Shown here one piece after another: positions 1 to 64,000 of a stretch of 64,000 bases of DNA. Each line of letters starts with the position of its first letter. Position 1 is the first letter of the stretch. This DNA is from Pedosphaera sp. (GTDB lineage: Bacteria; Verrucomicrobiota; Verrucomicrobiia; Limisphaerales; SIBH01), in the NCBI GenBank assembly GCA_031414955.1, contig JANOQV010000240.1, positions 1-64,000 on the forward strand, written 5' to 3'. Both the position numbers and the translations under genes were made by a program. The notes beneath the pieces are model-generated. The model saw nothing but the letters and a program-made list of their open reading frames with translations, did not search any database and was not told the DNA's origin.

Positions 1-81
1 TAAAGCGACCGCACTCCAAACGCTTCGCGCCAGTCGAGGCGTTCAGGGTTGCGTGCCAGCGTTTGGAATGCGGTCGCTTTA
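1..81. repeat. REP/MITE-like inverted-repeat doublet (GCACTCCAAA-type), left end probably cut by window edge
   Basis: 1-24 TAAAGCGACCGCACTCCAAACGCT is the reverse complement of 58-81 AGCGTTTGGAATGCGGTCGCTTTA with 1 mismatch. Confidence 0.8.
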
Positions 82-182
82 GCGCCGCTTTCTGCCGGAC
101 CAATCCGAGTCAAGAAGACAACCCCCAAGTGTTTTGCTGCCATCGGGGGAGCAAATCCACCTATCCTCCGTCCAACACAACT

Positions 183-1370
183 ATGAAAAGGATACTTTGT
201 CTTGCTGCGGCCGGATTACTCGTTGCTTTCGCCGCCCACGCCCGCGTCAAAATGGTTGCGCTGCCGGAACGAGCGCGCGTCGTCGTGTCGCTGAACAATC
301 CCGATGCCACGCTCGTGGAAGAGGAGCGGATCATCACGCTTCAGAAGGGCGTCAACAAAGTGGATTTCTCGTGGCGCGGCGTGAACATCGACGGCACCAG
401 CCTCCAGATCCGCGCCCTCACGCATCCCGTCGACGTGAAGGTGCTCAACACCAGCTATCCGCCGAACGAGAACGCGCTCATTTGGGAAATCTCCAGTCCG
501 GCCGCGCAGGAAGAACGCGTGCGCATCACGTATTTGCTCAGCGGCCTGTCGCGCGAGGTCACTTATCGCGCCGTGGCCGAGCCGAATGAGAAGGCCTTGA
601 CGCTGCGCAACTATCTCCGCCTGCACAACAACTCGGGCGAAGACCTGACTGATGCCGAGGTGAGCGTGGGCTACGGCAGCAATTTCAAGAAGACCATTGC
701 GCACGAGGAAGTGTTGGAGATGCTCTCGGAGCGCGTCGCCGATTTGCCCGTGAAGAAAGTGTTGAGCTGGGATGCCGCGACTCAGCCTTGGGATCCGGAA
801 TATCAGAAGAGCACCGTGGGCATTCCGCTCAACTACGTCATCACCAACAACACCTCGGCCAAGCTCGGGGCGCACACCATGCTGCCGGGCAAGGTGCGCA
901 TTTTCATTAAGACCAAGGAGCAGCCGGCCGGCGCAGGCGAGCAAGCGGGCGAAGGCGTGGCGTTCACGGGTGAGGATTGGGCCAAGCTCACGCCGGTGGA
1001 CCGAGAAATGAATCTCTACATCGGCCAAAGCCGTGACGTGAAGGTCACGCAGCGCAAGACCAAGGACGACAAGACCAACATCCGCCGCAACAACGTCAAC
1101 AACATCGTGCTCAACGACGTGGATGAGATTTACAAGATCGAGATCGAGAATTTCAAAAAAGAGCCGGTGAACCTGACCATCGTCGAGCACATCCCCGGCT
1201 ACTGGAAGATGGTCGAGAACAGCCACGCCGCGCAGTTCAAGAAGAAGGACGCGTTCACCTTCGAGTACAATCTGACGCTCCCGGCGGAAACCACGGGCAC
1301 CAAGAAAACCACCATCACATTCAACATCAACAAGCTGAACGTGCAGGGGAATGAGCCGAGCAGTTTCTGA
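183..1370 (+). CDS. Secreted DUF4139-like protein (copy 1, divergent)
   Basis: Signal peptide MKRILCLAAAGLLVAFAAHA|RVK at ATG 183; LVEEER..LQKGVNKVDFSW, NNSGEDL, YKIEIENFK..V.LTIVEH motifs shared with the next two genes. Confidence 0.75.
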   Translation: MKRILCLAAAGLLVAFAAHARVKMVALPERARVVVSLNNPDATLVEEERIITLQKGVNKVDFSWRGVNIDGTSLQIRALTHPVDVKVLNTSYPPNENALIWEISSPAAQEERVRITYLLSGLSREVTYRAVAEPNEKALTLRNYLRLHNNSGEDLTDAEVSVGYGSNFKKTIAHEEVLEMLSERVADLPVKKVLSWDAATQPWDPEYQKSTVGIPLNYVITNNTSAKLGAHTMLPGKVRIFIKTKEQPAGAGEQAGEGVAFTGEDWAKLTPVDREMNLYIGQSRDVKVTQRKTKDDKTNIRRNNVNNIVLNDVDEIYKIEIENFKKEPVNLTIVEHIPGYWKMVENSHAAQFKKKDAFTFEYNLTLPAETTGTKKTTITFNINKLNVQGNEPSSF

Positions 1371-1413
1371 ACTGAGCGCGGCCCGCCGAGTCCGCGTGTT
1401 GAAAATATTTCTT

Positions 1414-2868
1414 ATGAACTCCTCAATTTTCTCGAACCGTCTGACGCGCAACGATGCGCGCACAGTTCAGGTACAGGTAGGGCGCGGTGTCCTCACCGCG
1501 CCGTGGCGGTTGGCAACGTCGTGGCCCGGCGCGCCGAGGACAGCGCGCCCTACCATCGCAATCCTGCTCGCGCTGCTTGTCGGGTTGGTGGCCCACGCCC
1601 GCATCAACGTCGTCACGCTGCCCGACCGAGACACGGTGCAACTGACGATCTACAACTCCGCCGACCTGACGCTGGTCAAGGAGACGCGGCATCTCACCTT
1701 CAAGAAGGGCATCAACAAGCTGGAGTTCTCCTGGGCAAACACACTGATCGATCCGACGTCAGTCGAGTTCCGTCCCCTGACGCATGTGAGCGAAGTGGAA
1801 TTGCAGGATGTGAGTTTTCCACCCCGCGTGGCGAACACCTTGGAGTGGCGCATCAATTCCGAGTTCGCGGGCGAAGTGGTGGTGGAGATTCGCTACTTCA
1901 CGAGCGGCATTTCGTGGACGGCGGATTACGTGTGCGAGGCGAACAAGAACGAGACGCAGATGGATTTCTCCGGCGCAGTGCGCGTGACGAACAAGAGTGG
2001 CGAGGACTACGAGAACGCGCAGGTGCGGCTGGTGGTGGGCGTGATCCGGCTGGTGCAGGAAATTGCCGACCTAGCCCGCGCGGGCAAACCAGGGATGCCG
2101 ACCACCACCGCATTCAACGGGAGAGCGGGCGGACCCGTGCCGGCAGCCGCACCGCAGGCGCTCTTGGCCTTCGGGGCCATGATGGAAGCGGACAAGTCAG
2201 CCATGATGAAGCCCAAGGAAATTCAGAAGGAAGGTCTCTCCGAGTATTTCATGTACACCGTCGAGGGCCGCGACACGATTCCCACCGGCTGGGCCAAGCG
2301 CCTGCCGTCCTTCAAGACCGACATGGTGCCGCTGACCAGCTACTACAAGTTTGAAGTCGAGCGCTTCGGGGATCAGGTCATGCGCTACTACCAGTTCACC
2401 AACTCGGTCGCGAACAAGCTGGGCAAGGAGCCGCTGCCGGATGGTGCGGTGAAGGCCTTTCGTTTCACCACCGACGACAAGCTCTACGCCTTCGTCGGCC
2501 GCACCTCGGTGAAATACATTCCCATCGACGAGTTCGTGGAACTGGAACTGGGCAACGATCTGGAAGTGATGGTCAAGCCGACCTTGATGGACTGGCAGAA
2601 GACCGACGTGCGCTTCGATCAGAACGGCAACGTCATCGGCTGGACGACCAAGGAGACGTGGGAGATCGAGGTGCAGAACTCGAAGGACATCCCGGTGGTC
2701 GTGGACATCCGCCGCAATTTCCCCGGCGACTGGACGCTCACCACTCAGCAGAAATACGAGAACGTGGACAAGACGAAGGTGAAGTTCGTCCTGCCGCTGG
2801 CCGCGCGTGGGAAGCAGAACTTCACTTACGAACTCGTGACCCGACATGGAACCAATGCCACACGCTAA
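1414..2868 (+). CDS. Secreted DUF4139-like protein (copy 2)
   Basis: h-region IAILLALLVGLVAHA|RINVV; QLTIYNS.DLTLVKETR, ISWTADY, VTNKSGEDYENA motifs; start uncertain (ATG 1414 or TTG 1510). Confidence 0.75.
   Translation: MNSSIFSNRLTRNDARTVQVQVGRGVLTAPWRLATSWPGAPRTARPTIAILLALLVGLVAHARINVVTLPDRDTVQLTIYNSADLTLVKETRHLTFKKGINKLEFSWANTLIDPTSVEFRPLTHVSEVELQDVSFPPRVANTLEWRINSEFAGEVVVEIRYFTSGISWTADYVCEANKNETQMDFSGAVRVTNKSGEDYENAQVRLVVGVIRLVQEIADLARAGKPGMPTTTAFNGRAGGPVPAAAPQALLAFGAMMEADKSAMMKPKEIQKEGLSEYFMYTVEGRDTIPTGWAKRLPSFKTDMVPLTSYYKFEVERFGDQVMRYYQFTNSVANKLGKEPLPDGAVKAFRFTTDDKLYAFVGRTSVKYIPIDEFVELELGNDLEVMVKPTLMDWQKTDVRFDQNGNVIGWTTKETWEIEVQNSKDIPVVVDIRRNFPGDWTLTTQQKYENVDKTKVKFVLPLAARGKQNFTYELVTRHGTNATR
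1476..1554. repeat. GTAG-type REP doublet (REPIN-like) inside 5' coding region
   Basis: GGTAGGGCGCGGTGTCCTCACCGCGCCG (1476-1503) and its inverted partner (1527-1554), 28 bp with 3 mismatches, each arm a hairpin. Confidence 0.8.
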
Positions 2869-4363
2869 TTCGCGCTGCGGCCACTCGCCCGCGCTTCTGG
2901 CTTCCCTCTCCCCTCAACGGGGAGAGGGATTGAGGGTGAGGGGTGGTGCGGTCGAGAGACTTTCGCAATGGCTGGAGCCTCACCGCGCTCTCACCCCTCA
3001 CCCCGGCCCACAACCCCGTGAGGGGGGCGGGAGAACCGTTCGCACGCTTGTCGCGATGTTGGTGGCGCTCGCACTTTTCGTCGCGCTCACCGCCCACGCC
3101 CGCATCAACGTCGTTACCCTGCCCGACCGCGACACGGTGCAGCTCACCATTTACAACTCGGTCGATCTCACGCTGGTCAAGGAGACGCGGCATCTGACCT
3201 TCAAGAAGGGCGTCAACAAGCTGGAGTTCTCCTGGGCCAACACGCTCATCGATCCCACGTCGGTCGAGTTCAAGGCGCTGACGCACGCGGATGAAGTCGA
3301 GGTCATGGACACGAGCTTCCCGCCACGCGTCGCGAACACGCTGGAGTGGCGCATCAATTCCGAGTTCGCCGGCGAGGTCGTGGTGGAGGTGCGCTATTTC
3401 ACGAGCGGCATCTCGTGGAGTGCGGATTACGTGTGCGAGGCGAACAAGAACGAGACGGCCATGGATTTCTCCGGCGCGGTGCGCGTGACCAACAAGAGCG
3501 GCGAGGATTACGAGAACGCGCAGGTGCGGCTGATCGTCGGCACCGTCCGGCTGGTCGAGGAAGTGGTGGCGCTGGCCCGGCGGCAGTTGGGCGAGGAACG
3601 AAAGGATGCACCGACCAGCGAGGCGTTGATGCGATCGAGAGTCACGCTGAGCCGGGCGGCTGGATTTGGGGGTGGCGGCCTTGGCGGGGCGTTCGACGCC
3701 ATCAAGGCCAAGGAGGTGGTGAAGGAAAGCGTCTCCGAGTATTTCATCTACACCGTTGAGGGCCGCGACACGATTCCCACCGGCTGGGCCAAGCGGCTCC
3801 CGTCGTTCCAGACCGAGAGCGTGCCCCTCGTGAGCTACTACAAGTTCGAAAAGGAGCGCTTCGGAGAGCGCGTGATGCGCTACTACCAGTTCACCAACTC
3901 GGTCGCGAACAAGCTCGGCAAGGAGCCGCTGCCCGATGGCGCGGTGAAAGCGTTTCGTTTCGCCAGCGATGATCTGCTCTACGCCTTCATCGGGCGCACG
4001 GCGGTGAAATACATTCCGATCAACGAGTTCGTGGAACTGGAACTGGGCAGCGACCTCGAAGTCTCGGTCACGCCCGTGCTCATGGACTGGCAGAAGACCA
4101 GCATCCAGTTCGCCAACAACGGCAACGTGCGCGGCTGGACCACGAAGGAGACTTGGGAAATTGAGGTGCAGAACTCGAAGGACATCCCGGTGGTGGTGGA
4201 CATCCGCCGCAGCTTCCCCGGCGACTGGACGCTGACCACGGCGCAGAAATACGAGAACGTGGACAAGACGAAGGTGAAGTTTGTCCTGCCGCTCGCGCCG
4301 CGCGCCAAGCAGAAGTTCACCTATGAACTCGTGACCCAGCATGGAACGAGTGCCACCAGATAG
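2846..4363 (+). CDS. Secreted DUF4139-like protein (copy 3, close paralogue of copy 2)
   Basis: Mature part from AHA|RINVV is near-identical to copy 2; start uncertain (ATG 2846, 2855 or 3056). Confidence 0.75.
   Translation: MEPMPHANSRCGHSPALLASLSPQRGEGLRVRGGAVERLSQWLEPHRALTPHPGPQPREGGGRTVRTLVAMLVALALFVALTAHARINVVTLPDRDTVQLTIYNSVDLTLVKETRHLTFKKGVNKLEFSWANTLIDPTSVEFKALTHADEVEVMDTSFPPRVANTLEWRINSEFAGEVVVEVRYFTSGISWSADYVCEANKNETAMDFSGAVRVTNKSGEDYENAQVRLIVGTVRLVEEVVALARRQLGEERKDAPTSEALMRSRVTLSRAAGFGGGGLGGAFDAIKAKEVVKESVSEYFIYTVEGRDTIPTGWAKRLPSFQTESVPLVSYYKFEKERFGERVMRYYQFTNSVANKLGKEPLPDGAVKAFRFASDDLLYAFIGRTAVKYIPINEFVELELGSDLEVSVTPVLMDWQKTSIQFANNGNVRGWTTKETWEIEVQNSKDIPVVVDIRRSFPGDWTLTTAQKYENVDKTKVKFVLPLAPRAKQKFTYELVTQHGTSATR
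2901..3033. repeat. CCCTCTCCCC..GGGGAGAGGG / CCCCTCACCCC-type palindromic miniature element
   Basis: Hairpin CCCTCTCCCC-TCAAC-GGGGAGAGGG followed by GGGTGAGGGGTG (2904-2945); inverted, degenerate partner CACCCCTCACCCCGGCCC..CCCCGTGAGGGGG (2992-3033). Confidence 0.7.
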
Positions 4364-4554
4364 CCGGAACTCAGGCGCGGTGCGGACTTCATGCCCCGGC
4401 TGAACCCGGAGAGTCCCATCGTCCGCCGGGGGCGAATGCACCCGGACCCGGAGTTCCGAATGAATCACCCTTCCCCGTCCAGGTCTTTGTGTTAGTCTTC
4501 GCGCCACGATAACGGAATGAGGAGACAGCCTGTCCTGTCCCTCCGAAGAAAAAA

Positions 4555-5821
<1,267 letters not shown>

Positions 5822-5850
<29 letters not shown>

Positions 5851-6685
5851 GTTGAATGTTCCGAGTCGCGCGCGCGTGGCTGGAATTTTTCCTGAACGGG
5901 GCCGCCAGCATTCCGGGCAACCCACGCCACTCGTGCTCCTCATAGTGATCGAGTCCCAACTGAATCTCCGCCGGCTTCTCGCGCAGGCGGAAGGAACCGA
6001 AGAGCCGGTCCCAGATGGAAAGGAAGCTGGTGTAGTTCGAGTCGGTCTCGGGCTGCCAGCGCGAATGATGCACGTAGTGCATCCACGGCGTGACGATCAG
6101 CCAGCGCAGGCACCGATCGGCACGGTTCGAGAGACGCAGATTGCTGTGGTGAAATAAAATCACCGGCAGCGAGAGAGTTTCGTAGAGCAGGAGCTGCGGC
6201 AGAGTCAGGCCGAGCAAGGGCACCACGGCGAGCCGCGCCAGGAACGAGAAGACCATCTCGCCCGTGTGGAACCGTACGCCGGAGCTGGCGTCCATTTCCG
6301 CGTCGGAATGGTGCACGGCATGGAAGCGCCACAGCAGCGGCACGCGATGGTTGCAGCGATGCCACCAGTACTGCCAGCAATCGAAGAGCACGATGGCTCC
6401 AAGCCCGTGCAGCCACCCGGGCAGCGGCGTGAGGTTCAACAGCCCGAAGGAATGCTCATGCGCCCAATCCGTCACGCCAAGAATGGCGAAGGCAAAACCG
6501 GAGGCGACTGTTGCGTTGAGGATGGCGAGGAGCAGATTCGTCGAGATGTGCGACAGCCGACGGGTGCGGCCTGGGAACATCGGGACCAGTGACTCCAAGG
6601 TCCACAGTCCCGCCAGCATCGCGGCGGCCACGAGGGGGCGGCTGGATTGCAGCCAGGGAAGTGGATCGGCTTCGGCGGCGACCAT
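5822..6685 (-). CDS. Sterol desaturase / fatty-acid hydroxylase family membrane protein
   Basis: His boxes [30 protein letters not shown]; several TM segments. Confidence 0.9.
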
Positions 6686-6731
6686 GATTTCACTCGGACC
6701 CGGCCCGGCACCAAACCTGGTTGGAGGAAAA

Positions 6732-7262
6732 CTATTGCAACAGGATGTTGCCGCAGGCCACGCGCGGTCCGGCGTTGCCGGCCGGCTGGCCCTTCAAGTC
6801 ATCGGCTTTCGCATGGACGATCACGCCTTTGCCCAGGATTGAAGCCGGGCCATCAAAGCCGATACGGCTGTCGGTCAGGTCGAACTTGGCGAGGCCGGCC
6901 GCGTTGGCCGTGAGGTTGCCAAAGTCACCCGCGTGGCGCTCCGAGTCGCCCGGTGCGCCGTGCTTCATGTTCGCGGGATTGAAGTGACCACCGGCGGACA
7001 TGGCGTCAGGAGCCGAGCAGTCGCCCTTTTCATGGATGTGAAATCCGTGCTCGCCGGGCGTGAGGCCCGAAAAGACGCCCACGATGTGGAGTCCTTTCGG
7101 CGTTTCGTAGAAGTGGACGGTGCCCTTCACGGTGTTGCCTGCCGTGGGGTTGAGTTCCGCGACCGCATGGCGGCCATGATGATGCGTGGACTGGCAGCCC
7201 GCGCCGACCAGCGCGGCGGTGAGGGCCGCTGCGATGAATGCTTCTTTGAGGCCAATGTTCAT
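6732..7262 (-). CDS. sodC: Cu/Zn superoxide dismutase, probable lipoprotein
   Basis: HGFHIH, GGHFNP, RHAGDFGN, IVHAKADD, GNAGPRVACG; lipobox-like VGAGC. Confidence 0.95.
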   Translation of the reverse strand: MNIGLKEAFIAAALTAALVGAGCQSTHHHGRHAVAELNPTAGNTVKGTVHFYETPKGLHIVGVFSGLTPGEHGFHIHEKGDCSAPDAMSAGGHFNPANMKHGAPGDSERHAGDFGNLTANAAGLAKFDLTDSRIGFDGPASILGKGVIVHAKADDLKGQPAGNAGPRVACGNILLQ

Positions 7263-7376
7263 GGTTTTTGCTCCAGTTGAATTTGTGTGGGTGCGGTTAT
7301 GGAGCAAATCTTCCGGGCACGCAATAGCGGCGTGGCGCGTGGCCGTCCGCCGCGCGCGCCCCGCGCGTGCTCCGGC

Positions 7377-8018
7377 TTAGGGCTTGCGGAAGAGTTGCGG
7401 GCCAAACCTCAACAACGTGATGGCCCAGATGATGACGAGCAGAAACACCACCGCCGTCACGCCCAGGGCAATGCGCTTGACCCACCGGGCGCGCGCCTGG
7501 AGCCGGGCCGTCTCCTCGTGCTGCATGACTTTGAACTGGGCGAATTCACGATCGAGCTGGGCGGTCGCATCGGCGGCCCGCAAGGTCTTCACGTTCCAAT
7601 CCTCGTCGCTCGAGGCCGGGAAGACTTCCGGGCGCGAGGCCAGCATCGATTCTTCCGCGCTCGCAAAACCCAGGTCGCGCCACCAGAGCGCCTGATTCTG
7701 CGTCCAGAGGCGTTCCAGCGCGTGGTTGCGGATCATGGCCTGCATCCGGTTCCAAAGCAGCTCGCGGAACTGGTCCGCCAGTTCCTGCCGGGCGATGGAC
7801 TCGCTGTGGAGCAAGCCCTGCGAGCCGGAGATTTGCAGGCCCAGGGCGGCGAGCACGCGCCCGTCGGCATCGCTCACGACCTGAAATTCAACGAAGCGCT
7901 TCTCCAGGGCCGCCGTCGGCAAACGCTCAAGCTGCCACAAGGCCAGCAGTTGCGGCACATCCTCCACAGTGGCGCGGCGCGTTACGTAGTGCGGTGCGGC
8001 GGTCATGATCATGACCAT
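7377..8018 (-). CDS. Hypothetical protein, GNAT-like N-terminus with C-terminal TM anchor
   Basis: RRATVEDVPQLLAL start and WWRDLGF resemble GNAT-fold motifs; hydrophobic C-terminal helix. Confidence 0.5.
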   Translation of the reverse strand: MVMIMTAAPHYVTRRATVEDVPQLLALWQLERLPTAALEKRFVEFQVVSDADGRVLAALGLQISGSQGLLHSESIARQELADQFRELLWNRMQAMIRNHALERLWTQNQALWWRDLGFASAEESMLASRPEVFPASSDEDWNVKTLRAADATAQLDREFAQFKVMQHEETARLQARARWVKRIALGVTAVVFLLVIIWAITLLRFGPQLFRKP

Positions 8019-8154
8019 AAGAATCGTGCGTTTCGGGTAAAGACTTGATTCGATCCGCGCGCGGCGTTCCCGGTCACTTGCGCCAAGTTCCTACTTCCCC
8101 TTTGACCGAGCGGTTCCTACAGTCCGCCCCTTTAATTGAAACTGAAATTAACCT

Positions 8155-10224
8155 ATGGCTGCTGATACATCCGTCGCACAACAAGTCCAGGCTCCACCGC
8201 TCAAGCCGCTCGAACTCAAGAGCCGCCTCGCGCCCACGCCTGTGGGAGCGCCCAAGTATTCCGTCACGGTGAAGAATGCCGCCGGTGCGGATGTGGCCGT
8301 GGCCGACCCGCGCGCCACCCGCGCGCTCGTGGCGTTGATGGACGTTCACGCAGTGAATGGCGGCGCGGCTTGTCATTGGGGCGGCCCGGCGGCCTTCGCG
8401 GAAATGATGGCGGCGATTCATGCGATCCTGTTCGCCACCAAGGGACGCCCGTGGCATGAGGCGTTCAATTTCGTCAACGACGCCGGCCATGCGGAGAACG
8501 GCATTTACGCCCTGCGCGCGAATTGCGGCTTCGACCAGATGACCACGGAGAGCGTGAAGGGCTTCCGCAGCATTGAGAGCAAGCTCACCGGACACGGCGA
8601 GTCGCATCTCAATCCCCAAGGCGTGCTCCTGAGCAACGGCCCGCTCGGTTCCGCCCTGCCCCAGGCGCAGGGACTGGCCCTTGCCGACAAGGTGGCCCAG
8701 CGCGACCGCGTAACGATCTGCACGGTGAGCGACGGCGCATCGATGGAGGGCGAGGCCAAGGAAGCCTTCGCCGCCATTCCCGGACTGGCGGCCAAGGGGC
8801 GCGTGAATCCTTTCGTCATGCTGGTTTCGGACAACGACACCAAGCTCTCCGGCCGCATCACCAAGGACTCGTTCTCCATGCAGCCCACCTTTCAATCGCT
8901 GGCCACCCTGGGTTGGACCGTGGTGCCGGTCGCGAACGGCCACGACTTGCCGGCGGTTTATCTCGCGGTGGAAAATGCCATCGAGACCGCCAGGGCCAAC
9001 CCGAACGCGCCGGTCTGCCTCTGGATCAAAACCATCAAGGGCTACGGCGTGAAATCGACGATGGAGAACTCGGCCGGCGGCCACGGTTTTCCCCTCGCCA
9101 ACGGCGAGAAGATCGTCGAATTCGTGGACGAAATTTACGGCGGGCAAACGCCGGAGGAATTTACGAACTGGGCGAAGTCGTTGCGCTCCGACTGGGAGAA
9201 GAAGGAAGCGGACAAGAAGGCCAGGGCCGCCGCCGCGCCCGCCTCCACCGCGCCGGCGTTGAAGAAGGACAAGATTCAAGCGGGCTTGGCCAAGGCCGCC
9301 ATCAAGGCCGCCGTGGACGGCTATCCCGTCTATTCCATCTCCTCGGACGTGCAAGGCTCCACCGGCATCAGCCCGTTTCAGAAGACCTTCCCCGATCGCT
9401 TCCTCGAAGTCGGCATCGCCGAGGCCAACATGATCAGCACCGGCGCGGGCTTCTCCAAGGCGGGCTTCATCCCCATTGTGGACACGTTCGGCCAGTTCGG
9501 CGTCACCAAGGGCAATCTGCCGCTGACCATGGCGGCGCTTTCGCAAACCCCGGTCATCGCACTGTTCTCGCACGTCGGATTCCAGGACGCGGCGGACGGC
9601 GCGAGCCATCAGGCCACGACTTACCTCGCCGCGACCAGCGCGATCCCGCACACCGTCGTCATCGCTCCGAGTTGCTCGGATGAAGCCGAGGCCTTGATGT
9701 ATGAAGCCATCAAGCGCATGGGCGCCGAGCGAGCCGCTGGCCAGGACGGCGAGAGCTACATTTTCTTCGTCGGGCGCGAGAATTACCCGTTGAGCTGGGT
9801 TGCGGATGCGAAGTATCCGTGGGGTAAGGCCCAGGTGTTGTCGCAAGGCACTGACGTGGTGCTGATCGGCTGCGGGCCGCTGCTCGACAAGGCCATCAAC
9901 GCCGGCCAGAAGTTGGCCGAGAAAGGCGTGAAAGCCACGGTCATCAACAATCCGTTCATCAACCAGGTGGACCTCGCGACCATTGGCGCGGCGGTGAAGG
10001 CGGCAAACGGCCGCGTGGTGACGATCGAAGATCACCAGGTCATCGGCGGGATGGGCGCCCAAGTTTCGCACGCCCTCTCGAATGCCGGTCTCGCCCATCG
10101 CATCAAGACGCTCGGCATCCAGGGCGAGTTCGGCCAGTCCGCCTACCTCGCCGAGCAGCTTTACCAGCAGCACGGCTTGACCGCCGACAAGATGGTGGAA
10201 GCAGCGCTGGAGTTGATGAAGTAG
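8155..10224 (+). CDS. tkt: Transketolase (ThDP-dependent, single chain)
   Basis: DAGH, LTGHGE, SNGPLG, SDGASMEG..N ThDP motif, TIKGYG, EVGIAEANM, DGASHQ, VTIEDH. Confidence 0.85.
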   Translation: MAADTSVAQQVQAPPLKPLELKSRLAPTPVGAPKYSVTVKNAAGADVAVADPRATRALVALMDVHAVNGGAACHWGGPAAFAEMMAAIHAILFATKGRPWHEAFNFVNDAGHAENGIYALRANCGFDQMTTESVKGFRSIESKLTGHGESHLNPQGVLLSNGPLGSALPQAQGLALADKVAQRDRVTICTVSDGASMEGEAKEAFAAIPGLAAKGRVNPFVMLVSDNDTKLSGRITKDSFSMQPTFQSLATLGWTVVPVANGHDLPAVYLAVENAIETARANPNAPVCLWIKTIKGYGVKSTMENSAGGHGFPLANGEKIVEFVDEIYGGQTPEEFTNWAKSLRSDWEKKEADKKARAAAAPASTAPALKKDKIQAGLAKAAIKAAVDGYPVYSISSDVQGSTGISPFQKTFPDRFLEVGIAEANMISTGAGFSKAGFIPIVDTFGQFGVTKGNLPLTMAALSQTPVIALFSHVGFQDAADGASHQATTYLAATSAIPHTVVIAPSCSDEAEALMYEAIKRMGAERAAGQDGESYIFFVGRENYPLSWVADAKYPWGKAQVLSQGTDVVLIGCGPLLDKAINAGQKLAEKGVKATVINNPFINQVDLATIGAAVKAANGRVVTIEDHQVIGGMGAQVSHALSNAGLAHRIKTLGIQGEFGQSAYLAEQLYQQHGLTADKMVEAALELMK

Positions 10225-10266
10225 CCCGGCCCTGCGGACGGCCCGACGTGCTTCTCAAAAAAGCTC

Positions 10267-10890
10267 TTACTGGCCGCCGTGGCTGAAGTCGTCGAACAAC
10301 GTCACGCTGTCCGCCTTGGTCCACAAGCCGACCTGGCCCGCGTCCTTGATCGTCTCGTCCTCGGCGGTGAACAACTCCTTGCCGTTGAGGAGCACCGTGA
10401 AGGACTTGCCCGTGAAGTTGACGCGCAAGGTGTGCCACTGGTTCGCCGCAACGGGCAGCTTCACGCCGTTGAACTGGGTCCGCTTGCCCTTCACAAAATG
10501 GTAGATGCGCACGTTGCCTTCCAGCGCGTTGGCCCGCGCGATGTAATAGTTGTCCGCGTCCTGCGCGCGCCAGATGACGCCGCCCGCCTGATCATTCTCG
10601 CCCGACACCGCCTTGAACTTCACCTCCACGAAGCCGTCCTTGAGCTTCGGGTCCGCTTTGAGGGCGACGGGGTAATCCGCCGCGCCGCCTTGCCTGAGCA
10701 CTTGCGACTTGCTGGGCGCGGTATCGTCTTTCTCCACGGTCCACTTCGGCTGGCCCTCGCCTGTCTTGGTGCCGGTCCAGCCGGCGGGCAAAGCGCCCGG
10801 CTTGGCCTCGTCGAAGTGGACCGTCGCGGCAAACGCGGCGGTGGTGGTGAACAGGCTCGTCAGCACGAGCAGGGTGGGAAGGGTTTTCAT
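10267..10890 (-). CDS. Secreted DUF1080-like / ConA beta-sandwich protein
   Basis: Signal peptide MKTLPTLLVLTSLFTTTAAFA; DQAGGVIWR.QD.DNYY..RANALE, GQVGLWTKADSVT.FDDF. Confidence 0.7.
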   Translation of the reverse strand: MKTLPTLLVLTSLFTTTAAFAATVHFDEAKPGALPAGWTGTKTGEGQPKWTVEKDDTAPSKSQVLRQGGAADYPVALKADPKLKDGFVEVKFKAVSGENDQAGGVIWRAQDADNYYIARANALEGNVRIYHFVKGKRTQFNGVKLPVAANQWHTLRVNFTGKSFTVLLNGKELFTAEDETIKDAGQVGLWTKADSVTLFDDFSHGGQ

Positions 10891-10909
10891 GGCGTGTTTC
10901 ATTCTGCGA

Positions 10910-12157
10910 TTATTTCTCAGCGTGATGGCCGGCTTTTTCCCACGCCGCAAGACCACCGTCGAGATTGAAGACGGACTTGAAACCAAGCCGCGCCAGTTCC
11001 GCCGCCGCGATGGCTCCGCGCGAACCGGCATGGCAGTTCACAAGGATGGGTTTCTTCTTGTCGAACTGCGCGGCCTTGGCGGCGAAGTCGGGCGAATGAA
11101 TGTCCGCATTGAGCGCGCCCGTGACGTGGCCCTGGGCGAACTCCTGCGGGCTGCGCACGTCGAGCACGGGGGCTTTCTTCACCCGGCGCTTCTCGAAATC
11201 GGCGGCGTTGATTTCCTTGAAGCCGCCTTCCGCCCGGGCCTGCACCGCCGCCGCCTTGGTCTGTTCACCGCGCGCGGTACGCAGCGCCTTCGCCAGGTCC
11301 GCCGCCGGACCTCGTCCCCAGTAGTGCAGAAACACATAGCGCGGCGTCTCGTGAACCATGTGGTGATGGATCGCGACAATGTTGATCCCCGCGCCGCGCA
11401 AGCTCTTGAGCACCGGCTGAAGCTCGTTCTCCTGACACGCGAAGTCGCCGTCCACGATGGCGTTGTCGTCCGCGCCGCCGAAGCTGGCCCAGGTGTTCAC
11501 GCCCATTTCCTTGCCGAGGGCGCAGCCGCATTCCATCCGGGCCACCCGGCCAAAGACGAACTTCACCATGCCGTCCTTCTCCTGCGGCTTGGCGGTGAAC
11601 AGATCGGCCAGCGGCGCGGCGCTGATCGCGTTCTTCTCCGGGATGCCGCCGCCGAAGGACTTCGCAGGCTGGGGATGGGCCGCGCGGATTTCCTTCATCT
11701 TGGCCAGCGCCGCCTTCACTCCACCGGCCAGCTTCTCGACCGTGCCCTCGCCGCCGATGTGCATGAAATAAACCTGCGGCTCGGCGTGGAAGAAATGGTT
11801 GTGCAGTGCGGTGACTTCGAGGCCTGCGGCGAGCGCCGCGCTCATCACCGGATTTACCTCGTCCTCGAACAGCACAAAATCGCCCATGACCATCGCGGCG
11901 TCCTGCTTGCCCGCCTGAAACGCGGCCCACGAGGTCAGTCCCATGAAGGGCGGCATCTTCCACTCATCGACCTTCACCGCCACTTCGTTGCGCGGTTGGG
12001 TCACTTTGAACACGCCCTCGCTTTCGCTCCAGGCACCCTTGAGCGCGGTGATGGCTTCGATGCGGTTGGTGTCGAGCGACGCGGCGGACACGACCAGCAG
12101 CGCGCTGGGGAAAGCGATCAGGCCGCACAGCAACCGGGGCAAAACTCTGGATTTCAT
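10910..12157 (-). CDS. Secreted DUF1259 tandem-domain protein fused to C-terminal rhodanese domain
   Basis: Two repeats GDF...E.E..PV...L...G....A.H.H...E.P...F.H..G.G; rhodanese LDVRSPQEFAQGHV.GA, VNCHAGSRG, LDGGLAAW. Confidence 0.8.
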   Translation of the reverse strand: MKSRVLPRLLCGLIAFPSALLVVSAASLDTNRIEAITALKGAWSESEGVFKVTQPRNEVAVKVDEWKMPPFMGLTSWAAFQAGKQDAAMVMGDFVLFEDEVNPVMSAALAAGLEVTALHNHFFHAEPQVYFMHIGGEGTVEKLAGGVKAALAKMKEIRAAHPQPAKSFGGGIPEKNAISAAPLADLFTAKPQEKDGMVKFVFGRVARMECGCALGKEMGVNTWASFGGADDNAIVDGDFACQENELQPVLKSLRGAGINIVAIHHHMVHETPRYVFLHYWGRGPAADLAKALRTARGEQTKAAAVQARAEGGFKEINAADFEKRRVKKAPVLDVRSPQEFAQGHVTGALNADIHSPDFAAKAAQFDKKKPILVNCHAGSRGAIAAAELARLGFKSVFNLDGGLAAWEKAGHHAEK

Positions 12158-12243
12158 TTTCCGAAGATTGCTCCCCAGGTGCGATTCGGACAATCAGCAT
12201 TTCGCGCCAATGAACGCGCGCCCAGGTGGGTGCAAGCAGTTCG

Positions 12244-13047
12244 CTACGGTTCGCGCGCGCCGGCCTCGCGCCGCAGTTCAAGGACATGCGCTATGATTTC
12301 CCAGCGTTGATCCTCCGACAACGCGCCGGCAAACGCGGGCATCGGCGTGCCATCGAGGCCGGTGAGGAGCGTGCGGTAAATATCCTTTGGCTCCGGACCG
12401 CAGCGGAGCGGTTGGCGCAAGTCGCTGGGCATGACTGGTTCGTCGAAGGAATCTTTCATCCCGCTGGCCGCGTCGCCGCGGCCGTCGCCCTTCGGGCCGT
12501 GGCACGGTGCGCAGGCCGTGGTGAAGAGGGGCTTTCCACGCTGCGCGCGGCGGGTCAATTCAGCCGGGTTCCTGAACCAGCTCGGCGTCTTGGAAATCGG
12601 CATGGGCAGCACGTAGTTCTCGGCCTGGTTCCATCGAGGCGAAAAGGATTTCACATACGCGATCACGGCGCGGACCTCCCGTTCGCGCAGGGTCGCGAAG
12701 ATCGGCATGGCGGTGCCGCTCAGTCCGCCGCGAATTGTGCGCGCCAGATCGTCATCGGTGGGAAGCGTGCCGGAGGGCGTGGAGCGGAACTTGAACACGG
12801 CCGCCCGAAAGTTTCGTGGACGCGGCAACACGGTCAGGCCCATTTCGCCTCGCCCGTCGCCGGATGGCCCGTGGCAGAACACACAGTTCTTCAGATACAC
12901 CGCGCGGCCCTGAAGCAAAGTGCTGAGGCTGGCGGCTTGCACGAAATTCGAGGACTCGGCGGCGCAGACCGCCCCGGCGACGGCGCCGAGCAGCAATAGG
13001 AAGAGCGCTCCAGGTCGGACCAGCGGCCGACGTTCCCATGTCTTCAT
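12244..13047 (-). CDS. Di-haem c-type cytochrome
   Basis: Signal peptide; CVFCH and CAPCH; GLSGTAMP / GLDGTPMP Met ligands; ATG 13047 overlaps the nnrS stop. Confidence 0.9.
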   Translation of the reverse strand: MKTWERRPLVRPGALFLLLLGAVAGAVCAAESSNFVQAASLSTLLQGRAVYLKNCVFCHGPSGDGRGEMGLTVLPRPRNFRAAVFKFRSTPSGTLPTDDDLARTIRGGLSGTAMPIFATLREREVRAVIAYVKSFSPRWNQAENYVLPMPISKTPSWFRNPAELTRRAQRGKPLFTTACAPCHGPKGDGRGDAASGMKDSFDEPVMPSDLRQPLRCGPEPKDIYRTLLTGLDGTPMPAFAGALSEDQRWEIIAHVLELRREAGAREP

Positions 13048-14249
13048 GGCTCGGGATCCGCGCGTAACGTCTTGGGCAGCACAATCACGCTCCAGATCAA
13101 CACCCCGATGATCCAGAAGGCTGCGCCGTAGCTGTAGTGCGTGGTGAGGATGCGCGGGAGAAAATCCCCGCTCATGCGGGTGGCCAGGCCGACGAGCATC
13201 AAGCCCACGCTGAGGAAGAGCCAGGCGTTGCGCTGATGCAGGCGCGCGAGCTGGCCGCTGTGGCCGAAGACCACCCGCGTCGCGACCACGAAGGTCAGCA
13301 CGGCGAATCCACCGACCAGGGTCAGGTGGAGCAAACTGACCCGGAAGGCGGGGGAAATGGCGATGGTCAGAAATCCTGCGCAGAGAACGGCGAGAGCCAG
13401 CAGCAGGCAGAGACCCGGCGCGTTCGATCGCGCCACGAGCCGAAAGGGCATTTCGAGCAGGAGATAACTTGTGGTTGTCACGAAGCGTAACGCGTGGGCC
13501 AAGCGAGGGTGGCCACGCGCTTCCAAAATGAAAGAAACGATGACGACCATCCCGGCGGCCAGCGCCAGCGCCGCCTTTCGCTTCCACACCGGAGAGAGAG
13601 CGCGTGATTCGGGCACGGCCTGAGAACTTTCCACTCCGAAGAAGCGGGGCAGCAGAAACGGGCCAATCCCGAGAATCGGCAGCAGCACGAAGCCCTGGTA
13701 CACCAGCAGACGTTGCAGCGCGACCCACCAGGAATCCATTTCCACCAGGTGCTGCGCCACGGCGAGCACAGCCCCGGCCGCCACGCAGACGAAGGCCAAG
13801 GCCACCAGAATGAAGCCCGGCGGTGGCGCACCCCGGCGTTTTGGGATCCGCACGGCCAGAGAGGTGACAAACGACCCGAGCAACGCCAGAAACAGCACAT
13901 CGCCAAGGAACAAGTGCGCGGTCGCGAACGATGCGACCATCGCCAGGTGCAGCACCAGCAAGGCCAGAGTCTGCCCCCAGTGGAGCACCGGGACCGAAAG
14001 CAACCGCGGCAGGGCCGTGCCCAGGAAGCCGAAAATGAACGCGCCGAACAACCCATAAGCCATGAGTCGCGCGTGGTTCTGTCCTGGATACAACTCGACC
14101 AAGCCCATGAAGTGGAGCGGCCACAGCGCGACGCCGCTGAGGCCCGCCAGTACTCCCGCCGGGAAGAAGACCCGAAACGGTTCACGCCCCAGATCCGCGC
14201 GGGAGATACGCGGCGCAGACCGAGGGAAGGTCGAGGTGGTCGTTTTCAT
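13044..14249 (-). CDS. nnrS: NnrS family membrane protein
   Basis: EPFRVFFP, HARLMAYG...FIFGFLGTALPR, HLTLVGGF, VATRVVFGHSG; many TM helices. Confidence 0.85.
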   Translation of the reverse strand: MKTTTSTFPRSAPRISRADLGREPFRVFFPAGVLAGLSGVALWPLHFMGLVELYPGQNHARLMAYGLFGAFIFGFLGTALPRLLSVPVLHWGQTLALLVLHLAMVASFATAHLFLGDVLFLALLGSFVTSLAVRIPKRRGAPPPGFILVALAFVCVAAGAVLAVAQHLVEMDSWWVALQRLLVYQGFVLLPILGIGPFLLPRFFGVESSQAVPESRALSPVWKRKAALALAAGMVVIVSFILEARGHPRLAHALRFVTTTSYLLLEMPFRLVARSNAPGLCLLLALAVLCAGFLTIAISPAFRVSLLHLTLVGGFAVLTFVVATRVVFGHSGQLARLHQRNAWLFLSVGLMLVGLATRMSGDFLPRILTTHYSYGAAFWIIGVLIWSVIVLPKTLRADPEP

Positions 14250-14311
14250 TTCAGTCTTGTTCAACGGCCGACAAATAGCCCGCGGGCGGGGTGTTGTCAG
14301 CGTTCGATAGC

Positions 14312-14325
14312 TTGATCGCAATTCA
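14312..14325 (-). promoter_or_regulatory. Possible Crp/Fnr-family (FNR/DNR/NnrR) half-perfect site upstream of nnrS
   Basis: TTGAT-CGCA-ATTCA versus consensus TTGAT-N4-ATCAA; about 65 bp upstream of the nnrS ATG. Confidence 0.3.
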
Positions 14326-14703
14326 TGGGTGGTGATTGGCAGGAAGGGGAGACCGCAGGCTAATCCATTCTGAAATCAGTTCGCCCTCTCACCGCGTCCG
14401 CACGGAACGGGGCCACCTCCTCGTCGCCGAAGCGAGCGCCACCGCGCCGCGCGGCCCGGCCCGGACGCCAAAGGCGAAGACCGATGGATCTTCGGGGAGG
14501 AATCCGCCGTGCTCACATACGCGCCGAACGTCCCGCCGCCCATCCAGCGCACGCAAGGTGCGCGGTGAAAGCTCGTCGTGAGTTGCACGCAAGAAGGAAA
14601 ATGAGCCATGCAGGTGATGCTTCCAGAGCAAAGGAAATCGGCCGTTCGACCACAGCACCTGACAAATACCACCCGCGCGTCGAAGGACATGGAACGCACC
14701 CAA

Positions 14704-15149
14704 ATGAAGCAGCCTGAGATGGGGGCGCGGTTCGCTCGCGTGAACCGCCGGGCGACTGCGCTGACTGCACTGCTGCTAGCACTCGCACCGATGGCGGCAA
14801 CGATGTCGCCTTCATGAAGCAGGTGTTGAACTGGTATGTGACTCCCGCGCCCGAGACCATCGGGCCCAGGGGCCGCGGCCAGCCGAATTTCTTCGGCATA
14901 CACGACCTGCATGGGCTGGTTTGGGAGTGGGTGGCCGAAGCGCCGGTCTCCACGAACGCTGACGCCCGCTCCCGCAGCCGAGCGCCGGGCGACGCCTTCT
15001 GCGGCGGAGGCGCGCAAGGAGCGCGCGACGCCAAGGATTACCCCGCCTTCATGCGCACGAGTTTTCGAACCAGCCTCCAGCCGTCCTACTGTGTCCAAAA
15101 CCTCGGATTTCGCTGTGCCCGTGGTCTGATCGAAGCACCGCGCCCTTAA
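14704..15149 (+). pseudogene. FGE-sulfatase/NirV-like gene remnant with internal deletion and frameshift
   Basis: C-terminal FGE motifs PNFFGIHDLHGLVWEWV, FCGGG, NLGFRCA in one frame; signal-peptide-like RRATALTALLLA in another frame directly upstream; the domain's N-terminal half is absent. Confidence 0.7.
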
Positions 15150-15255
15150 ACCAATTGGCCCCACTCCAATCCGGCGCGTTATCGCCGCGGCCAAGCGGCT
15201 TCCCACATACGGTTTTCCGGGGAAATGCCGATTGACTTCCAGGTGGAAACGCAGG

Positions 15256-15284
15256 TTGCAGCCTGCCGGGGTGGGTGCTAGTTT
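15256..15284 (+). promoter_or_regulatory. Putative sigma70 promoter of ftsH
   Basis: TTGCAG-N17-TAGTTT with TG extension, 21 nt before ATG. Confidence 0.4.
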
Positions 15285-15305
15285 CCGCTCGCTTTTCGGC
15301 AACTC

Positions 15306-17297
15306 ATGTCAGACGAAAATAAAAAGGAACCTAAAAAAGGCGGCGAGTTCAGGGTGCCGCCGCGGACTTGGATTTTGTGGATCGCCATTCTCGGCGCGAT
15401 CCCGCTGCTGCTCCTCTTCAAGGATCCGCGTGAAAACAAGGATCTACTCACCCAGCCCCAGTTCGTGTCGCTCTTCCGCACCAATGCGATCAAGGAAGGC
15501 GTCATCTGGTACAACGTGCAGGATCCATCCATCGCCGAGATCACGGGCCTCTACGTAAAGCCGGATACGACCGTGCCGGCGAAGTTCATGGCCAAGGTTC
15601 ACCTTTACGCCGCCCTCGATCAGGAATTGCATGAATCGGGCAAATTCCAGCCAAACCGCCCGAACACCCTGGTGCAGAACATGATCTTCAGCCTCCTGCC
15701 CATCCTCCTGATCGCGCTCCTGATCTGGTTTGTCTTCATCCGCCAGATCAAGATGGCCGGCAAGGGCGCGCTCAGCTTCGGCAAGAGCAAGGCCCGCCTG
15801 CTGGCCAAGGAAAAGAACAAGACCACCTTCAAGGACGTCGCCGGCATCGAGGAGGCGAAGGACGAGGTTTCCGAGTTGGTCGAATTCCTCAAAGACCCGA
15901 AGAAGTTTCAGAAGCTCGGCGGGCGCATCCCCAAGGGCGTCCTCATGGTCGGGTCTCCCGGCACCGGCAAGACGCTGCTGGCCAAGGCCATTGCGGGCGA
16001 GGCCGATGCGTCGTTCTTCAGCATCAGCGGCTCGGACTTCGTGGAGATGTTTGTCGGCGTGGGCGCGAGCCGCGTGCGCGACATGTTCGAGCAGGCGCGC
16101 AAACACACCCCTTGCCTCATCTTCATCGATGAAATTGACGCCGTGGGTCGCAGCCGCGGCGTGGGCCTCGGTGGCGGTAACGACGAGCGCGAGCAGACCT
16201 TGAACGCGCTCCTGGTGGAGATGGACGGTTTCGACACCCAAGAAGGCATCATCATCATCGCGGCCACGAACCGCGCTGATGTCCTCGATCCCGCGCTCTT
16301 GCGCCCAGGCCGTTTCGACCGCCGCATCACCGTGAATCTTCCCGATGTGCGCGGGCGCGAGGCGATCCTCAAGGTTCACGCGCGCAACGTGAAGTTGGAT
16401 CCCTCGGTCGATCTTTCCGTCACCGCGCGTGGCACGCCCGGCTATTCCGGTGCCGAGCTGGCGAATCTTTTGAACGAGGCGGCCTTGCTCGCCGCGCGCA
16501 CGGGCAAGAAAGCCGTGTGTCAGGCCGAGCTTGAGGAAGCCCGCGACAAGGTGCGCTGGGGCCGCGAGCGCCGCAGTCTCGGCATGACGGATGAGAACAA
16601 GAAGCTCACCGCCTGGCACGAGGCCGGTCACGCCCTCGTGAACGTGATGCTCAAGCACACCCACCCGCTGCACAAGGTCACCATCATTCCACGCGGCCCT
16701 TCCCTCGGCTCGACCATGTCGCTGCCCAAGGAAGACATCCTCAATTACCGCAAGAAGGAGATGGACGACTCCATCGCCATGGCCATGGCCGGTCGCATCG
16801 CGGAGGAAATTGCCTCCGGAGACATCTCGACCGGCGCAGGCGGCGACATCCAGCAGGCCACCAACATGGCGCGGGCCATGGTCTGCCAGTACGGCATGAG
16901 CGAAAAGCTCGGCATGGTGCAATACAGCGAGGACGACGAATTCTTCCTCGGTCGCGACATGATGCGCCGCAAGTCTTACAGCGAAGCCACCGCGCAGGAA
17001 ATCGACGGCGAAGTGCGCTCGATCATCAAGGCGCAGTATCAACGGGCCTACGACTTGATTTACACCAATCGCGACAAGCTCGAACTGATCGCCAACTCGC
17101 TGCTCGAATACGAGACGCTGGACGGCGCTCAGGTCGAAGAGATTATCCGCACCGGCAAGTTCACGCCGCCGCCGCCGCCGCCGCCGAGCGTGGACACACC
17201 CATGGGCGCGCAAGCCGCCACTCCGTTGCCGGAAGTGATGAAGCCTTCTCCGCCGAAGTTGCCTGGATTGGGCGACGCCGCCCCGGCTCCGGCCTAG
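15306..17297 (+). CDS. ftsH: ATP-dependent zinc metalloprotease FtsH
   Basis: Two TM helices, [36 protein letters not shown]. Confidence 0.98.
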
Positions 17298-17335
17298 CGG
17301 GTTGCTGCCTTCCCGTTGCCCCGCAGGGGATCGAT

Positions 17336-20300
17336 TCATGGTGTCACCACCAGTTTTGGGCGTAGCGACTGCTCTGTCGAATCAGCACTGCGAAACTGAT
17401 TGAAGTTATTGTTGAAGTACTCGACGGGGCGGAATTGTAGTCCGTGGTTCGGAAGCGATCCGCTTTGCCAGGCACGGTAGAGGCCGGTGATGTCCACAGT
17501 GTACCATTGGCCGGCCATTGGAGTTGGCAGCGCGCCCTCGAACCACAGCGTTGTGGAAGGTCGGTCAGCCCACCACAGGCGATCCCGGTCGAGGCCGGTT
17601 CCTTGCGTGCGCCAATCCCAAAACGCGGTGACACGGTCCAGATACATGGCGGTTCCACCACTGGACTGGCTGGAGCAGTAGAGGTGTAGAACGGCGGACG
17701 CCGCGTTGGTTGGCAACCCGGCCAGATCAAATTGCAGCAGGGAGTAATACTCATCACCCCATCCGCCCACCCGAAGATTCTCATCGTTCAGCCCGCCGCC
17801 AGATCCGCCGCCGCTAGGCGCGTAGGAATACACGCTGGTCGTCCAGATGTCTTTGCTGTCCAGCGGGCCGGGCTGGACGGTGATCACCGGTGAGGGCGTG
17901 ATCACCAGCTTGGGCCTCAGCGCCGGGTTGTTTGTGTAATCCGCGCTGTAAAACTCGTTGAAGTCGTCGTTGAAGTATTCCGCCGGGCGCAATTGCAGTC
18001 CGTGGTTTTGGTACAAGCCGTCTTGCCACGCGTTGTAAAGTTCAGTGACGTTCACCGCATACCACTGGCCGGCGGCCGGATTTGAAATCGGCTCCTCGTG
18101 CCACCGCGTCGTCGCGGGGCGGTCGTTCCACCACAGACGCTCAAAGTCGCTGCCGGTTCCTTGGGTCTGCCAGTCCCAGGATTGGGTGATCCGGTCGAGG
18201 AACATCGGAGTGCCGCCACCGGACTGGTGATGGCAGTAGAGATACAGCACTGCGGAGGCGGCCTTGATGGGAAGACCGGTCAGGTCAAACTGAAGCAGCG
18301 AGTAATACTCATCGCCCCAGCCTCCGACGCGCAATCGATCGTCGTTCAGCCCGCCACCGGGACCGCCGCCACCCGGCGCGTATGAATAGACACTGGTCGT
18401 CCAGATGTCGTGGCTGTCCGTCGGGCCGGGCTGAAGCACGACCGGTTCCTCAGTCTGGCGCAGGGCACGGTAAAAACGTTTGCCCTGTCCGCCCATTGGA
18501 TCAGTAAGGCCAAGCGAACCTCCGACCGGAATCGTGAAAGTTCCGAGTGGTATCCAATCCATCAAGTTCGAGGAAGCTTGGATGATGAAACTGCCGCTGG
18601 CCGGACCGCGCAGCACAAACCGGAAGACACCATTGCTGACGCCAAATCCTCCCAAGTGCGGCACCGGCGGCACGGCCACAAAGTTTGCTGTGATGCTCGT
18701 GTTCGCGCTCATCGTCACCGTCAACGGGTTCAAGCTCCCGCTCGCATCGCCACTCCAGTGGGTGAATTGATAGCCGTTGGCCGGCGCGGCGGTCAGCACG
18801 ACCTGGCTGCCCGAGGTGTAGGCCGCCTGGTCAGGGTTCTTCGCCACCGCTCCGTGGCTCGCGTTGACGGTGAGTGTGAAGGTCGGTGTGGCCACTCCGT
18901 TCACGACGGTCACGCTCAAAGATGCGCTCCTCGTTACGCCACCAAAGCTGTAGCTCGCTGAGACTGTCATTGGTGTATCGCCCGCCACTTCTCCCGCACT
19001 GAGCAGCCCGAAGATGGAAATGCTGGTTGCTGAAGAATCCTCGCCCCAGGTTGGATTCACGCCTTGCGTCGAGCCGTCACTGAACGAAGCAGTGGCCGCG
19101 TATTGCGCTGTGCTGTTCTCGCTGACTGAGCTTGGCCCGCTGATGCTGAGGGAACTGAGCGTGGGTGGAGTCGGCACATTGACAATGAGGACATCCTGAT
19201 TCGCATTGCGTGTCACGCCGCCGATGGTGTGGCTCGCCGAAACCGTCATGATCGTATCACTAACCACTCCGCCCGCCGTCAACTGGCCCGAACCAGAAAT
19301 GCTTGTTGCGCTCGAATTCTCCGACCAGCTTGGGGACACCGACTGCGAGGAACCATCGCTGAAAATGGCCGTCGCCGTGAACTGCCCAGAACTGTTCTCG
19401 TTGATGGAACTCGGCCCGCTGATGGCGAGATAGCTGAATGAAGAAGTCGAATTGACGATGGTGATCGGGTAGTTCAGCGCCGGGAAACCGCCGTAGGTTG
19501 CTGTAATCGTCACCGGCGTATCGCTGCCGACGTTTCCGACAGTCAGCAACGCTGAACCAGAAATGGTCGTGGCACTGGAATTCTCACTCCAACTCGGTGA
19601 CACAGACTGAATCGAGCCATCGCAATTAACGACAATCGCGTTGTATTGCGCGGTGCTTCCCTCCGCAACCGAAGTTGGCCCGCCGACACCGAACAGAACC
19701 GGCACGACCGGATTAGGCACGCTCACAATGACGCTGACATCGTCCACGCGAAAAGTTGTCGGCCCGCCGAAATCAGTCGTGGCGGTGAATCGAACCGTGA
19801 TGGTTTGCCCCTTGTAAGCAATGATGTCGAAAGAACGGAACGCATAGCTTCCGCTTGCGTGCAGATTGGATCGTTGATCCAACCCAACCAGTGTGCCGCC
19901 TGGCAGCACGAGATTCAGGCTCAGGAAATCGAATGCGGTGACCGTACTGTCCGAACTTGTGATGCGATAGTTGTAGCCGAGTGTAGCGCTGGTCGCATTC
20001 GCGGGAATGGTGATGCTCTGGCTCAACGTCCCGCTGAGGTTGTTGCCACCCGTGCCGTCTGCGTTTGCCAAGTAAGAATAGCCAGGACAACTGGCACAAG
20101 CGGCGAAGCGCGCATCGGCTTGAAAACTCCCTGTGAGCGTCCAGTTGTTTGCATTGTTGGCAAAGTTTCCGTTCACAATCCGTTCTTGAACGTCGATTCC
20201 GCAACTCGCCGAGTTCACGACCGTCACCCCGGCGTTGGCCGTTCTCGTGATTCCGCCCGCCGTATAGCTCGCCGAAACCGTCACCGCAGTGTCGCCGCCG

Positions 20301-22075
20301 ACGCTGCTCGCACTCAAAAGACCTGATGAGGAAATCGTCGTGGCACCGGAGTTTTCACCCCAAGTCGTTGAGCCGGTCACGTTCTGTGCGGAACCATCAC
20401 TGAACTGCGCCGTCGCAGTGAATTGTCCACTGCCATTCTCAGCGATCAATGCCGGGCCGGACACGGCGAGCGCGGTCAGTTGCACTCCGCCACTCACGAC
20501 GTAGAACGTGTACGGCAGTGACTCGACGGCTCCGCTGATCACTTTGACCGTCCAAGTCGCCGCGTCTGGTCCAACGGCAATGTTGTAGCGAATCTCGGTC
20601 GCGCTTCGGTAATCGAGGTGCGCGGGATTCGAGGGATAGGTGGTGGTTCCATCGTTAAATGAGAGCGTCGAACTGGCATTGAAACCTGAACCCGTGATGG
20701 TGATCCATTGCCGTTGGCCCACCGGCATTGCGTTAAGCGTTCTTGGAGACACGTCGCTGATGGTTGGAGCCGCAGTTGTCGCTGCTTCCACCGTGATTCG
20801 CTTGAGGTAATAGTCATAACGCACGCGGTTGAGGTCCACACGCGTGTTCGTCGTTTTCACGCGGATGTAGTGTGTTCCAACGTCGGCGGCAGTGGGCGTC
20901 CAAGAAAAGCCAGTCGAGCCGATGCTGCCAGCAGGACGGCTGATTTGAGTCACGGAGCCGATGTTTGCTCGTTCACCGTTGAAGGGGTTGGTGTCGCCAT
21001 CCGTGAAGAACGTGATGGTCTGCTGGGAACTCCGGTCTGCGTAGTAGTAAGGGATGCTGACCGTCTGCCCGACGGTGACCCGTTCGGGGTAAGTGCCACG
21101 TTGGTCGAAACCGACGTTCGGCCAAAACTGGAACGCTGTATCAACGGAAACACGGCTGCCAGTGCCACCGGCACCGGAGATAAACTGATTCACGCCGGAT
21201 GCAGGTCTGGCCAAGAGGGAGTTCGTGTAGCGACCAAAGTTGAAACCGGTTTCGTCCCTGGGCAGCGTGCAGTCGTACCAAGCGGTGACGATATGGTCGC
21301 CGTCGATCTCGGTGCCTGAACCTACGGCGATGTCAACCGTGCCATGATAGTAGGTATGTACGTGTCCGTGTTCTTCTCCTATCCCGATTCCCGTCAGAAC
21401 AGACGAAAGGTTTTGATTGAATGTTCCGGCAATACTCATTCCTTCAGGCGCGTCGTTCGCTTGGAAATAGTTATCCGCAAATACGACGTTCAGGAATGTC
21501 TCTGGCACCCAATCATTCCCGGGCGGAACATGCCACGGTCTGACTGGATGCGGATCAAGCGTTGTGAGTTGCTCAACGAGAATTCCATTCGCAGCAAGAC
21601 TGTAAGCCAGACGGCTGTTCAACGAAGCTCCACGACTGTGCCCAATCAGGTGAATAGGCAACTCAACCAAATAATGGCCATTGTGCTGCTGTCCGAACAG
21701 GTAATCGAAAAAGAGGTCGGCGACATTCTGAGCTGGATACTCAACGGTTTCATCGCTCGCTGCCGCCCAATCTAAGAGGATAATGGCCGCGCCGGAACTC
21801 ATCATGTCGATGCTCGATGCTCCGTCTTCGAGTTGAATGAGGTCATCTGCCGTAGTGCCGGCCGACTGCTTGTCGTACCTCACTCGATAAATTGGAATGT
21901 TTGCCCCGGTCCGGGCCTTGATGGCGTCCGCCATTTCACGCACCCAAGGTGGCAAATAGGTTCCGTTCGGCTGAAAGCCGTGCGTAATGATGGTCAGGCC
22001 GCAAGATGGACTGGCCGCTTTGATCGAAAGGCCGCACACCAAGGCGACGAGTAGTGAGATGATGCGTGTTTTCAT
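17336..22075 (-). CDS. 1579-aa secreted multidomain protein: alpha/beta-hydrolase-like N-terminus, Ig-like repeats, InlB B-repeat-like domain, two DNRLRE-like C-terminal domains
   Basis: Signal peptide; THG, GHSRG nucleophile elbow, TTLDPHP; four SGP.S..EN...QFTATA.FSDGS-type repeats; duplicated QPGP.DS.DIWTTSVYSY..LRVGGWGDEYYSLLQFDL..RPKLV domain. Confidence 0.8.
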   Translation of the reverse strand: MKTRIISLLVALVCGLSIKAASPSCGLTIITHGFQPNGTYLPPWVREMADAIKARTGANIPIYRVRYDKQSAGTTADDLIQLEDGASSIDMMSSGAAIILLDWAAASDETVEYPAQNVADLFFDYLFGQQHNGHYLVELPIHLIGHSRGASLNSRLAYSLAANGILVEQLTTLDPHPVRPWHVPPGNDWVPETFLNVVFADNYFQANDAPEGMSIAGTFNQNLSSVLTGIGIGEEHGHVHTYYHGTVDIAVGSGTEIDGDHIVTAWYDCTLPRDETGFNFGRYTNSLLARPASGVNQFISGAGGTGSRVSVDTAFQFWPNVGFDQRGTYPERVTVGQTVSIPYYYADRSSQQTITFFTDGDTNPFNGERANIGSVTQISRPAGSIGSTGFSWTPTAADVGTHYIRVKTTNTRVDLNRVRYDYYLKRITVEAATTAAPTISDVSPRTLNAMPVGQRQWITITGSGFNASSTLSFNDGTTTYPSNPAHLDYRSATEIRYNIAVGPDAATWTVKVISGAVESLPYTFYVVSGGVQLTALAVSGPALIAENGSGQFTATAQFSDGSAQNVTGSTTWGENSGATTISSSGLLSASSVGGDTAVTVSASYTAGGITRTANAGVTVVNSASCGIDVQERIVNGNFANNANNWTLTGSFQADARFAACASCPGYSYLANADGTGGNNLSGTLSQSITIPANATSATLGYNYRITSSDSTVTAFDFLSLNLVLPGGTLVGLDQRSNLHASGSYAFRSFDIIAYKGQTITVRFTATTDFGGPTTFRVDDVSVIVSVPNPVVPVLFGVGGPTSVAEGSTAQYNAIVVNCDGSIQSVSPSWSENSSATTISGSALLTVGNVGSDTPVTITATYGGFPALNYPITIVNSTSSFSYLAISGPSSINENSSGQFTATAIFSDGSSQSVSPSWSENSSATSISGSGQLTAGGVVSDTIMTVSASHTIGGVTRNANQDVLIVNVPTPPTLSSLSISGPSSVSENSTAQYAATASFSDGSTQGVNPTWGEDSSATSISIFGLLSAGEVAGDTPMTVSASYSFGGVTRSASLSVTVVNGVATPTFTLTVNASHGAVAKNPDQAAYTSGSQVVLTAAPANGYQFTHWSGDASGSLNPLTVTMSANTSITANFVAVPPVPHLGGFGVSNGVFRFVLRGPASGSFIIQASSNLMDWIPLGTFTIPVGGSLGLTDPMGGQGKRFYRALRQTEEPVVLQPGPTDSHDIWTTSVYSYAPGGGGPGGGLNDDRLRVGGWGDEYYSLLQFDLTGLPIKAASAVLYLYCHHQSGGGTPMFLDRITQSWDWQTQGTGSDFERLWWNDRPATTRWHEEPISNPAAGQWYAVNVTELYNAWQDGLYQNHGLQLRPAEYFNDDFNEFYSADYTNNPALRPKLVITPSPVITVQPGPLDSKDIWTTSVYSYAPSGGGSGGGLNDENLRVGGWGDEYYSLLQFDLAGLPTNAASAVLHLYCSSQSSGGTAMYLDRVTAFWDWRTQGTGLDRDRLWWADRPSTTLWFEGALPTPMAGQWYTVDITGLYRAWQSGSLPNHGLQFRPVEYFNNNFNQFRSADSTEQSLRPKLVVTP

Positions 22076-22276
22076 GGTTGCTGTTGGGTTCGGTTAATTG
22101 AGTTTGTTCGTGGGTTAACTGCTTGGCTCCAGTTGGTTCTTGCGGGAAATCTTCTTGCGAATGGCGGAACCGAGGCGGGTGAAATAGCACCGCTGTCCAA
22201 CGGCCGTAACTGCCGGATGCGCCCAGTTGCTTGAATTCTCACTCCGTCGGGCCGGCAAAAGTTTTTCATTCACCCC

Positions 22277-22305
22277 TTCCAAACGGAGCGGCCGAGAAGC
22301 GTGAC
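22277..22305 (-). promoter_or_regulatory. Candidate ECF-sigma promoter for the large secreted protein
   Basis: GTCACGCTTC-N8-TCCGTTTGGAA on the minus strand; same motif and spacing at 23166-23194. Confidence 0.5.
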
Positions 22306-22414
22306 AAAGTTTTTTTCTGGAAGGTACGATGGCGTCCTGCAATGCCGCGCGGTCCCGCAGTTCGCTTTGCCGCCTTGCCACGCGGGGCCGGGTTGGGTAG
22401 AGACACGGCACCTT

Positions 22415-23143
22415 ATGGCACCCGCGCACGCCACGTCCGCCCAGTTCACCGAGACTCGATGGACGGTCATCCTCGCCGCCCAAGCGGGAGGAGCGAACGC
22501 GGCGGAAGCCTGGAGCCAGCTCTGCCAGAAAAATTACTTCCCGGTCTATGCCTTCATCCGGCGTCAGGGCACGGCTCCGCATGACGCGCAGGATTTAACC
22601 CAGGGATTCTTCGCCCATGTGCTCGGGCAGGACTGGCTGGCGAACGTGGATCGCACCAAGGGATTGTTCCGCACCTTCGTGTTGCGATGTCTCAAGAATT
22701 TCCTGTCGAACGAGCGGCAAAAGAGCGGCGCGTCGAAACGAAATCCCGAGCTGCCTTTAGTTTTACTGGATGCGACGGATGCCGAGGAACGCTACCAACT
22801 GGAACCGCGGGACGGAGCCGATCCCGCCGTGCTGTTTGACCGCCAATGGGCTTCCTGCCTGATCGGGCGGGTGCTGGCGAAACTTCAGGCCGAGTATGTG
22901 GCCAGGAACGCCAGTCACTTGTTCGAGGCGCTGTTGCCTTCGCTGGTGGGCGAAAGTGAGCGTGGAGATTGGGGACCAGTCGCCGCCGGCCTGGGAAAGT
23001 CAGTGGAGGCCGCGAAGACCGCAGGGTCACGTTTGCGCGCCGAATTCCGCGAATCGTTGCGCCGGGAGATTGGGGAGACGGTTGATAGTCTCGAGGAAGT
23101 GGAGGAGGAGATTCGGGCGCTGTTCCAGCTTTTTGAGCGTTGA
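22415..23143 (+). CDS. ECF sigma factor, kinase-associated PVC type
   Basis: FTETRWTVIL, YFPVYAFIRR, DAQDLTQGFF, KG.FRTF, FDRQWA, HTH region with RLRAEFRE.LRREI.ETV. Confidence 0.9.
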   Translation: MAPAHATSAQFTETRWTVILAAQAGGANAAEAWSQLCQKNYFPVYAFIRRQGTAPHDAQDLTQGFFAHVLGQDWLANVDRTKGLFRTFVLRCLKNFLSNERQKSGASKRNPELPLVLLDATDAEERYQLEPRDGADPAVLFDRQWASCLIGRVLAKLQAEYVARNASHLFEALLPSLVGESERGDWGPVAAGLGKSVEAAKTAGSRLRAEFRESLRREIGETVDSLEEVEEEIRALFQLFER

Positions 23144-23165
23144 GGCGAATCGGCTCCAATCCTCG

Positions 23166-23194
23166 GTCACACTTCCGGCCTCTTCCGGTTGGTA
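23166..23194 (+). promoter_or_regulatory. Candidate ECF-sigma promoter for the kinase gene
   Basis: GTCACACTTC-N8-TCCGGTTGGTA; 20/29 ungapped identity to the 22277-22305 motif. Confidence 0.5.
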
Positions 23195-23198
23195 ATGA

Positions 23199-26100
23199 GT
23201 GTGGGCCAGCAAAATTAATGACGTGATAAGCGCCGAACGCAAATGTCCTTCGTGTGGAGACGTGATCCCGACCAGCGCGCCGATGGGCCAGTGTGTGCCG
23301 TGTCTGTTCAGAACCGGCGTGAGCCGCAAAAAGACTGAACCACCGCCGGACAATTCGTCCTCGACCAAAACAAAATTTCCCGAACGCATCGGCCCCTACA
23401 AACTCCTGGAGCAGATCGGCGAAGGCGGCATGGGCCTCGTGTGGCGGGCCGAGCAGGAAGAACCGGTGCGCCGCCGCGTGGCCTTGAAGGTCATCAAGCA
23501 CGGAATGGATTCCAGCCAAGTGCTGGCCCGCTTTGAGGCCGAGCGCCAGGCCCTAGCCATGATGGAGCATCCCCACATTGCCAAAGTGTTCGACGCGGGC
23601 CGCGCGCCCGATGGCCGGCCTTACTTCGTGATGGAACTGGTCGAGGGCATTTCCATCACGGAATTTTGTGACGAACAGCGACTTTCCATTCGCGAGCGGC
23701 TCGAGTTGTTCATCCCGGTCTGCCACGCCATTCAGCACGCGCATCAGAAGGGGATCATCCATCGCGACATCAAGCCATCGAACGTGCTGGTGGCGCTCCA
23801 CGATGGAAAACCCGTGCCCAAGGTGATCGACTTCGGCGTGGCCAAGGCGGTGGAACAAAGGCTCACGGAAAAAACTTTGATCACGCAATTCGGCGCGGTC
23901 GTGGGCACGCCGCAATACATGTCGCCGGAACAGGCCGGCTTGAACGAACTGGACATCGACACGCGCAGCGACATCTACAGCCTGGGCGTGCTCCTCTACG
24001 AACTGCTCACCGGTACGACGCCTTTGACCGAGGTGGCCGTGAAGACGCCGCCGTTTGACGAGGTGTTGCGCCGCATCCGCACCGAGGAGCCGCCGCGCCC
24101 GAGCACGCGCCTGAACGAGAGCGGAGAACGGCGGTCCGACATCCTGGCAAAGCGGGGTCTCCCCCCCGCGACCCTGGCGAAACAGTTGCGCGGCGATCTG
24201 GATTGGATCGTGATGAAGGCGTTGGAGAAGAATCGTGACCGTCGTTACGAAATGGCGGGCGGGCTGGCGCTGGACATTCAAAAGCACCTCCGCAACGAGA
24301 CCGTTTCCGCCCGCCCACCCACGGTGCGCTATCGAGTTGGGAAACTGATTCGCCGGCACCGGATCGGAGTGGCTTTGGGAGGGACGTTGCTGCTGGCAGT
24401 GACCGCGGCGGCAGGACTGCGCTTTTATCAACGGCAGTCCGCCCGACAGGTGCTGGAGGCCATGCTGCTTGAGAGCAAACTGGCGCGCATCGACCAGCGG
24501 GCGGCGGGCTGGTTCAGCACGAGTTGGACGAAGTTGCAGCGCGCCGCCGCGACGCTCGGCCAGGGCGAAGTGGCGGGACAGGCCACGGCGGTGCTCTCCG
24601 GTTTGGATGCGCGACTGGCCTGGGATTACTTCGACGTGGCGGGAGCGGCGGCGGCGTTTGCCGCAGACGGACGCGTGCTGGTGGGCGGGGCGGCCGCCCG
24701 AGGCGGCACTCCAGTCCTGATCTTCGACACCAACGGGGTGAAAACCGAATTGATTGTCCGCGGAGACGGACGCGTTTGCTGGAGTGCCGAAGGCGTGCCT
24801 CTGCACTTCACCGTCTCGAATCACGTCGGCGTGCTGAGGGAAGCGAACACGGGCAAGGTGCGCCGGGAATTTCCTTTTCGTGAAGGCGAGGCACCGGTGG
24901 CATCCGACTGGCCGGTGGTGGCGGTGTCCGGTGATGGGAGCCTGGTTGCGGCGGCGGTCGCGCGCGCGGATGGATCAGCCCGGGTCGTGATTTGGGAAGC
25001 CAGGAGAGGCCAGACCTTGGGCGAAGCGCCGATGCGCGCCACCGCCTTAGCGTTCAGCCCTGATGCCTCGCTGCTGGCGGCGGGTGGTGTGAACGGGCGG
25101 ACTGAAGTGTACTCGGTGCGAGAATTCGCGCGTCTGGCCGATCTGCCACCGGCCGTGCGCCCAACTCCGATCCTCGGCCTAGCTTTTGGTCGGGATGTCC
25201 TGACCCGCGATGCGTCCGGCGACCGCGCATTACGCTGGGTGTTGGGCGCGGGCGATCAAGGTGGCATGGTCGTGGTCTGGGATTTGAATACCCAGGTTCC
25301 CCGCTCCTTCTGCCGTGGCTCGGCTTGGAATGTGCAGTCCGTGGCCTTTCATCCCGACGGATTGACCATGGTGTCTGCCGGCCGGAATGAAGCCTGGCTA
25401 TGGGACGTGATGACCGGACAAAGCTTGCTTCGATTCCAACAAGGCTCGGGTTCTGACTGTCGGGCCCTGGCGTTTAATGAGGATGGAACGCGGCTCTTGA
25501 TCGGCAATGAGCCGCGCAGCAGCAGAAGCTGGGTGGGCCTGTGGGAAATGGAACCACATCACGGGATTCATGCCTTGCGCGGTTTTGTGACTACCGCGCG
25601 CCAAGTGTGGTTTTCGCCCGACAGTCGGCTCGTGGCTTCCCTGTCCGATGACTGGCGGGTGGCGGTATGGGAGGCGGAATCCGGAAAACTGCTGCGACTC
25701 TTCGAGGCTCCGGTCGGGGACGTGGCGGATAACGCCTCCGGAGTATTCGACGCGCGGAGTCAGCAATTTGCTTTTGCCACCTGGACGAACGCGTGCCTTT
25801 ACGATCTGGACTCAGGGCGCGTGCTGCGCCGCTGGCCGTTGACCAACGGTTTCTCGGATCAATTGCAATTCGACCGTGACGGGAGGCTGTTGCTGGTGCG
25901 TCGTGAGCCCCGGCCCGATCATGCCAGCCGCAGATTCTGGCGCTTGTATGAGTTGGGCGCTGGAGATGTCCCCCGGTTGCTGCACGGACAAAGCGATCTG
26001 AACTGGCGCACGGGGGGCACATTTTTTCGACCGGGCGGCGACCGGTTTCTCGTGTGGGGAACGAACTTGAACAGCGCCAACTTGCAGGTCAAAGCCTACG

Positions 26101-26510
26101 ACGCCGCCACCGGACGTGAGTTGTGGCATGTGCGCACCGAGTGTCAGGGCATGTTGACCGCGTTTTTGGACCCGACCGGCCAGTGGTTCAGTTACGCGCC
26201 TAAGAACACTGAACTTCGCCTGATGCGGTGGTCGGATTTCAGCGAAGTCAGGACGACTGGCACGGGTTACGAAGCCATCAGTCCATCAGGTGAAGATTTC
26301 GCGGGCAATGGGTGGCTGGCCTGGGATCACCGCGGCGCGACGCACAGCGTTCCGTTCGGTGCTGATTCACATCACTCCAGCGTTCCTCCACGTTTCAGCC
26401 CGGACGGACGATATCTCGCGCGGGCCACAGTCAACGGTTTCATCCAGTTGGTTCATCGCGACGAAGTGCGGAAACGATTGGAATCACTCGGGCAGCCGCG
26501 TGGCCAGTGA
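23199..26510 (+). CDS. Hanks-type Ser/Thr kinase with CxxC..CxxC knuckle, TM helix and WD40 repeats
   Basis: [49 protein letters not shown]; repeated FSPD/FHPD..W motifs; GTG start 23199 or 23223. Confidence 0.95.
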
Positions 26511-26656
26511 CGGAGACTTGTCACCACCGCGGCAGCCCAGGCGCACCGCAATTTGTGGCTGCAATTGTTGTCAGCCAGTCCAGCCAGGTGTGATCGGTCC
26601 AGGTTGGGGTACGACGAGTTTGACGCGGCGTGGCCTGCTTCTCTACCTTCCCGCGA

Positions 26657-26854
26657 ATGATTATTGCGCCCTCGCTGCTTGCCGCGAACTTCGGACGCTT
26701 TGCCTCCGATGCGAAGCGCGTCCAGAGCGCCGGAGCGGAGTGGCTGCACCTCGACATCATGGACGGCCACTTCGTGCCGAACATTTCCTTCGGGCCGGAG
26801 GTGGTGCGCGTGGTGCGGCCCGTGGCACGCCTGCGGCCGGGCCGCCATTCCTGA
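26657..26854 (+). pseudogene. rpe: 5' fragment of ribulose-phosphate 3-epimerase
   Basis: MIIAPSLLAANF..HLDIMDGHFVPNISFGP is clearly Rpe; homology stops after about 55-58 codons and no DVHLM motif follows before purB. Confidence 0.85.
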
Positions 26855-26970
26855 CTCGGAATTCGGGTTTAATCAGCGCTTCCCTTGAGATGGGTCTGGA
26901 GTCGGGCCGCTCTGGTTCTGCGGAGGCAAGGGAGGGAGGACCAGCCACGACCGACCGGAGGTGGGCGCAC

Positions 26971-26998
26971 TCGACTCTCGACCCTCGACCTTCGACTT
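26971..26998 (+). repeat. Heptamer tandem repeat (TCGACYY)x4
   Basis: TCGACTC TCGACCC TCGACCT TCGACTT just upstream of purB. Confidence 0.8.
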
Positions 26999-27013
26999 CT
27001 TAGCCTGTGGCCC

Positions 27014-28348
27014 ATGATTACGCGCTATTCGCGCCCCGAGATGCGGGCGATTTGGACGGACGAAAACAAGCTCAAGCTCTGGCTGCAAATCGAGCTACTG
27101 GCCAGCGAGGCCTTGGTCAAGGAACGCATCGTGCCCGCGAAGGACTTCGCAAAGATCAAAGCCGGCTGCAACCAGTGGTTCGCCGATCTGCCCGGCCTCG
27201 TGGCCCGCCAGAAGGAGCTGGAGAAGGTGCTCAACCACGATGTCATCGGCTTCACCACCGCCGTCGCGGAAAAGATCAACGATGACGCCAGCCGCTGGTT
27301 TCATTTCGGCCTGACCAGCAGCGACGTGGGCGACACCTGCTATGCCATGCAAATGGCGCAGAGCGCGGACATCCTCATCGCCGACGTGAAGAAGCTGCTT
27401 GTGATCCTCAAGCGGCGTGCGAACGAGTTTAAGTTTACCGCCTGCATCGGTCGCAGCCACGGCATCCACGCCGAGCCGACCACCTTCGGACTGAAGCTGG
27501 CGCTGATGCACGATGAGTTCGCCCGCGCGCTCGAACGCCTCCAGCGCGTGCGCAAAGTAGTCGCGGTCGGTAAAATCTCCGGCGCGGTCGGCACCAGCGC
27601 GCACCTGTCGCCGCGCGTCGAGGCCTACGTCTGCCAGAAGCTCGGCTTACGTGCCGCGCCCATCGCCACGCAGGTGGTGCAGCGCGACATTCATGCTGAG
27701 TTCCAGCTCACGCTCGCGCTGATCGGCGCGAGCATCGAACGCTGGGCCGTCGAGTTCCGTCACCTGCAACGCACCGAAGTGCTCGAAGCCGAGGAGCCTT
27801 TCACCAAGGGTCAGAAAGGCAGCAGTGCCATGCCGCACAAGCGCAACCCCATCACCTGGGAACGTCTCACCGGCCTGTCCCGCGTGCTGCGTGGCAACGC
27901 CATGGCCGCGCTGGAAAACGTCGCCCTCTGGCACGAGCGCGACATCAGCCACAGCAGCGTCGAGCGCATCATCTTCCCCGACTCCTGCACGCTGCTCGAC
28001 TACATGTTCGGCCTGCTCAAGCGCATGATGGATGGGCTCACCGTTTATCCCGAGAACATGAAGCGCAACCTCGGCCTCTCGCTCGGCATGTGGAACAGCC
28101 AGACCGTGCTGCTCGCGCTCATCCGCAAGGGCCTGACCCGCGAGGCCGCCTACCAGCTCGTGCAGGACGCCGCCATGCGGACTTGGGAAGTCAAACACGC
28201 CGGCCGCGACGACGCCGATTTCGTCGAGCAGTTGCTCGCCGATCCCGCCGTCGCGAAACATTTCAAGAAGGGCGAACTCGACCGGCTCTGTTCGCTCGAC
28301 TTCCATTTCAAGGAAGTGAACAGCCGGTTCAAGAAACTGGGACTTTGA
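27014..28348 (+). CDS. purB: Adenylosuccinate lyase
   Basis: MITRYSRPEM, HFGLTSSD, GRSHGIHAEPTTFG, GSSAMPHKRNP, WHERDISHSSVER. Confidence 0.97.
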   Translation: MITRYSRPEMRAIWTDENKLKLWLQIELLASEALVKERIVPAKDFAKIKAGCNQWFADLPGLVARQKELEKVLNHDVIGFTTAVAEKINDDASRWFHFGLTSSDVGDTCYAMQMAQSADILIADVKKLLVILKRRANEFKFTACIGRSHGIHAEPTTFGLKLALMHDEFARALERLQRVRKVVAVGKISGAVGTSAHLSPRVEAYVCQKLGLRAAPIATQVVQRDIHAEFQLTLALIGASIERWAVEFRHLQRTEVLEAEEPFTKGQKGSSAMPHKRNPITWERLTGLSRVLRGNAMAALENVALWHERDISHSSVERIIFPDSCTLLDYMFGLLKRMMDGLTVYPENMKRNLGLSLGMWNSQTVLLALIRKGLTREAAYQLVQDAAMRTWEVKHAGRDDADFVEQLLADPAVAKHFKKGELDRLCSLDFHFKEVNSRFKKLGL

Positions 28349-28372
28349 CCTGCCCTCCCGTCTAGCTACTGT
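28345..28372 (+). promoter_or_regulatory. Putative sigma70 promoter of the defence operon, overlapping the purB stop codon
   Basis: TTGACC-N16-TACTGT, 11 nt before ATG 28384. Confidence 0.35.
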
Positions 28373-28383
28373 CCGTTAAGCCA

Positions 28384-29625
28384 ATGATAACGAGCGTCAC
28401 CATTGAAGGCTTCAAGAGCTTCGGCAGTCCGGCCAAGCCGGTCGAACTTGGCCCGCTCAATTTCATTGTCGGAGCAAATGCATCAGGGAAAACGAATTTT
28501 GTATCTGCGCTCAGATTCCTCCACTTGGCGATGACGGAAGGCTTGGAGCGAACGGTCGCACGCCCTGAATTTGACGGCCTTTGGGGAATCCGAAACTCCA
28601 TTGTCTTTTCCAAGAATCGCTCCACCAAAGGGCGCTCCAAGCCACTTGCCATTTCGATTCGGATTCAGGGGCCATTCCCAGAACAACCTTCGTCGGGCAC
28701 TCAAACATTCCACGTCGAATCAGCTTATTATCGTTTGGAGATTGGCTTCGATGACAAGACCTCACGTCCGTTTGTCAAAGCCGAGACGTTTGAGGCACAA
28801 ATTCGAACCTCCACGGCGGTCAGTGCCGCCTACGCGCTCAAGCGGAGTGAAAAATCCTTGGAGATCACAGATCCTCTAAACAGCGAACGACCCAAGCATA
28901 CTGCTCAAGTTCCGGTCAGTGTGCGGACTCGATTGTCAGTCGAGGAATGGTCGTTCGGATTGCCGGCTCTGTGGTTTCATCAGTGGGTTTCGCACTGGCG
29001 CTTCTTTGGAATCATTCCCAATGTCGCGAGAGCTGTGGCGCGTGAATCGTCGCAGGTCGAACTGGGTTCGGAGGGTGAAAACCTGGCCGCCATACTGCAC
29101 CAGATTGAGAAGCAAAACGGCCAAGGATGCATGCCGGCCATCTTAAGCGGTCTGCGTGGCGCGGTTCCCGACATCCAGCGTATCAAAACGCTGCGGCTGG
29201 AGTCCGGCGATCAATGGACGTTTCAAGTCATGGAGAAACATATCCGCGCCTTGAGTCCCGCCTCGGTATCGGACGGTACTATCCGCCTGCTTGCGCTCAT
29301 GGTGGTGCTTTGCTGGAGTTCGAAAGCCGCATCCCTTCTGGTGATCGAGGAACCAGAAAACAATCTACACCCGCATTTGTGTGAGCAATTGGTCGCGACG
29401 TTCCGCGCTGTATCCGAAGAGCGGCAGATCATCGCCACAACCCACAGCCCGGGCTTTCTGGACTATCTGGAGTTGAACGAACTGCTCATGTGCGAGCGCG
29501 ATGCTACGACGCACTTCACCGTTTTGATTCCCGCGGCCAGCAAGGAAAACGTGGAGATTTTCCGGCGCAAGTTTTCATTGGGCGAACTATGGGTACAGAG
29601 CCTGTTGGGAGGCGTTCCACAATGA
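28384..29625 (+). CDS. ABC-type ATPase of AAA_21/AAA_15 (OLD-ABC-like) defence class
   Basis: IEGFKSF, Walker A GANASGKTN, signature VSDGT, Walker B LLVIEEPENNLHP, H-loop TTHSP. Confidence 0.9.
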   Translation: MITSVTIEGFKSFGSPAKPVELGPLNFIVGANASGKTNFVSALRFLHLAMTEGLERTVARPEFDGLWGIRNSIVFSKNRSTKGRSKPLAISIRIQGPFPEQPSSGTQTFHVESAYYRLEIGFDDKTSRPFVKAETFEAQIRTSTAVSAAYALKRSEKSLEITDPLNSERPKHTAQVPVSVRTRLSVEEWSFGLPALWFHQWVSHWRFFGIIPNVARAVARESSQVELGSEGENLAAILHQIEKQNGQGCMPAILSGLRGAVPDIQRIKTLRLESGDQWTFQVMEKHIRALSPASVSDGTIRLLALMVVLCWSSKAASLLVIEEPENNLHPHLCEQLVATFRAVSEERQIIATTHSPGFLDYLELNELLMCERDATTHFTVLIPAASKENVEIFRRKFSLGELWVQSLLGGVPQ

Positions 29626-30218
29626 TCAGGATTGGCATCGGCGTAGAAGGCCCATCGGATAAGGCGTTTTGGGAGAAGGTTTTACACCGCAGTTTCCCCG
29701 GTTGCTTATTCAATATCGCCACCCTTTCCGGTAGAACAACTCTCGCTCGGATCGCGCCGGATGTGGCCGAAGGGTTCCGCAACTCGGGCCACGCCGCTGC
29801 CTTCTTCTTGCTAGATGCCGACAAAATGCTCTGCGCTTCGTCCGTGCTGGGACTGTTCGACGAATCGTTTCGTGCTGAGGCTTTTCGACAGCCCGCGCCA
29901 AGCCGGTTCGCCCATATCGCTGTGGCGATTCGCGAACTGGAGTCGTGGGTGCTGGCCGATGAAAAATGCATTTCCGAGTTGTTCGACTGCCCCGGATACA
30001 AAGCTCCAGACAGGAAAGACAAGCCGGCGGGCAAGGCCAAGTTTCTGCGGCTCTGCCGGGATCGAAACGCCACGCTCGGCGGCCTAGATGATCGGGAACT
30101 GGCCGGTCGCGCTGGTAGTCGATTCAACCCGGCCCACGCACGAAAGCATTCAACCTCGTTTGATTATTTTTGGAATCGGCTAACGGCGAGAATTGAAACG
30201 GCTCGCGCGTCGCAATGA
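29622..30218 (+). CDS. DUF4276-like TOPRIM nuclease partner of the ATPase
   Basis: VEGPSD, LLDAD, RELESWVLAD, STSF motifs; ATGA overlaps at both ends. Confidence 0.75.
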   Translation: MIRIGIGVEGPSDKAFWEKVLHRSFPGCLFNIATLSGRTTLARIAPDVAEGFRNSGHAAAFFLLDADKMLCASSVLGLFDESFRAEAFRQPAPSRFAHIAVAIRELESWVLADEKCISELFDCPGYKAPDRKDKPAGKAKFLRLCRDRNATLGGLDDRELAGRAGSRFNPAHARKHSTSFDYFWNRLTARIETARASQ

Positions 30219-31672
30219 ACCACGCCCTTTCCGCCAGTCTCTTTCGCGAAGTCGGGAAGAATTTCTTCGGCGTTCTGGCCGGGCCGTTGGCGCGGCTTTA
30301 TGTGGATGCGCTCGACACACTGGAGCGCGAGGCGGGACAGCGGAATCAGGGAATCGACCGCGAGGAGGCGCTGGCCTTGGTGGAGCAGGTCGTGGAGCAA
30401 CACGAGGATTTGGCGGACGTGGGCGATGAGTCGGTTTCTCAAATCGCCACGAGCCGCGAGCGGGCGCGGACTGTGCTCGAAACGCTGCGCACTGCTGGTT
30501 GGTTGCAGGAAGAAGCACGCACGGACTGGCAGCGGCTCGTGTTCTTTGATGCCAAAGGCACCCATCTGCTGCACGCGCTCCGTAAGATCGCGTTCCCTGA
30601 AGCAGCGTTCTTTTCCGACAAGCTGGTCAACGTCTGCGTCACGCTCGCACGAGGCGGCGAGTTGAACCTGGACGCGCTCCAGGATAATCCGTGGGCGCAG
30701 ATCGAGACGAGCGTTGAAAACCTCCAAGCCGGTCTCACGGAGCTGCGCGGGATGCAAAAGTCCATCGAGCGCCACACCAAACAGCAGCTCGCGGCCACCA
30801 CGCTCCAGGAAAACCTCGAGCTGTTTCTCGACCAGTTTGCTGAGCGCATCGGGCGCACCTGCTACGCGCAACTCGTTCACGCGCGCCTGCCCTCGAGGCT
30901 CGCCGAAACGCGCCGGGCCTTGGAAAGCCTGTCTTCCCACGCCGACCTCACGACCAAGATGCAGTCCGAAGTCATGCGCCGCGAGCCGGCCCTCACGGCG
31001 GAAGCGGCGATGGCGCGCGTGCGTCTGCGGATCAACGATCTGGAGGAGATGTTGCATCAGGTCGAGCCGCTGGCCGATGCCATTGACCGGCGCACGGCGG
31101 AATTCGCCCGCCGTTCGCAAGGGCGCTTCCGCTACTTGCAGGAAACGACGAGCGAGAACCGCGCCCGTGTTCAGACGTTCTTCGAGACGCTCAACCGCCA
31201 TTTCGCCGGCCGGCGCGTCGCCGATGTGGACGCCCTCGGCCTGGAACTCCCCGCCTTGCGCCTGCATGACGCGCGGCTGTTCGGCGGGCTAGAATCGCTC
31301 TACACGCCGCGTCTGCGCCGTGCCGCCGGAGAGATTGAACCGCTGGAGGATGCCGACCCACGGCAAGCCGACCGCGCGCTCGCGCAACTGGGGAACAACA
31401 TGCGCGACTCGCTCACGACCAGCCGCGCCAACCGCTTTGTCGCCACGCTGCCGGGTGAACGCGGTGCGACATGGAGTTCCGCCGACCTCCTGCGCGAGCA
31501 CGTCCACAACGACGAGGACGTGGCCAGCGTCATCGCCTGCCTGCTGCACGCACGCTCCACGGACGCGCGCTTCGAGGTGGGCGTGCCGCGCCGCGATTCG
31601 GAGGCGGACGCCGGGGACTTCGATTCGAAATTCCAATACCGCGTCGAGAGGTTCACGCTGGTGAAGAAATGA
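30215..31672 (+). CDS. jetA: Wadjet kleisin subunit JetA (DUF5716/DUF3375-like)
   Basis: FF..LAGP...LY.DAL, LRTAGWL; helical 485 aa; first of the four-gene ABCD array. Confidence 0.8.
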   Translation: MNHALSASLFREVGKNFFGVLAGPLARLYVDALDTLEREAGQRNQGIDREEALALVEQVVEQHEDLADVGDESVSQIATSRERARTVLETLRTAGWLQEEARTDWQRLVFFDAKGTHLLHALRKIAFPEAAFFSDKLVNVCVTLARGGELNLDALQDNPWAQIETSVENLQAGLTELRGMQKSIERHTKQQLAATTLQENLELFLDQFAERIGRTCYAQLVHARLPSRLAETRRALESLSSHADLTTKMQSEVMRREPALTAEAAMARVRLRINDLEEMLHQVEPLADAIDRRTAEFARRSQGRFRYLQETTSENRARVQTFFETLNRHFAGRRVADVDALGLELPALRLHDARLFGGLESLYTPRLRRAAGEIEPLEDADPRQADRALAQLGNNMRDSLTTSRANRFVATLPGERGATWSSADLLREHVHNDEDVASVIACLLHARSTDARFEVGVPRRDSEADAGDFDSKFQYRVERFTLVKK

Positions 31673-32343
31673 CGGACCTCGGCTCACCCTCCCAACCCGG
31701 CGGCCTCCTCGCCCGGCTCGACCCGCACGACCGTGAGCGGCTGGGCGAGGCGCTGCGGGAGCTGCTCGCCCACGGGTCCATTCTCGGCTTCGAGCCGGCG
31801 CAGAACGGGCTCTATCACTGGAGCCACCAGAACCGCCCGTGGGTTGAGGAGTTCGCCGGCCTGCTCGACCTCAAGCTCCATTGGGACCACCAGGAACGCA
31901 TCGTGCAGGCCGTGCCGCAGGGCCGCGCCTTTCTGCTCACCCTCAAGCTCGACGCCACGCTCGTCTTGCTCACGCTCTGGTATGAGTTCGACACCGCGCT
32001 CCGCGACCGGGGTGAGTCCCCGCCGGTCGAGCTGACCGTGCAACAGCTCAACGATTCGCTCGCCGAGAAGTTTGAGCCACTCCGCAAACATCTCCCCAGC
32101 CAGACCCGGCTGCGCGAGATACTCTCCCTCGCCCAGCGGAAGAATCTGCTGCGCCACACCTTCGACCCCGCCGCGCCGGAGCGCTCCACCATCCAGATAT
32201 TCCGCACGCTCCACCGCGCCATCGAGTTCCAAAGCATCGAGGAGTGGAACAAGCATGCGGAGCGCTACCTAGCCGGGCTCAAGGAGCCAGGCGCTGAGGC
32301 GGCACCGCTCACCGAAGCCGGTGGAGACGACAAAAGCGAATGA
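31669..32343 (+). CDS. jetB: Wadjet KITE subunit JetB (DUF4194-like)
   Basis: About 224 aa between jetA and jetC; LKLDATLVLLTLW..YE motif; ATGA coupling on both sides. Confidence 0.8.
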   Translation: MTDLGSPSQPGGLLARLDPHDRERLGEALRELLAHGSILGFEPAQNGLYHWSHQNRPWVEEFAGLLDLKLHWDHQERIVQAVPQGRAFLLTLKLDATLVLLTLWYEFDTALRDRGESPPVELTVQQLNDSLAEKFEPLRKHLPSQTRLREILSLAQRKNLLRHTFDPAAPERSTIQIFRTLHRAIEFQSIEEWNKHAERYLAGLKEPGAEAAPLTEAGGDDKSE

Positions 32344-35300
32344 CCCCCACGATTCGACTCACCCGCATCCACGCGCTGAACTGGTATGGCTACAAGGACA
32401 CCATCCCGGTCGAGGGCAACCTCCTGCTCGCGGGCGTGACCGGCTCGGGCAAGTCCATCCTCATGGACTTGATTCAGCTCGTGCTCGTCGGCGACCAGCG
32501 GCTCGTGCGCTTCAACCAGTCCGCCACCGGCGACCGCTCGGACCGTTCGCTCAAGGGCTACTGCCTCGGCGACACCAAGCAGGAGGAAAACGGCGTCACC
32601 CAATACATGAGGCACAGCGCCATCACCTACGTGGCGCTCGAGTTCACCTGGCCGAACGGCAAGCGCGTCGAGACGTGGGGACTGCGCATCGAGTTCGCCA
32701 GCGCGGCGGAGACGCGGGGGACGGTCACGCCGTTCTTCATCCCGGCCGCGCTAGCGCGCAGCGACTTTCTCGACGCGGAGAAGCGCCCGCTGGACTCCAC
32801 CGCGTTCAAGGCGCTGACTGAATCGCACGCCGCCCGCGACGGCACGCGAGGGCGGATTTATCCCGAAGGTCTCCAGGCCTACCTGCGCGATATGGCGCAG
32901 CCGACGCACTTGAATTTCGACCGCGAGGTGTTGAGCGCGCTGCTCCCCACGGCGATGTCCTTCACCTTCCTCAAGAGCTTCAACGACTTCGCCCGCCAGT
33001 TCATCCTGCCCGCCGACAAGCTCGACGTGAGCGACGTGACGGCGAGCTACCGCACGTTCCTCGGCTACGAGCGCGACCTGACGGAACTCAACGACCAGTT
33101 CCAGCGGCTCAAGGCCATCCGCGACACCTTCACTCGCCTGACCGAACTTCGCCGCGACCGCGCGCTGGCCCGTTATCTCGAAGCCCAACTCCGCCACGAA
33201 TACGCCGGCGAGCAACTGCAAGACGACGAAGCCCGTCTCGCGAAACTGCGCGAGGAATACGCCGGGGAGGAGCAGCGGCTGAAGGAACTCGACGAAGCAC
33301 TGCCTGAACTTCAGCGCCAGATTGACGGACTGAAAGCCGCCATCAACGAGACGCCGGACGGCCGACTCTACGCGGATTTGAAGTCGCGCAACGAGAAGCT
33401 CGCCCGCCAACTTTCCCAACTCTCCGACACCGGCAACTCCCTCGAACAAGCCCTCGCCAACCGCATCCGCAACGCCCGCGCCTGGCTCAAAGACCTCCGC
33501 GCCCTGCCGCTCGAACTCGATGCCGTCTCCGTCGGCTCCGTCGAGCGCGCCCTCACCGCCGTCGTGGACGGCCGCGTGGGCAAGGCCGGCGAGACGCTGC
33601 CCGCGCTGGGCACGGCCGCGCAGACCGCCGCCATCGCCGCCAGCCGCGCCGCCGCCCCGACCCAGAAACGGCTCGGCGAAGTTCGCCAGCATCTCGGCCA
33701 GCTTCGCGACGAGATTGCCACGCTCAAGCTGGGCAAGCTGCCCGGCGGCAACTCGCGCCTGCTCGACGCGCTCAACGCCAGCCTGCTCACGCACGGCCCG
33801 GAGCTGCCCGCGCAGCCGTTGTGCAAGCTGTGCGAGGTCATGGATGAGCGCTGGCGTCCAGCCATCGAGACCGCCTTCACGCGCAAGTTCGCCATCGTCG
33901 TCCCGCCGGAGCATTACGACCTGGCGGAGCAGACCTACCACGGTTTGAAGGCGGCGAACCTCGGCGGCGAGTCGGGGCGCGAATCGCTCATCAATCCGGT
34001 GAAGGCGCTCCGGCTCAAGAAAACCATCCGCCCCGGTTCGCTCGCGGAGAAGTTGCAGACCAGCCATCCGGTCGCGGCGGCCATCGTCAGCCACTTGTTC
34101 GGCGACCTGATGTGCGTCGAGCGGCGTGAGGCGTTGCGCGAGCACGACTACGCCATCCTGCCCGACGGCTTCATGACGCGCGGCGCGTTTGTGGAGCGCC
34201 CGCGCTTCTACGACGGCAACCCTTTCGTCGGCCAACGCGGGCTGGAGCAGCAGCGCGTGTGGAAGGAAAAGCAGCGCGACGAGCTGGAGGCCGAGGAGCG
34301 CAAGCTGGCCCCGGTCGAACGCGCCGTGCAGGCCTTGAACGACGGCTGGCGCGAGCATTTCGACATCGCCCCCAGCCTCTACGGCGACCTCGCTCGGGCG
34401 CAGGAGCTGCCGAAATTGAAGGCCGAGTTGGACGAGAACATCGCCAAGCTCAAGACCATTGACCGGGCGAAGTTCGATGAACTGGCGCAGGAGCAGTCGA
34501 AATGGGAGGCGAGCTTGAAGGCGATGGAGGAGGAACGCCGCGCGCTCGACCGCAGCGAGAAGCGAGTCGAGCTGCGGCGCTTGGAAAGCCACGCTGAACT
34601 GACTCGTGGCGAGGTGAAGAAGCTGGCGGAGAAGTTCGAGCAAGTCCGCAACGAGACCGACATCTCGCCGTGGTTGCCGAGGCTGGCGGAAGTGCGCGCG
34701 GAGATGCTCGGGCGGTTCCCGGCAAAGGACATCGCGGCAAACCGCCTCAACGACCAGTTCCACGACTGCACGGAAAAAGCTGCCGCCGCGTGGGAGGACG
34801 TGAAGGCCAAACGCCGGGAACTGGCGATGGCTCACCCCAAGTTCGACGACCTGCCTATCGAGGCGGAGACAAACACGGCGCACGACCAGCCACTGGCCAA
34901 GCTGGGCGACTACATTCCCGACTACAAAGCCAAGTCAGAGCGCGAGCGCCAGAACTGGGAACATCTCTTCCGCACGCAGATTTTGGAGAAGCTCCACAGC
35001 GCGCTCATGGATGTCCGCGACCGGATTTCCATCCTCACCACGGAACTGAAGAAGCGCCCCATCGGAACCAACACCTACGAACTTCGACTCCGGCGCAATC
35101 CCGATTACCAGCTCTACCATGAGTTGCTCGAAGCCAGCGCGTTGGCCCGTGGTGACGACCTGTTCTTCGCTTCCGCCGACGAGCGGTTCCGAAATGCCAT
35201 CGCGCACTTCCTCAAGACCCTCACCGAAGCTCCGGACGGAGCCGAGGCCGCGCGCCTGCTCGACTACCGGCACTACTACGAATACGACATGGAGGTCGTC

Positions 35301-35711
35301 GAGGCGGACGGGCGCAAGACGAGCGTGGACCGGCACTCCGGCAAGTTCAGCGGCGGCGAAAACCAGTCGCCCTACTTCATCGCCATCCTCGCCAGTTACC
35401 TGCGCGCCTATCGTCGCTACAGCAATTCGCGCAAACAGGAGCCGTCGCTGGGACTGGTGCCGATTGACGAGGCGTTCTCCAAACTCAGCGGCGAGCGCAT
35501 CAAGGACTGCATCACCGCGCTCAAGGCGTTTGATTTGCAGGGCGTGTTCTCGATGAGCACGGGCAACATCCCCTACGCCTTCGAGCACTGTGACTGGCTG
35601 GTGGTGGTGTCCAAAGAAGAACGTCGCCTCGGCAACCGGACGGAAATTCGCAACATCCCGGTGAGCCTCGCGCGCGATTCCGAGGACGCGCGGCAGCTGT
35701 TGAACGAGTAA
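32340..35711 (+). CDS. jetC: Wadjet SMC ATPase JetC
   Basis: RIHALNWYGY, GVTGSGKS, FNQSA..RSLKGY, long coiled coils, LDYRHY, FSGGENQ, IDEAFSKL. Confidence 0.92.
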   Translation: MTPTIRLTRIHALNWYGYKDTIPVEGNLLLAGVTGSGKSILMDLIQLVLVGDQRLVRFNQSATGDRSDRSLKGYCLGDTKQEENGVTQYMRHSAITYVALEFTWPNGKRVETWGLRIEFASAAETRGTVTPFFIPAALARSDFLDAEKRPLDSTAFKALTESHAARDGTRGRIYPEGLQAYLRDMAQPTHLNFDREVLSALLPTAMSFTFLKSFNDFARQFILPADKLDVSDVTASYRTFLGYERDLTELNDQFQRLKAIRDTFTRLTELRRDRALARYLEAQLRHEYAGEQLQDDEARLAKLREEYAGEEQRLKELDEALPELQRQIDGLKAAINETPDGRLYADLKSRNEKLARQLSQLSDTGNSLEQALANRIRNARAWLKDLRALPLELDAVSVGSVERALTAVVDGRVGKAGETLPALGTAAQTAAIAASRAAAPTQKRLGEVRQHLGQLRDEIATLKLGKLPGGNSRLLDALNASLLTHGPELPAQPLCKLCEVMDERWRPAIETAFTRKFAIVVPPEHYDLAEQTYHGLKAANLGGESGRESLINPVKALRLKKTIRPGSLAEKLQTSHPVAAAIVSHLFGDLMCVERREALREHDYAILPDGFMTRGAFVERPRFYDGNPFVGQRGLEQQRVWKEKQRDELEAEERKLAPVERAVQALNDGWREHFDIAPSLYGDLARAQELPKLKAELDENIAKLKTIDRAKFDELAQEQSKWEASLKAMEEERRALDRSEKRVELRRLESHAELTRGEVKKLAEKFEQVRNETDISPWLPRLAEVRAEMLGRFPAKDIAANRLNDQFHDCTEKAAAAWEDVKAKRRELAMAHPKFDDLPIEAETNTAHDQPLAKLGDYIPDYKAKSERERQNWEHLFRTQILEKLHSALMDVRDRISILTTELKKRPIGTNTYELRLRRNPDYQLYHELLEASALARGDDLFFASADERFRNAIAHFLKTLTEAPDGAEAARLLDYRHYYEYDMEVVEADGRKTSVDRHSGKFSGGENQSPYFIAILASYLRAYRRYSNSRKQEPSLGLVPIDEAFSKLSGERIKDCITALKAFDLQGVFSMSTGNIPYAFEHCDWLVVVSKEERRLGNRTEIRNIPVSLARDSEDARQLLNE

Positions 35712-35714
35712 GCC

Positions 35715-36866
35715 ATGAAAGCGTCTTCGCCCGTGCTCGAAGCTCTGGCCCGCCGTTATGATCTCACGCAGGCAGGGCGAACGGGAGAAGCCAGTCGCGA
35801 TGTGTTGCTCCAGATCGAAGGTTTGCTGAAGGAAGCCGGCTCCCATGAAGGAGAAGCGCGCGCCGTCGCCGAGCAACACCTTCAGGAAGCGCAGCGAACC
35901 GGAATTCTCACCATCGAGCCGTTGCACAAACGCGACCGCAAGTCGTTTGGGCAAATTCGTTTTTCACCCTCCAACGAAGCCCGGCTTTACGAGCGACTGG
36001 GCCGCAACTCGCCCACGCAACTCCGCATCGCACTCGCGGGGCAGTTCACCGCTGCCGAGTCGTCCGAGATTCCCGACCGCTGGCGCAACAACTGGCGGGA
36101 CTGGTGCGAGCGCATGCGAACGGCGGCGCTGACCGGCGGCTCGACCGCACCGTTTGACCGGCATTCCAGCGAGGAGAACACAGAGTTGCTCACGCTTCTG
36201 CCCAAACTGCTGGCGTGGGAAGGCGAGTCGCTGGTGCGCTTCGCGAGCTGCGTGCTCTGCTGCGGCTCTAAAAAGATTGAGGCCTCAAAAAAGCTGGAGG
36301 CATGGGCGGCGAAGGAGGAACAGGGAGAATTCGCCGGACGCCTGCGCGGAAAACTTGGACGCCTGCTGGAGGACATCACAAGTGGAGAAATCAAGACGCT
36401 CGACGACCTGGGAATTTTGCCCAACCCGCGCTTTGCCCTCGTCCACGGCCCGTTGCGATTGCGGCTGGATGGCGAATGGCTCGACCTCGGACGGTTGCAC
36501 GGCGCGTTTCGCCTCGCGCTGACCGACATCGAACGCGCCGAAGAAATCACCACCAGCGCCCGCCGCTGCCTGACGGTGGAGAATGAAACCTCCTTTCACG
36601 AACTCGCCAAACTCCGCAGTGGCGAGCTGTTGCTTCAGACGAGTTATCCTGGCTCCGGCACGCTGGCGTTACTGCAACGGCTGCCCGCCAACCTTGAGTT
36701 CTGGCACTTTGGCGACACCGACGAGGACGGCTTCAAGATTCTGCGATGTCTGCGGGAGAAAACAGGGCGCGACTTCCAACCACTGCACATGGAACGGGGC
36801 CGCGCCTCTCTTGAGCAGGAGTCGCTCGGACGCCCTACGCGGAAAGATTGGCCATTCTATGATTGA
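35715..36866 (+). CDS. jetD: Wadjet TOPRIM nuclease JetD (DUF2220-like)
   Basis: LTVENETSF, HFGDTDEDGF, LEQE; directly follows jetC. Confidence 0.85.
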   Translation: MKASSPVLEALARRYDLTQAGRTGEASRDVLLQIEGLLKEAGSHEGEARAVAEQHLQEAQRTGILTIEPLHKRDRKSFGQIRFSPSNEARLYERLGRNSPTQLRIALAGQFTAAESSEIPDRWRNNWRDWCERMRTAALTGGSTAPFDRHSSEENTELLTLLPKLLAWEGESLVRFASCVLCCGSKKIEASKKLEAWAAKEEQGEFAGRLRGKLGRLLEDITSGEIKTLDDLGILPNPRFALVHGPLRLRLDGEWLDLGRLHGAFRLALTDIERAEEITTSARRCLTVENETSFHELAKLRSGELLLQTSYPGSGTLALLQRLPANLEFWHFGDTDEDGFKILRCLREKTGRDFQPLHMERGRASLEQESLGRPTRKDWPFYD

Positions 36867-36898
36867 AAAAGTCTGCGGATTCACCGGATGTAAACGAT

Positions 36899-37234
36899 AT
36901 GGCAACGCAACGGGCCACGATTGATTTTCTGCTGGAGAAGCTCCGCGAGCCGAAGCGCTTTTCCGCCCGCGCCATGTTCGGCGAATACGCGCTCTACGCC
37001 GACGGTCGGGTGGTGGCGCTGGTTTGCGATGACCGCCTCTATGTGAAGCAGCTTCCGGCCAGCCGGGTGCTCGAACCGCTCTGCGAGCAGGGCCATCCTT
37101 ATCCCGGTGCGAAGCTGCATTACATCGTGGAGGAGGGACAACTGACCAGCTTGCCAATGCTGGCCTCGATCCTGTTCGCACTGGCGGCATCGCTGCCCGA
37201 GACGAAAAAGCGCCGCCCGACCGGGAAGCGGTGA
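36899..37234 (+). CDS. TfoX/Sxy N-terminal domain protein
   Basis: RAMFGEYALYADG.VVALVCDDRLYVK, PYPGAK; alternative TTG start at 36863 overlaps the jetD stop. Confidence 0.85.
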   Translation: MATQRATIDFLLEKLREPKRFSARAMFGEYALYADGRVVALVCDDRLYVKQLPASRVLEPLCEQGHPYPGAKLHYIVEEGQLTSLPMLASILFALAASLPETKKRRPTGKR

Positions 37235-37482
37235 GCCGACGGCTTTCGACTCCAAACCAACCCCCCAGCGGATGTCCGAGTGCCGGCACCGGCGGGATTC
37301 AATTGGGCCGCGGCGGCCAGCCGGAAGCGACAGGCCATCGCTCGTCCGGCACCGGAGAAAACGACTCCCTGAAATTCGCGGCCAGAGGGGGTCCGCTGAT
37401 TTGCCCCGCGACATTTGGTGAAGAGCAGTCGGCCATTGCCCGTCTCTTCTGCCCCGTGGTATTCCCACGGCTCTCACAAATT

Positions 37483-40400
37483 ATGAAACGACAAATGCGT
37501 TTGGTGCTCCTCGGTTTTTTTGTGTTGCTGAAGGCAACGTCCGGCGTCGCGGCGGACAAGCTGGAACTCAAGACCGGCGATCACGTCGCCATCATCGGCA
37601 ACACGTTGGCCGACCGGATGCAGCACTCCGGTTGGTTCGAGGCGCTCACTTACGAACAGTTGCCCAAGCACCAGCTCGTCTTTCGCAATCTTGGCTACGC
37701 CGCCGACGAGTTGGTCACGCGTCCGCGGTCGGAGAATTTCGGCTCGCCCACTGACTGGCTTACGCGCGCGCAGGCCGATGTGGTGCTGGCGTTCTTTGGG
37801 TTCAATGAGTCATTCAAGGGCGCGGACGGGCTGGCCAAGTTCCGCGAAGATCTCGAGAAGTTCATCAAGGAGACGCGCGCCGCGAATTACAGCGGCAAGG
37901 GTGCGCCGCGCCTCGTGATCCTCTCGCCCATCGCCGCCGAGAAGCACCGCGATGTGAATTTCCCTGATCCCGCCCCGATCAACCGCCAGCTTGCGCCCTA
38001 CGTTCAGGCCATGCGCGAGGTCGCGGCAGCAAACGGCGTCCAGTTCGTCGATCTGTTCGCGGCTTCGCAGAAGGCTTACGCGGCGGCCAAGACCTCGCTG
38101 ACCATCAACGGCGTTCACCTGAGCGACGACGGCTACAAGGCGCTCGCGCCCGCCATGTTCGCGGAAGTGTTCGGCAGCAAAGCGCCGGCGATGGACAGCA
38201 CGGGCTTCGAAAATCTCCGCGCCGCCATCAACGACAAGAACAAGGTCTGGTTCTCCCGCTATCGCACCGTCGATGGCTACAACGTCTATGGCGGACGCTC
38301 CGCGCTGGCCTATGCGCCGAACAAGGGACCGTTCATCACCGACCGCAACGCGCCCGAGCCGCACATCTCGAATTACAAAGTCATGCAACAGGAGATGACG
38401 CAGCGCGACGTGATGACCGCGAACCGCGATGCGCGCATCTGGGCCGTGGCGCAGGGCGGCAACCTCGCGGTGAAGGACGACAATTTGCCGCCCGTGACCG
38501 AGATCAAGAGCAACAAGCCCGGCCCGAATCCCGACGGCTCGCATCCCTTCCTCGGCGGTGCGGAGGCCATGCAGCACATCAAGGTGCCGCCGGGCTGCAA
38601 GCTCCAGTTCATTGCGTCGGAGAAGGAATATCCCGAGTTGGTCAAGCCGGTGCAGATCGGCTTCGACACGAAGGGACGGCTGTGGGTCGCGGCCTGGAAG
38701 AATTATCCCGAGCGCACTCCGACGAGCCAAGACGGCGACAAGCTGCTGGTGTTCGATCTCAACCCCGACGGCAGCGTGAAGAAGATGACGACGTTCATCG
38801 ACGACTTGAACTGCCCGACCGGCTTTCAGTTCTACAAGGACGGCGTGCTGCTCATGCAGGCGCCGGACCTGTGGTTCATCCGCGACACGGATGGCGACGG
38901 CAAGGCCGACTCGAAGGTGCGCGTGTTGAACGGCATGGACTCGGCGGACTCGCACCACACGGCGAACGCGATCTGCTACGAGCCGGGCGGCGCGATTTAT
39001 TTGAGCGATGGCACCTTCCATCGCACCAGCGTAGAGACGGCGCAGGGACCGGTGCGCAACATCAACGGGGCCATCTATCGTTTCGAACCGCGCACGAGCA
39101 AGTTCTACCGCCATGTGCCTTACGGTTTCGCCAACCCGCACGGGCGCGTCTTTGATGCCTGGGGCAACGACTTCATCACCGACGCCACGGGCAACGCCAA
39201 TTACTTCGGTCCGGCTTTCAGCGGTTATCTCGAGACCGGCAGTCATTCGGGCATGAACACCTATTGGAAGAACCCCTCGCGCCCGTGCCCTGGCACGGCG
39301 ATTCTGAGCAGCCGCCATTTCCCCGAGTCGATGCAGGGCGAGTTCCTGAACATCAACGTCATTGGCTTCCAGGGCATCTTCCGCGCGAAGAACACGGAGG
39401 AAGGTTCCGGCATCCTCGGCACCACGGTCACGCCCCACATGCTCGACAACGACAACGCGAAGAATCCGAACTTCCGTCCCATCGCCGCCGACGTCGCACC
39501 GGACGGCTCGCTCTACGTGCTCGACTGGGCGAACTCGATCATCGGCCACATGCAGCATCATCTCCGCGACCCGAACCGCGATCAGATTCACGGCCGCATT
39601 TACCGCATCACCTATCCCGAGCGCCCGTTGCTCACGCCGAAAAAGGTCGACGGCCAGCCCATCGCGGCGCTGCTCGATCTGTTGAAGGAGCATGAGGACA
39701 ACGTGCGCATCCGCGCCAAGATCGAGTTGGACAAACACGACTCGAAGCAGGTCATCGCCGCCGTGCAGAAGTGGGCCAAGCAGTTCGACCCGAAAAAAGT
39801 TGCAGACGCGCATCACCTGCTCGAAGCCCTGTGGGTCCACCAGTGGCACAACGTGGTGAACGAGCCGCTCCTCCGCACGCTGCTCGCCTCGCCCGACCCG
39901 CGCGCCCGCGCCCAGGCCGTGCGCGTGGTTGGCTATTGGGGCGACCGCGTTTCGCAGCCGCTGCTCGCCGTGAAGGCCGCCGCCAACGATTCCGCCCCGC
40001 GCGTCCGTCTCGAAGCCGTGCGCGTGGCCAGCTTCTTCGAGGGCAACGACGCCATGGAAGCCGCCTACCAGATCACCAAGTACCCGACCGATTACTACCT
40101 CGACTACACCTTCAAGGAGACGACCAAGCAGTTGAGCAAGTCCGCGAAGGGTTTTGCGCCCAAAGATCCGGCGCTCGTCGCCGCCGTGGTCAACCGCATG
40201 ACCGACCAGGAACTGCTCGCCGCGCCCAAGACGGAGCCGGTGCTGCTCGCCCGCCTCGAACGCAAGACCTCGGACGTGAACACGCGCAACGCCGCGCTCG
40301 AAGACTTGGCCAAGCTGCGCAAGACCGACCGCGTCACCGAGGCCGTGGCCGCGCTCACCCGCCTCGACGAACCCGGCACGCCGCTCCAGTCCATCAACGA

Positions 40401-41475
40401 TCTCGCGCTCCTGCTCACTGCCCGGCCCGACGGTCTGGCCAAGGTGCGGCCGGAGTTGCAGCGCCTCACCTCGGACACGCACCAGCCCGCCGTGCGCCGC
40501 GCCGCCTCCGCGGCGATTGTGGCCGCCGATGGCAAGCCGGACGCCGCTTGGGAGAAGACCGCCGACAACGCCGGCACGCGGGTCATGCTCATCGAGTCCA
40601 TCGTCATGCTCGCCGACCCGACGTCGCGGGCCGCCTTCCAGCCGCTGCTCGCCGCCGCCGTCACGGACAAGGGCACGCATCCGCAGGTGCGCGCCGCCGC
40701 GTTGCGGTCGTTGCCCCTGATGGGCACGGACCACGCCGCGAAGAACTTCGGCCTGCTGGCGTCGCAATTGAAGACCGGCGCCGATGTGCCCTCCGCCGCC
40801 GGCGCGATTCGCAAGCTGCCCCGCGACTCCTGGGCCAAAGACCAGGCCGCGCCGCTCTCGGACGTGATCGTGAACTGGGCCAAGGCTGTGCCTGCCGCAC
40901 AGCGCACCGAGCAGCGGTTCGTCGAGACCGTGCAGGTCGGCATGGACCTGGCCACGCTGCTGCCCACCGCCGATTCCACCCGCGTGCGCAGCGCACTGCT
41001 CGACCTGGGCGTGAGTGTGTTCGTGATCAAGACCGTGCGCGAACAGATGCGCTACGACGTGGGCCGGATCGTGGTCGTGGCCGGCCAGCCCTTCGAGATC
41101 ATCTTCGAAAATGACGACATGATGCCGCACAACCTGGCCGTGGTGCAGCCTGGCGCGCGGGAAGCGATCGGGGCCGTGGTGGACAAGATGCAACCCGCCG
41201 TGCTCGACAAGCAGGGCCGGGCCTTCATCCCCACGGACCGGCTCCTCGCGGGCAAGATTCTCGGCGCGACCAAGCTCGTGGAGCCGGGCCAGAAGGAAAC
41301 GCTCAAGCTCACGGCGCCCAATCGCCCCGGCACGAATGAATTCGTCTGCACCTTCCCCGAGCACTGGAAGGTGATGTTCGGCCAGCTCGTGGTGGTGAAG
41401 GACAAGGCCGCGCTCCTGCAAGCCAGCGCCGAGCTTCCGCCCCAACAGCGCGCGGACGCGGGGCATGGGCATTAG
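37483..41475 (+). CDS. PVC-type secreted protein: SGNH-like + glucose/sorbosone-dehydrogenase-like propeller + HEAT repeats + cupredoxin
   Basis: Signal peptide; IGNTLA/FGFNE/NGVHL; FDTKGRLWV, DTDGDGKAD, DSHH, NPHG, APDGSLYVLDW, GRIYRI; RVRLEA repeats; MPHN..CTFPEHW.VM. Confidence 0.85.
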   Translation: MKRQMRLVLLGFFVLLKATSGVAADKLELKTGDHVAIIGNTLADRMQHSGWFEALTYEQLPKHQLVFRNLGYAADELVTRPRSENFGSPTDWLTRAQADVVLAFFGFNESFKGADGLAKFREDLEKFIKETRAANYSGKGAPRLVILSPIAAEKHRDVNFPDPAPINRQLAPYVQAMREVAAANGVQFVDLFAASQKAYAAAKTSLTINGVHLSDDGYKALAPAMFAEVFGSKAPAMDSTGFENLRAAINDKNKVWFSRYRTVDGYNVYGGRSALAYAPNKGPFITDRNAPEPHISNYKVMQQEMTQRDVMTANRDARIWAVAQGGNLAVKDDNLPPVTEIKSNKPGPNPDGSHPFLGGAEAMQHIKVPPGCKLQFIASEKEYPELVKPVQIGFDTKGRLWVAAWKNYPERTPTSQDGDKLLVFDLNPDGSVKKMTTFIDDLNCPTGFQFYKDGVLLMQAPDLWFIRDTDGDGKADSKVRVLNGMDSADSHHTANAICYEPGGAIYLSDGTFHRTSVETAQGPVRNINGAIYRFEPRTSKFYRHVPYGFANPHGRVFDAWGNDFITDATGNANYFGPAFSGYLETGSHSGMNTYWKNPSRPCPGTAILSSRHFPESMQGEFLNINVIGFQGIFRAKNTEEGSGILGTTVTPHMLDNDNAKNPNFRPIAADVAPDGSLYVLDWANSIIGHMQHHLRDPNRDQIHGRIYRITYPERPLLTPKKVDGQPIAALLDLLKEHEDNVRIRAKIELDKHDSKQVIAAVQKWAKQFDPKKVADAHHLLEALWVHQWHNVVNEPLLRTLLASPDPRARAQAVRVVGYWGDRVSQPLLAVKAAANDSAPRVRLEAVRVASFFEGNDAMEAAYQITKYPTDYYLDYTFKETTKQLSKSAKGFAPKDPALVAAVVNRMTDQELLAAPKTEPVLLARLERKTSDVNTRNAALEDLAKLRKTDRVTEAVAALTRLDEPGTPLQSINDLALLLTARPDGLAKVRPELQRLTSDTHQPAVRRAASAAIVAADGKPDAAWEKTADNAGTRVMLIESIVMLADPTSRAAFQPLLAAAVTDKGTHPQVRAAALRSLPLMGTDHAAKNFGLLASQLKTGADVPSAAGAIRKLPRDSWAKDQAAPLSDVIVNWAKAVPAAQRTEQRFVETVQVGMDLATLLPTADSTRVRSALLDLGVSVFVIKTVREQMRYDVGRIVVVAGQPFEIIFENDDMMPHNLAVVQPGAREAIGAVVDKMQPAVLDKQGRAFIPTDRLLAGKILGATKLVEPGQKETLKLTAPNRPGTNEFVCTFPEHWKVMFGQLVVVKDKAALLQASAELPPQQRADAGHGH

Positions 41476-41495
41476 TGAGGATCGCATAGAATGAC

Positions 41496-41563
41496 GGAGC
41501 GCCGAGCATTGCTCGGCCCGAAGTAGCGGCGTTCCACTCTTGCCGAGCAATGCTCGGCGCTCC
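41496..41563. repeat. GGAG-type REP doublet between convergent genes
   Basis: GGAGCGCCGAGCATTGCTCGGC (41496-41517) and a perfect inverted copy (41542-41563); each arm is self-palindromic. Confidence 0.85.
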
Positions 41564-41615
41564 TTCGGTAGACACGCATTGCCCGAGTCTCAGTAGAAAC
41601 GTGAGCCAGGCCCGT

Positions 41616-43130
41616 TCAGGCGGGTTTCAAGCGCAGATTGCCCCGGAAAACAACCGGCTTGGAAACCGTCGCCGGTTTGCGGCAAATGCCTCCATTGAGG
41701 GCGATGCACAATCCCAGCGGTGCCACCAGTTGGGGCAAGTCAGAATAGAGAGAGCCGAAGACGCTGAAGAAAAAGATGATTTTCGTGAGGAAGAAGGCGA
41801 AAAAAAAGCGGTTGGTCTTTTCCAGCGCCGGATTCCCATAGCGATAATTGAGGGAGAGGGCGCGAAGACCCGCGCCCAGGAAGGCCAGGAACGCCAGGCA
41901 GCCAAAGGAACCGAAAGGAATGTACACGGAGAGCGGCCCATTGTGGTAGTCGCCCGCAGCCAGGGATCCTGAATGTTGCGCGGCTCGGCCCCGCAACGCC
42001 GCCTGCTGGGCCAGATAAAGGTCGGTGGGATTGACGGAATAACCTTTGCCAATCCAAAAATACTTGGGCAGCTCCGGGAGCGTGGCCTGCCACATGGTCA
42101 CCCGCCAATCGACTGATCCATCGGCGTCACGACGGACGAGCGGATCGATTTCGATCGGCAAAAAGCTCAAGGTCCGTTGCATGGCCCTCGGGAGACGGGT
42201 GGCGAAAGGGGTGAGGGCGAGCAGGCCGAGGGCGCCAACGAGGACCAGGGCCGGGAAGAGCGGAGATCGCAGCAGACCCTCCAGCACGAACAACACGGCG
42301 AAAAGGACCAGGAACAGGAGAAGAAAGGAGCGGAATCCGGCCATGGTCCCGAGGACCACCACCGCCAGCAGGAGCATCCACCGCCAGCCTTTGGCCAGCA
42401 CTCCTCGCACTCCAAAAACGGCCAGGAGGTAATGGATCACGGCGGCGGCCGCAGGCCAGACACCGGCAAAACGCACCCCCGCCAGGCTGCCTTCGGTGCT
42501 CGCCTGATAGCTGGCGAAACCAACCGGAAACAACAGATAAAGGAAATAGAAAGGCTGCCCGGCGAAGTAGATCAGCGTGCTGCCCAGACTGAAGATCACG
42601 ACGGGCAGAAAAAACAGGGCGAGGTAGAACCGGGCTTTTTCCAACGGGATCGGCTGACTGACCAGTCCAAAATAGGCGAGGATGGCCCCGATGATGAAGT
42701 AATAGCCCTTGCCCCCATAGCTGGTTCCACCCATGGCCATGACGCTGATTCCGCCCGTGAACTTCGCGGTGATGACCACCACCAGCAGCAGGGCCAGCAG
42801 CGTGAACGTGATGGACGGCGCGGAGAGGAAGGCCCGCCTCTTTTGCATGACCCGAGCCAGCACCGCGAGGCCGAAATTGATGCCGCCCATCAACATCCAG
42901 AGCGTGGGTTTGCCGGGGAAAAAAAAGATGGTGATGGAGGAGTTCAAACTGAAGACGAGGACGGCGTAGTGCCACTTGAGCAGGGCGGGCAGGAGCAGGA
43001 TGAAGCCAATCGCCGCCAGGACGGCAAAGGAATTCCGGGTCAGATCACCCGAGAGCGTGTAGCCAATGAAGACCGCCAGCGGCAGGATGATGCCGTAGAT
43101 GATCAAAGTTCGCAGCGCGCCAAAATTCAC
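41616..43130 (-). CDS. O-antigen polymerase/ligase (Wzy_C-like) membrane protein
   Basis: About 12 TM segments; GFRS, WR..MW, WIGKGY, DYHNGPL..FG..G loop motifs; GTG start. Confidence 0.8.
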   Translation of the reverse strand: MNFGALRTLIIYGIILPLAVFIGYTLSGDLTRNSFAVLAAIGFILLLPALLKWHYAVLVFSLNSSITIFFFPGKPTLWMLMGGINFGLAVLARVMQKRRAFLSAPSITFTLLALLLVVVITAKFTGGISVMAMGGTSYGGKGYYFIIGAILAYFGLVSQPIPLEKARFYLALFFLPVVIFSLGSTLIYFAGQPFYFLYLLFPVGFASYQASTEGSLAGVRFAGVWPAAAAVIHYLLAVFGVRGVLAKGWRWMLLLAVVVLGTMAGFRSFLLLFLVLFAVLFVLEGLLRSPLFPALVLVGALGLLALTPFATRLPRAMQRTLSFLPIEIDPLVRRDADGSVDWRVTMWQATLPELPKYFWIGKGYSVNPTDLYLAQQAALRGRAAQHSGSLAAGDYHNGPLSVYIPFGSFGCLAFLAFLGAGLRALSLNYRYGNPALEKTNRFFFAFFLTKIIFFFSVFGSLYSDLPQLVAPLGLCIALNGGICRKPATVSKPVVFRGNLRLKPA

Positions 43131-43245
43131 AAGGCGGTCAGCCTAGACCAAGCCAGGGGGGCAAGACAAAAAAAATGTTGGCCGCAGTGAGTATCCACGT
43201 TCAGCTTGGTCACGGCTCCTTGGAAACCAGGGGGCCTCGGCTGAT

Positions 43246-44253
43246 ATGCGCGTTTTATTCGACCATCCATCTCCGTTCGCCCTGGCGCACGGCGGGTTCC
43301 AGATCCAGATCGAGCAAACGGCGGCGGCCCTGCGCTCCCTCGGCGTCGAGGTCGAGTTCCTTCGCTGGTGGGATGACACCCAGCGTGGCGACCTGATCCA
43401 CTACTTCGGACGCCCGGCCGAGGACTATGTCCGGCAGGCGCAACGCCACGGCCGCAAAGTGGTCATGGCTGAATTGCTCACCGCCCTCGGATCGCGGAGT
43501 TCGTTCCAACGTCTCGGCCAAAAGGCGGTCATTTCCCTGGCGGAACGCCTCCTCCCTGAATCCTTTACCGCCCGCATGGCCTGGGATTCCTACCGGTGGG
43601 CCGATGCGGTCGTGGCCCTGACCCCTTGGGAGGCCAGGTTGATGCAGGAAATGTTTGGTGCTCCCGCCGCCCGGACTCATGTCGTGCCCAACGGCGTGGA
43701 AGAAACCTTCCTCCGCAGTGAGTCGCGCCTGCGAGGACCGTGGCTCGTCTGTACCGCCACCATCACCGAACGCAAGCGCGTGCTGGAACTGGCCCAGGCG
43801 GCGGCCCTCGCGCAGACGCCGGTCTGGATTCTTGGCCAGCCCTACTCAGACTCCGATCCTTACGCCCTCCGCTTCGAGCAACTGGCCCGGGCCCAACCCC
43901 GGTGGATTCGTTACGAAGGCCCGGTGCGGGATCGCGCGCGACTGGCGGAGATTTATCGCGAGGCCCGTGGCTTTGTGCTCTTGAGCAGCATGGAAAGCTT
44001 GAGCCTGTCTGCTTTGGAAGCTTCGGCGTGTGCATGCCCGCTGTTGCTCACGGACCTGCCTTGGGCTCGAACCGTGTTTGGACCGGGTGCCACCTATTGT
44101 CCGATCAGTTCCACTGCTCAAACGGCGGAGGCGCTCCGTCGGTTTTACGCCCAGGCGCCCAGCCTTCCGCCGCCGCCCAAACCCCACGGCTGGAAGGAAA
44201 TCGCCACCCAGTTCAAGTCTCTCTACGAAGGTCTGTTGAGCACTTCCCGGTAA
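43246..44253 (+). CDS. Glycosyltransferase family 4
   Basis: HGG..IQ, VVPNGV, ERK, S.MESLSLSALEA. Confidence 0.9.
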   Translation: MRVLFDHPSPFALAHGGFQIQIEQTAAALRSLGVEVEFLRWWDDTQRGDLIHYFGRPAEDYVRQAQRHGRKVVMAELLTALGSRSSFQRLGQKAVISLAERLLPESFTARMAWDSYRWADAVVALTPWEARLMQEMFGAPAARTHVVPNGVEETFLRSESRLRGPWLVCTATITERKRVLELAQAAALAQTPVWILGQPYSDSDPYALRFEQLARAQPRWIRYEGPVRDRARLAEIYREARGFVLLSSMESLSLSALEASACACPLLLTDLPWARTVFGPGATYCPISSTAQTAEALRRFYAQAPSLPPPPKPHGWKEIATQFKSLYEGLLSTSR

Positions 44254-45374
44254 ATCGCCAGATGCCGGCGGGCCATGGCCTCCGGGTGATAGCGTTCCCG
44301 GATAAACGCCGTCGCCTCGCGCGGGCGGGGGTGTCCCTGCGTGATCCACTGGCTGATGGCCTCGGTCAATGCGCCCCAGTCATCCTGGGCAAATAATTCT
44401 GCGGCGGGCGCGTGCTGCGCGATGTCCCGGATGCCGCCCAGCGCCGTTCCGAAGAATTTCAAGTTCCGCGCGAGCGATTCGATCACGACATTGCCGAAGG
44501 CCTCTTCGGTTGGGAAATGAACCAGACTGGACGCGGCATCAAAGCAACTGACCAGCCGGGATTCTGGTTGTGGACCCAAGAAGCGCGCGCAACCCTTCTC
44601 CTCCAGCGGTTTGATCCGACGGAGAAATTCATTCGCATACGCGTCCTGCGCGGACGGAATGAATCCGATGAAGCGAAACTCAAACTTGAACCCCCGCGCG
44701 TGCAGCGCCTCCGCCACGTCCAGCAACTCCAACTGGCGCTTGCGCGGCGAGATCACGCCCGCGTTGAGCAGCACACAGGGACGAGGGCGGTCATCCGGTG
44801 GCGGATCGAAAAAGGCCAGCCGCAAGGCATGCGGCACCAGCCAGGTCCGGCCCGCGCGCGACCGCACCGCCTGCTCCGTGTAGGTGGAATTACAAAACAC
44901 CCCGCCGGTGCGGCGCAGGGCGAAATTCTCCACCCGCGTCTGGAGCCAGGCGTACGATCCTACGCCCGCGCCGAACTGCCGGGCCTGCGCGCTCATCAAC
45001 CCGTGAATGGTAACCAGATTAGTCCCGCCAGACAGGGCGGCGCTGAGGCCGCATTCGCGTTCGGTGCCGTGCCCATGCACCAGGTCCGGTTTGAGTTCCC
45101 GCACCTTTTTCCGCACCGCGCGGACGCAGCCCTGGTAGCCGGTGCGCAGCCAGCCGAGCTTCGGCACATGCAGACTGTGGAACCAGATATTCACCGCCAG
45201 TTTCTCGGGCGAGCGCAGGGGGCGCTGGGTGCAGGAGACGACGTGGATTTCAATTCCCGGCGTGCGCGCGAAGCCTTCCAGCAGCGCCTGATGGCCGGCG
45301 CAAAAGCGTGGCGTGGTCTCCTCGTAGGTCCGCTCGTGCTCGCGATTGTCCGTGGTGACGATGACAACTCTCAT
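44223..45374 (-). CDS. Glycosyltransferase family 4
   Basis: PDLVHGHG, VTIHG, PRKRQ, EAFGNVVIES. Confidence 0.9.
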   Translation of the reverse strand: MRVVIVTTDNREHERTYEETTPRFCAGHQALLEGFARTPGIEIHVVSCTQRPLRSPEKLAVNIWFHSLHVPKLGWLRTGYQGCVRAVRKKVRELKPDLVHGHGTERECGLSAALSGGTNLVTIHGLMSAQARQFGAGVGSYAWLQTRVENFALRRTGGVFCNSTYTEQAVRSRAGRTWLVPHALRLAFFDPPPDDRPRPCVLLNAGVISPRKRQLELLDVAEALHARGFKFEFRFIGFIPSAQDAYANEFLRRIKPLEEKGCARFLGPQPESRLVSCFDAASSLVHFPTEEAFGNVVIESLARNLKFFGTALGGIRDIAQHAPAAELFAQDDWGALTEAISQWITQGHPRPREATAFIRERYHPEAMARRHLAIYREVLNRPS

Positions 45375-45387
45375 GGGGCCAAGACCC

Positions 45388-46167
45388 TCAACGGTGCAGA
45401 AAGAAGGAGCACACGCTTTCCTCCTCGATGATGAAACCCAGGGCTTTGAACCGCTCCAGAAACTGCTCCTGCGACATCTGGCCGAGGGGATCATCGTGCA
45501 GTTCCAGCGCGATGGCGGAAACACTTTCCCAGGCGGCCGGAGGCGTGCCGCGCACGAGATCGAACTCCGCGCCCTCGATGTCGATCTTGGCCAGGGTAAT
45601 TTTCGACCCGAGCGCAGCGACCACGTCGCTAAAGGCGCGGATAGTCACGGGAAAAGATTTCCCCGTGGTTCCGTAGAGGCTCGAACCGCCCGGATTCTCC
45701 TCGTCAAAGAACCAGTTCACGGTGGCGTTGGCTCCGGCGACGGCCTCGCGGTGCAAATGAATTCGATCACCATGGGCCGGATTGGCCAGCCGGTTCATCT
45801 CGAAGAGCCGATAGTTGGGCGGACCGGGTTCATAGGCATGAACCTCCACTTCGGGACCCTGGGCCGCCGCCAGCAGGCTGAACAGTCCGATGTTCCCGCC
45901 CAAATCCAAAACGGTCGCCTTGCCCTGGGTTGCCCGGACATGCGCGAGCGCGCGCCCATAACTCCCGGCGAAGAGAAGTTCATGCACCACATCCCAGTCC
46001 CGGGAGCCGGCGCGGCAAACCACATTCAGACCATCGCGGAAAGAAAGGAGGCGCAGGCCGGCATGATGTTGACGCAACCGCATGCCCACCGCCGTGGGCC
46101 AGTTCTCGATCCGCCGGACGATGTCGAGGCACGTCTTGATTTTGTTGCGTTGATACTGCGCTGCCAT
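45388..46167 (-). CDS. FkbM family methyltransferase
   Basis: VLDLGGNIGLFS, AYEP, KIDIEGAE, ELH. Confidence 0.9.
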   Translation of the reverse strand: MAAQYQRNKIKTCLDIVRRIENWPTAVGMRLRQHHAGLRLLSFRDGLNVVCRAGSRDWDVVHELLFAGSYGRALAHVRATQGKATVLDLGGNIGLFSLLAAAQGPEVEVHAYEPGPPNYRLFEMNRLANPAHGDRIHLHREAVAGANATVNWFFDEENPGGSSLYGTTGKSFPVTIRAFSDVVAALGSKITLAKIDIEGAEFDLVRGTPPAAWESVSAIALELHDDPLGQMSQEQFLERFKALGFIIEEESVCSFFLHR

Positions 46168-46276
46168 TTGCGCGCATTAACGGCGAGGGTCCGGTCTTTG
46201 TCCAGCGCGTGAAGATGCAGGGTGAGATTGAAAGTGGCGGGCCACCACGGGCCGGGGCCGGGGAGGCTCTCGGGCC

Positions 46277-46385
46277 GGAGTGCGCCCGTCCCGGGCGCAG
46301 CCACGTCCGCGCGCACGATGCCTTGGGGAAAACCCCAGCCTCTCGCCACGCTTCACCTTGCTGCGCCCGAGGACGGGCGCACTCC
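46277..46385. repeat. GGAGTGCGCCCGTC-type REP doublet
   Basis: GGAGTGCGCCCGTCCCGGGCGCAGC (46277-46301) and inverted copy (46360-46385) with 1 indel; same family at 62732-62847. Confidence 0.85.
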
Positions 46386-46474
46386 AGGCCCGCCACGATC
46401 AATCCCACCCACGATGCAGTTGCTTTCAACTCTGGATTCCCCAAACTACGGGCGCGTCCTGTGTCGTGCCGAAA

Positions 46475-47623
46475 ATGAGAATTGCCCTGTGCCTGGAATA
46501 CCCGCTCGCGTACCAAGGCGGGGTCAGCGTGCTCTGCCAGGCTCTCGCCACCGGCCTTTCCGCCCGGCACGAAGTCGTGCTCGTCTCGCCGGACGGCCCG
46601 GAAGAATTTGCCCGGCTGCAAAAAATCCTCCCGCTGCACAGCCATGTGCCTTGGAATCCGAACACCGTCGGCCCGGGGCCATCGCGGACGCTCGCCACCG
46701 CTTTGAAAGAGCGGGGCGTGCAGTTGGCGCACTTCCACTTCGGCGGCAACTTTGGCTGGGGCAGCCGTTTTTCGGGTCAATCACCGATCCCTTATGTGGC
46801 GCGGGCTGGGATCAAAGCGGTCAGCACCGTGCATCTGGTGGTCGGCCCTCTGGATGGCTATTGCGGACCCGAGAAGCCGCTCTGGTTCAAGCTCGCGCTC
46901 TGGCCGGTGGCGTGGCTGGGCAAGATGAGCGTGCTGCGCCACCTGCGCGCCGAGCTCGTGGTGTCCAAGTTCGGCACGCGCTGCCTGCGCCGTTGGTACT
47001 GGCCCAGGCGTGACCGCTTCCGGACGATTTATCACTCCCGCGTCTCCGAGCAATCCACCCTTCCTCCTCCAGGTGGCAGGGAGAAGATGGTTCTTTATGC
47101 GGGCCACCTGGCGGTGCGCAAAGGACAGCACATCCTCGCCGAGGCGTTCGCGCAAGTTGCTCTCCGGCATCCCGACTGGAAGCTCGTGCTTCTGGGTGAA
47201 GGCGAGAAGGAGATCGAGGATCGCATCGGCCGCCTGATCGTCGAACATTCCCTCCAAGGCCGGATCGAGATGCCCGGTGCGCGCCTGGATGCGATGGAGT
47301 GGATGCGCCGGGCGGAAATCTTCGTCCAGCCTTCCTTCTTTGAAGGCCTGCCGCTGGCCTTGCAGGAAGCGATGTGGTCCGGCTGCGCCTGCCTCGCCAC
47401 GGACATTCCCGGCAACAACGAAATCATTTCCCACGAGATGAATGGCTTGCTGGTCAGCAAGGGCGATCCTGATTCCATGGCGGCGGGATTGGACCGTCTG
47501 ATGGGCGACAAGACCTTGCGCGCCACGTTCCGCGAGCAGGCGCGCGCTTCCGTCTTGCGCCAGGGAATGAGTGTGGAGCAAATGATCCGTCAGCATGTTG
47601 AACTCTATGAGTCCTGCGTTTGA
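46475..47623 (+). CDS. Glycosyltransferase family 4
   Basis: GGV, RKGQ..L.EAF, PSFFEGLPLALQEAM. Confidence 0.92.
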   Translation: MRIALCLEYPLAYQGGVSVLCQALATGLSARHEVVLVSPDGPEEFARLQKILPLHSHVPWNPNTVGPGPSRTLATALKERGVQLAHFHFGGNFGWGSRFSGQSPIPYVARAGIKAVSTVHLVVGPLDGYCGPEKPLWFKLALWPVAWLGKMSVLRHLRAELVVSKFGTRCLRRWYWPRRDRFRTIYHSRVSEQSTLPPPGGREKMVLYAGHLAVRKGQHILAEAFAQVALRHPDWKLVLLGEGEKEIEDRIGRLIVEHSLQGRIEMPGARLDAMEWMRRAEIFVQPSFFEGLPLALQEAMWSGCACLATDIPGNNEIISHEMNGLLVSKGDPDSMAAGLDRLMGDKTLRATFREQARASVLRQGMSVEQMIRQHVELYESCV

Positions 47624-48824
47624 GTCCGTGGATGGCCGGCGGTTTGCCGTGGCGGGCATCGCCCGTTGGGACGGCGACTACAACGCCCGCGCCCTGGCGG
47701 CCCACGACCTGTTGCGCTTTTGCGCGCTGGGCACCCGGCGCGGCACCGCCGGGGTGCCGATGGAACTGACCCGGCTCAATCCCAAGATTGGCCTGGTCGC
47801 TTACCTCGGTGCGCGGACCCTGCCGCCCTTCTACGGCGAGGCTCTGCGCCATCGACTGCACCCGTGGCTCGACCGCTGGGTGGATTCAATGATGACGCCG
47901 GGCGATCACATTCTTTCGAGCTTCGGCTTCACCAACCGGGCTTTCGCCCGCACGCGGTCGCAGGGCGGCAAAACTTTTTATTCCGCGGGCAGCTCCCACC
48001 CGGAAGACTACTGGGCCATCGTGGAAGAGGAGCACAAGCGCTGGCAGTGCCCTTACCCGCCGCTGGCGCAATTCCAACACCGTCGCGTGATGGAGATGAT
48101 GCCGCTGGTGGATTACGTCCTGTCGCCCAGTTCATTCGTCACGCGCTCCTACCTCGCGCACGGGTTTCGCCCCGAGCAGATCCTGCGCAATGTCTATCCC
48201 ATCGATCTTTCCTGCTTCACCCCGCCCACGGTCCCACGCCCGAAGAACCGGCCGCTCTCGGTGGTCTCGACCGGCTGCCTGACTTTCCGGAAAGGCACGC
48301 CTTACCTGCTGGATGCCTTCCGACTCGTGCTGAAAAAAATTCCCAACGCCCGGCTTCTGCTCACGCGGGACATCCTGAGCGGCATTGCGCCGGTCCTCGC
48401 CCGTTACAACGATCTCCCCATCGACTGGGCACCGGCCCTGCCGCATCCACAACTGGCCGAGCGCCTGCGCCATGCAGACATCTTTGCGCTGCCCTCGGTG
48501 GAAGATGGATTCGCGCGCACCGTGACCGAGGCGCTGGCTTGCGGCCTGCCCGTCATCGTGACCCCGAACACCGGCGCGTCCGACCTGGTGCGCCCCGGGG
48601 TGAATGGAGAGATCGTTCCCATCCGAGACCCGGTGGCCTTGGCCGAGGCGATCCTGAAGTGGGCGGATCGGATACTTGGCCCGGATGAAACCGCCCGGCC
48701 CGAGTTCGATCTCAGCCTGGTCTCCGCCGCGAGCTTCGAGCGCGGATTCCTCGAACAACTGGCCACCTTGGGTTTGGTGCGTCGGGCAAAAGCGGATGTC
48801 GCCTCCGCCCCCGACCCTTGCTAG
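47595..48824 (+). CDS. Glycosyltransferase family 4
   Basis: RKGTPYLLDAF, LPSVEDGFARTVTEALACGLPVI. Confidence 0.92.
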   Translation: MLNSMSPAFESVDGRRFAVAGIARWDGDYNARALAAHDLLRFCALGTRRGTAGVPMELTRLNPKIGLVAYLGARTLPPFYGEALRHRLHPWLDRWVDSMMTPGDHILSSFGFTNRAFARTRSQGGKTFYSAGSSHPEDYWAIVEEEHKRWQCPYPPLAQFQHRRVMEMMPLVDYVLSPSSFVTRSYLAHGFRPEQILRNVYPIDLSCFTPPTVPRPKNRPLSVVSTGCLTFRKGTPYLLDAFRLVLKKIPNARLLLTRDILSGIAPVLARYNDLPIDWAPALPHPQLAERLRHADIFALPSVEDGFARTVTEALACGLPVIVTPNTGASDLVRPGVNGEIVPIRDPVALAEAILKWADRILGPDETARPEFDLSLVSAASFERGFLEQLATLGLVRRAKADVASAPDPC

Positions 48825-48849
48825 CCTGCGCCTTGGAACAACTGATTTC

Positions 48850-49620
48850 ATGAGCCAATCCAATCTCAGCAAAGTCGCGCGGCTGGCCGGACGCCTGATC
48901 AAGATTGCCCTCCGCAATCCCCGCGCGCTGCGCGAAGTCTTCGGCGTGTCGCTGGCCCTCTCCGAACAGCTCACCGACCCGGAGGTGGACGTGACCGTGC
49001 TGCCCAAAGTGGCGGTGGAAGACATCCTCGGCGACACCAGCGGGGATCATGTCCTCGCCCTGTGGGCCGTGCCCCAAGTGGCCCGCTCGGTCAGTCTCCA
49101 CGAAGCGGTGTGCCTCGGTACCTTGATGAAACTGGCCCAGGCGCGGCGGGTCTTTGAGTTCGGCACCTATCGCGGCGTCTCGACCACTCAACTGGCTTTG
49201 AACCTTCCACCCGACGGACAGGTCTTCACCCTCGACCTGCCCGTCACCAATCTGAAAACCAAGTTTGAACTAGACACCACGGGCGAGGTGGAAGTCGTGG
49301 AGGACGCCCGCAAAGGCGAGCTGGTCCCGGCCCACCTCCGTCCGCGCATCACGTTTATCTCGCAGGACTCCGCGCTGTTTGATCCGACCCCGTTCGAGGG
49401 CACGATGGATCTCGTCTTCGTCGATGGCGCGCACACGGCGGAGTATGTGAAGAACGATTCGGAGAAGGGCTGGCGGATGTTGCGCCCCGGCGGAGTCATC
49501 TGCTGGCACGACTGCCGGTTCAACAGCGCCTCGGTGATCAAATTCCTGCGCCAATGCCGCTATCAACCCCGGCGGATCACCGGCGGCTCGGTCGCGTTTG
49601 CGGTGAAGCCCGGCGCGTGA
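48850..49620 (+). CDS. Class I SAM methyltransferase (Methyltransf_24-like)
   Basis: FEFGTYRG.ST, DLVFVDGAH, LRPGGVICWHD. Confidence 0.88.
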   Translation: MSQSNLSKVARLAGRLIKIALRNPRALREVFGVSLALSEQLTDPEVDVTVLPKVAVEDILGDTSGDHVLALWAVPQVARSVSLHEAVCLGTLMKLAQARRVFEFGTYRGVSTTQLALNLPPDGQVFTLDLPVTNLKTKFELDTTGEVEVVEDARKGELVPAHLRPRITFISQDSALFDPTPFEGTMDLVFVDGAHTAEYVKNDSEKGWRMLRPGGVICWHDCRFNSASVIKFLRQCRYQPRRITGGSVAFAVKPGA

Positions 49621-49630
49621 GGCGAGCTGC

Positions 49631-51187
49631 TCAACGCTTCAGCATGGAGCGAAGCACGGCCAGTTCGGAACCCAGTATTTTCCTGCTCATCCCGGCCAGG
49701 ACACCGGTGACGATCAGGAGCACGACGTAGGAAACCAGCAGGAGGCCGAGGTGCGAGAGGGATGATCCGGGCAGATAGAATTTCAGCACCCCGGCAGTCA
49801 GCACCACCGCCAGCGGCAGAAGCCAGCTCCGCGCCGACCATCGCGCCGCAGACAAGCCGAGATGCCGGCACGCGTACCAGCCCAGCCACAGGCTCAAGAT
49901 GGAGTGCGCGATCACGGTCGCCACGGCGACGCCCGTGATGGAACCAAGGCGCATGGAAACAATGGAAAGTAGGACGTTGATCAAGCCGGTGCAGATGATC
50001 ACCAGCCCGCTCACTTTGATCCCTTTGTCGCCGCAACGCGTGGCGAGTTGAATGCCCGTGTCGCCGCCGGTGGCCACGGCGAGGTTGCAGGCGAAGGCTA
50101 GTTGCCACGCCAGCGGACCCTGGCTGTCCGCGCCCAGCCAGAAGCGGATGAACAGATCGTTCAGTGCGAGAAAGACCAGCGCCGCGCCGGTGCCAAGCAT
50201 GATTTGAAACAGGTTCAGGCGACCGGCCTCCAGGAGCAGCCGCCGGCGATCCGCCTCTTCTTGGCTGGAAATCCATTGCGTGATTTTCGGCAGGCTCACG
50301 AAGCTGGCGGAAAGAATCAGGATGACGGCCAGTTCACAGGCTTTGTAGTTCGCCGTGTACATGGGAATGATTTCGGAACCGAACCCGGCTTTGAGCACCA
50401 GCCGGTCCGTGGTGTGGTAAATCACGCTGCCGAGAGTGCAGAGGTAAAGCCAGCCGCTCGTACGCGCCAGCATCCGCCACTGCGCGCGATCTATTTTCAG
50501 CGGCCACAGATCGCCCAGCCAAGGGTGCGACCATTTGAGCATCCGCCAGGCGAGCCAGCCGGACAAAATCGACGCGGCCAGGTAAGGCGTGGTTTGCAAC
50601 CACAGCGGCGCGCCCGTCCGCGCCAGCAGCCAGTGCAGCAGGGGTGCGAGCAACGAGCCTATGATCAGCGACGGCAGGATCGGCCAGGTCACCGTGCCGT
50701 GGGCGTAGTTCAAACTTTGGAAATAGCCGCCCAGGATCATGGCCGACGCGCTCGCCCCGCCCCAGAGGAAGAGCACAGTGTAGGAACCCGCGCCGGCCAC
50801 GTTCTCGAACTCCAGCCAGCCCGGCAGCCACGGCGAGAGCACGGCGAAGAGCACAAAAAGCGCCGCCGCCAGAAGCAGAAACAGGGTGCGCGCCGCCGCC
50901 AGCAAGGCGCGCAGTTCCTCGTGCTCGCCGCGACCCAGCAGGAGTCCGCCTTTGATCGAGATGACGCCGGTGATGCCCAGATCGCCCAGGCCGCCGAGCC
51001 GGGCCACGGATTGGAAGACGAGGAACAGGCCGAAGAGCGCGGCCCCCATCGAATCGAGGAACAGCCGGAAAAAAAGCAGCGACAGTAGCGCGCCCGCCGC
51101 CATGGCGGCGGCGCGCAACAGAAAGGCCAGCCGCACGGAGGTCCGATCCGGCAGGAGCAGGGCGCGCAGTTTCCCAGTGGCGCTCAT
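49631..51187 (-). CDS. Wzx-like polysaccharide flippase
   Basis: 12 or more TM helices, DLGI, TDRLVL, typical MOP-family size, glycan-locus context. Confidence 0.8.
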   Translation of the reverse strand: MSATGKLRALLLPDRTSVRLAFLLRAAAMAAGALLSLLFFRLFLDSMGAALFGLFLVFQSVARLGGLGDLGITGVISIKGGLLLGRGEHEELRALLAAARTLFLLLAAALFVLFAVLSPWLPGWLEFENVAGAGSYTVLFLWGGASASAMILGGYFQSLNYAHGTVTWPILPSLIIGSLLAPLLHWLLARTGAPLWLQTTPYLAASILSGWLAWRMLKWSHPWLGDLWPLKIDRAQWRMLARTSGWLYLCTLGSVIYHTTDRLVLKAGFGSEIIPMYTANYKACELAVILILSASFVSLPKITQWISSQEEADRRRLLLEAGRLNLFQIMLGTGAALVFLALNDLFIRFWLGADSQGPLAWQLAFACNLAVATGGDTGIQLATRCGDKGIKVSGLVIICTGLINVLLSIVSMRLGSITGVAVATVIAHSILSLWLGWYACRHLGLSAARWSARSWLLPLAVVLTAGVLKFYLPGSSLSHLGLLLVSYVVLLIVTGVLAGMSRKILGSELAVLRSMLKR

Positions 51188-51189
51188 CG

Positions 51190-51993
51190 TCACTGGCCGC
51201 GCCCGCGGATTTCGCGTACCCACTGTCGCAGATATCCAAGGAGTGGAAATTGCCACCGCTCATGCCACGCCGTCAGGCCAAGGTCGCTGACGAACCGCAG
51301 TTTTTCCCGAAACGTCTGCCGCCGTTTGCCCGGCAGCGTGTCCGAGAAGCGCGCTGCGTGAATGAGAAAGTGGGCGCAGGCGCGCGGCACGCCGAAAGCC
51401 CCGTTGCGCGCGGCCAATTTGCAAAACAACAGGCTGTCCGCGCAAATCGGCAGGGTGGGTTCGTACCCGCCGGAGCGCAGGAAAGCCTCGCGCGTGTAGG
51501 CCGCCACACTGGGCGGACCGAACTGCATGCCGAAGCGCATCACCACGTCCTGCATCTCCTCGGGCGTGAAGAATCGCCCCGTCCACTTGCCGATGGTGGT
51601 CCGGGTTTCGTCCCCGCGATGATAATGATAGCCGCAATAGACGTAAGCGCAGCGCTGCTCGCCCGCCGCCACCCCGCGCACGGTGGCGATGTAGTCCGGC
51701 TCCAGCGAGTCGCCCGCGAAGAGCGGTTTGAGCCAATCGGCCTGCGACTGGTAGTGCAGCCAGTTCCAGTGCTCGACGCGGCCCAGTTCCGACGGCGGCT
51801 GAATCTTCCGCGCGGCGATGCCCGCCGCCGCCAGCACCGTCAGCGCGTTGGAAATGTGTTCGTGGCCGGATGTGGAAAAATTGTCGCTGACGAGCACGGA
51901 GAAATGCTTGTCCGTCTGCGCGACCAGCGAGGTGATCGTTTTCCCGAACACGTCGGTGGCGTTGCGCACCGGGATGAGCACTTCGAGCGTCAT
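51190..51993 (-). CDS. Glycosyltransferase family 2
   Basis: VLIPVRN, VSDNFS, HWNW, AGD, GGY. Confidence 0.85.
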   Translation of the reverse strand: MTLEVLIPVRNATDVFGKTITSLVAQTDKHFSVLVSDNFSTSGHEHISNALTVLAAAGIAARKIQPPSELGRVEHWNWLHYQSQADWLKPLFAGDSLEPDYIATVRGVAAGEQRCAYVYCGYHYHRGDETRTTIGKWTGRFFTPEEMQDVVMRFGMQFGPPSVAAYTREAFLRSGGYEPTLPICADSLLFCKLAARNGAFGVPRACAHFLIHAARFSDTLPGKRRQTFREKLRFVSDLGLTAWHERWQFPLLGYLRQWVREIRGRGQ

Positions 51994-52763
51994 GTCGAAG
52001 CAGGAATCCGGGCGCCGCAGTAGGAGGTGGTTTTGAAAAACTCCAAATCTTCCGGAATCCCCAGCCCGTACATGCCGTCGTACTCGCGGCCCGTCTTCAT
52101 GGTCACGACGTTGGCACACTCGGCAATCAGTTGGTTATAGGTGGGTGCCACGTAGAACTCGTTGTTTACGCGCAGATTGGCCGCGATCATCGCCTCGGCG
52201 GCGCGCACGTAGTCGCGACCGGCGCGGAAATTGTAGATGCCCACGGTCGCCTCGTTGCTCACCACCTGCTTCTCGACCACCTCGCTCACGGTGCCGTCGG
52301 GCCGCATCCGGCAATAGGACCACTTGGGATGATCGGACCAGAAGGTCATGATCAACCCCGCCACCTCGGGTGCGTCGCCAGCGGCGAGGTAATCGTCGAT
52401 GTTCAAGTCTACGATTTGATCGCTGTTGGCGATCATGAGCGGGTCGGCGTTGTCGATGAGTCCCTTGGCGAGCAGGACCGTGCAGGCGGCGCCTTCCGTC
52501 ACGGTCCTGACCGGAATGATTTCACATCCAGGGCAGAGCCGGCGGATTTCAGCGGGCACTTCCGGATACAATTCGAGATGTTCGCCAAGACAGAGAAAGA
52601 TGAAGCGGTGCGCGCGCCGGGGACGGATGTTCTCGATGACCCATTGAATCATGGGCCGGCCGCCCACGGGAATCAGAGGCTTGGGCGTGGTGAAGCCGGC
52701 CTGGGCGAAACGCGAGCCGCGCCCGGCCATCGGCACCACAATTTGCAGGGTGTTCAGTATCAT
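51990..52763 (-). CDS. Nucleotidyltransferase (NTP_transferase, GT-A fold), copy 1
   Basis: PMAGRGSRF..PKPLI, TEGAACTVL, NSDQ, PKWSY, EK..SNEATVGIY, EFYVAPTYN. Confidence 0.88.
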   Translation of the reverse strand: MILNTLQIVVPMAGRGSRFAQAGFTTPKPLIPVGGRPMIQWVIENIRPRRAHRFIFLCLGEHLELYPEVPAEIRRLCPGCEIIPVRTVTEGAACTVLLAKGLIDNADPLMIANSDQIVDLNIDDYLAAGDAPEVAGLIMTFWSDHPKWSYCRMRPDGTVSEVVEKQVVSNEATVGIYNFRAGRDYVRAAEAMIAANLRVNNEFYVAPTYNQLIAECANVVTMKTGREYDGMYGLGIPEDLEFFKTTSYCGARIPAST

Positions 52764-52804
52764 TTTCTTGTACCTTCCCGCCTGAATGCCAAGTCAGGCA
52801 TTCA

Positions 52805-53494
52805 TCAAGATGAGGTTTGTTTCGCGAACCACATCCGCCGCAGCCCGCTACGGAACTGTTTAGAGTTCGTGACGGGCCAGTCGTAGGTGTGAAAGTCCCA
52901 GTTGCAACGCGCATCCGTGATTTGTGTGAAGGAGAATTTTTCTTCCTTGAGGACGCGCTCCAGAAAAGCAGGCGAAGGACGTGAGCCTTGCCCCACCAAG
53001 GATTGGTCGTATCTATACGCGTGTTCCTTCACGTTTACCACCAACTCTGGATCATCCGAGTCGGCGACCTCCGTCTCCAAGATCAAGTGCCGGCACCGTC
53101 GGCAGGCTGCACGCAACGCCGCTTCCGGATCGGGCAGATGGTAAAGGACTCCCATGTGAATGATGACATCGAACACTTCCTGACCGGGAAGGCCACTGCC
53201 CAGATCGTGCTGAATCGCTTTGAGGAAGGGATAGCGATTTCGAATCACCCGCACATTGGACATGCGACCTTCCAGGCAGGTCACGTCGGCTCCGAGGGCG
53301 GAGAGGGTGGCTCCAATCGCACCAAAGGCTGCCCCCACTTCCAGGACGGTCTTACCGTCGAAGAACCGGTGACCGTAGTGATCGAGCGTCGCCAAGATTC
53401 GTCGGGCCCGCCAGACGGAATAATGGCCTTCGAACTTCTGCTCGCCCAGTTGGCCGAGTTTCCACTGCAAATATGTTTTGATTCCTAAACCCAT
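52805..53494 (-). CDS. Class I SAM methyltransferase
   Basis: VLEVGAAFG, LEGR, FDVIIHMGVLYHL. Confidence 0.88.
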   Translation of the reverse strand: MGLGIKTYLQWKLGQLGEQKFEGHYSVWRARRILATLDHYGHRFFDGKTVLEVGAAFGAIGATLSALGADVTCLEGRMSNVRVIRNRYPFLKAIQHDLGSGLPGQEVFDVIIHMGVLYHLPDPEAALRAACRRCRHLILETEVADSDDPELVVNVKEHAYRYDQSLVGQGSRPSPAFLERVLKEEKFSFTQITDARCNWDFHTYDWPVTNSKQFRSGLRRMWFAKQTSS

Positions 53495-53692
53495 AGTGTC
53501 TTGGTTGGTTCGCCCGCTTGATTGAATCCGCACTCGGCGCGCGGAACGCAAGCATGGGGTGAAATGTTTTGGATGACCTTCTGCAATTCCATCCACTCCC
53601 CCTTCCGCAGGGTCGCCGGCCGGCCAGTCCGGGTAGGCTGCCAGTGCCACCCATTTGTCCTGAGAATGCTGATCCCGCTAGTCATGGGATGT

Positions 53693-54643
53693 TCAATCGG
53701 TTCTCCGCATCCAAAAGGAGGCCGGACGGGTCGAGCCTTGCGGCAACAACCGGTTGAGCGCCGCGCGATGATCGATGGAGAGGTAGTAGACCGGCAGAAT
53801 CACTTCCAGCGCGCGGCTGTGGGTCAGGAGACATTCGAGGGCGTATTGCTCGTTGAACGGGCGCAGATGATCGAGCAGCCACTCGCTGGGGTAATCGTAC
53901 GGAGTGAAGATGTCATGGACATGCACGAAGACGCCGGGCTTAAGGCTGGGAATGATTTCCAGCAGTTCATAGACGCAGTCGCTCTGCGCCTTGACGATAT
54001 GCGTGGTATCGATGAAGAGCACGTCGTTAGCTTCGAGGCTGGTGAACTCGGCCAGCGGGACGTCCTGGATTTTCTTTTCGATGAAGCGGCCGGGCGGCGG
54101 ATTGCGACGGATGGACTCGGAAGGATAAGGCTCGATGAAAACACAGTCGCAGGGATGCTGCTCGGCGGCGTTTTTCCGGCAGGCTGCGGCCGCCACGCGC
54201 GAACTGTTTCCGCATCCCACCTCGATCAATTTCCGCGGCTTCAAGGACCGCAGCATCGAGTAGTAAGTGATCGCGTCGAAATCCTCGAAGCCTCCGTTGT
54301 GCAGCCAGAACTCCGCGCCGGGAGCCGGCTCCACCGGCGTGCCGGCAAACTCCCGGGCAAACGGCTCCAGCCGGGTCAGCCACTCCGAGAACACCTCCTG
54401 GCGAAGCAGAATGCCGGGCAGATTCCGCCGCTGGCGCAGCTTCGCCACGTCCACGTCGAAGCGCGTTGGGCTGGCGGATTCAAAACGATACGGCTCGACG
54501 TGGTAACCAAGGTCGTCTTGCACGCGGGGCTGCTGCCAGTAGCTCTTCAGGATTTGCCGGACGAGCGGCTTTGGTAGAACCCGAACCAGGCGGTTGGCCA
54601 ACTGCCGGCCATGCAGGCGGAATGCATCCGAAAGATTGCTCAT
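53693..54643 (-). CDS. Class I SAM methyltransferase (Methyltransf_24-like)
   Basis: IEVGCGNSS, IEPYP, LFIDTTH, VHVHDIF.PYDYP, NEQY. Confidence 0.88.
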   Translation of the reverse strand: MSNLSDAFRLHGRQLANRLVRVLPKPLVRQILKSYWQQPRVQDDLGYHVEPYRFESASPTRFDVDVAKLRQRRNLPGILLRQEVFSEWLTRLEPFAREFAGTPVEPAPGAEFWLHNGGFEDFDAITYYSMLRSLKPRKLIEVGCGNSSRVAAAACRKNAAEQHPCDCVFIEPYPSESIRRNPPPGRFIEKKIQDVPLAEFTSLEANDVLFIDTTHIVKAQSDCVYELLEIIPSLKPGVFVHVHDIFTPYDYPSEWLLDHLRPFNEQYALECLLTHSRALEVILPVYYLSIDHRAALNRLLPQGSTRPASFWMRRTD

Positions 54644-54788
54644 TTTTTGAAATAAAGCGTGGTCGGACGGTCTTTGACAGACCGCGAACTGCGCTCAGCC
54701 AGGAAAATGACGATCGGCGGCTTACTCATTCAACACTTTATCGTTGTCCGGCGCGCTGAAGCTAATGTCATGCAAAAACCACGGCAAA

Positions 54789-55985
54789 TCATTTTCCAGT
54801 CGTAGGCCCGGAACTGCGCCAACGCACCAGGAGCGCGTGGCCGGCGCGCAGGCACGGCTTTTCCACCAGCGAGTAAGCAGCCCAACTCCAAAGAAGGATC
54901 AGGCCCAACACCAGCGTCGGCACCACGACGAAGAGCACGACGCTGGTTTGCGGCAAACCAAGGCGATCGAGGTAGTGCAGGATGCGACCGATCAGGGGAT
55001 GATGCCACAGATAAAACGAGTAGCTCCACACCCCCACCGGAACCAACCATCTTTCCCACCGGGCCAGCGGCGCGGTGCAATGAAGGCAGGCTTCCATCAA
55101 GCCGGCGAACATGAGCGATGCCAAGGTGAAGCTGAACACGCGAGCCGGCTGCCAAAGCGTCGCCGCCACGAACGCGACCCCCAACCACGGCGCGCTGCGG
55201 GTCAAGCCGGGCCAGCGCAAGCCCGCCGCCCATTTCTCGGCCAGCACCGCCCCCAGCATCCAATCGAACAGCAGAATCAGCGGAGAGCTCCACAACGCCT
55301 GGTTCTCCGGCTGGTTCCAGTCCTGCACCAGCGCTGCCACCAAACGCACCACCAGACTTAGGCCCAGCACCGCCGCGAACGCCCCGCGCATTCCCCAGCG
55401 GCGACGCAACCACAACACGGCCGGATACAGGAGGTAAAATTGCCACTCAACCGCTAGACTCCAGAACACTGCGGCGATGGCCATGTGGGTCGCGGATGAA
55501 AAGTTGTGCCCGAGAAACACATGCAGCCAGAAGTTGGACGCCGAGGGTGCATTGCCGTGCCGTGCCTCCAGCCAGGAGAAGACAACCAGTGCTAGCAGGT
55601 AGGGCGGATAAATCCGCCAGAACCGCCGCCAAAAAAATTCCCGAACGAATTTGCCAAGAGCAATTCCACCAGGCGCGGCGCGCTCTTGTTTGAGGAACGA
55701 GCAATGAATGCAGAAGCCGCTGATGACAAAGAACAACGACACCCCAGACCAGCCGAGATACAAGGGATACAGCCACCAAGCCGACATCCCCAAGCCGCTG
55801 ACCGGTTTAACCCAGGATTCGTTCCACTTGAGATCAAATCCTCCGGACATGAAGGGCAGCGCGTGGCAGAAAAAAACCAGCAAAATCGCCACCGCACGCA
55901 GTACATCAATGCGGTCGAGATGTCCGAGGCGTGGCGCAAGAGTCGCGCTCACAGAACCTCCAGCTGCCTGATGAGGAGAGATCAT
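54789..55985 (-). CDS. Acyltransferase-3 (OafA/OatA-like membrane domain, no fused SGNH)
   Basis: D.LRAVAILLVFFCH, GVSLFFVISGF, RRFWRIYPPY, WSLAVEWQFY, SYSFYLWH. Confidence 0.93.
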   Translation of the reverse strand: MISPHQAAGGSVSATLAPRLGHLDRIDVLRAVAILLVFFCHALPFMSGGFDLKWNESWVKPVSGLGMSAWWLYPLYLGWSGVSLFFVISGFCIHCSFLKQERAAPGGIALGKFVREFFWRRFWRIYPPYLLALVVFSWLEARHGNAPSASNFWLHVFLGHNFSSATHMAIAAVFWSLAVEWQFYLLYPAVLWLRRRWGMRGAFAAVLGLSLVVRLVAALVQDWNQPENQALWSSPLILLFDWMLGAVLAEKWAAGLRWPGLTRSAPWLGVAFVAATLWQPARVFSFTLASLMFAGLMEACLHCTAPLARWERWLVPVGVWSYSFYLWHHPLIGRILHYLDRLGLPQTSVVLFVVVPTLVLGLILLWSWAAYSLVEKPCLRAGHALLVRWRSSGPTTGK

Positions 55986-56061
55986 GTCACAACCACCAAG
56001 GCACCAAGCGGCGAGTTCAGCAGGTTCGCGGTGCAGTGGAAAAACTCGCGTAAAATGCCGT

Positions 56062-56814
56062 TCACGCGGGCGAGTGACCAGCCGTGTGACCGGCGAATTC
56101 CTTGAGGAACAGCTCGTAATCCTCCGGCGTGCCGAGGCTGTGCATCGTGCCTTCCGGCAGGTGGTGCGTGGTGACGGTTTTGCCGTCGAGAATCAACTCG
56201 TTGTAAACCGGGCAGACGAAGAACTGCCCGCTGGTGCTGAGTCCTTTCAAAATCATCTTCTCCGCTGCCGCCATCAAATCACCAGCCCGGCGGAAGTAAT
56301 AAAGTCCCGCCGTGGCCTGCTTGCTGATCGGGCGCTTCTCGGCGACGGCGGTGACCCGTCCGCGCTCGTCCGTCTTCGCGAATGACCAGCGCGGGTGGGT
56401 GGCGGTGAAAGTGAGTATGCAGCCGTCGATGTCCGGCTTCCGGCAGGCTGCGTAGAATCCGGCCAGGCCGGCATCAATGACCTGGTCACCGTTGGCCACC
56501 AGCACTTCATCCTCGAGTGCGATCTGATCCATCGCCAGCAGCACCGAACAGAGGGCGCCGGCGGTCTCGTTCTCCAGGGCGAGCACGCGCGAGTCCGGTG
56601 CGATGAGCCGCAGCATGTCGCCGAGGTAGAACTGGGTGACCTGTTCCTTGCGGCAGACGAAGGTAAAGCGGGCGGGCGCTGGCGGCGCGAGGTTTTTCAA
56701 CACCAGCTCAACCATCGACTGATTGCCGATCTCGAGCAGCGGTTTGGGGAAAGTGTAGCCGCGCTCCTGGAAGCGCGTCGCTTTGCCGGCCATGGGAATG
56801 ATGACTTGCAGCAT
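56062..56814 (-). CDS. Nucleotidyltransferase (NTP_transferase, GT-A fold), copy 2
   Basis: PMAGKATRF..PKPLL, TAGALCSVL, NGDQ, PRWSF, EKRPISKQATAGLY, FFVCPVYN. Confidence 0.88.
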   Translation of the reverse strand: MLQVIIPMAGKATRFQERGYTFPKPLLEIGNQSMVELVLKNLAPPAPARFTFVCRKEQVTQFYLGDMLRLIAPDSRVLALENETAGALCSVLLAMDQIALEDEVLVANGDQVIDAGLAGFYAACRKPDIDGCILTFTATHPRWSFAKTDERGRVTAVAEKRPISKQATAGLYYFRRAGDLMAAAEKMILKGLSTSGQFFVCPVYNELILDGKTVTTHHLPEGTMHSLGTPEDYELFLKEFAGHTAGHSPA

Positions 56815-56818
56815 AGCG

Positions 56819-57439
56819 TTATCCGGCGCTTTCAATCGCGCGCCGCACGCGCGCGTAATCCACTTCGCCAAAACCGCTGACCTGGCAGACCAGCGCGCCG
56901 CTTTGCCGCGCGGCCTCCAGCCCGTGCGGCGCGTCCTCCACGATGATGGCCTCCGACGGTTTCACACCCAGCAATTCGCAGGCGCGCAGATACATCTCCG
57001 GATGCGGCTTGGCGTTCTTCACGTCCTCGTTGCTGAGGAGAAGATCAAACAAGTCGATGATGCCGCTGCCGCGCAGCATCAACTCGACGCTGTCACGGAT
57101 GGAGTTGGAACAGACGGCCAGCTTGAAGCCATCGCGCTTGAGCTGGTGGATCATGAACTCCTTCTCGAAAACCGGCGTGCAGCGGCGCAGGATTTCCTCG
57201 CGCGTGTACTTCTGTTTGATCTTGTTGACCAATGAATGCAGCCCACGCGGAAAGCCTTTCTCCACGGAAAGCATCTCCAGCTTCTGGCGCGTGGGCAGCC
57301 CGTTGTAGGTCGTGAGGTGCTCGTAGCGCGAAATGGTGTAGCCGAACAGGCCGAGCGCGCGGTTCAGCGCCTCGTAGTGCCATTCGGTGGCATCCACCAG
57401 CACTCCGTCGAGGTCGAAGAGAACGGCTTTAATCCTCAT
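56819..57439 (-). CDS. HAD-superfamily phosphatase/mutase
   Basis: FDLDGVL, CSNS, KPHPE, VEDAPHG. Confidence 0.92.
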   Translation of the reverse strand: MRIKAVLFDLDGVLVDATEWHYEALNRALGLFGYTISRYEHLTTYNGLPTRQKLEMLSVEKGFPRGLHSLVNKIKQKYTREEILRRCTPVFEKEFMIHQLKRDGFKLAVCSNSIRDSVELMLRGSGIIDLFDLLLSNEDVKNAKPHPEMYLRACELLGVKPSEAIIVEDAPHGLEAARQSGALVCQVSGFGEVDYARVRRAIESAG

Positions 57440-57801
57440 CGCTTGCCTGAGGTCGGCGCGGCCCCGGCGGCTGGGTCGCAAAGATATTTGTCGCCCTTCA
57501 CACACGGCAGCTTCACCACCACGGTCGTGACTTCGGTCACGGCCTCGAAGTCCGCCGCAGTGCCGGGAGGGATGCGGATAATCTCTCCCGCGTGCAAATC
57601 CTCGCCGTTCATGCGCGCGAGGCCGGACACAATCAGGGTGAGTTCCGTAGCCACGCGGTGAACGTGCTTCGGCTCGTGCGTTCCCGCCTGGTAGCGTTGC
57701 ACCGCTACTTCGGCGGCGTCGGTCGGTATCAACGTGGGGGAAAAGTTCCCCACGAACCAGCCTCGCGTGAAGTCATCCAGCTTGTGTCGTTCCAGCGGCA
57801 T
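57436..57801 (-). CDS. Small cupin-fold protein
   Basis: GWFVGNF.P, H.PKHVH...TE...IVSG, GEII.IPPG. Confidence 0.75.
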   Translation of the reverse strand: MPLERHKLDDFTRGWFVGNFSPTLIPTDAAEVAVQRYQAGTHEPKHVHRVATELTLIVSGLARMNGEDLHAGEIIRIPPGTAADFEAVTEVTTVVVKLPCVKGDKYLCDPAAGAAPTSGKR

Positions 57802-57808
57802 CTTGTTT

Positions 57809-58495
57809 TCAACCAAAAAATTCCCGTGCTTCGAGGGCGTAATCTGTGCAAAGCCCGTCGATGTGCCAATGCTTAAAATCCGCCCAGCGCTTTTTAGTGG
57901 TGGCACGGTCGAAGCCGTGAATCTCCGGCGAGATGATGTAAAAGAGCCGGCCGGCCGCCTGCACGGCGCGGACCTCGCGCTCGGTCAGCCAGAGCGAATC
58001 GAATTCATCGGCCCAGACGATCTCCGCCGGGATGCCGAGGCACTGCGTCAGGGTTTCCCCGCGATCGCTGAGCCGCGAGGCCAGCCTTACGGAGGCACCT
58101 CCAGGCAGCCTCCGGATTTTTTCCTGGGCCGCGCCCGGGGCCTCCGGCTCCAGCAGCTCGAAATCGAAATAAAAGCCGCGTTCACCCAGACGACGGTCCT
58201 GGGCCAGCCGGAATAGCTCGGCCTCGTAGCCCAGTTCCTTCGCGTTAATGGCCAGTTCCGCGTTGGGGAATTTGGCAAACAAGGCGCTGAAGTGCTCCAG
58301 GCAGTTGGCCGGCGTTCGGGGCACGGCATCATGGCTGATATAGAACCGGCCGGCCGGATCGCGGCGCAAATCCGTCTCCAACCCGAAGCCCGCCTCCAAA
58401 GCGGCGGCGCACGCGGCCAAGGAATTCTCCTCCACGGACTTTGGCCCGGTCAGGTTGGCCCGATGGGCCATGATGGTGATGGTGCAGCGGCGCAC
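57809..58495 (-). CDS. PLC-like / glycerophosphodiester-phosphodiesterase-like protein
   Basis: AHRAN, ENSL, ETDLR, ISHD, INAK, SPEIHG, GLCTDY. Confidence 0.75.
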   Translation of the reverse strand: MRRCTITIMAHRANLTGPKSVEENSLAACAAALEAGFGLETDLRRDPAGRFYISHDAVPRTPANCLEHFSALFAKFPNAELAINAKELGYEAELFRLAQDRRLGERGFYFDFELLEPEAPGAAQEKIRRLPGGASVRLASRLSDRGETLTQCLGIPAEIVWADEFDSLWLTEREVRAVQAAGRLFYIISPEIHGFDRATTKKRWADFKHWHIDGLCTDYALEAREFFG

Positions 58496-58511
58496 GGCTT
58501 CGGCTGTTCGA

Positions 58512-58712
58512 TCAGAAGAGCGTGTAAATAAAGGGCGCGGCGGCCGTCGAGCCGAGAATAATCAGCACGCCGAAAGCCAGTAGGATCAGCACCAGCGGGA
58601 GGAGCCAGTACTTCTTGTTTTCCTTCAGCATGGCCAGGAACTCGCGCAGCAGGCCCGGGTCCTTCTCCTCGCCGGAGGCCTCGAAGGCCGTTTGCTTCTT
58701 CTCGTCTTGCAT
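58512..58712 (-). CDS. DUF5989 / SxtK-like single-TM micropeptide
   Basis: EF..ML.ENKKYWLLP, TM helix, C-terminal APFIYTLF. Confidence 0.85.
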   Translation of the reverse strand: MQDEKKQTAFEASGEEKDPGLLREFLAMLKENKKYWLLPLVLILLAFGVLIILGSTAAAPFIYTLF

Positions 58713-58723
58713 GGATTTCAGAA

Positions 58724-59161
58724 TCAAAACTGGCGGTAATAGCGCTTGGGATCAATCCCCTTCTCCGCGTCCCGCCAGTAGGTCGGCGTAGAGCGGTCGA
58801 ACTTCCGGCGCAGCGGATCGCGTCCGGCCAGGCGCATGACGAGGCCCATCGGCGTCAGCAGCAGGTAATAAAACGCGGCGAAGAGGACGTTGCCCAGCAC
58901 GATACCGACGCAGCAACCGAAGAAATACCAGACGGCGTAGAAGGGCCGGGCAATTTGCGGAACCAGCCAGAGCACCACGCCGACGGCCAGGCCGATCACG
59001 CCGAGCCAGAGGAAGAAGGGCTTCCAGCTTCCCGCCGTCAGGCGTGCGACGGTTCCCATGATCAGGGCGATGACCGGGAAGCCGATGACGAGGCTGAGGG
59101 CGAATTTCTTCCGCTCGGCCCGGCCGGGGTTCCAGTTGACGTCTTTGAAGGGGTTGAGCAT
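58724..59161 (-). CDS. SxtJ family membrane protein
   Basis: KKFALSL, TM helices, YYLLLTPMGL.MR..GRDPL, TYW, C-terminal RYYRQF. Confidence 0.85.
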   Translation of the reverse strand: MLNPFKDVNWNPGRAERKKFALSLVIGFPVIALIMGTVARLTAGSWKPFFLWLGVIGLAVGVVLWLVPQIARPFYAVWYFFGCCVGIVLGNVLFAAFYYLLLTPMGLVMRLAGRDPLRRKFDRSTPTYWRDAEKGIDPKRYYRQF

Positions 59162-59166
59162 GGGGA

Positions 59167-61014
59167 TCAGTCGAGGGAAAAGCTGCCCAGATATTTTTCG
59201 CGCTCGGCGGCGCTTTGGGGCGGCTGCTCGGTCTTGTAGAGCAGGCAGTTCTCGAGCACGAGCACGTCCATGTCCGAGGCCAGGAAGCAGCGATAGGCGT
59301 CCTGCGGCGTGCAGACAATCGGCTCGCCGCGGATGTTGAAGCTGGTGTTGATGATCACGCCGCAGCCGGTCTGTCGCTTGAACTCGCGAATCAGCCGGTA
59401 GTAGCGCCCGTTGCGTTTCTCATCCACGGACTGCACGCGCGCGGACATATCGACGTGCGTGATGGCGGGCAGCTCCGAGCGCTTCACATTGACGCGCTTG
59501 CGCAGATCGGGATCGCGCATGGCGGCCTGCTGTTCGGCGGTGAGCGCGCAAAGCTTCTCCTTTCGCACCGGGGCCACGAGCAGCATGTAAGGCGACTCGC
59601 GATCCAACTCGAAGTTCTCCGCCACGTCTTCGGCCAGCACGCTGGGGGCGAAGGGACGAAAGCTTTCGCGGAACTTGATGCGCAGGTTCATCTGCGACTG
59701 CATCTTCTCGCTGCGTGAATCCCCGATGATGCTGCGCGCCCCGAGAGCGCGCGGTCCGAACTCCATGCGGTCCTGGAACCAGCCCACGACCTTCTCCTCG
59801 CGCATGGCCTCGACGGTCCGGCGCAGCAACTCTTCCTCGTTCGCGTGGAAGTGGTACTTCACTTTCTGCGCATCGAGGAACTGGCGGATCTCTTCGTTCG
59901 AGAACTTTGGCCCGAGCAGCGAGGCCCGCATCAACGAGTCCGAGCCATTGGGCTTCCGCTCATTTTCCAGCAAATGAAAGTGGACAAACATGGCCGCACC
60001 CAAAGCGCCGCCAGCGTCGCCGGCCGGGGGCGGAATCCAGATGTCCTCGAAAATCTTCTCGCGCAGAAGGACGCCATTGGCCACGCAGTTCAGGGCCACA
60101 CCGCCGGCCAGGCACAGGTATTTGGAGCCAGTAAGTTTCTTGGCCGTGCGCGCCATGCGGAGCACGGCTTCCTCGGTCACTTTCTGGATCGACGCCGCCA
60201 GATCCATCTCACGTTGCGTGATGTTCGATTCGGCGCCGCGCGGTGGGCCGCCGAAGAGCTGGTCGAACTCGGGACTGGTCATGGTCAGACCCTGGCAGTA
60301 GTTGAAATACCGCATGTCCATGGCCATGGAGCCGTCGGGCTTCAGGTCGATGAGATGGTTCAGAATCAGATCGACATACTTCGGCTCGCCGTAGGGCGCG
60401 AGCCCCATGAGTTTGTATTCCCCTGAGTTGACACGGAAGCCGGTGAAGTAGGTGAAGGCGGAATAGAGCAGCCCCAGCGAATGTGGGAAGCTCATCGTCT
60501 TGAGCATCTGGAGCTTATTGCCCTGGCCGTGCCCGATGCTGGCCGTGTCCCACTCGCCCACGCCGTCCAGGGTGAGGACGGCCGCGTCGTCGAAGGGCGA
60601 GGGAAAGAAGGCGCTGGCCGCGTGCGACTCGTGGTGGCCGGTGAAGACGATGCGCTTCTTGTAGCGTCCGCCGAGAGATTTCCGGATCTCCTTGGGCAGA
60701 TGCAGCTTGGTCTTCAGCCACAAGGGCATGGCCATGAGGAACGACGGCAGGCCTTGCGGCGCGAAGGCGAGGTAGGTTTCCAGCAACCGCTCGAACTTGA
60801 GCAACGGCTTGTCGTAGAAAACCACGTAATCCAAATCCTCGGGCTGGAGGCCCGCCTCGCGCAGACAGTAATCAACCGCGTGCTTGGGAAAATTGTGATC
60901 GTGCTTCTTACGAGTGAACCGCTCTTCCTGCGCCGCCGCCACGAGCCGGCCCTCCACCATCAACGCCGCCGCGCTGTCGTGGTAGTAAGCAGAAACACCC
61001 AGGATTTTGGACAC
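59167..61014 (-). CDS. O-carbamoyltransferase (CmcH/NodU/TobZ family, SxtI-like)
   Basis: YHDSAA, EERFTRKKHD, HHESHAASAF, DGVGE, GEYKLMGLAPYG, GGVALNC, EFGPRALG.RS, KFRESFRPFAP, NTSFN.RGEP; GTG start. Confidence 0.96.
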   Translation of the reverse strand: MSKILGVSAYYHDSAAALMVEGRLVAAAQEERFTRKKHDHNFPKHAVDYCLREAGLQPEDLDYVVFYDKPLLKFERLLETYLAFAPQGLPSFLMAMPLWLKTKLHLPKEIRKSLGGRYKKRIVFTGHHESHAASAFFPSPFDDAAVLTLDGVGEWDTASIGHGQGNKLQMLKTMSFPHSLGLLYSAFTYFTGFRVNSGEYKLMGLAPYGEPKYVDLILNHLIDLKPDGSMAMDMRYFNYCQGLTMTSPEFDQLFGGPPRGAESNITQREMDLAASIQKVTEEAVLRMARTAKKLTGSKYLCLAGGVALNCVANGVLLREKIFEDIWIPPPAGDAGGALGAAMFVHFHLLENERKPNGSDSLMRASLLGPKFSNEEIRQFLDAQKVKYHFHANEEELLRRTVEAMREEKVVGWFQDRMEFGPRALGARSIIGDSRSEKMQSQMNLRIKFRESFRPFAPSVLAEDVAENFELDRESPYMLLVAPVRKEKLCALTAEQQAAMRDPDLRKRVNVKRSELPAITHVDMSARVQSVDEKRNGRYYRLIREFKRQTGCGVIINTSFNIRGEPIVCTPQDAYRCFLASDMDVLVLENCLLYKTEQPPQSAAEREKYLGSFSLD

Positions 61015-61041
61015 GCGGAAAACGTAGGGTGAAATTCAGCC

Positions 61042-62388
61042 TCAAGGCAACTGTACGCTCGCGCGAGGCGGAGGGTAAAAGGCGCCCGCGATGGCTTCCG
61101 CGGCCAGGCGATGCCCCGCTTCCGAGAAATGGCCGGAACCATTCGAGAGGTAAAGCGTGCGAATCTGTTCGGTCGTCAACTGCCGCCGCTTCATTTCATC
61201 GCCCAGGGCCAGGAGCGGCAGGCGACGGCGACTGGCCCACAAAGCGAGTTGCCTTTCGGGAGCAAGAAAGTCGTATGCGCCCAACTGTCCGTTCCAGTTC
61301 GTGCCCTTGGTCGCGTAAAAGTCCTGGGGGAAAAAGGGCACCGTGACCAGGCGAAGGCTGATGGCGTTGCTTTCGGCGAAGTGCGCGGCCCGGTCCAGCA
61401 AGGCTTCCATGATTTCCAAGCCTTCGCGCGCCGCCGGAGAAGGCTGCCGGGCGAACGGCTCGGCTTTCAACCCCAGCCGTGATGTTTGGGCTTCAAACCC
61501 GGCGTGGTGCGTGAGGTCCGCCGCCAGTTTTCTGCGCAAGGCCAGGGTGTTGCGGACGCTGATCGGCACCTGGGCCAGCAGGCAATGGCTCACCGCCAGG
61601 CGGGGCAGGAACAACCCGGACGGCCGGTGCGAAAAGTCGATCGTCTGCGCATATCGGAACCGGCTCGCTTCTCCGGTCGCGTCCAGTTGCAATTCGCCCG
61701 CCGCGCCGGGCGTGTAGTAAATGAACGAGGCGGGATCGTGGAACTGCAGGCGCGGCGAGCAGTCCGTGATGTCATTCCCCAGATACAGAACCAGGATGGC
61801 CTCCTGCACGGCGAAACGGCGGTGCGCGTATCGAAGCACTTCCAAATAATGAGCGGGGCCGGTGCCATGGTTGCCCAGTCCCAGCACGGTCCGGGAAACC
61901 TCCTGCGCGCCCAGCTTCCCGCCCAGCATGGCCGCCAGGTTGCGCGTGCGATGCACCTCGACCGCCTCGACAAAACTATCCCCAATCACCGCCGTGCGGT
62001 TGGTGCGGCTGAGATCGAACTCGGGAAAGTACCAGCCCTGGCGATTGCGAATGGAATTACCCAGACCCTCAGCGGTCCAATAGACCCGACCCCAAGGCAG
62101 GCGCTCCTTGGTGTTCACGGCGGGCAGGATTCCCAGCCAGGCGCTGGCCTGGAGCAACACCTCCACCAGTCCGCAGCCACACACCACCACAAACAGCTTT
62201 ACCAGGGTGGCGGGCCGGCCCCACCCGCCGACCGCTGCCGCCGCCAAGCCGGCGGCGATAAAGGCCCAGAAGCTTTTTCCCTCCCAGGCCCGGAGCCCCA
62301 GCGCGTGCAACTCCAGCGCCAGCACCGCGCCGAGGAGCGCGAACCCCAGCCCCATGGTCCAAAAGAATCGGCGAATAAATCGTTCCAT
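61042..62388 (-). CDS. Membrane-anchored SGNH-family protein
   Basis: About three N-terminal TM helices; block I IGDSF, block II GNHGTG, block III LGND, block V SGHFS. Confidence 0.8.
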   Translation of the reverse strand: MERFIRRFFWTMGLGFALLGAVLALELHALGLRAWEGKSFWAFIAAGLAAAAVGGWGRPATLVKLFVVVCGCGLVEVLLQASAWLGILPAVNTKERLPWGRVYWTAEGLGNSIRNRQGWYFPEFDLSRTNRTAVIGDSFVEAVEVHRTRNLAAMLGGKLGAQEVSRTVLGLGNHGTGPAHYLEVLRYAHRRFAVQEAILVLYLGNDITDCSPRLQFHDPASFIYYTPGAAGELQLDATGEASRFRYAQTIDFSHRPSGLFLPRLAVSHCLLAQVPISVRNTLALRRKLAADLTHHAGFEAQTSRLGLKAEPFARQPSPAAREGLEIMEALLDRAAHFAESNAISLRLVTVPFFPQDFYATKGTNWNGQLGAYDFLAPERQLALWASRRRLPLLALGDEMKRRQLTTEQIRTLYLSNGSGHFSEAGHRLAAEAIAGAFYPPPRASVQLP

Positions 62389-62559
62389 GCCTGTGTGATG
62401 GCGAACCGTAGGGGGCGGGGCGAACCCAGCCAAGCGCGAACCCAATCATGGCCGTGGCGCTCGTTCCATCCAGGCCCAGTTCCGCGCCGACGCAAGGCGG
62501 CTCCAGCGTGGGCCAATCGTCTTAACGTCGAACCTCAGCTCGGCCCGTGGCCTGGCTCC

Positions 62560-62664
62560 GGCGCGCGAGTTTTCCACCCGCCGCGCGTGGCCGGGGCGGA
62601 AGTCGCCGGAACTATTTCGATCCTCGGCCTAAGCGGCTTGCGGCGGGTGGAAAACCCGCGCGCC
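62560..62664. repeat. REP-like doublet (CGCGGGTTTTCCACCCGC type)
   Basis: 25-bp inverted repeats 62560-62584 and 62640-62664, 1 mismatch. Confidence 0.8.
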
Positions 62665-62731
62665 GATGAGGGATGCGGCCCGCCCTTCCCGCCTCGGAAT
62701 TCGCGCTTGATGCACATGGCTGAAAATCAGG

Positions 62732-62847
62732 CGGACGGACTGCGCCCGTCTCGGGCGCAGAAACTTGAAAAGGTCGAAGGCGCTGGAAAAATCCACGCCG
62801 GCCGCGGTTCGTGCGTCGCTGCGCCCGAGACGGGCGCACTCCGTCCG
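62732..62847. repeat. GGAGTGCGCCCGTC-type REP doublet (second copy)
   Basis: 29-bp inverted repeats 62732-62760 and 62819-62847, 1 mismatch. Confidence 0.85.
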
Positions 62848-62924
62848 GATCTGGTGCCACCGGATTCTGGAATTTCAGACCGGCTCTTACCCGGAACGAG
62901 GCAATAGCAAAGACCCTGGGTCTC

Positions 62925-63027
62925 GCGAAGGAGGCGAAGGGCGCGAAGGAGGGGCGGTCCTGGCGTCCGAGGATTTGAGAGTTGGACGGGGGAACTCATT
63001 TGGAGTTTGGATTTTGGGATTTGATGT
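62925..63027. repeat. Short tandem repeats: nonamer GCGAAGGRS x3 and degenerate TTGGANT-like heptamer x4
   Basis: GCGAAGGAG GCGAAGGGC GCGAAGGAG (62925-62951); TTGGAGT TTGGATT TTGGGAT TTGATGT (63000-63027). Confidence 0.65.
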
Positions 63028-64000
63028 TGCGCCGCTTCCACTCCGGATATTCTTTCTCCAGCAAAACCTGCGGCCAGTAACTGAGCCACGTGTAGCCCGT
63101 GCGGCGCTCCCGCTCGATCTCGGCCAGCGAATACTTTTTCACGCCGTCGCGCCCGGAGAAGATCGGCCGGCCGGTTTCAATCTCGTAGAAGCGCGCCCAC
63201 ATCGCCGGGGCGGCGGCATCCTTCTCGACCACCTTGTCCTTGGCCCCATTCGCATCCTTTTTCTCCATGACTTTGATGCCGGGAATCTTGGCTGACTCGA
63301 ACCAAGCCATCGCCGCCTCGACGGAGCGGACGATCTCCGGCTTGGGATGCTCAATGCTCAGCAGCAGGCGCGTCAGGCCCACCGACTCGGAACCGCTCAG
63401 GGAGGCCAGTTCGAAGGTGCGCGCCGGGCGTGGGCTTAAATCCACCTCATCATGTTGCGCACACCAGGCGGTGAGCTTGCCGTTCACGTTGACCTGGCAT
63501 TTGAGAATGCAATCCACGCCCCGATCGAAGGCGAGCTGCGCGGCGGAGCGCTGGCCGGCTTCGACAAATCCGAAGCGTTGGTCCGTGGCCACTTCGCGCA
63601 GGAAAATCATCAGCCGCGCCATCGAGTTATCGTTGAACGTGATGTGCCGGTGATACTTGCTCACGGGCGGAGGTGAGTACTGCGGCCAGCCGCCGTTGGG
63701 ATATTGCGCCTGGAGAATATGAGCCAGACCGCGCGCAAAAGCCTTCGAGGCGGCACGCGCCGGTCCGGGCGCCGACGCTCCGATAAGGCGCGCGCAGAAA
63801 CGCAGTTCATCGGTCGTCGCGCTGTTGTCGAAGGTGCCCTGTAGCCGGGCGCGCTCGCCGGAATACGGCCTGGTGGTATCAGTGTTCTTGGGCCAGCCGC
63901 CTTCGGGTGCCTGCCAGGACAGAATATTCTCCGCGACGCGCGCGGCTTCGTCGGACTGGAACCAAGCTTCAGACTGGCCCAGATGGTCACGCACGGCGGC
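62996..64000 (-). CDS. Pectate lyase, PL10 (PelA-type); 5' end outside window
   Basis: GGWPKN, TFDNSAT, QYPNGGWPQ, ITFND, WCAQHD, ARTFE, WARFYE, ERRTGY.W. Confidence 0.93.
   Translation of the reverse strand, partial: AAVRDHLGQSEAWFQSDEAARVAENILSWQAPEGGWPKNTDTTRPYSGERARLQGTFDNSATTDELRFCARLIGASAPGPARAASKAFARGLAHILQAQYPNGGWPQYSPPPVSKYHRHITFNDNSMARLMIFLREVATDQRFGFVEAGQRSAAQLAFDRGVDCILKCQVNVNGKLTAWCAQHDEVDLSPRPARTFELASLSGSESVGLTRLLLSIEHPKPEIVRSVEAAMAWFESAKIPGIKVMEKKDANGAKDKVVEKDAAAPAMWARFYEIETGRPIFSGRDGVKKYSLAEIERERRTGYTWLSYWPQVLLEKEYPEWKRRNIKSQNPNSK

Follow-up and report, generated by a model that had tools for sequence, protein, structure and literature searches.

We analysed a 64,000-nt window of a Pedosphaera sp. 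contig (JANOQV010000240.1) in which four minus-strand genes encode an SGNH-like protein, a carbamoyltransferase (CT), an SxtJ-family protein and a DUF5989 microprotein (Table 1). The preliminary description had reported four co-oriented, tightly spaced genes, and the intergenic gaps of 27, 5 and 11 nt bear this out. Five further genes follow DUF5989 at gaps of 16, 13, -4, -17 and 76 nt. For the GDPD-like protein, cupin, HAD phosphatase and nucleotidyltransferase encoded downstream, we infer a role in precursor synthesis. The same gene run contains a stand-alone AT3 gene, which was absent from the preliminary description. A Wzx/Wzy glycan locus had also been claimed: Wzy_C was confirmed by Pfam, but the Wzx-like gene lacked profile support, with no Pfam match at E ≤ 1, no significant similarity to a Wzx-family gene from a syntenic locus and a non-significant 18% alignment to a Polysacc_synt_3 protein. 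Promoter and terminator scans at the locus gave chance-level results only.

Table 1. Features of the carbamoyltransferase locus and its surroundings in the window.
Feature	Position	Strand	Basis or role
SGNH-like protein, 448 aa	61042-62388	-	AF2 model fold and invariant residues; proposed final transferase
Ser138 codon of SGNH protein	61975-61977	-	
His420 codon of SGNH protein	61129-61131	-	
Class III O-carbamoyltransferase (CT), CmcH/NodU/TobZ-type, SxtI-like subfamily, 615 aa	59167-61014	-	GTG start; Pfam
SxtJ-family membrane protein, 145 aa	58724-59161	-	PF19588; proposed membrane adaptor
DUF5989 (SxtK-like) microprotein, 66 aa	58512-58712	-	PF19451
FIYTLF C-terminal hexapeptide of DUF5989	58515-58532	-	Fits FXYXXF acyl-shuttle motif
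Tyr63 codon of DUF5989	58524-58526	-	
Co-oriented downstream genes: GDPD-like protein, cupin, HAD phosphatase, nucleotidyltransferase	56062-58495	-	Pfam
Stand-alone AT3 membrane acyltransferase	54789-55985	-	Pfam (PF01757)
Surface-glycan locus: Wzy_C protein, five glycosyltransferases, methyltransferases, second nucleotidyltransferase, Wzx-like membrane protein	41616-54643		Candidate acceptor source
Wzy_C protein	41616-43130		Pfam-confirmed
Wzx-like membrane protein	49631-51187		Position and hydrophobicity only

The CT matched PF02543 (E = 2.3e-101) and PF16861 (E = 1.9e-71), both above the cut-off, has Kae1-like and YrdC-like domains, and also matched GdmN and TobZ. It keeps the general-base His12 and the metal ligands His127, His131, Asp150 and Asp333; as judged by its sequence, it is a class III carbamoyltransferase. 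Against the NodU equivalog NF041651, it scored 127 bits, below the curated cut-off of 1000. TobZ, GdmN, NodU and WapO are likewise two-domain enzymes with the same catalytic residues, but they act directly on diverse acceptors without SxtJ or DUF5989, whereas in the subfamily of the window the hydrophobic pocket is fixed and a Leu-Asp is conserved at the C-terminus. Acceptor-pocket segments mapped from GdmN were 82% conserved among 117 subfamily members, against 66% elsewhere; in 13 control CTs the values were 45% and 47%. Such a near-invariant pocket across phyla is what would be expected for one fixed acceptor.

The microprotein was assigned to DUF5989 by PF19451 (E = 3.7e-19; 69 bits against a cut-off of 27). 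All features claimed for it were found: 66 residues, KENKK, a single transmembrane helix and a terminal FIYTLF. An amphipathic helix is followed by the basic patch, the membrane helix, a 7-residue linker and the tail. W36, P39, P60, F61, Y63 and F66 were invariant in 83/83 members, and no structure in the PDB matched these 83. A tyrosine that is not conserved had been named beforehand as a refuting outcome; Tyr at -4 and Phe at -1, that is, Tyr-x-x-Phe-stop, were found in 72/72 complete copies beside CT-selected loci, with Phe at -6 in 69/72 and Pro at -7 in 70/72. The copies were collected with a profile lacking the tail, near loci chosen by the CT alone, so the sample was unbiased for the tail. 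One locus (L158) carried a CT, an SGNH gene and a 53-aa DUF5989-like ORF without the tail. Lys or Arg residues lay ahead of the membrane helix in 114/114 sequences and behind it in 2/114; for free DUF5989, this charge pattern predicts the extracytoplasmic C-terminus that had been proposed.

We compared this tail with the FXYXXF motif defined in PMC12148441, in which the PatA hexapeptide was shown to donate to PatB. Among the MBOAT controls, 29/30 ended in F-x-Y-x-x-F, 23 of them with Pro at -7. The median distance from helix to Tyr was 7 residues in DUF5989 and MBOATs alike, and the tail, basic patch and helix spacing of DUF5989 agree with the MBOAT shuttle tail. Profile comparison of DUF5989 with MBOAT ends gave a probability of 82 with the tail and 5.9 without it, and detected no homology beyond the tail. 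Only 2 of the 4,991 genes called in the genome end in F-x-Y-x-x-F-stop, namely DUF5989 and the single MBOAT; given this rarity, the likeness of the tails exceeds chance. PatA/PatB and AlgI-type MBOAT-SGNH O-acetylation systems share with the window the end P-F-I-Y-x-x-F-stop, set in an identical register behind the last helix, and an SGNH fold. However, their tail is fused to the MBOAT and acetylated inside a membrane funnel, whereas that of DUF5989 is free or fused to SxtJ, and the likeness is confined to the tail. The teichoic-acid D-alanylation system (DltX, the MBOAT DltB and the SGNH protein DltD; PMC12148441) is closer in layout, with a separate single-helix microprotein ending in FXYXXF, its tail predicted outside, and a membrane-anchored SGNH partner. 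Unlike the Dlt system, the window has no MBOAT, carrier protein or adenylation enzyme; its donor would be a soluble class III carbamoyltransferase with SxtJ, and the group would be carbamoyl. No sequence link between DltX and DUF5989 was found: no DltX model was among the 25 families listed for the 83 DUF5989 members at E ≤ 10, short membrane peptides being hard to link.

The SxtJ sequences varied too much in alignment to serve for finding loci; the CT alone was therefore used to select 80 loci, with 13 other CTs as controls. DUF5989 was present in 73/80 and SxtJ in 78/80 of these loci, against 0/13 controls for each. In the phylum, DUF5989 occurred in 23/23 genomes with a subfamily CT (≥250 bits) and in 0/6 genomes with only other CTs; of 14 DUF5989 genomes, all had the CT and 6 had no visible MBOAT. 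DUF5989 thus tracks the CT subfamily and not MBOATs. The window itself had been described as free of MBOATs, and none was found in it; the only one of the genome lies on another contig (C126) and carries its own tail.

These counts bear on the idea that DUF5989 is a real DltX-like shuttle but that it, or the SGNH protein, is served by an acetyl donor, either an MBOAT in trans or the AT3 of the operon, while the CT modifies the same glycan separately. We regard this as quite unlikely. An MBOAT does lie about 1 kb from the trio of CT, SxtJ and DUF5989 in 3/80 loci, orphan DUF5989 copies occur, and the AT3 protein is a possible alternative SGNH partner. In one genome (G371), an SGNH orthologue sits in an orthologous glycan locus with an MBOAT 5 kb off and the trio elsewhere in the genome, so this orthologue may receive acetyl from the MBOAT tail. 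However, nearly all MBOATs own a tail and would not need the peptide, the DUF5989 genomes without a visible MBOAT keep the CT, the AT3 gene had no homologue in 120 trio loci, and tail fusions have SxtJ as their partner, not an MBOAT.

SxtJ was assigned by PF19588 (E = 1.8e-10; 41.9 bits against a cut-off of 24.4). Its model (pLDDT 94.2) consists of two helices, a 44-residue helix and a basic C-terminal tail. No fold above Z 6.0 was found among 48,161 chains, a search in which residues beyond ~82 were barely tested, and an Atlas search returned SxtJ clusters only. A fused SxtJ-tail family lies between CT and SGNH genes, with the CT upstream in 6/6 and SGNH downstream in 5/5 loci with enough DNA, plus locus L110. 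Eight fused proteins have a weaker final helix (hydropathy of the best 19-residue stretch 0.9-1.7; median for comparison 2.8), a charged linker and Asn in place of Phe at -6; their topology is therefore uncertain. Three single-record SxtJ-DUF5989 fusions (P0126, P0133 and P0141) were not counted, being singletons on short contigs that may be assembly errors; of 102 metagenome pattern matches, 93 without a profile match and 2 with only a distant SGNH gene were treated as chance.

The AF2 model of the SGNH protein (pLDDT 95.6) has three N-terminal helices, then a domain that folds as in the SGNH superfamily; its blocks I (Ser), II (Gly), III (Asn) and V (His) are present. Pfam gave a weak, below-cut-off match to Lipase_GDSL_2 (E = 0.0018), and a sequence search of the PDB gave no useful match. 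G136, D137, S138 and H420 were invariant in 68/68 aligned relatives. Block V reads Gly417-Ser418-Gly419-His420, without the usual triad Asp; Asp occurs at two block V positions in 3 and 9 of the 68 relatives, and Asp373 (63/68 relatives) or Glu423 could replace it. Complex prediction for SGNH residues 58-440 and DUF5989, from alignments of 68 and 83 rows, gave scores of 0.10 and 0.18 where the mark was 0.32; the controls were not folded, and the run argues neither for nor against docking. A search of 401 class genomes found one SGNH orthologue, too few for a reverse linkage count.

The best fold match was CgnD of the crocagin pathway (Z 19.3, rmsd 3.2, 227 aligned residues; next Z 16.1; PatB Z 14.5), whose cluster combines an SGNH peptidase, a carbamoyltransferase and a C-terminal core. 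The tail might by analogy be the product itself, a ribosomal peptide core carbamoylated and then cleaved by the SGNH protein as CgnD frees the crocagin core. This seems very improbable. CgnD is a soluble peptidase acting on a ribosomal precursor, with 11-15% identity to the SGNH protein, and the crocagin pathway, with CgnD/CgnI as its closest counterparts, lacks SxtJ/SxtK counterparts; we rejected an equation of cgnJ/cgnK with sxtJ/sxtK, as CgnJ and CgnK are unlike them. DUF5989, for its part, has a membrane helix, unlike a soluble leader-core precursor, and a tail constant across phyla, and neither oxidative nor CgnB/C/E-type tailoring genes recurred beside the trio.

An SGNH gene lay within 1.5 kb at 32/80 CT loci, compared with 1/13 controls and 12/3,946 genes of this genome; the SGNH profiles took their seeds from these very loci, which favours them over the controls, and Pfam supported 28/31 of the calls tested. 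The partners formed 27 clusters, and 55/56 had a hydrophobic anchor ahead of block I. Glycosyltransferases were neighbours at 10/80 and at 2/40 loci against 4/13 controls in an insensitive search. Of the expected linkage to SGNH and glycan genes, the first part thus stood far above background and the second was weak outside this locus; because SGNH is adjacent at 32/80 loci and glycosyltransferases at 10/80, we propose 'surface glycan' as the target here but not across the family.

In cyanobacterial saxitoxin clusters, sxtI-sxtJ-sxtK-sxtL match the cyanobacterial loci found here in gene set, order and sizes (612, 134-137, 54 and 409-429 aa); the window contains no toxin cluster. From size and position, not alignment, we infer that SxtK is DUF5989. 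In the saxitoxin literature, no role is listed for SxtJ or SxtK, and decarbamoylation is proposed for SxtL; the papers themselves describe the printed roles as predictions awaiting a test.

SGNH genes were absent nearby at 48/80 loci (29/52 of those with full flanks), and Pfam found none in 65 genes flanking the SGNH-less loci. Their absence favours a membrane-tethered cytoplasmic complex of CT, SxtJ and DUF5989 that directly carbamoylates a lipid-linked or small acceptor at the inner face, with the tail as a structural plug or docking peptide and any SGNH protein stripping off carbamoyl or acetyl, the role suggested for SxtL and filled by Ape1 alongside PatAB. No membrane crossing would be required, the closest folds to the SGNH protein are hydrolases, and WapO, the CT of an LPS-core cluster, is a precedent for carbamoylation of an envelope glycan. 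We nevertheless consider direct transfer rather unlikely, since it leaves unexplained both the invariant Tyr in the exact register of MBOAT tails and the near-invariant acceptor pocket amid unrelated neighbourhoods across phyla; moreover, the WapO-like control CTs adjoin WaaP-family kinases and lack SxtJ and DUF5989, and the precedent of SxtL is itself a prediction.

We lean, with slightly better than even confidence, towards an MBOAT-free tyrosine-shuttle relay for carbamoyl groups as the best reading of these sequences. The cytoplasmic CT would convert carbamoyl phosphate and ATP into carbamoyl-AMP, as established for the class III family. SxtJ and the N-terminal helix of DUF5989 may keep the CT docked on the inner face of the membrane, where residues 67-104, a hydrophobic segment of its acceptor pocket, would be embedded in the bilayer; the tail, which is short and hydrophobic, would dip inward until Tyr63 becomes O-carbamoylated. 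On the pattern of DltX and PatA, it would then swing outward and hand the carbamoyl to Ser138 of the anchored SGNH protein in the periplasm. That protein would transfer the group to an acceptor outside the cytoplasm, at this locus most probably the Wzy-type glycan encoded next to it. CT, SxtJ and DUF5989 would form a fixed donor module, with diverse SGNH partners, possibly encoded elsewhere, picking the acceptor. The refuting tests that were run did not refute the trans-membrane O-carbamoylation put forward in the preliminary description; its surface-glycan role is proposed for this locus only. We know of no structure that accounts for a soluble cytoplasmic active site reaching an outer Tyr, which counts against the relay. 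No earlier proposal of a tyrosine-shuttle carbamoyl relay was found in the literature searched.

A wider proposal, to which we give a little less than an even chance, is that this is a third loading route for tyrosine shuttles, besides those that use an MBOAT or AT3. In it, a soluble enzyme of the cytoplasm would carbamoylate a membrane peptide across a bilayer locally thinned by SxtJ, and the peptide would feed interchangeable periplasmic SGNH transferases. One donor module, found in at least eleven phyla, would then carbamoylate a wide range of targets in the envelope, and proteins of the SxtL type would act as transferases, not decarbamoylases. The full four-gene set also lies on pSymB of Sinorhizobium meliloti 1021, a laboratory strain, which makes the relay directly testable. 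If true, the relay would assign a role to SxtJ and DUF5989, both widespread families of unknown function, extend tyrosine shuttling beyond acyl groups to carbamoyl, and show that a group can be passed across a membrane with no catalytic enzyme embedded in it. The relay would also point to an overlooked class of carbamoylated envelope polymers, with many anchored SGNH proteins reassigned.

The four minus-strand genes that the preliminary description had proposed as a carbamoyl relay were found as described, with gaps of 27, 5 and 11 nt in the order SGNH, class III O-carbamoyltransferase (CT, SxtI-like subfamily), SxtJ and DUF5989, the last encoding a 66-aa microprotein ending FIYTLF. Downstream of DUF5989 lie five more genes, each gap being at most 76 nt. 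Upstream, a pectate lyase gene is set off from the run by 607 nt, and this gap contains two REP-like inverted-repeat pairs (26-29 nt, 96-97% complementary; 62559-62847). The AlphaFold2 model of the SGNH protein (pLDDT 95.6) placed three N-terminal helices alongside the SGNH domain. The closest named relatives were from Verrucomicrobiota. Pfam identified Wzy_C and five glycosyltransferases in the adjoining glycan locus and a stand-alone AT3 acyltransferase in the same gene run; the Wzy part of the supposed Wzx/Wzy locus was thereby supported, and the identity of Wzx was unconfirmed. The window contains no MBOAT, as first stated, and the sole MBOAT of the genome sits on a different contig.

Genes of the putative relay in the window
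Gene	Position	Strand	Evidence
SGNH-like	61042-62388	minus	weak Pfam match; SGNH domain in AlphaFold2 model
CT	59167-61014	minus	Pfam above cut-off
SxtJ	58724-59161	minus	Pfam above cut-off
DUF5989	58512-58712	minus	Pfam above cut-off

Further products of the glycan locus are a GDPD-like protein, a cupin, a HAD phosphatase and a pair of related nucleotidyltransferases (51990-52763 and 56062-58495), which probably make up the route to a phosphorylated substituent. Elsewhere in the window, Pfam identified a Wadjet-type jetABCD cluster (30215-36866; JetA, DUF4194, SMC-like ATPase, JetD) preceded by an AAA_21 ATPase (28384-29625); DUF4139 genes, three in tandem, occupy 63-4363.

The acyl-shuttle motif is defined as FXYXXF, C-terminal in DltX and in MBOATs; acetyl-Tyr was demonstrated on PatA, a synthetic hexapeptide donates through PatB, and carbamoyl is nowhere mentioned in the accessible part of that paper (PMC12148441). 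Phe, Tyr and Phe were kept in all 120 best DUF5989 homologues listed of 722, in a search that itself favours the motif. An unbiased sample was obtained from 80 loci picked by CT alone (the best 80 of at least 600), using a DUF5989 profile with its last eight residues removed. This profile matched 73 of the 80 loci, giving 72 complete copies; all 72 ended in Tyr-x-x-Phe-stop, keeping the tyrosine on which the preliminary description had staked its proposal; position −6 was Phe in 69 of them and position −7 was Pro in 70. MBOATs from the phylum served as a positive control, and F-x-Y-x-x-F was C-terminal in 29 of the 30 (Pro at −7 in 23). DUF5989 and MBOAT C-termini agreed in motif and register, both having a basic patch before the last helix and the Tyr a median of 7 residues after it. 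Lys/Arg lay next to the DUF5989 helix N-terminally in 114/114 and C-terminally in 2/114, and the predicted topology puts the tail outside. Genome-wide, the motif was C-terminal in only 2 of 4,991 called genes, the MBOAT and DUF5989. The DUF5989 and MBOAT-end profiles aligned with probability 82 with the tail and 5.9 without it, indicating that the tail alone is the shared element. Second, orphan DUF5989 copies with intact tails occur in two genomes of the same genus (L315:9809-9961 and L317:8879-9031), with CT, SxtJ and SGNH absent from the fetched DNA around them. Another locus (L158:8369-11463) has a divergent CT, an upstream SGNH and a 53-aa DUF5989-like ORF without the tyrosine tail; SxtJ is absent.

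The expected co-occurrence of CT, SxtJ and DUF5989 (the trio) was borne out, with SxtJ at 78/80 and DUF5989 at 73/80 CT-selected loci versus 0/13 for both at control CTs of other subfamilies, in counts that include non-independent kin and so overstate the number of separate cases. Among 120 genomes of the phylum, DUF5989 was present in 23/23 having a CT of at least 250 bits and in 0/6 having only other CTs; in two DUF5989 genomes the CT was partial only, or none was found. Gene order was variable, and one family has the peptide apart from CT-SxtJ. In S. meliloti 1021, all four genes are on pSymB (47 plasmid records matched, 30 from Sinorhizobium). The trio-adjacent SGNH gene, whole in strain 1021, is split into two ORFs in strain Ak57 (L207:9811-11143), giving a natural comparison pair. 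Two control CTs that lack the trio (L159, L160) have sulfotransferases and WaaP-family kinases as neighbours. In this they resemble WapO, which is encoded in LPS-core clusters and is given as a putative CT of the LPS core in the available text of PMC8005017.

Beyond the trio, SGNH clusters were the commonest neighbours of CT-selected loci. The proposed SGNH linkage was seen within 1.5 kb at 32/80 loci (33/80 under a looser rule) versus 1/13 controls; it did not extend to more than half of the loci, which have no adjacent SGNH. SGNH adjoined in 23 of 52 loci having 3 kb on both sides and in 21 of 40 DUF5989-selected loci, the background being 12 of 3,946 genes. The SGNH profiles were seeded from these same loci, and Pfam was used as a check: 28 of 31 tested calls gave GDSL or AlgX at E<=0.01, and no SGNH was detected among the genes flanking SGNH-negative loci (65 genes) or control loci (48 genes), in a check of flanking genes covering 117 of 131 listed references and four extra. 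SGNH-positive loci carry eleven phylum labels, and the partners form 27 clusters at 30% identity. A hydrophobic anchor precedes block I in 55 of 56 SGNH proteins, and the block I Ser is present in 52. The supposed glycan linkage was weak across genomes, glycosyltransferase homologues being near only 10/80 and 2/40 loci versus 4/13 controls and 4/199 genome tiles in an insensitive search. An SGNH-TPR fusion recurs as partner in many Verrucomicrobiota (L031, L034, L036, L057, L059, L064, L068, L070), and a TonB-dependent receptor precedes CT in four loci.

In a Pedosphaera record, the orthologue of the window SGNH adjoins DUF5989 (consecutive accessions), and genome G353, of the same genus, has overlapping genes in the order CT-SxtJ-SGNH-DUF5989, then a Wzy_C gene. 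Genome G371 has an orthologue of the window's glycan locus (five genes sharing 50-59% identity) that includes the SGNH orthologue, 5 kb from an MBOAT, and its trio is in another glycan locus without SGNH. This arrangement would suit an SGNH acting in trans, and just as well one supplied with acetyl by an MBOAT tail. An acetyl pathway is nevertheless improbable in our estimate; no MBOAT was found in 6 of 14 DUF5989 genomes, 97-99% complete. A cyanobacterial locus (L111:6550-14907) has both tail systems together, with MBOAT and SGNH beside CT-SxtJ-DUF5989 and two further SGNH genes.

The CT catalytic residues match those of GdmN. The GdmN acceptor pocket, as given in the accessible part of PMC9633730, was mapped onto 117 subfamily members (mean identity 59%), with the hydrophobic stretch 89-104 added by our own choice. 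Conservation in this mapped pocket was 82% versus 66% elsewhere, and 45% versus 47% in the 13 control CTs. Pocket columns (73/615) held 21 of 49 subfamily hallmark residues, with a nominal p of 7e-9 that is too small because the columns are non-independent and stretch 89-104 was self-added. That the pocket stays constant while the gene neighbourhoods are unrelated suggests a single constant acceptor, and the obvious candidate would be the invariant DUF5989 tail.

Class III CTs form carbamoyl-AMP in the cytoplasm, and a Tyr-to-Ser relay is established for Dlt and PatAB. The genes here are linked, the tail has the identity and register of MBOAT tails, and the catalytic residues are intact bar the block V Asp. 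CT would carbamoylate Tyr63, the tail tyrosine; SxtJ, a 44-residue helix flanked by two basic segments, may let CT reach it; and the SGNH protein would transfer the carbamoyl rather than remove it, the acceptor presumably being the local glycan. An active-site Ser can take up carbamoyl from an aryl carbamate, but turnover of carbamoyl-Ser is slow, so the last step is no given. On balance we lean towards this MBOAT-free tyrosine-shuttle relay.

A fused form bears on the arrangement of these parts. At locus L110, the separate peptide is absent, and the protein encoded between CT and SGNH, 188 aa long, ends IYTLF. Of 102 matches in a pattern scan, 7 belonged to this fused SxtJ-tail family, which has CT upstream in 6/6 and SGNH downstream in 5/5 loci having enough DNA. 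Its profile aligned to SxtJ with probability 97 and to DUF5989, tail included, with 67; the Atlas contains three nearby clusters of 59-142 members, two with DUF5989 in about one-tenth of members. Through the fusion the tail is physically joined to SxtJ, and the peptide N-terminus comes to lie on the side of the SxtJ basic end. Its last helix is shorter and its linker charged, which complicates the relay model. A cytoplasmic CT/SxtJ/DUF5989 complex with a structural tail seems rather unlikely.

No papers on DUF5989 were found, and no proposal of such a relay, in agreement with the preliminary description, in literature on sxtJ/sxtK, DltX/MBOAT, carbamoyltransferases paired with SGNH proteins, acyl shuttles carrying carbamoyl and O-carbamoyl glycans, with most subscription papers outside its scope. 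In the accessible parts of four sources, SxtJ and SxtK are helpers of SxtI with function given as unknown, and SxtL is a proposed decarbamoylase (PMC2684587, PMC2679770, PMC12300590, bioRxiv 10.64898/2026.06.11.731795). A crocagin-like peptide product, the peptide core there being cut by CgnD (accessible part of PMC10070186), is very improbable here.

The module is real and widespread. Like the DltX/PatA shuttle it has a C-terminal FXYXXF, but the MBOAT of those systems is absent, which places it outside the MBOAT-SGNH systems; by analogy, the best reading is that it works like that shuttle.
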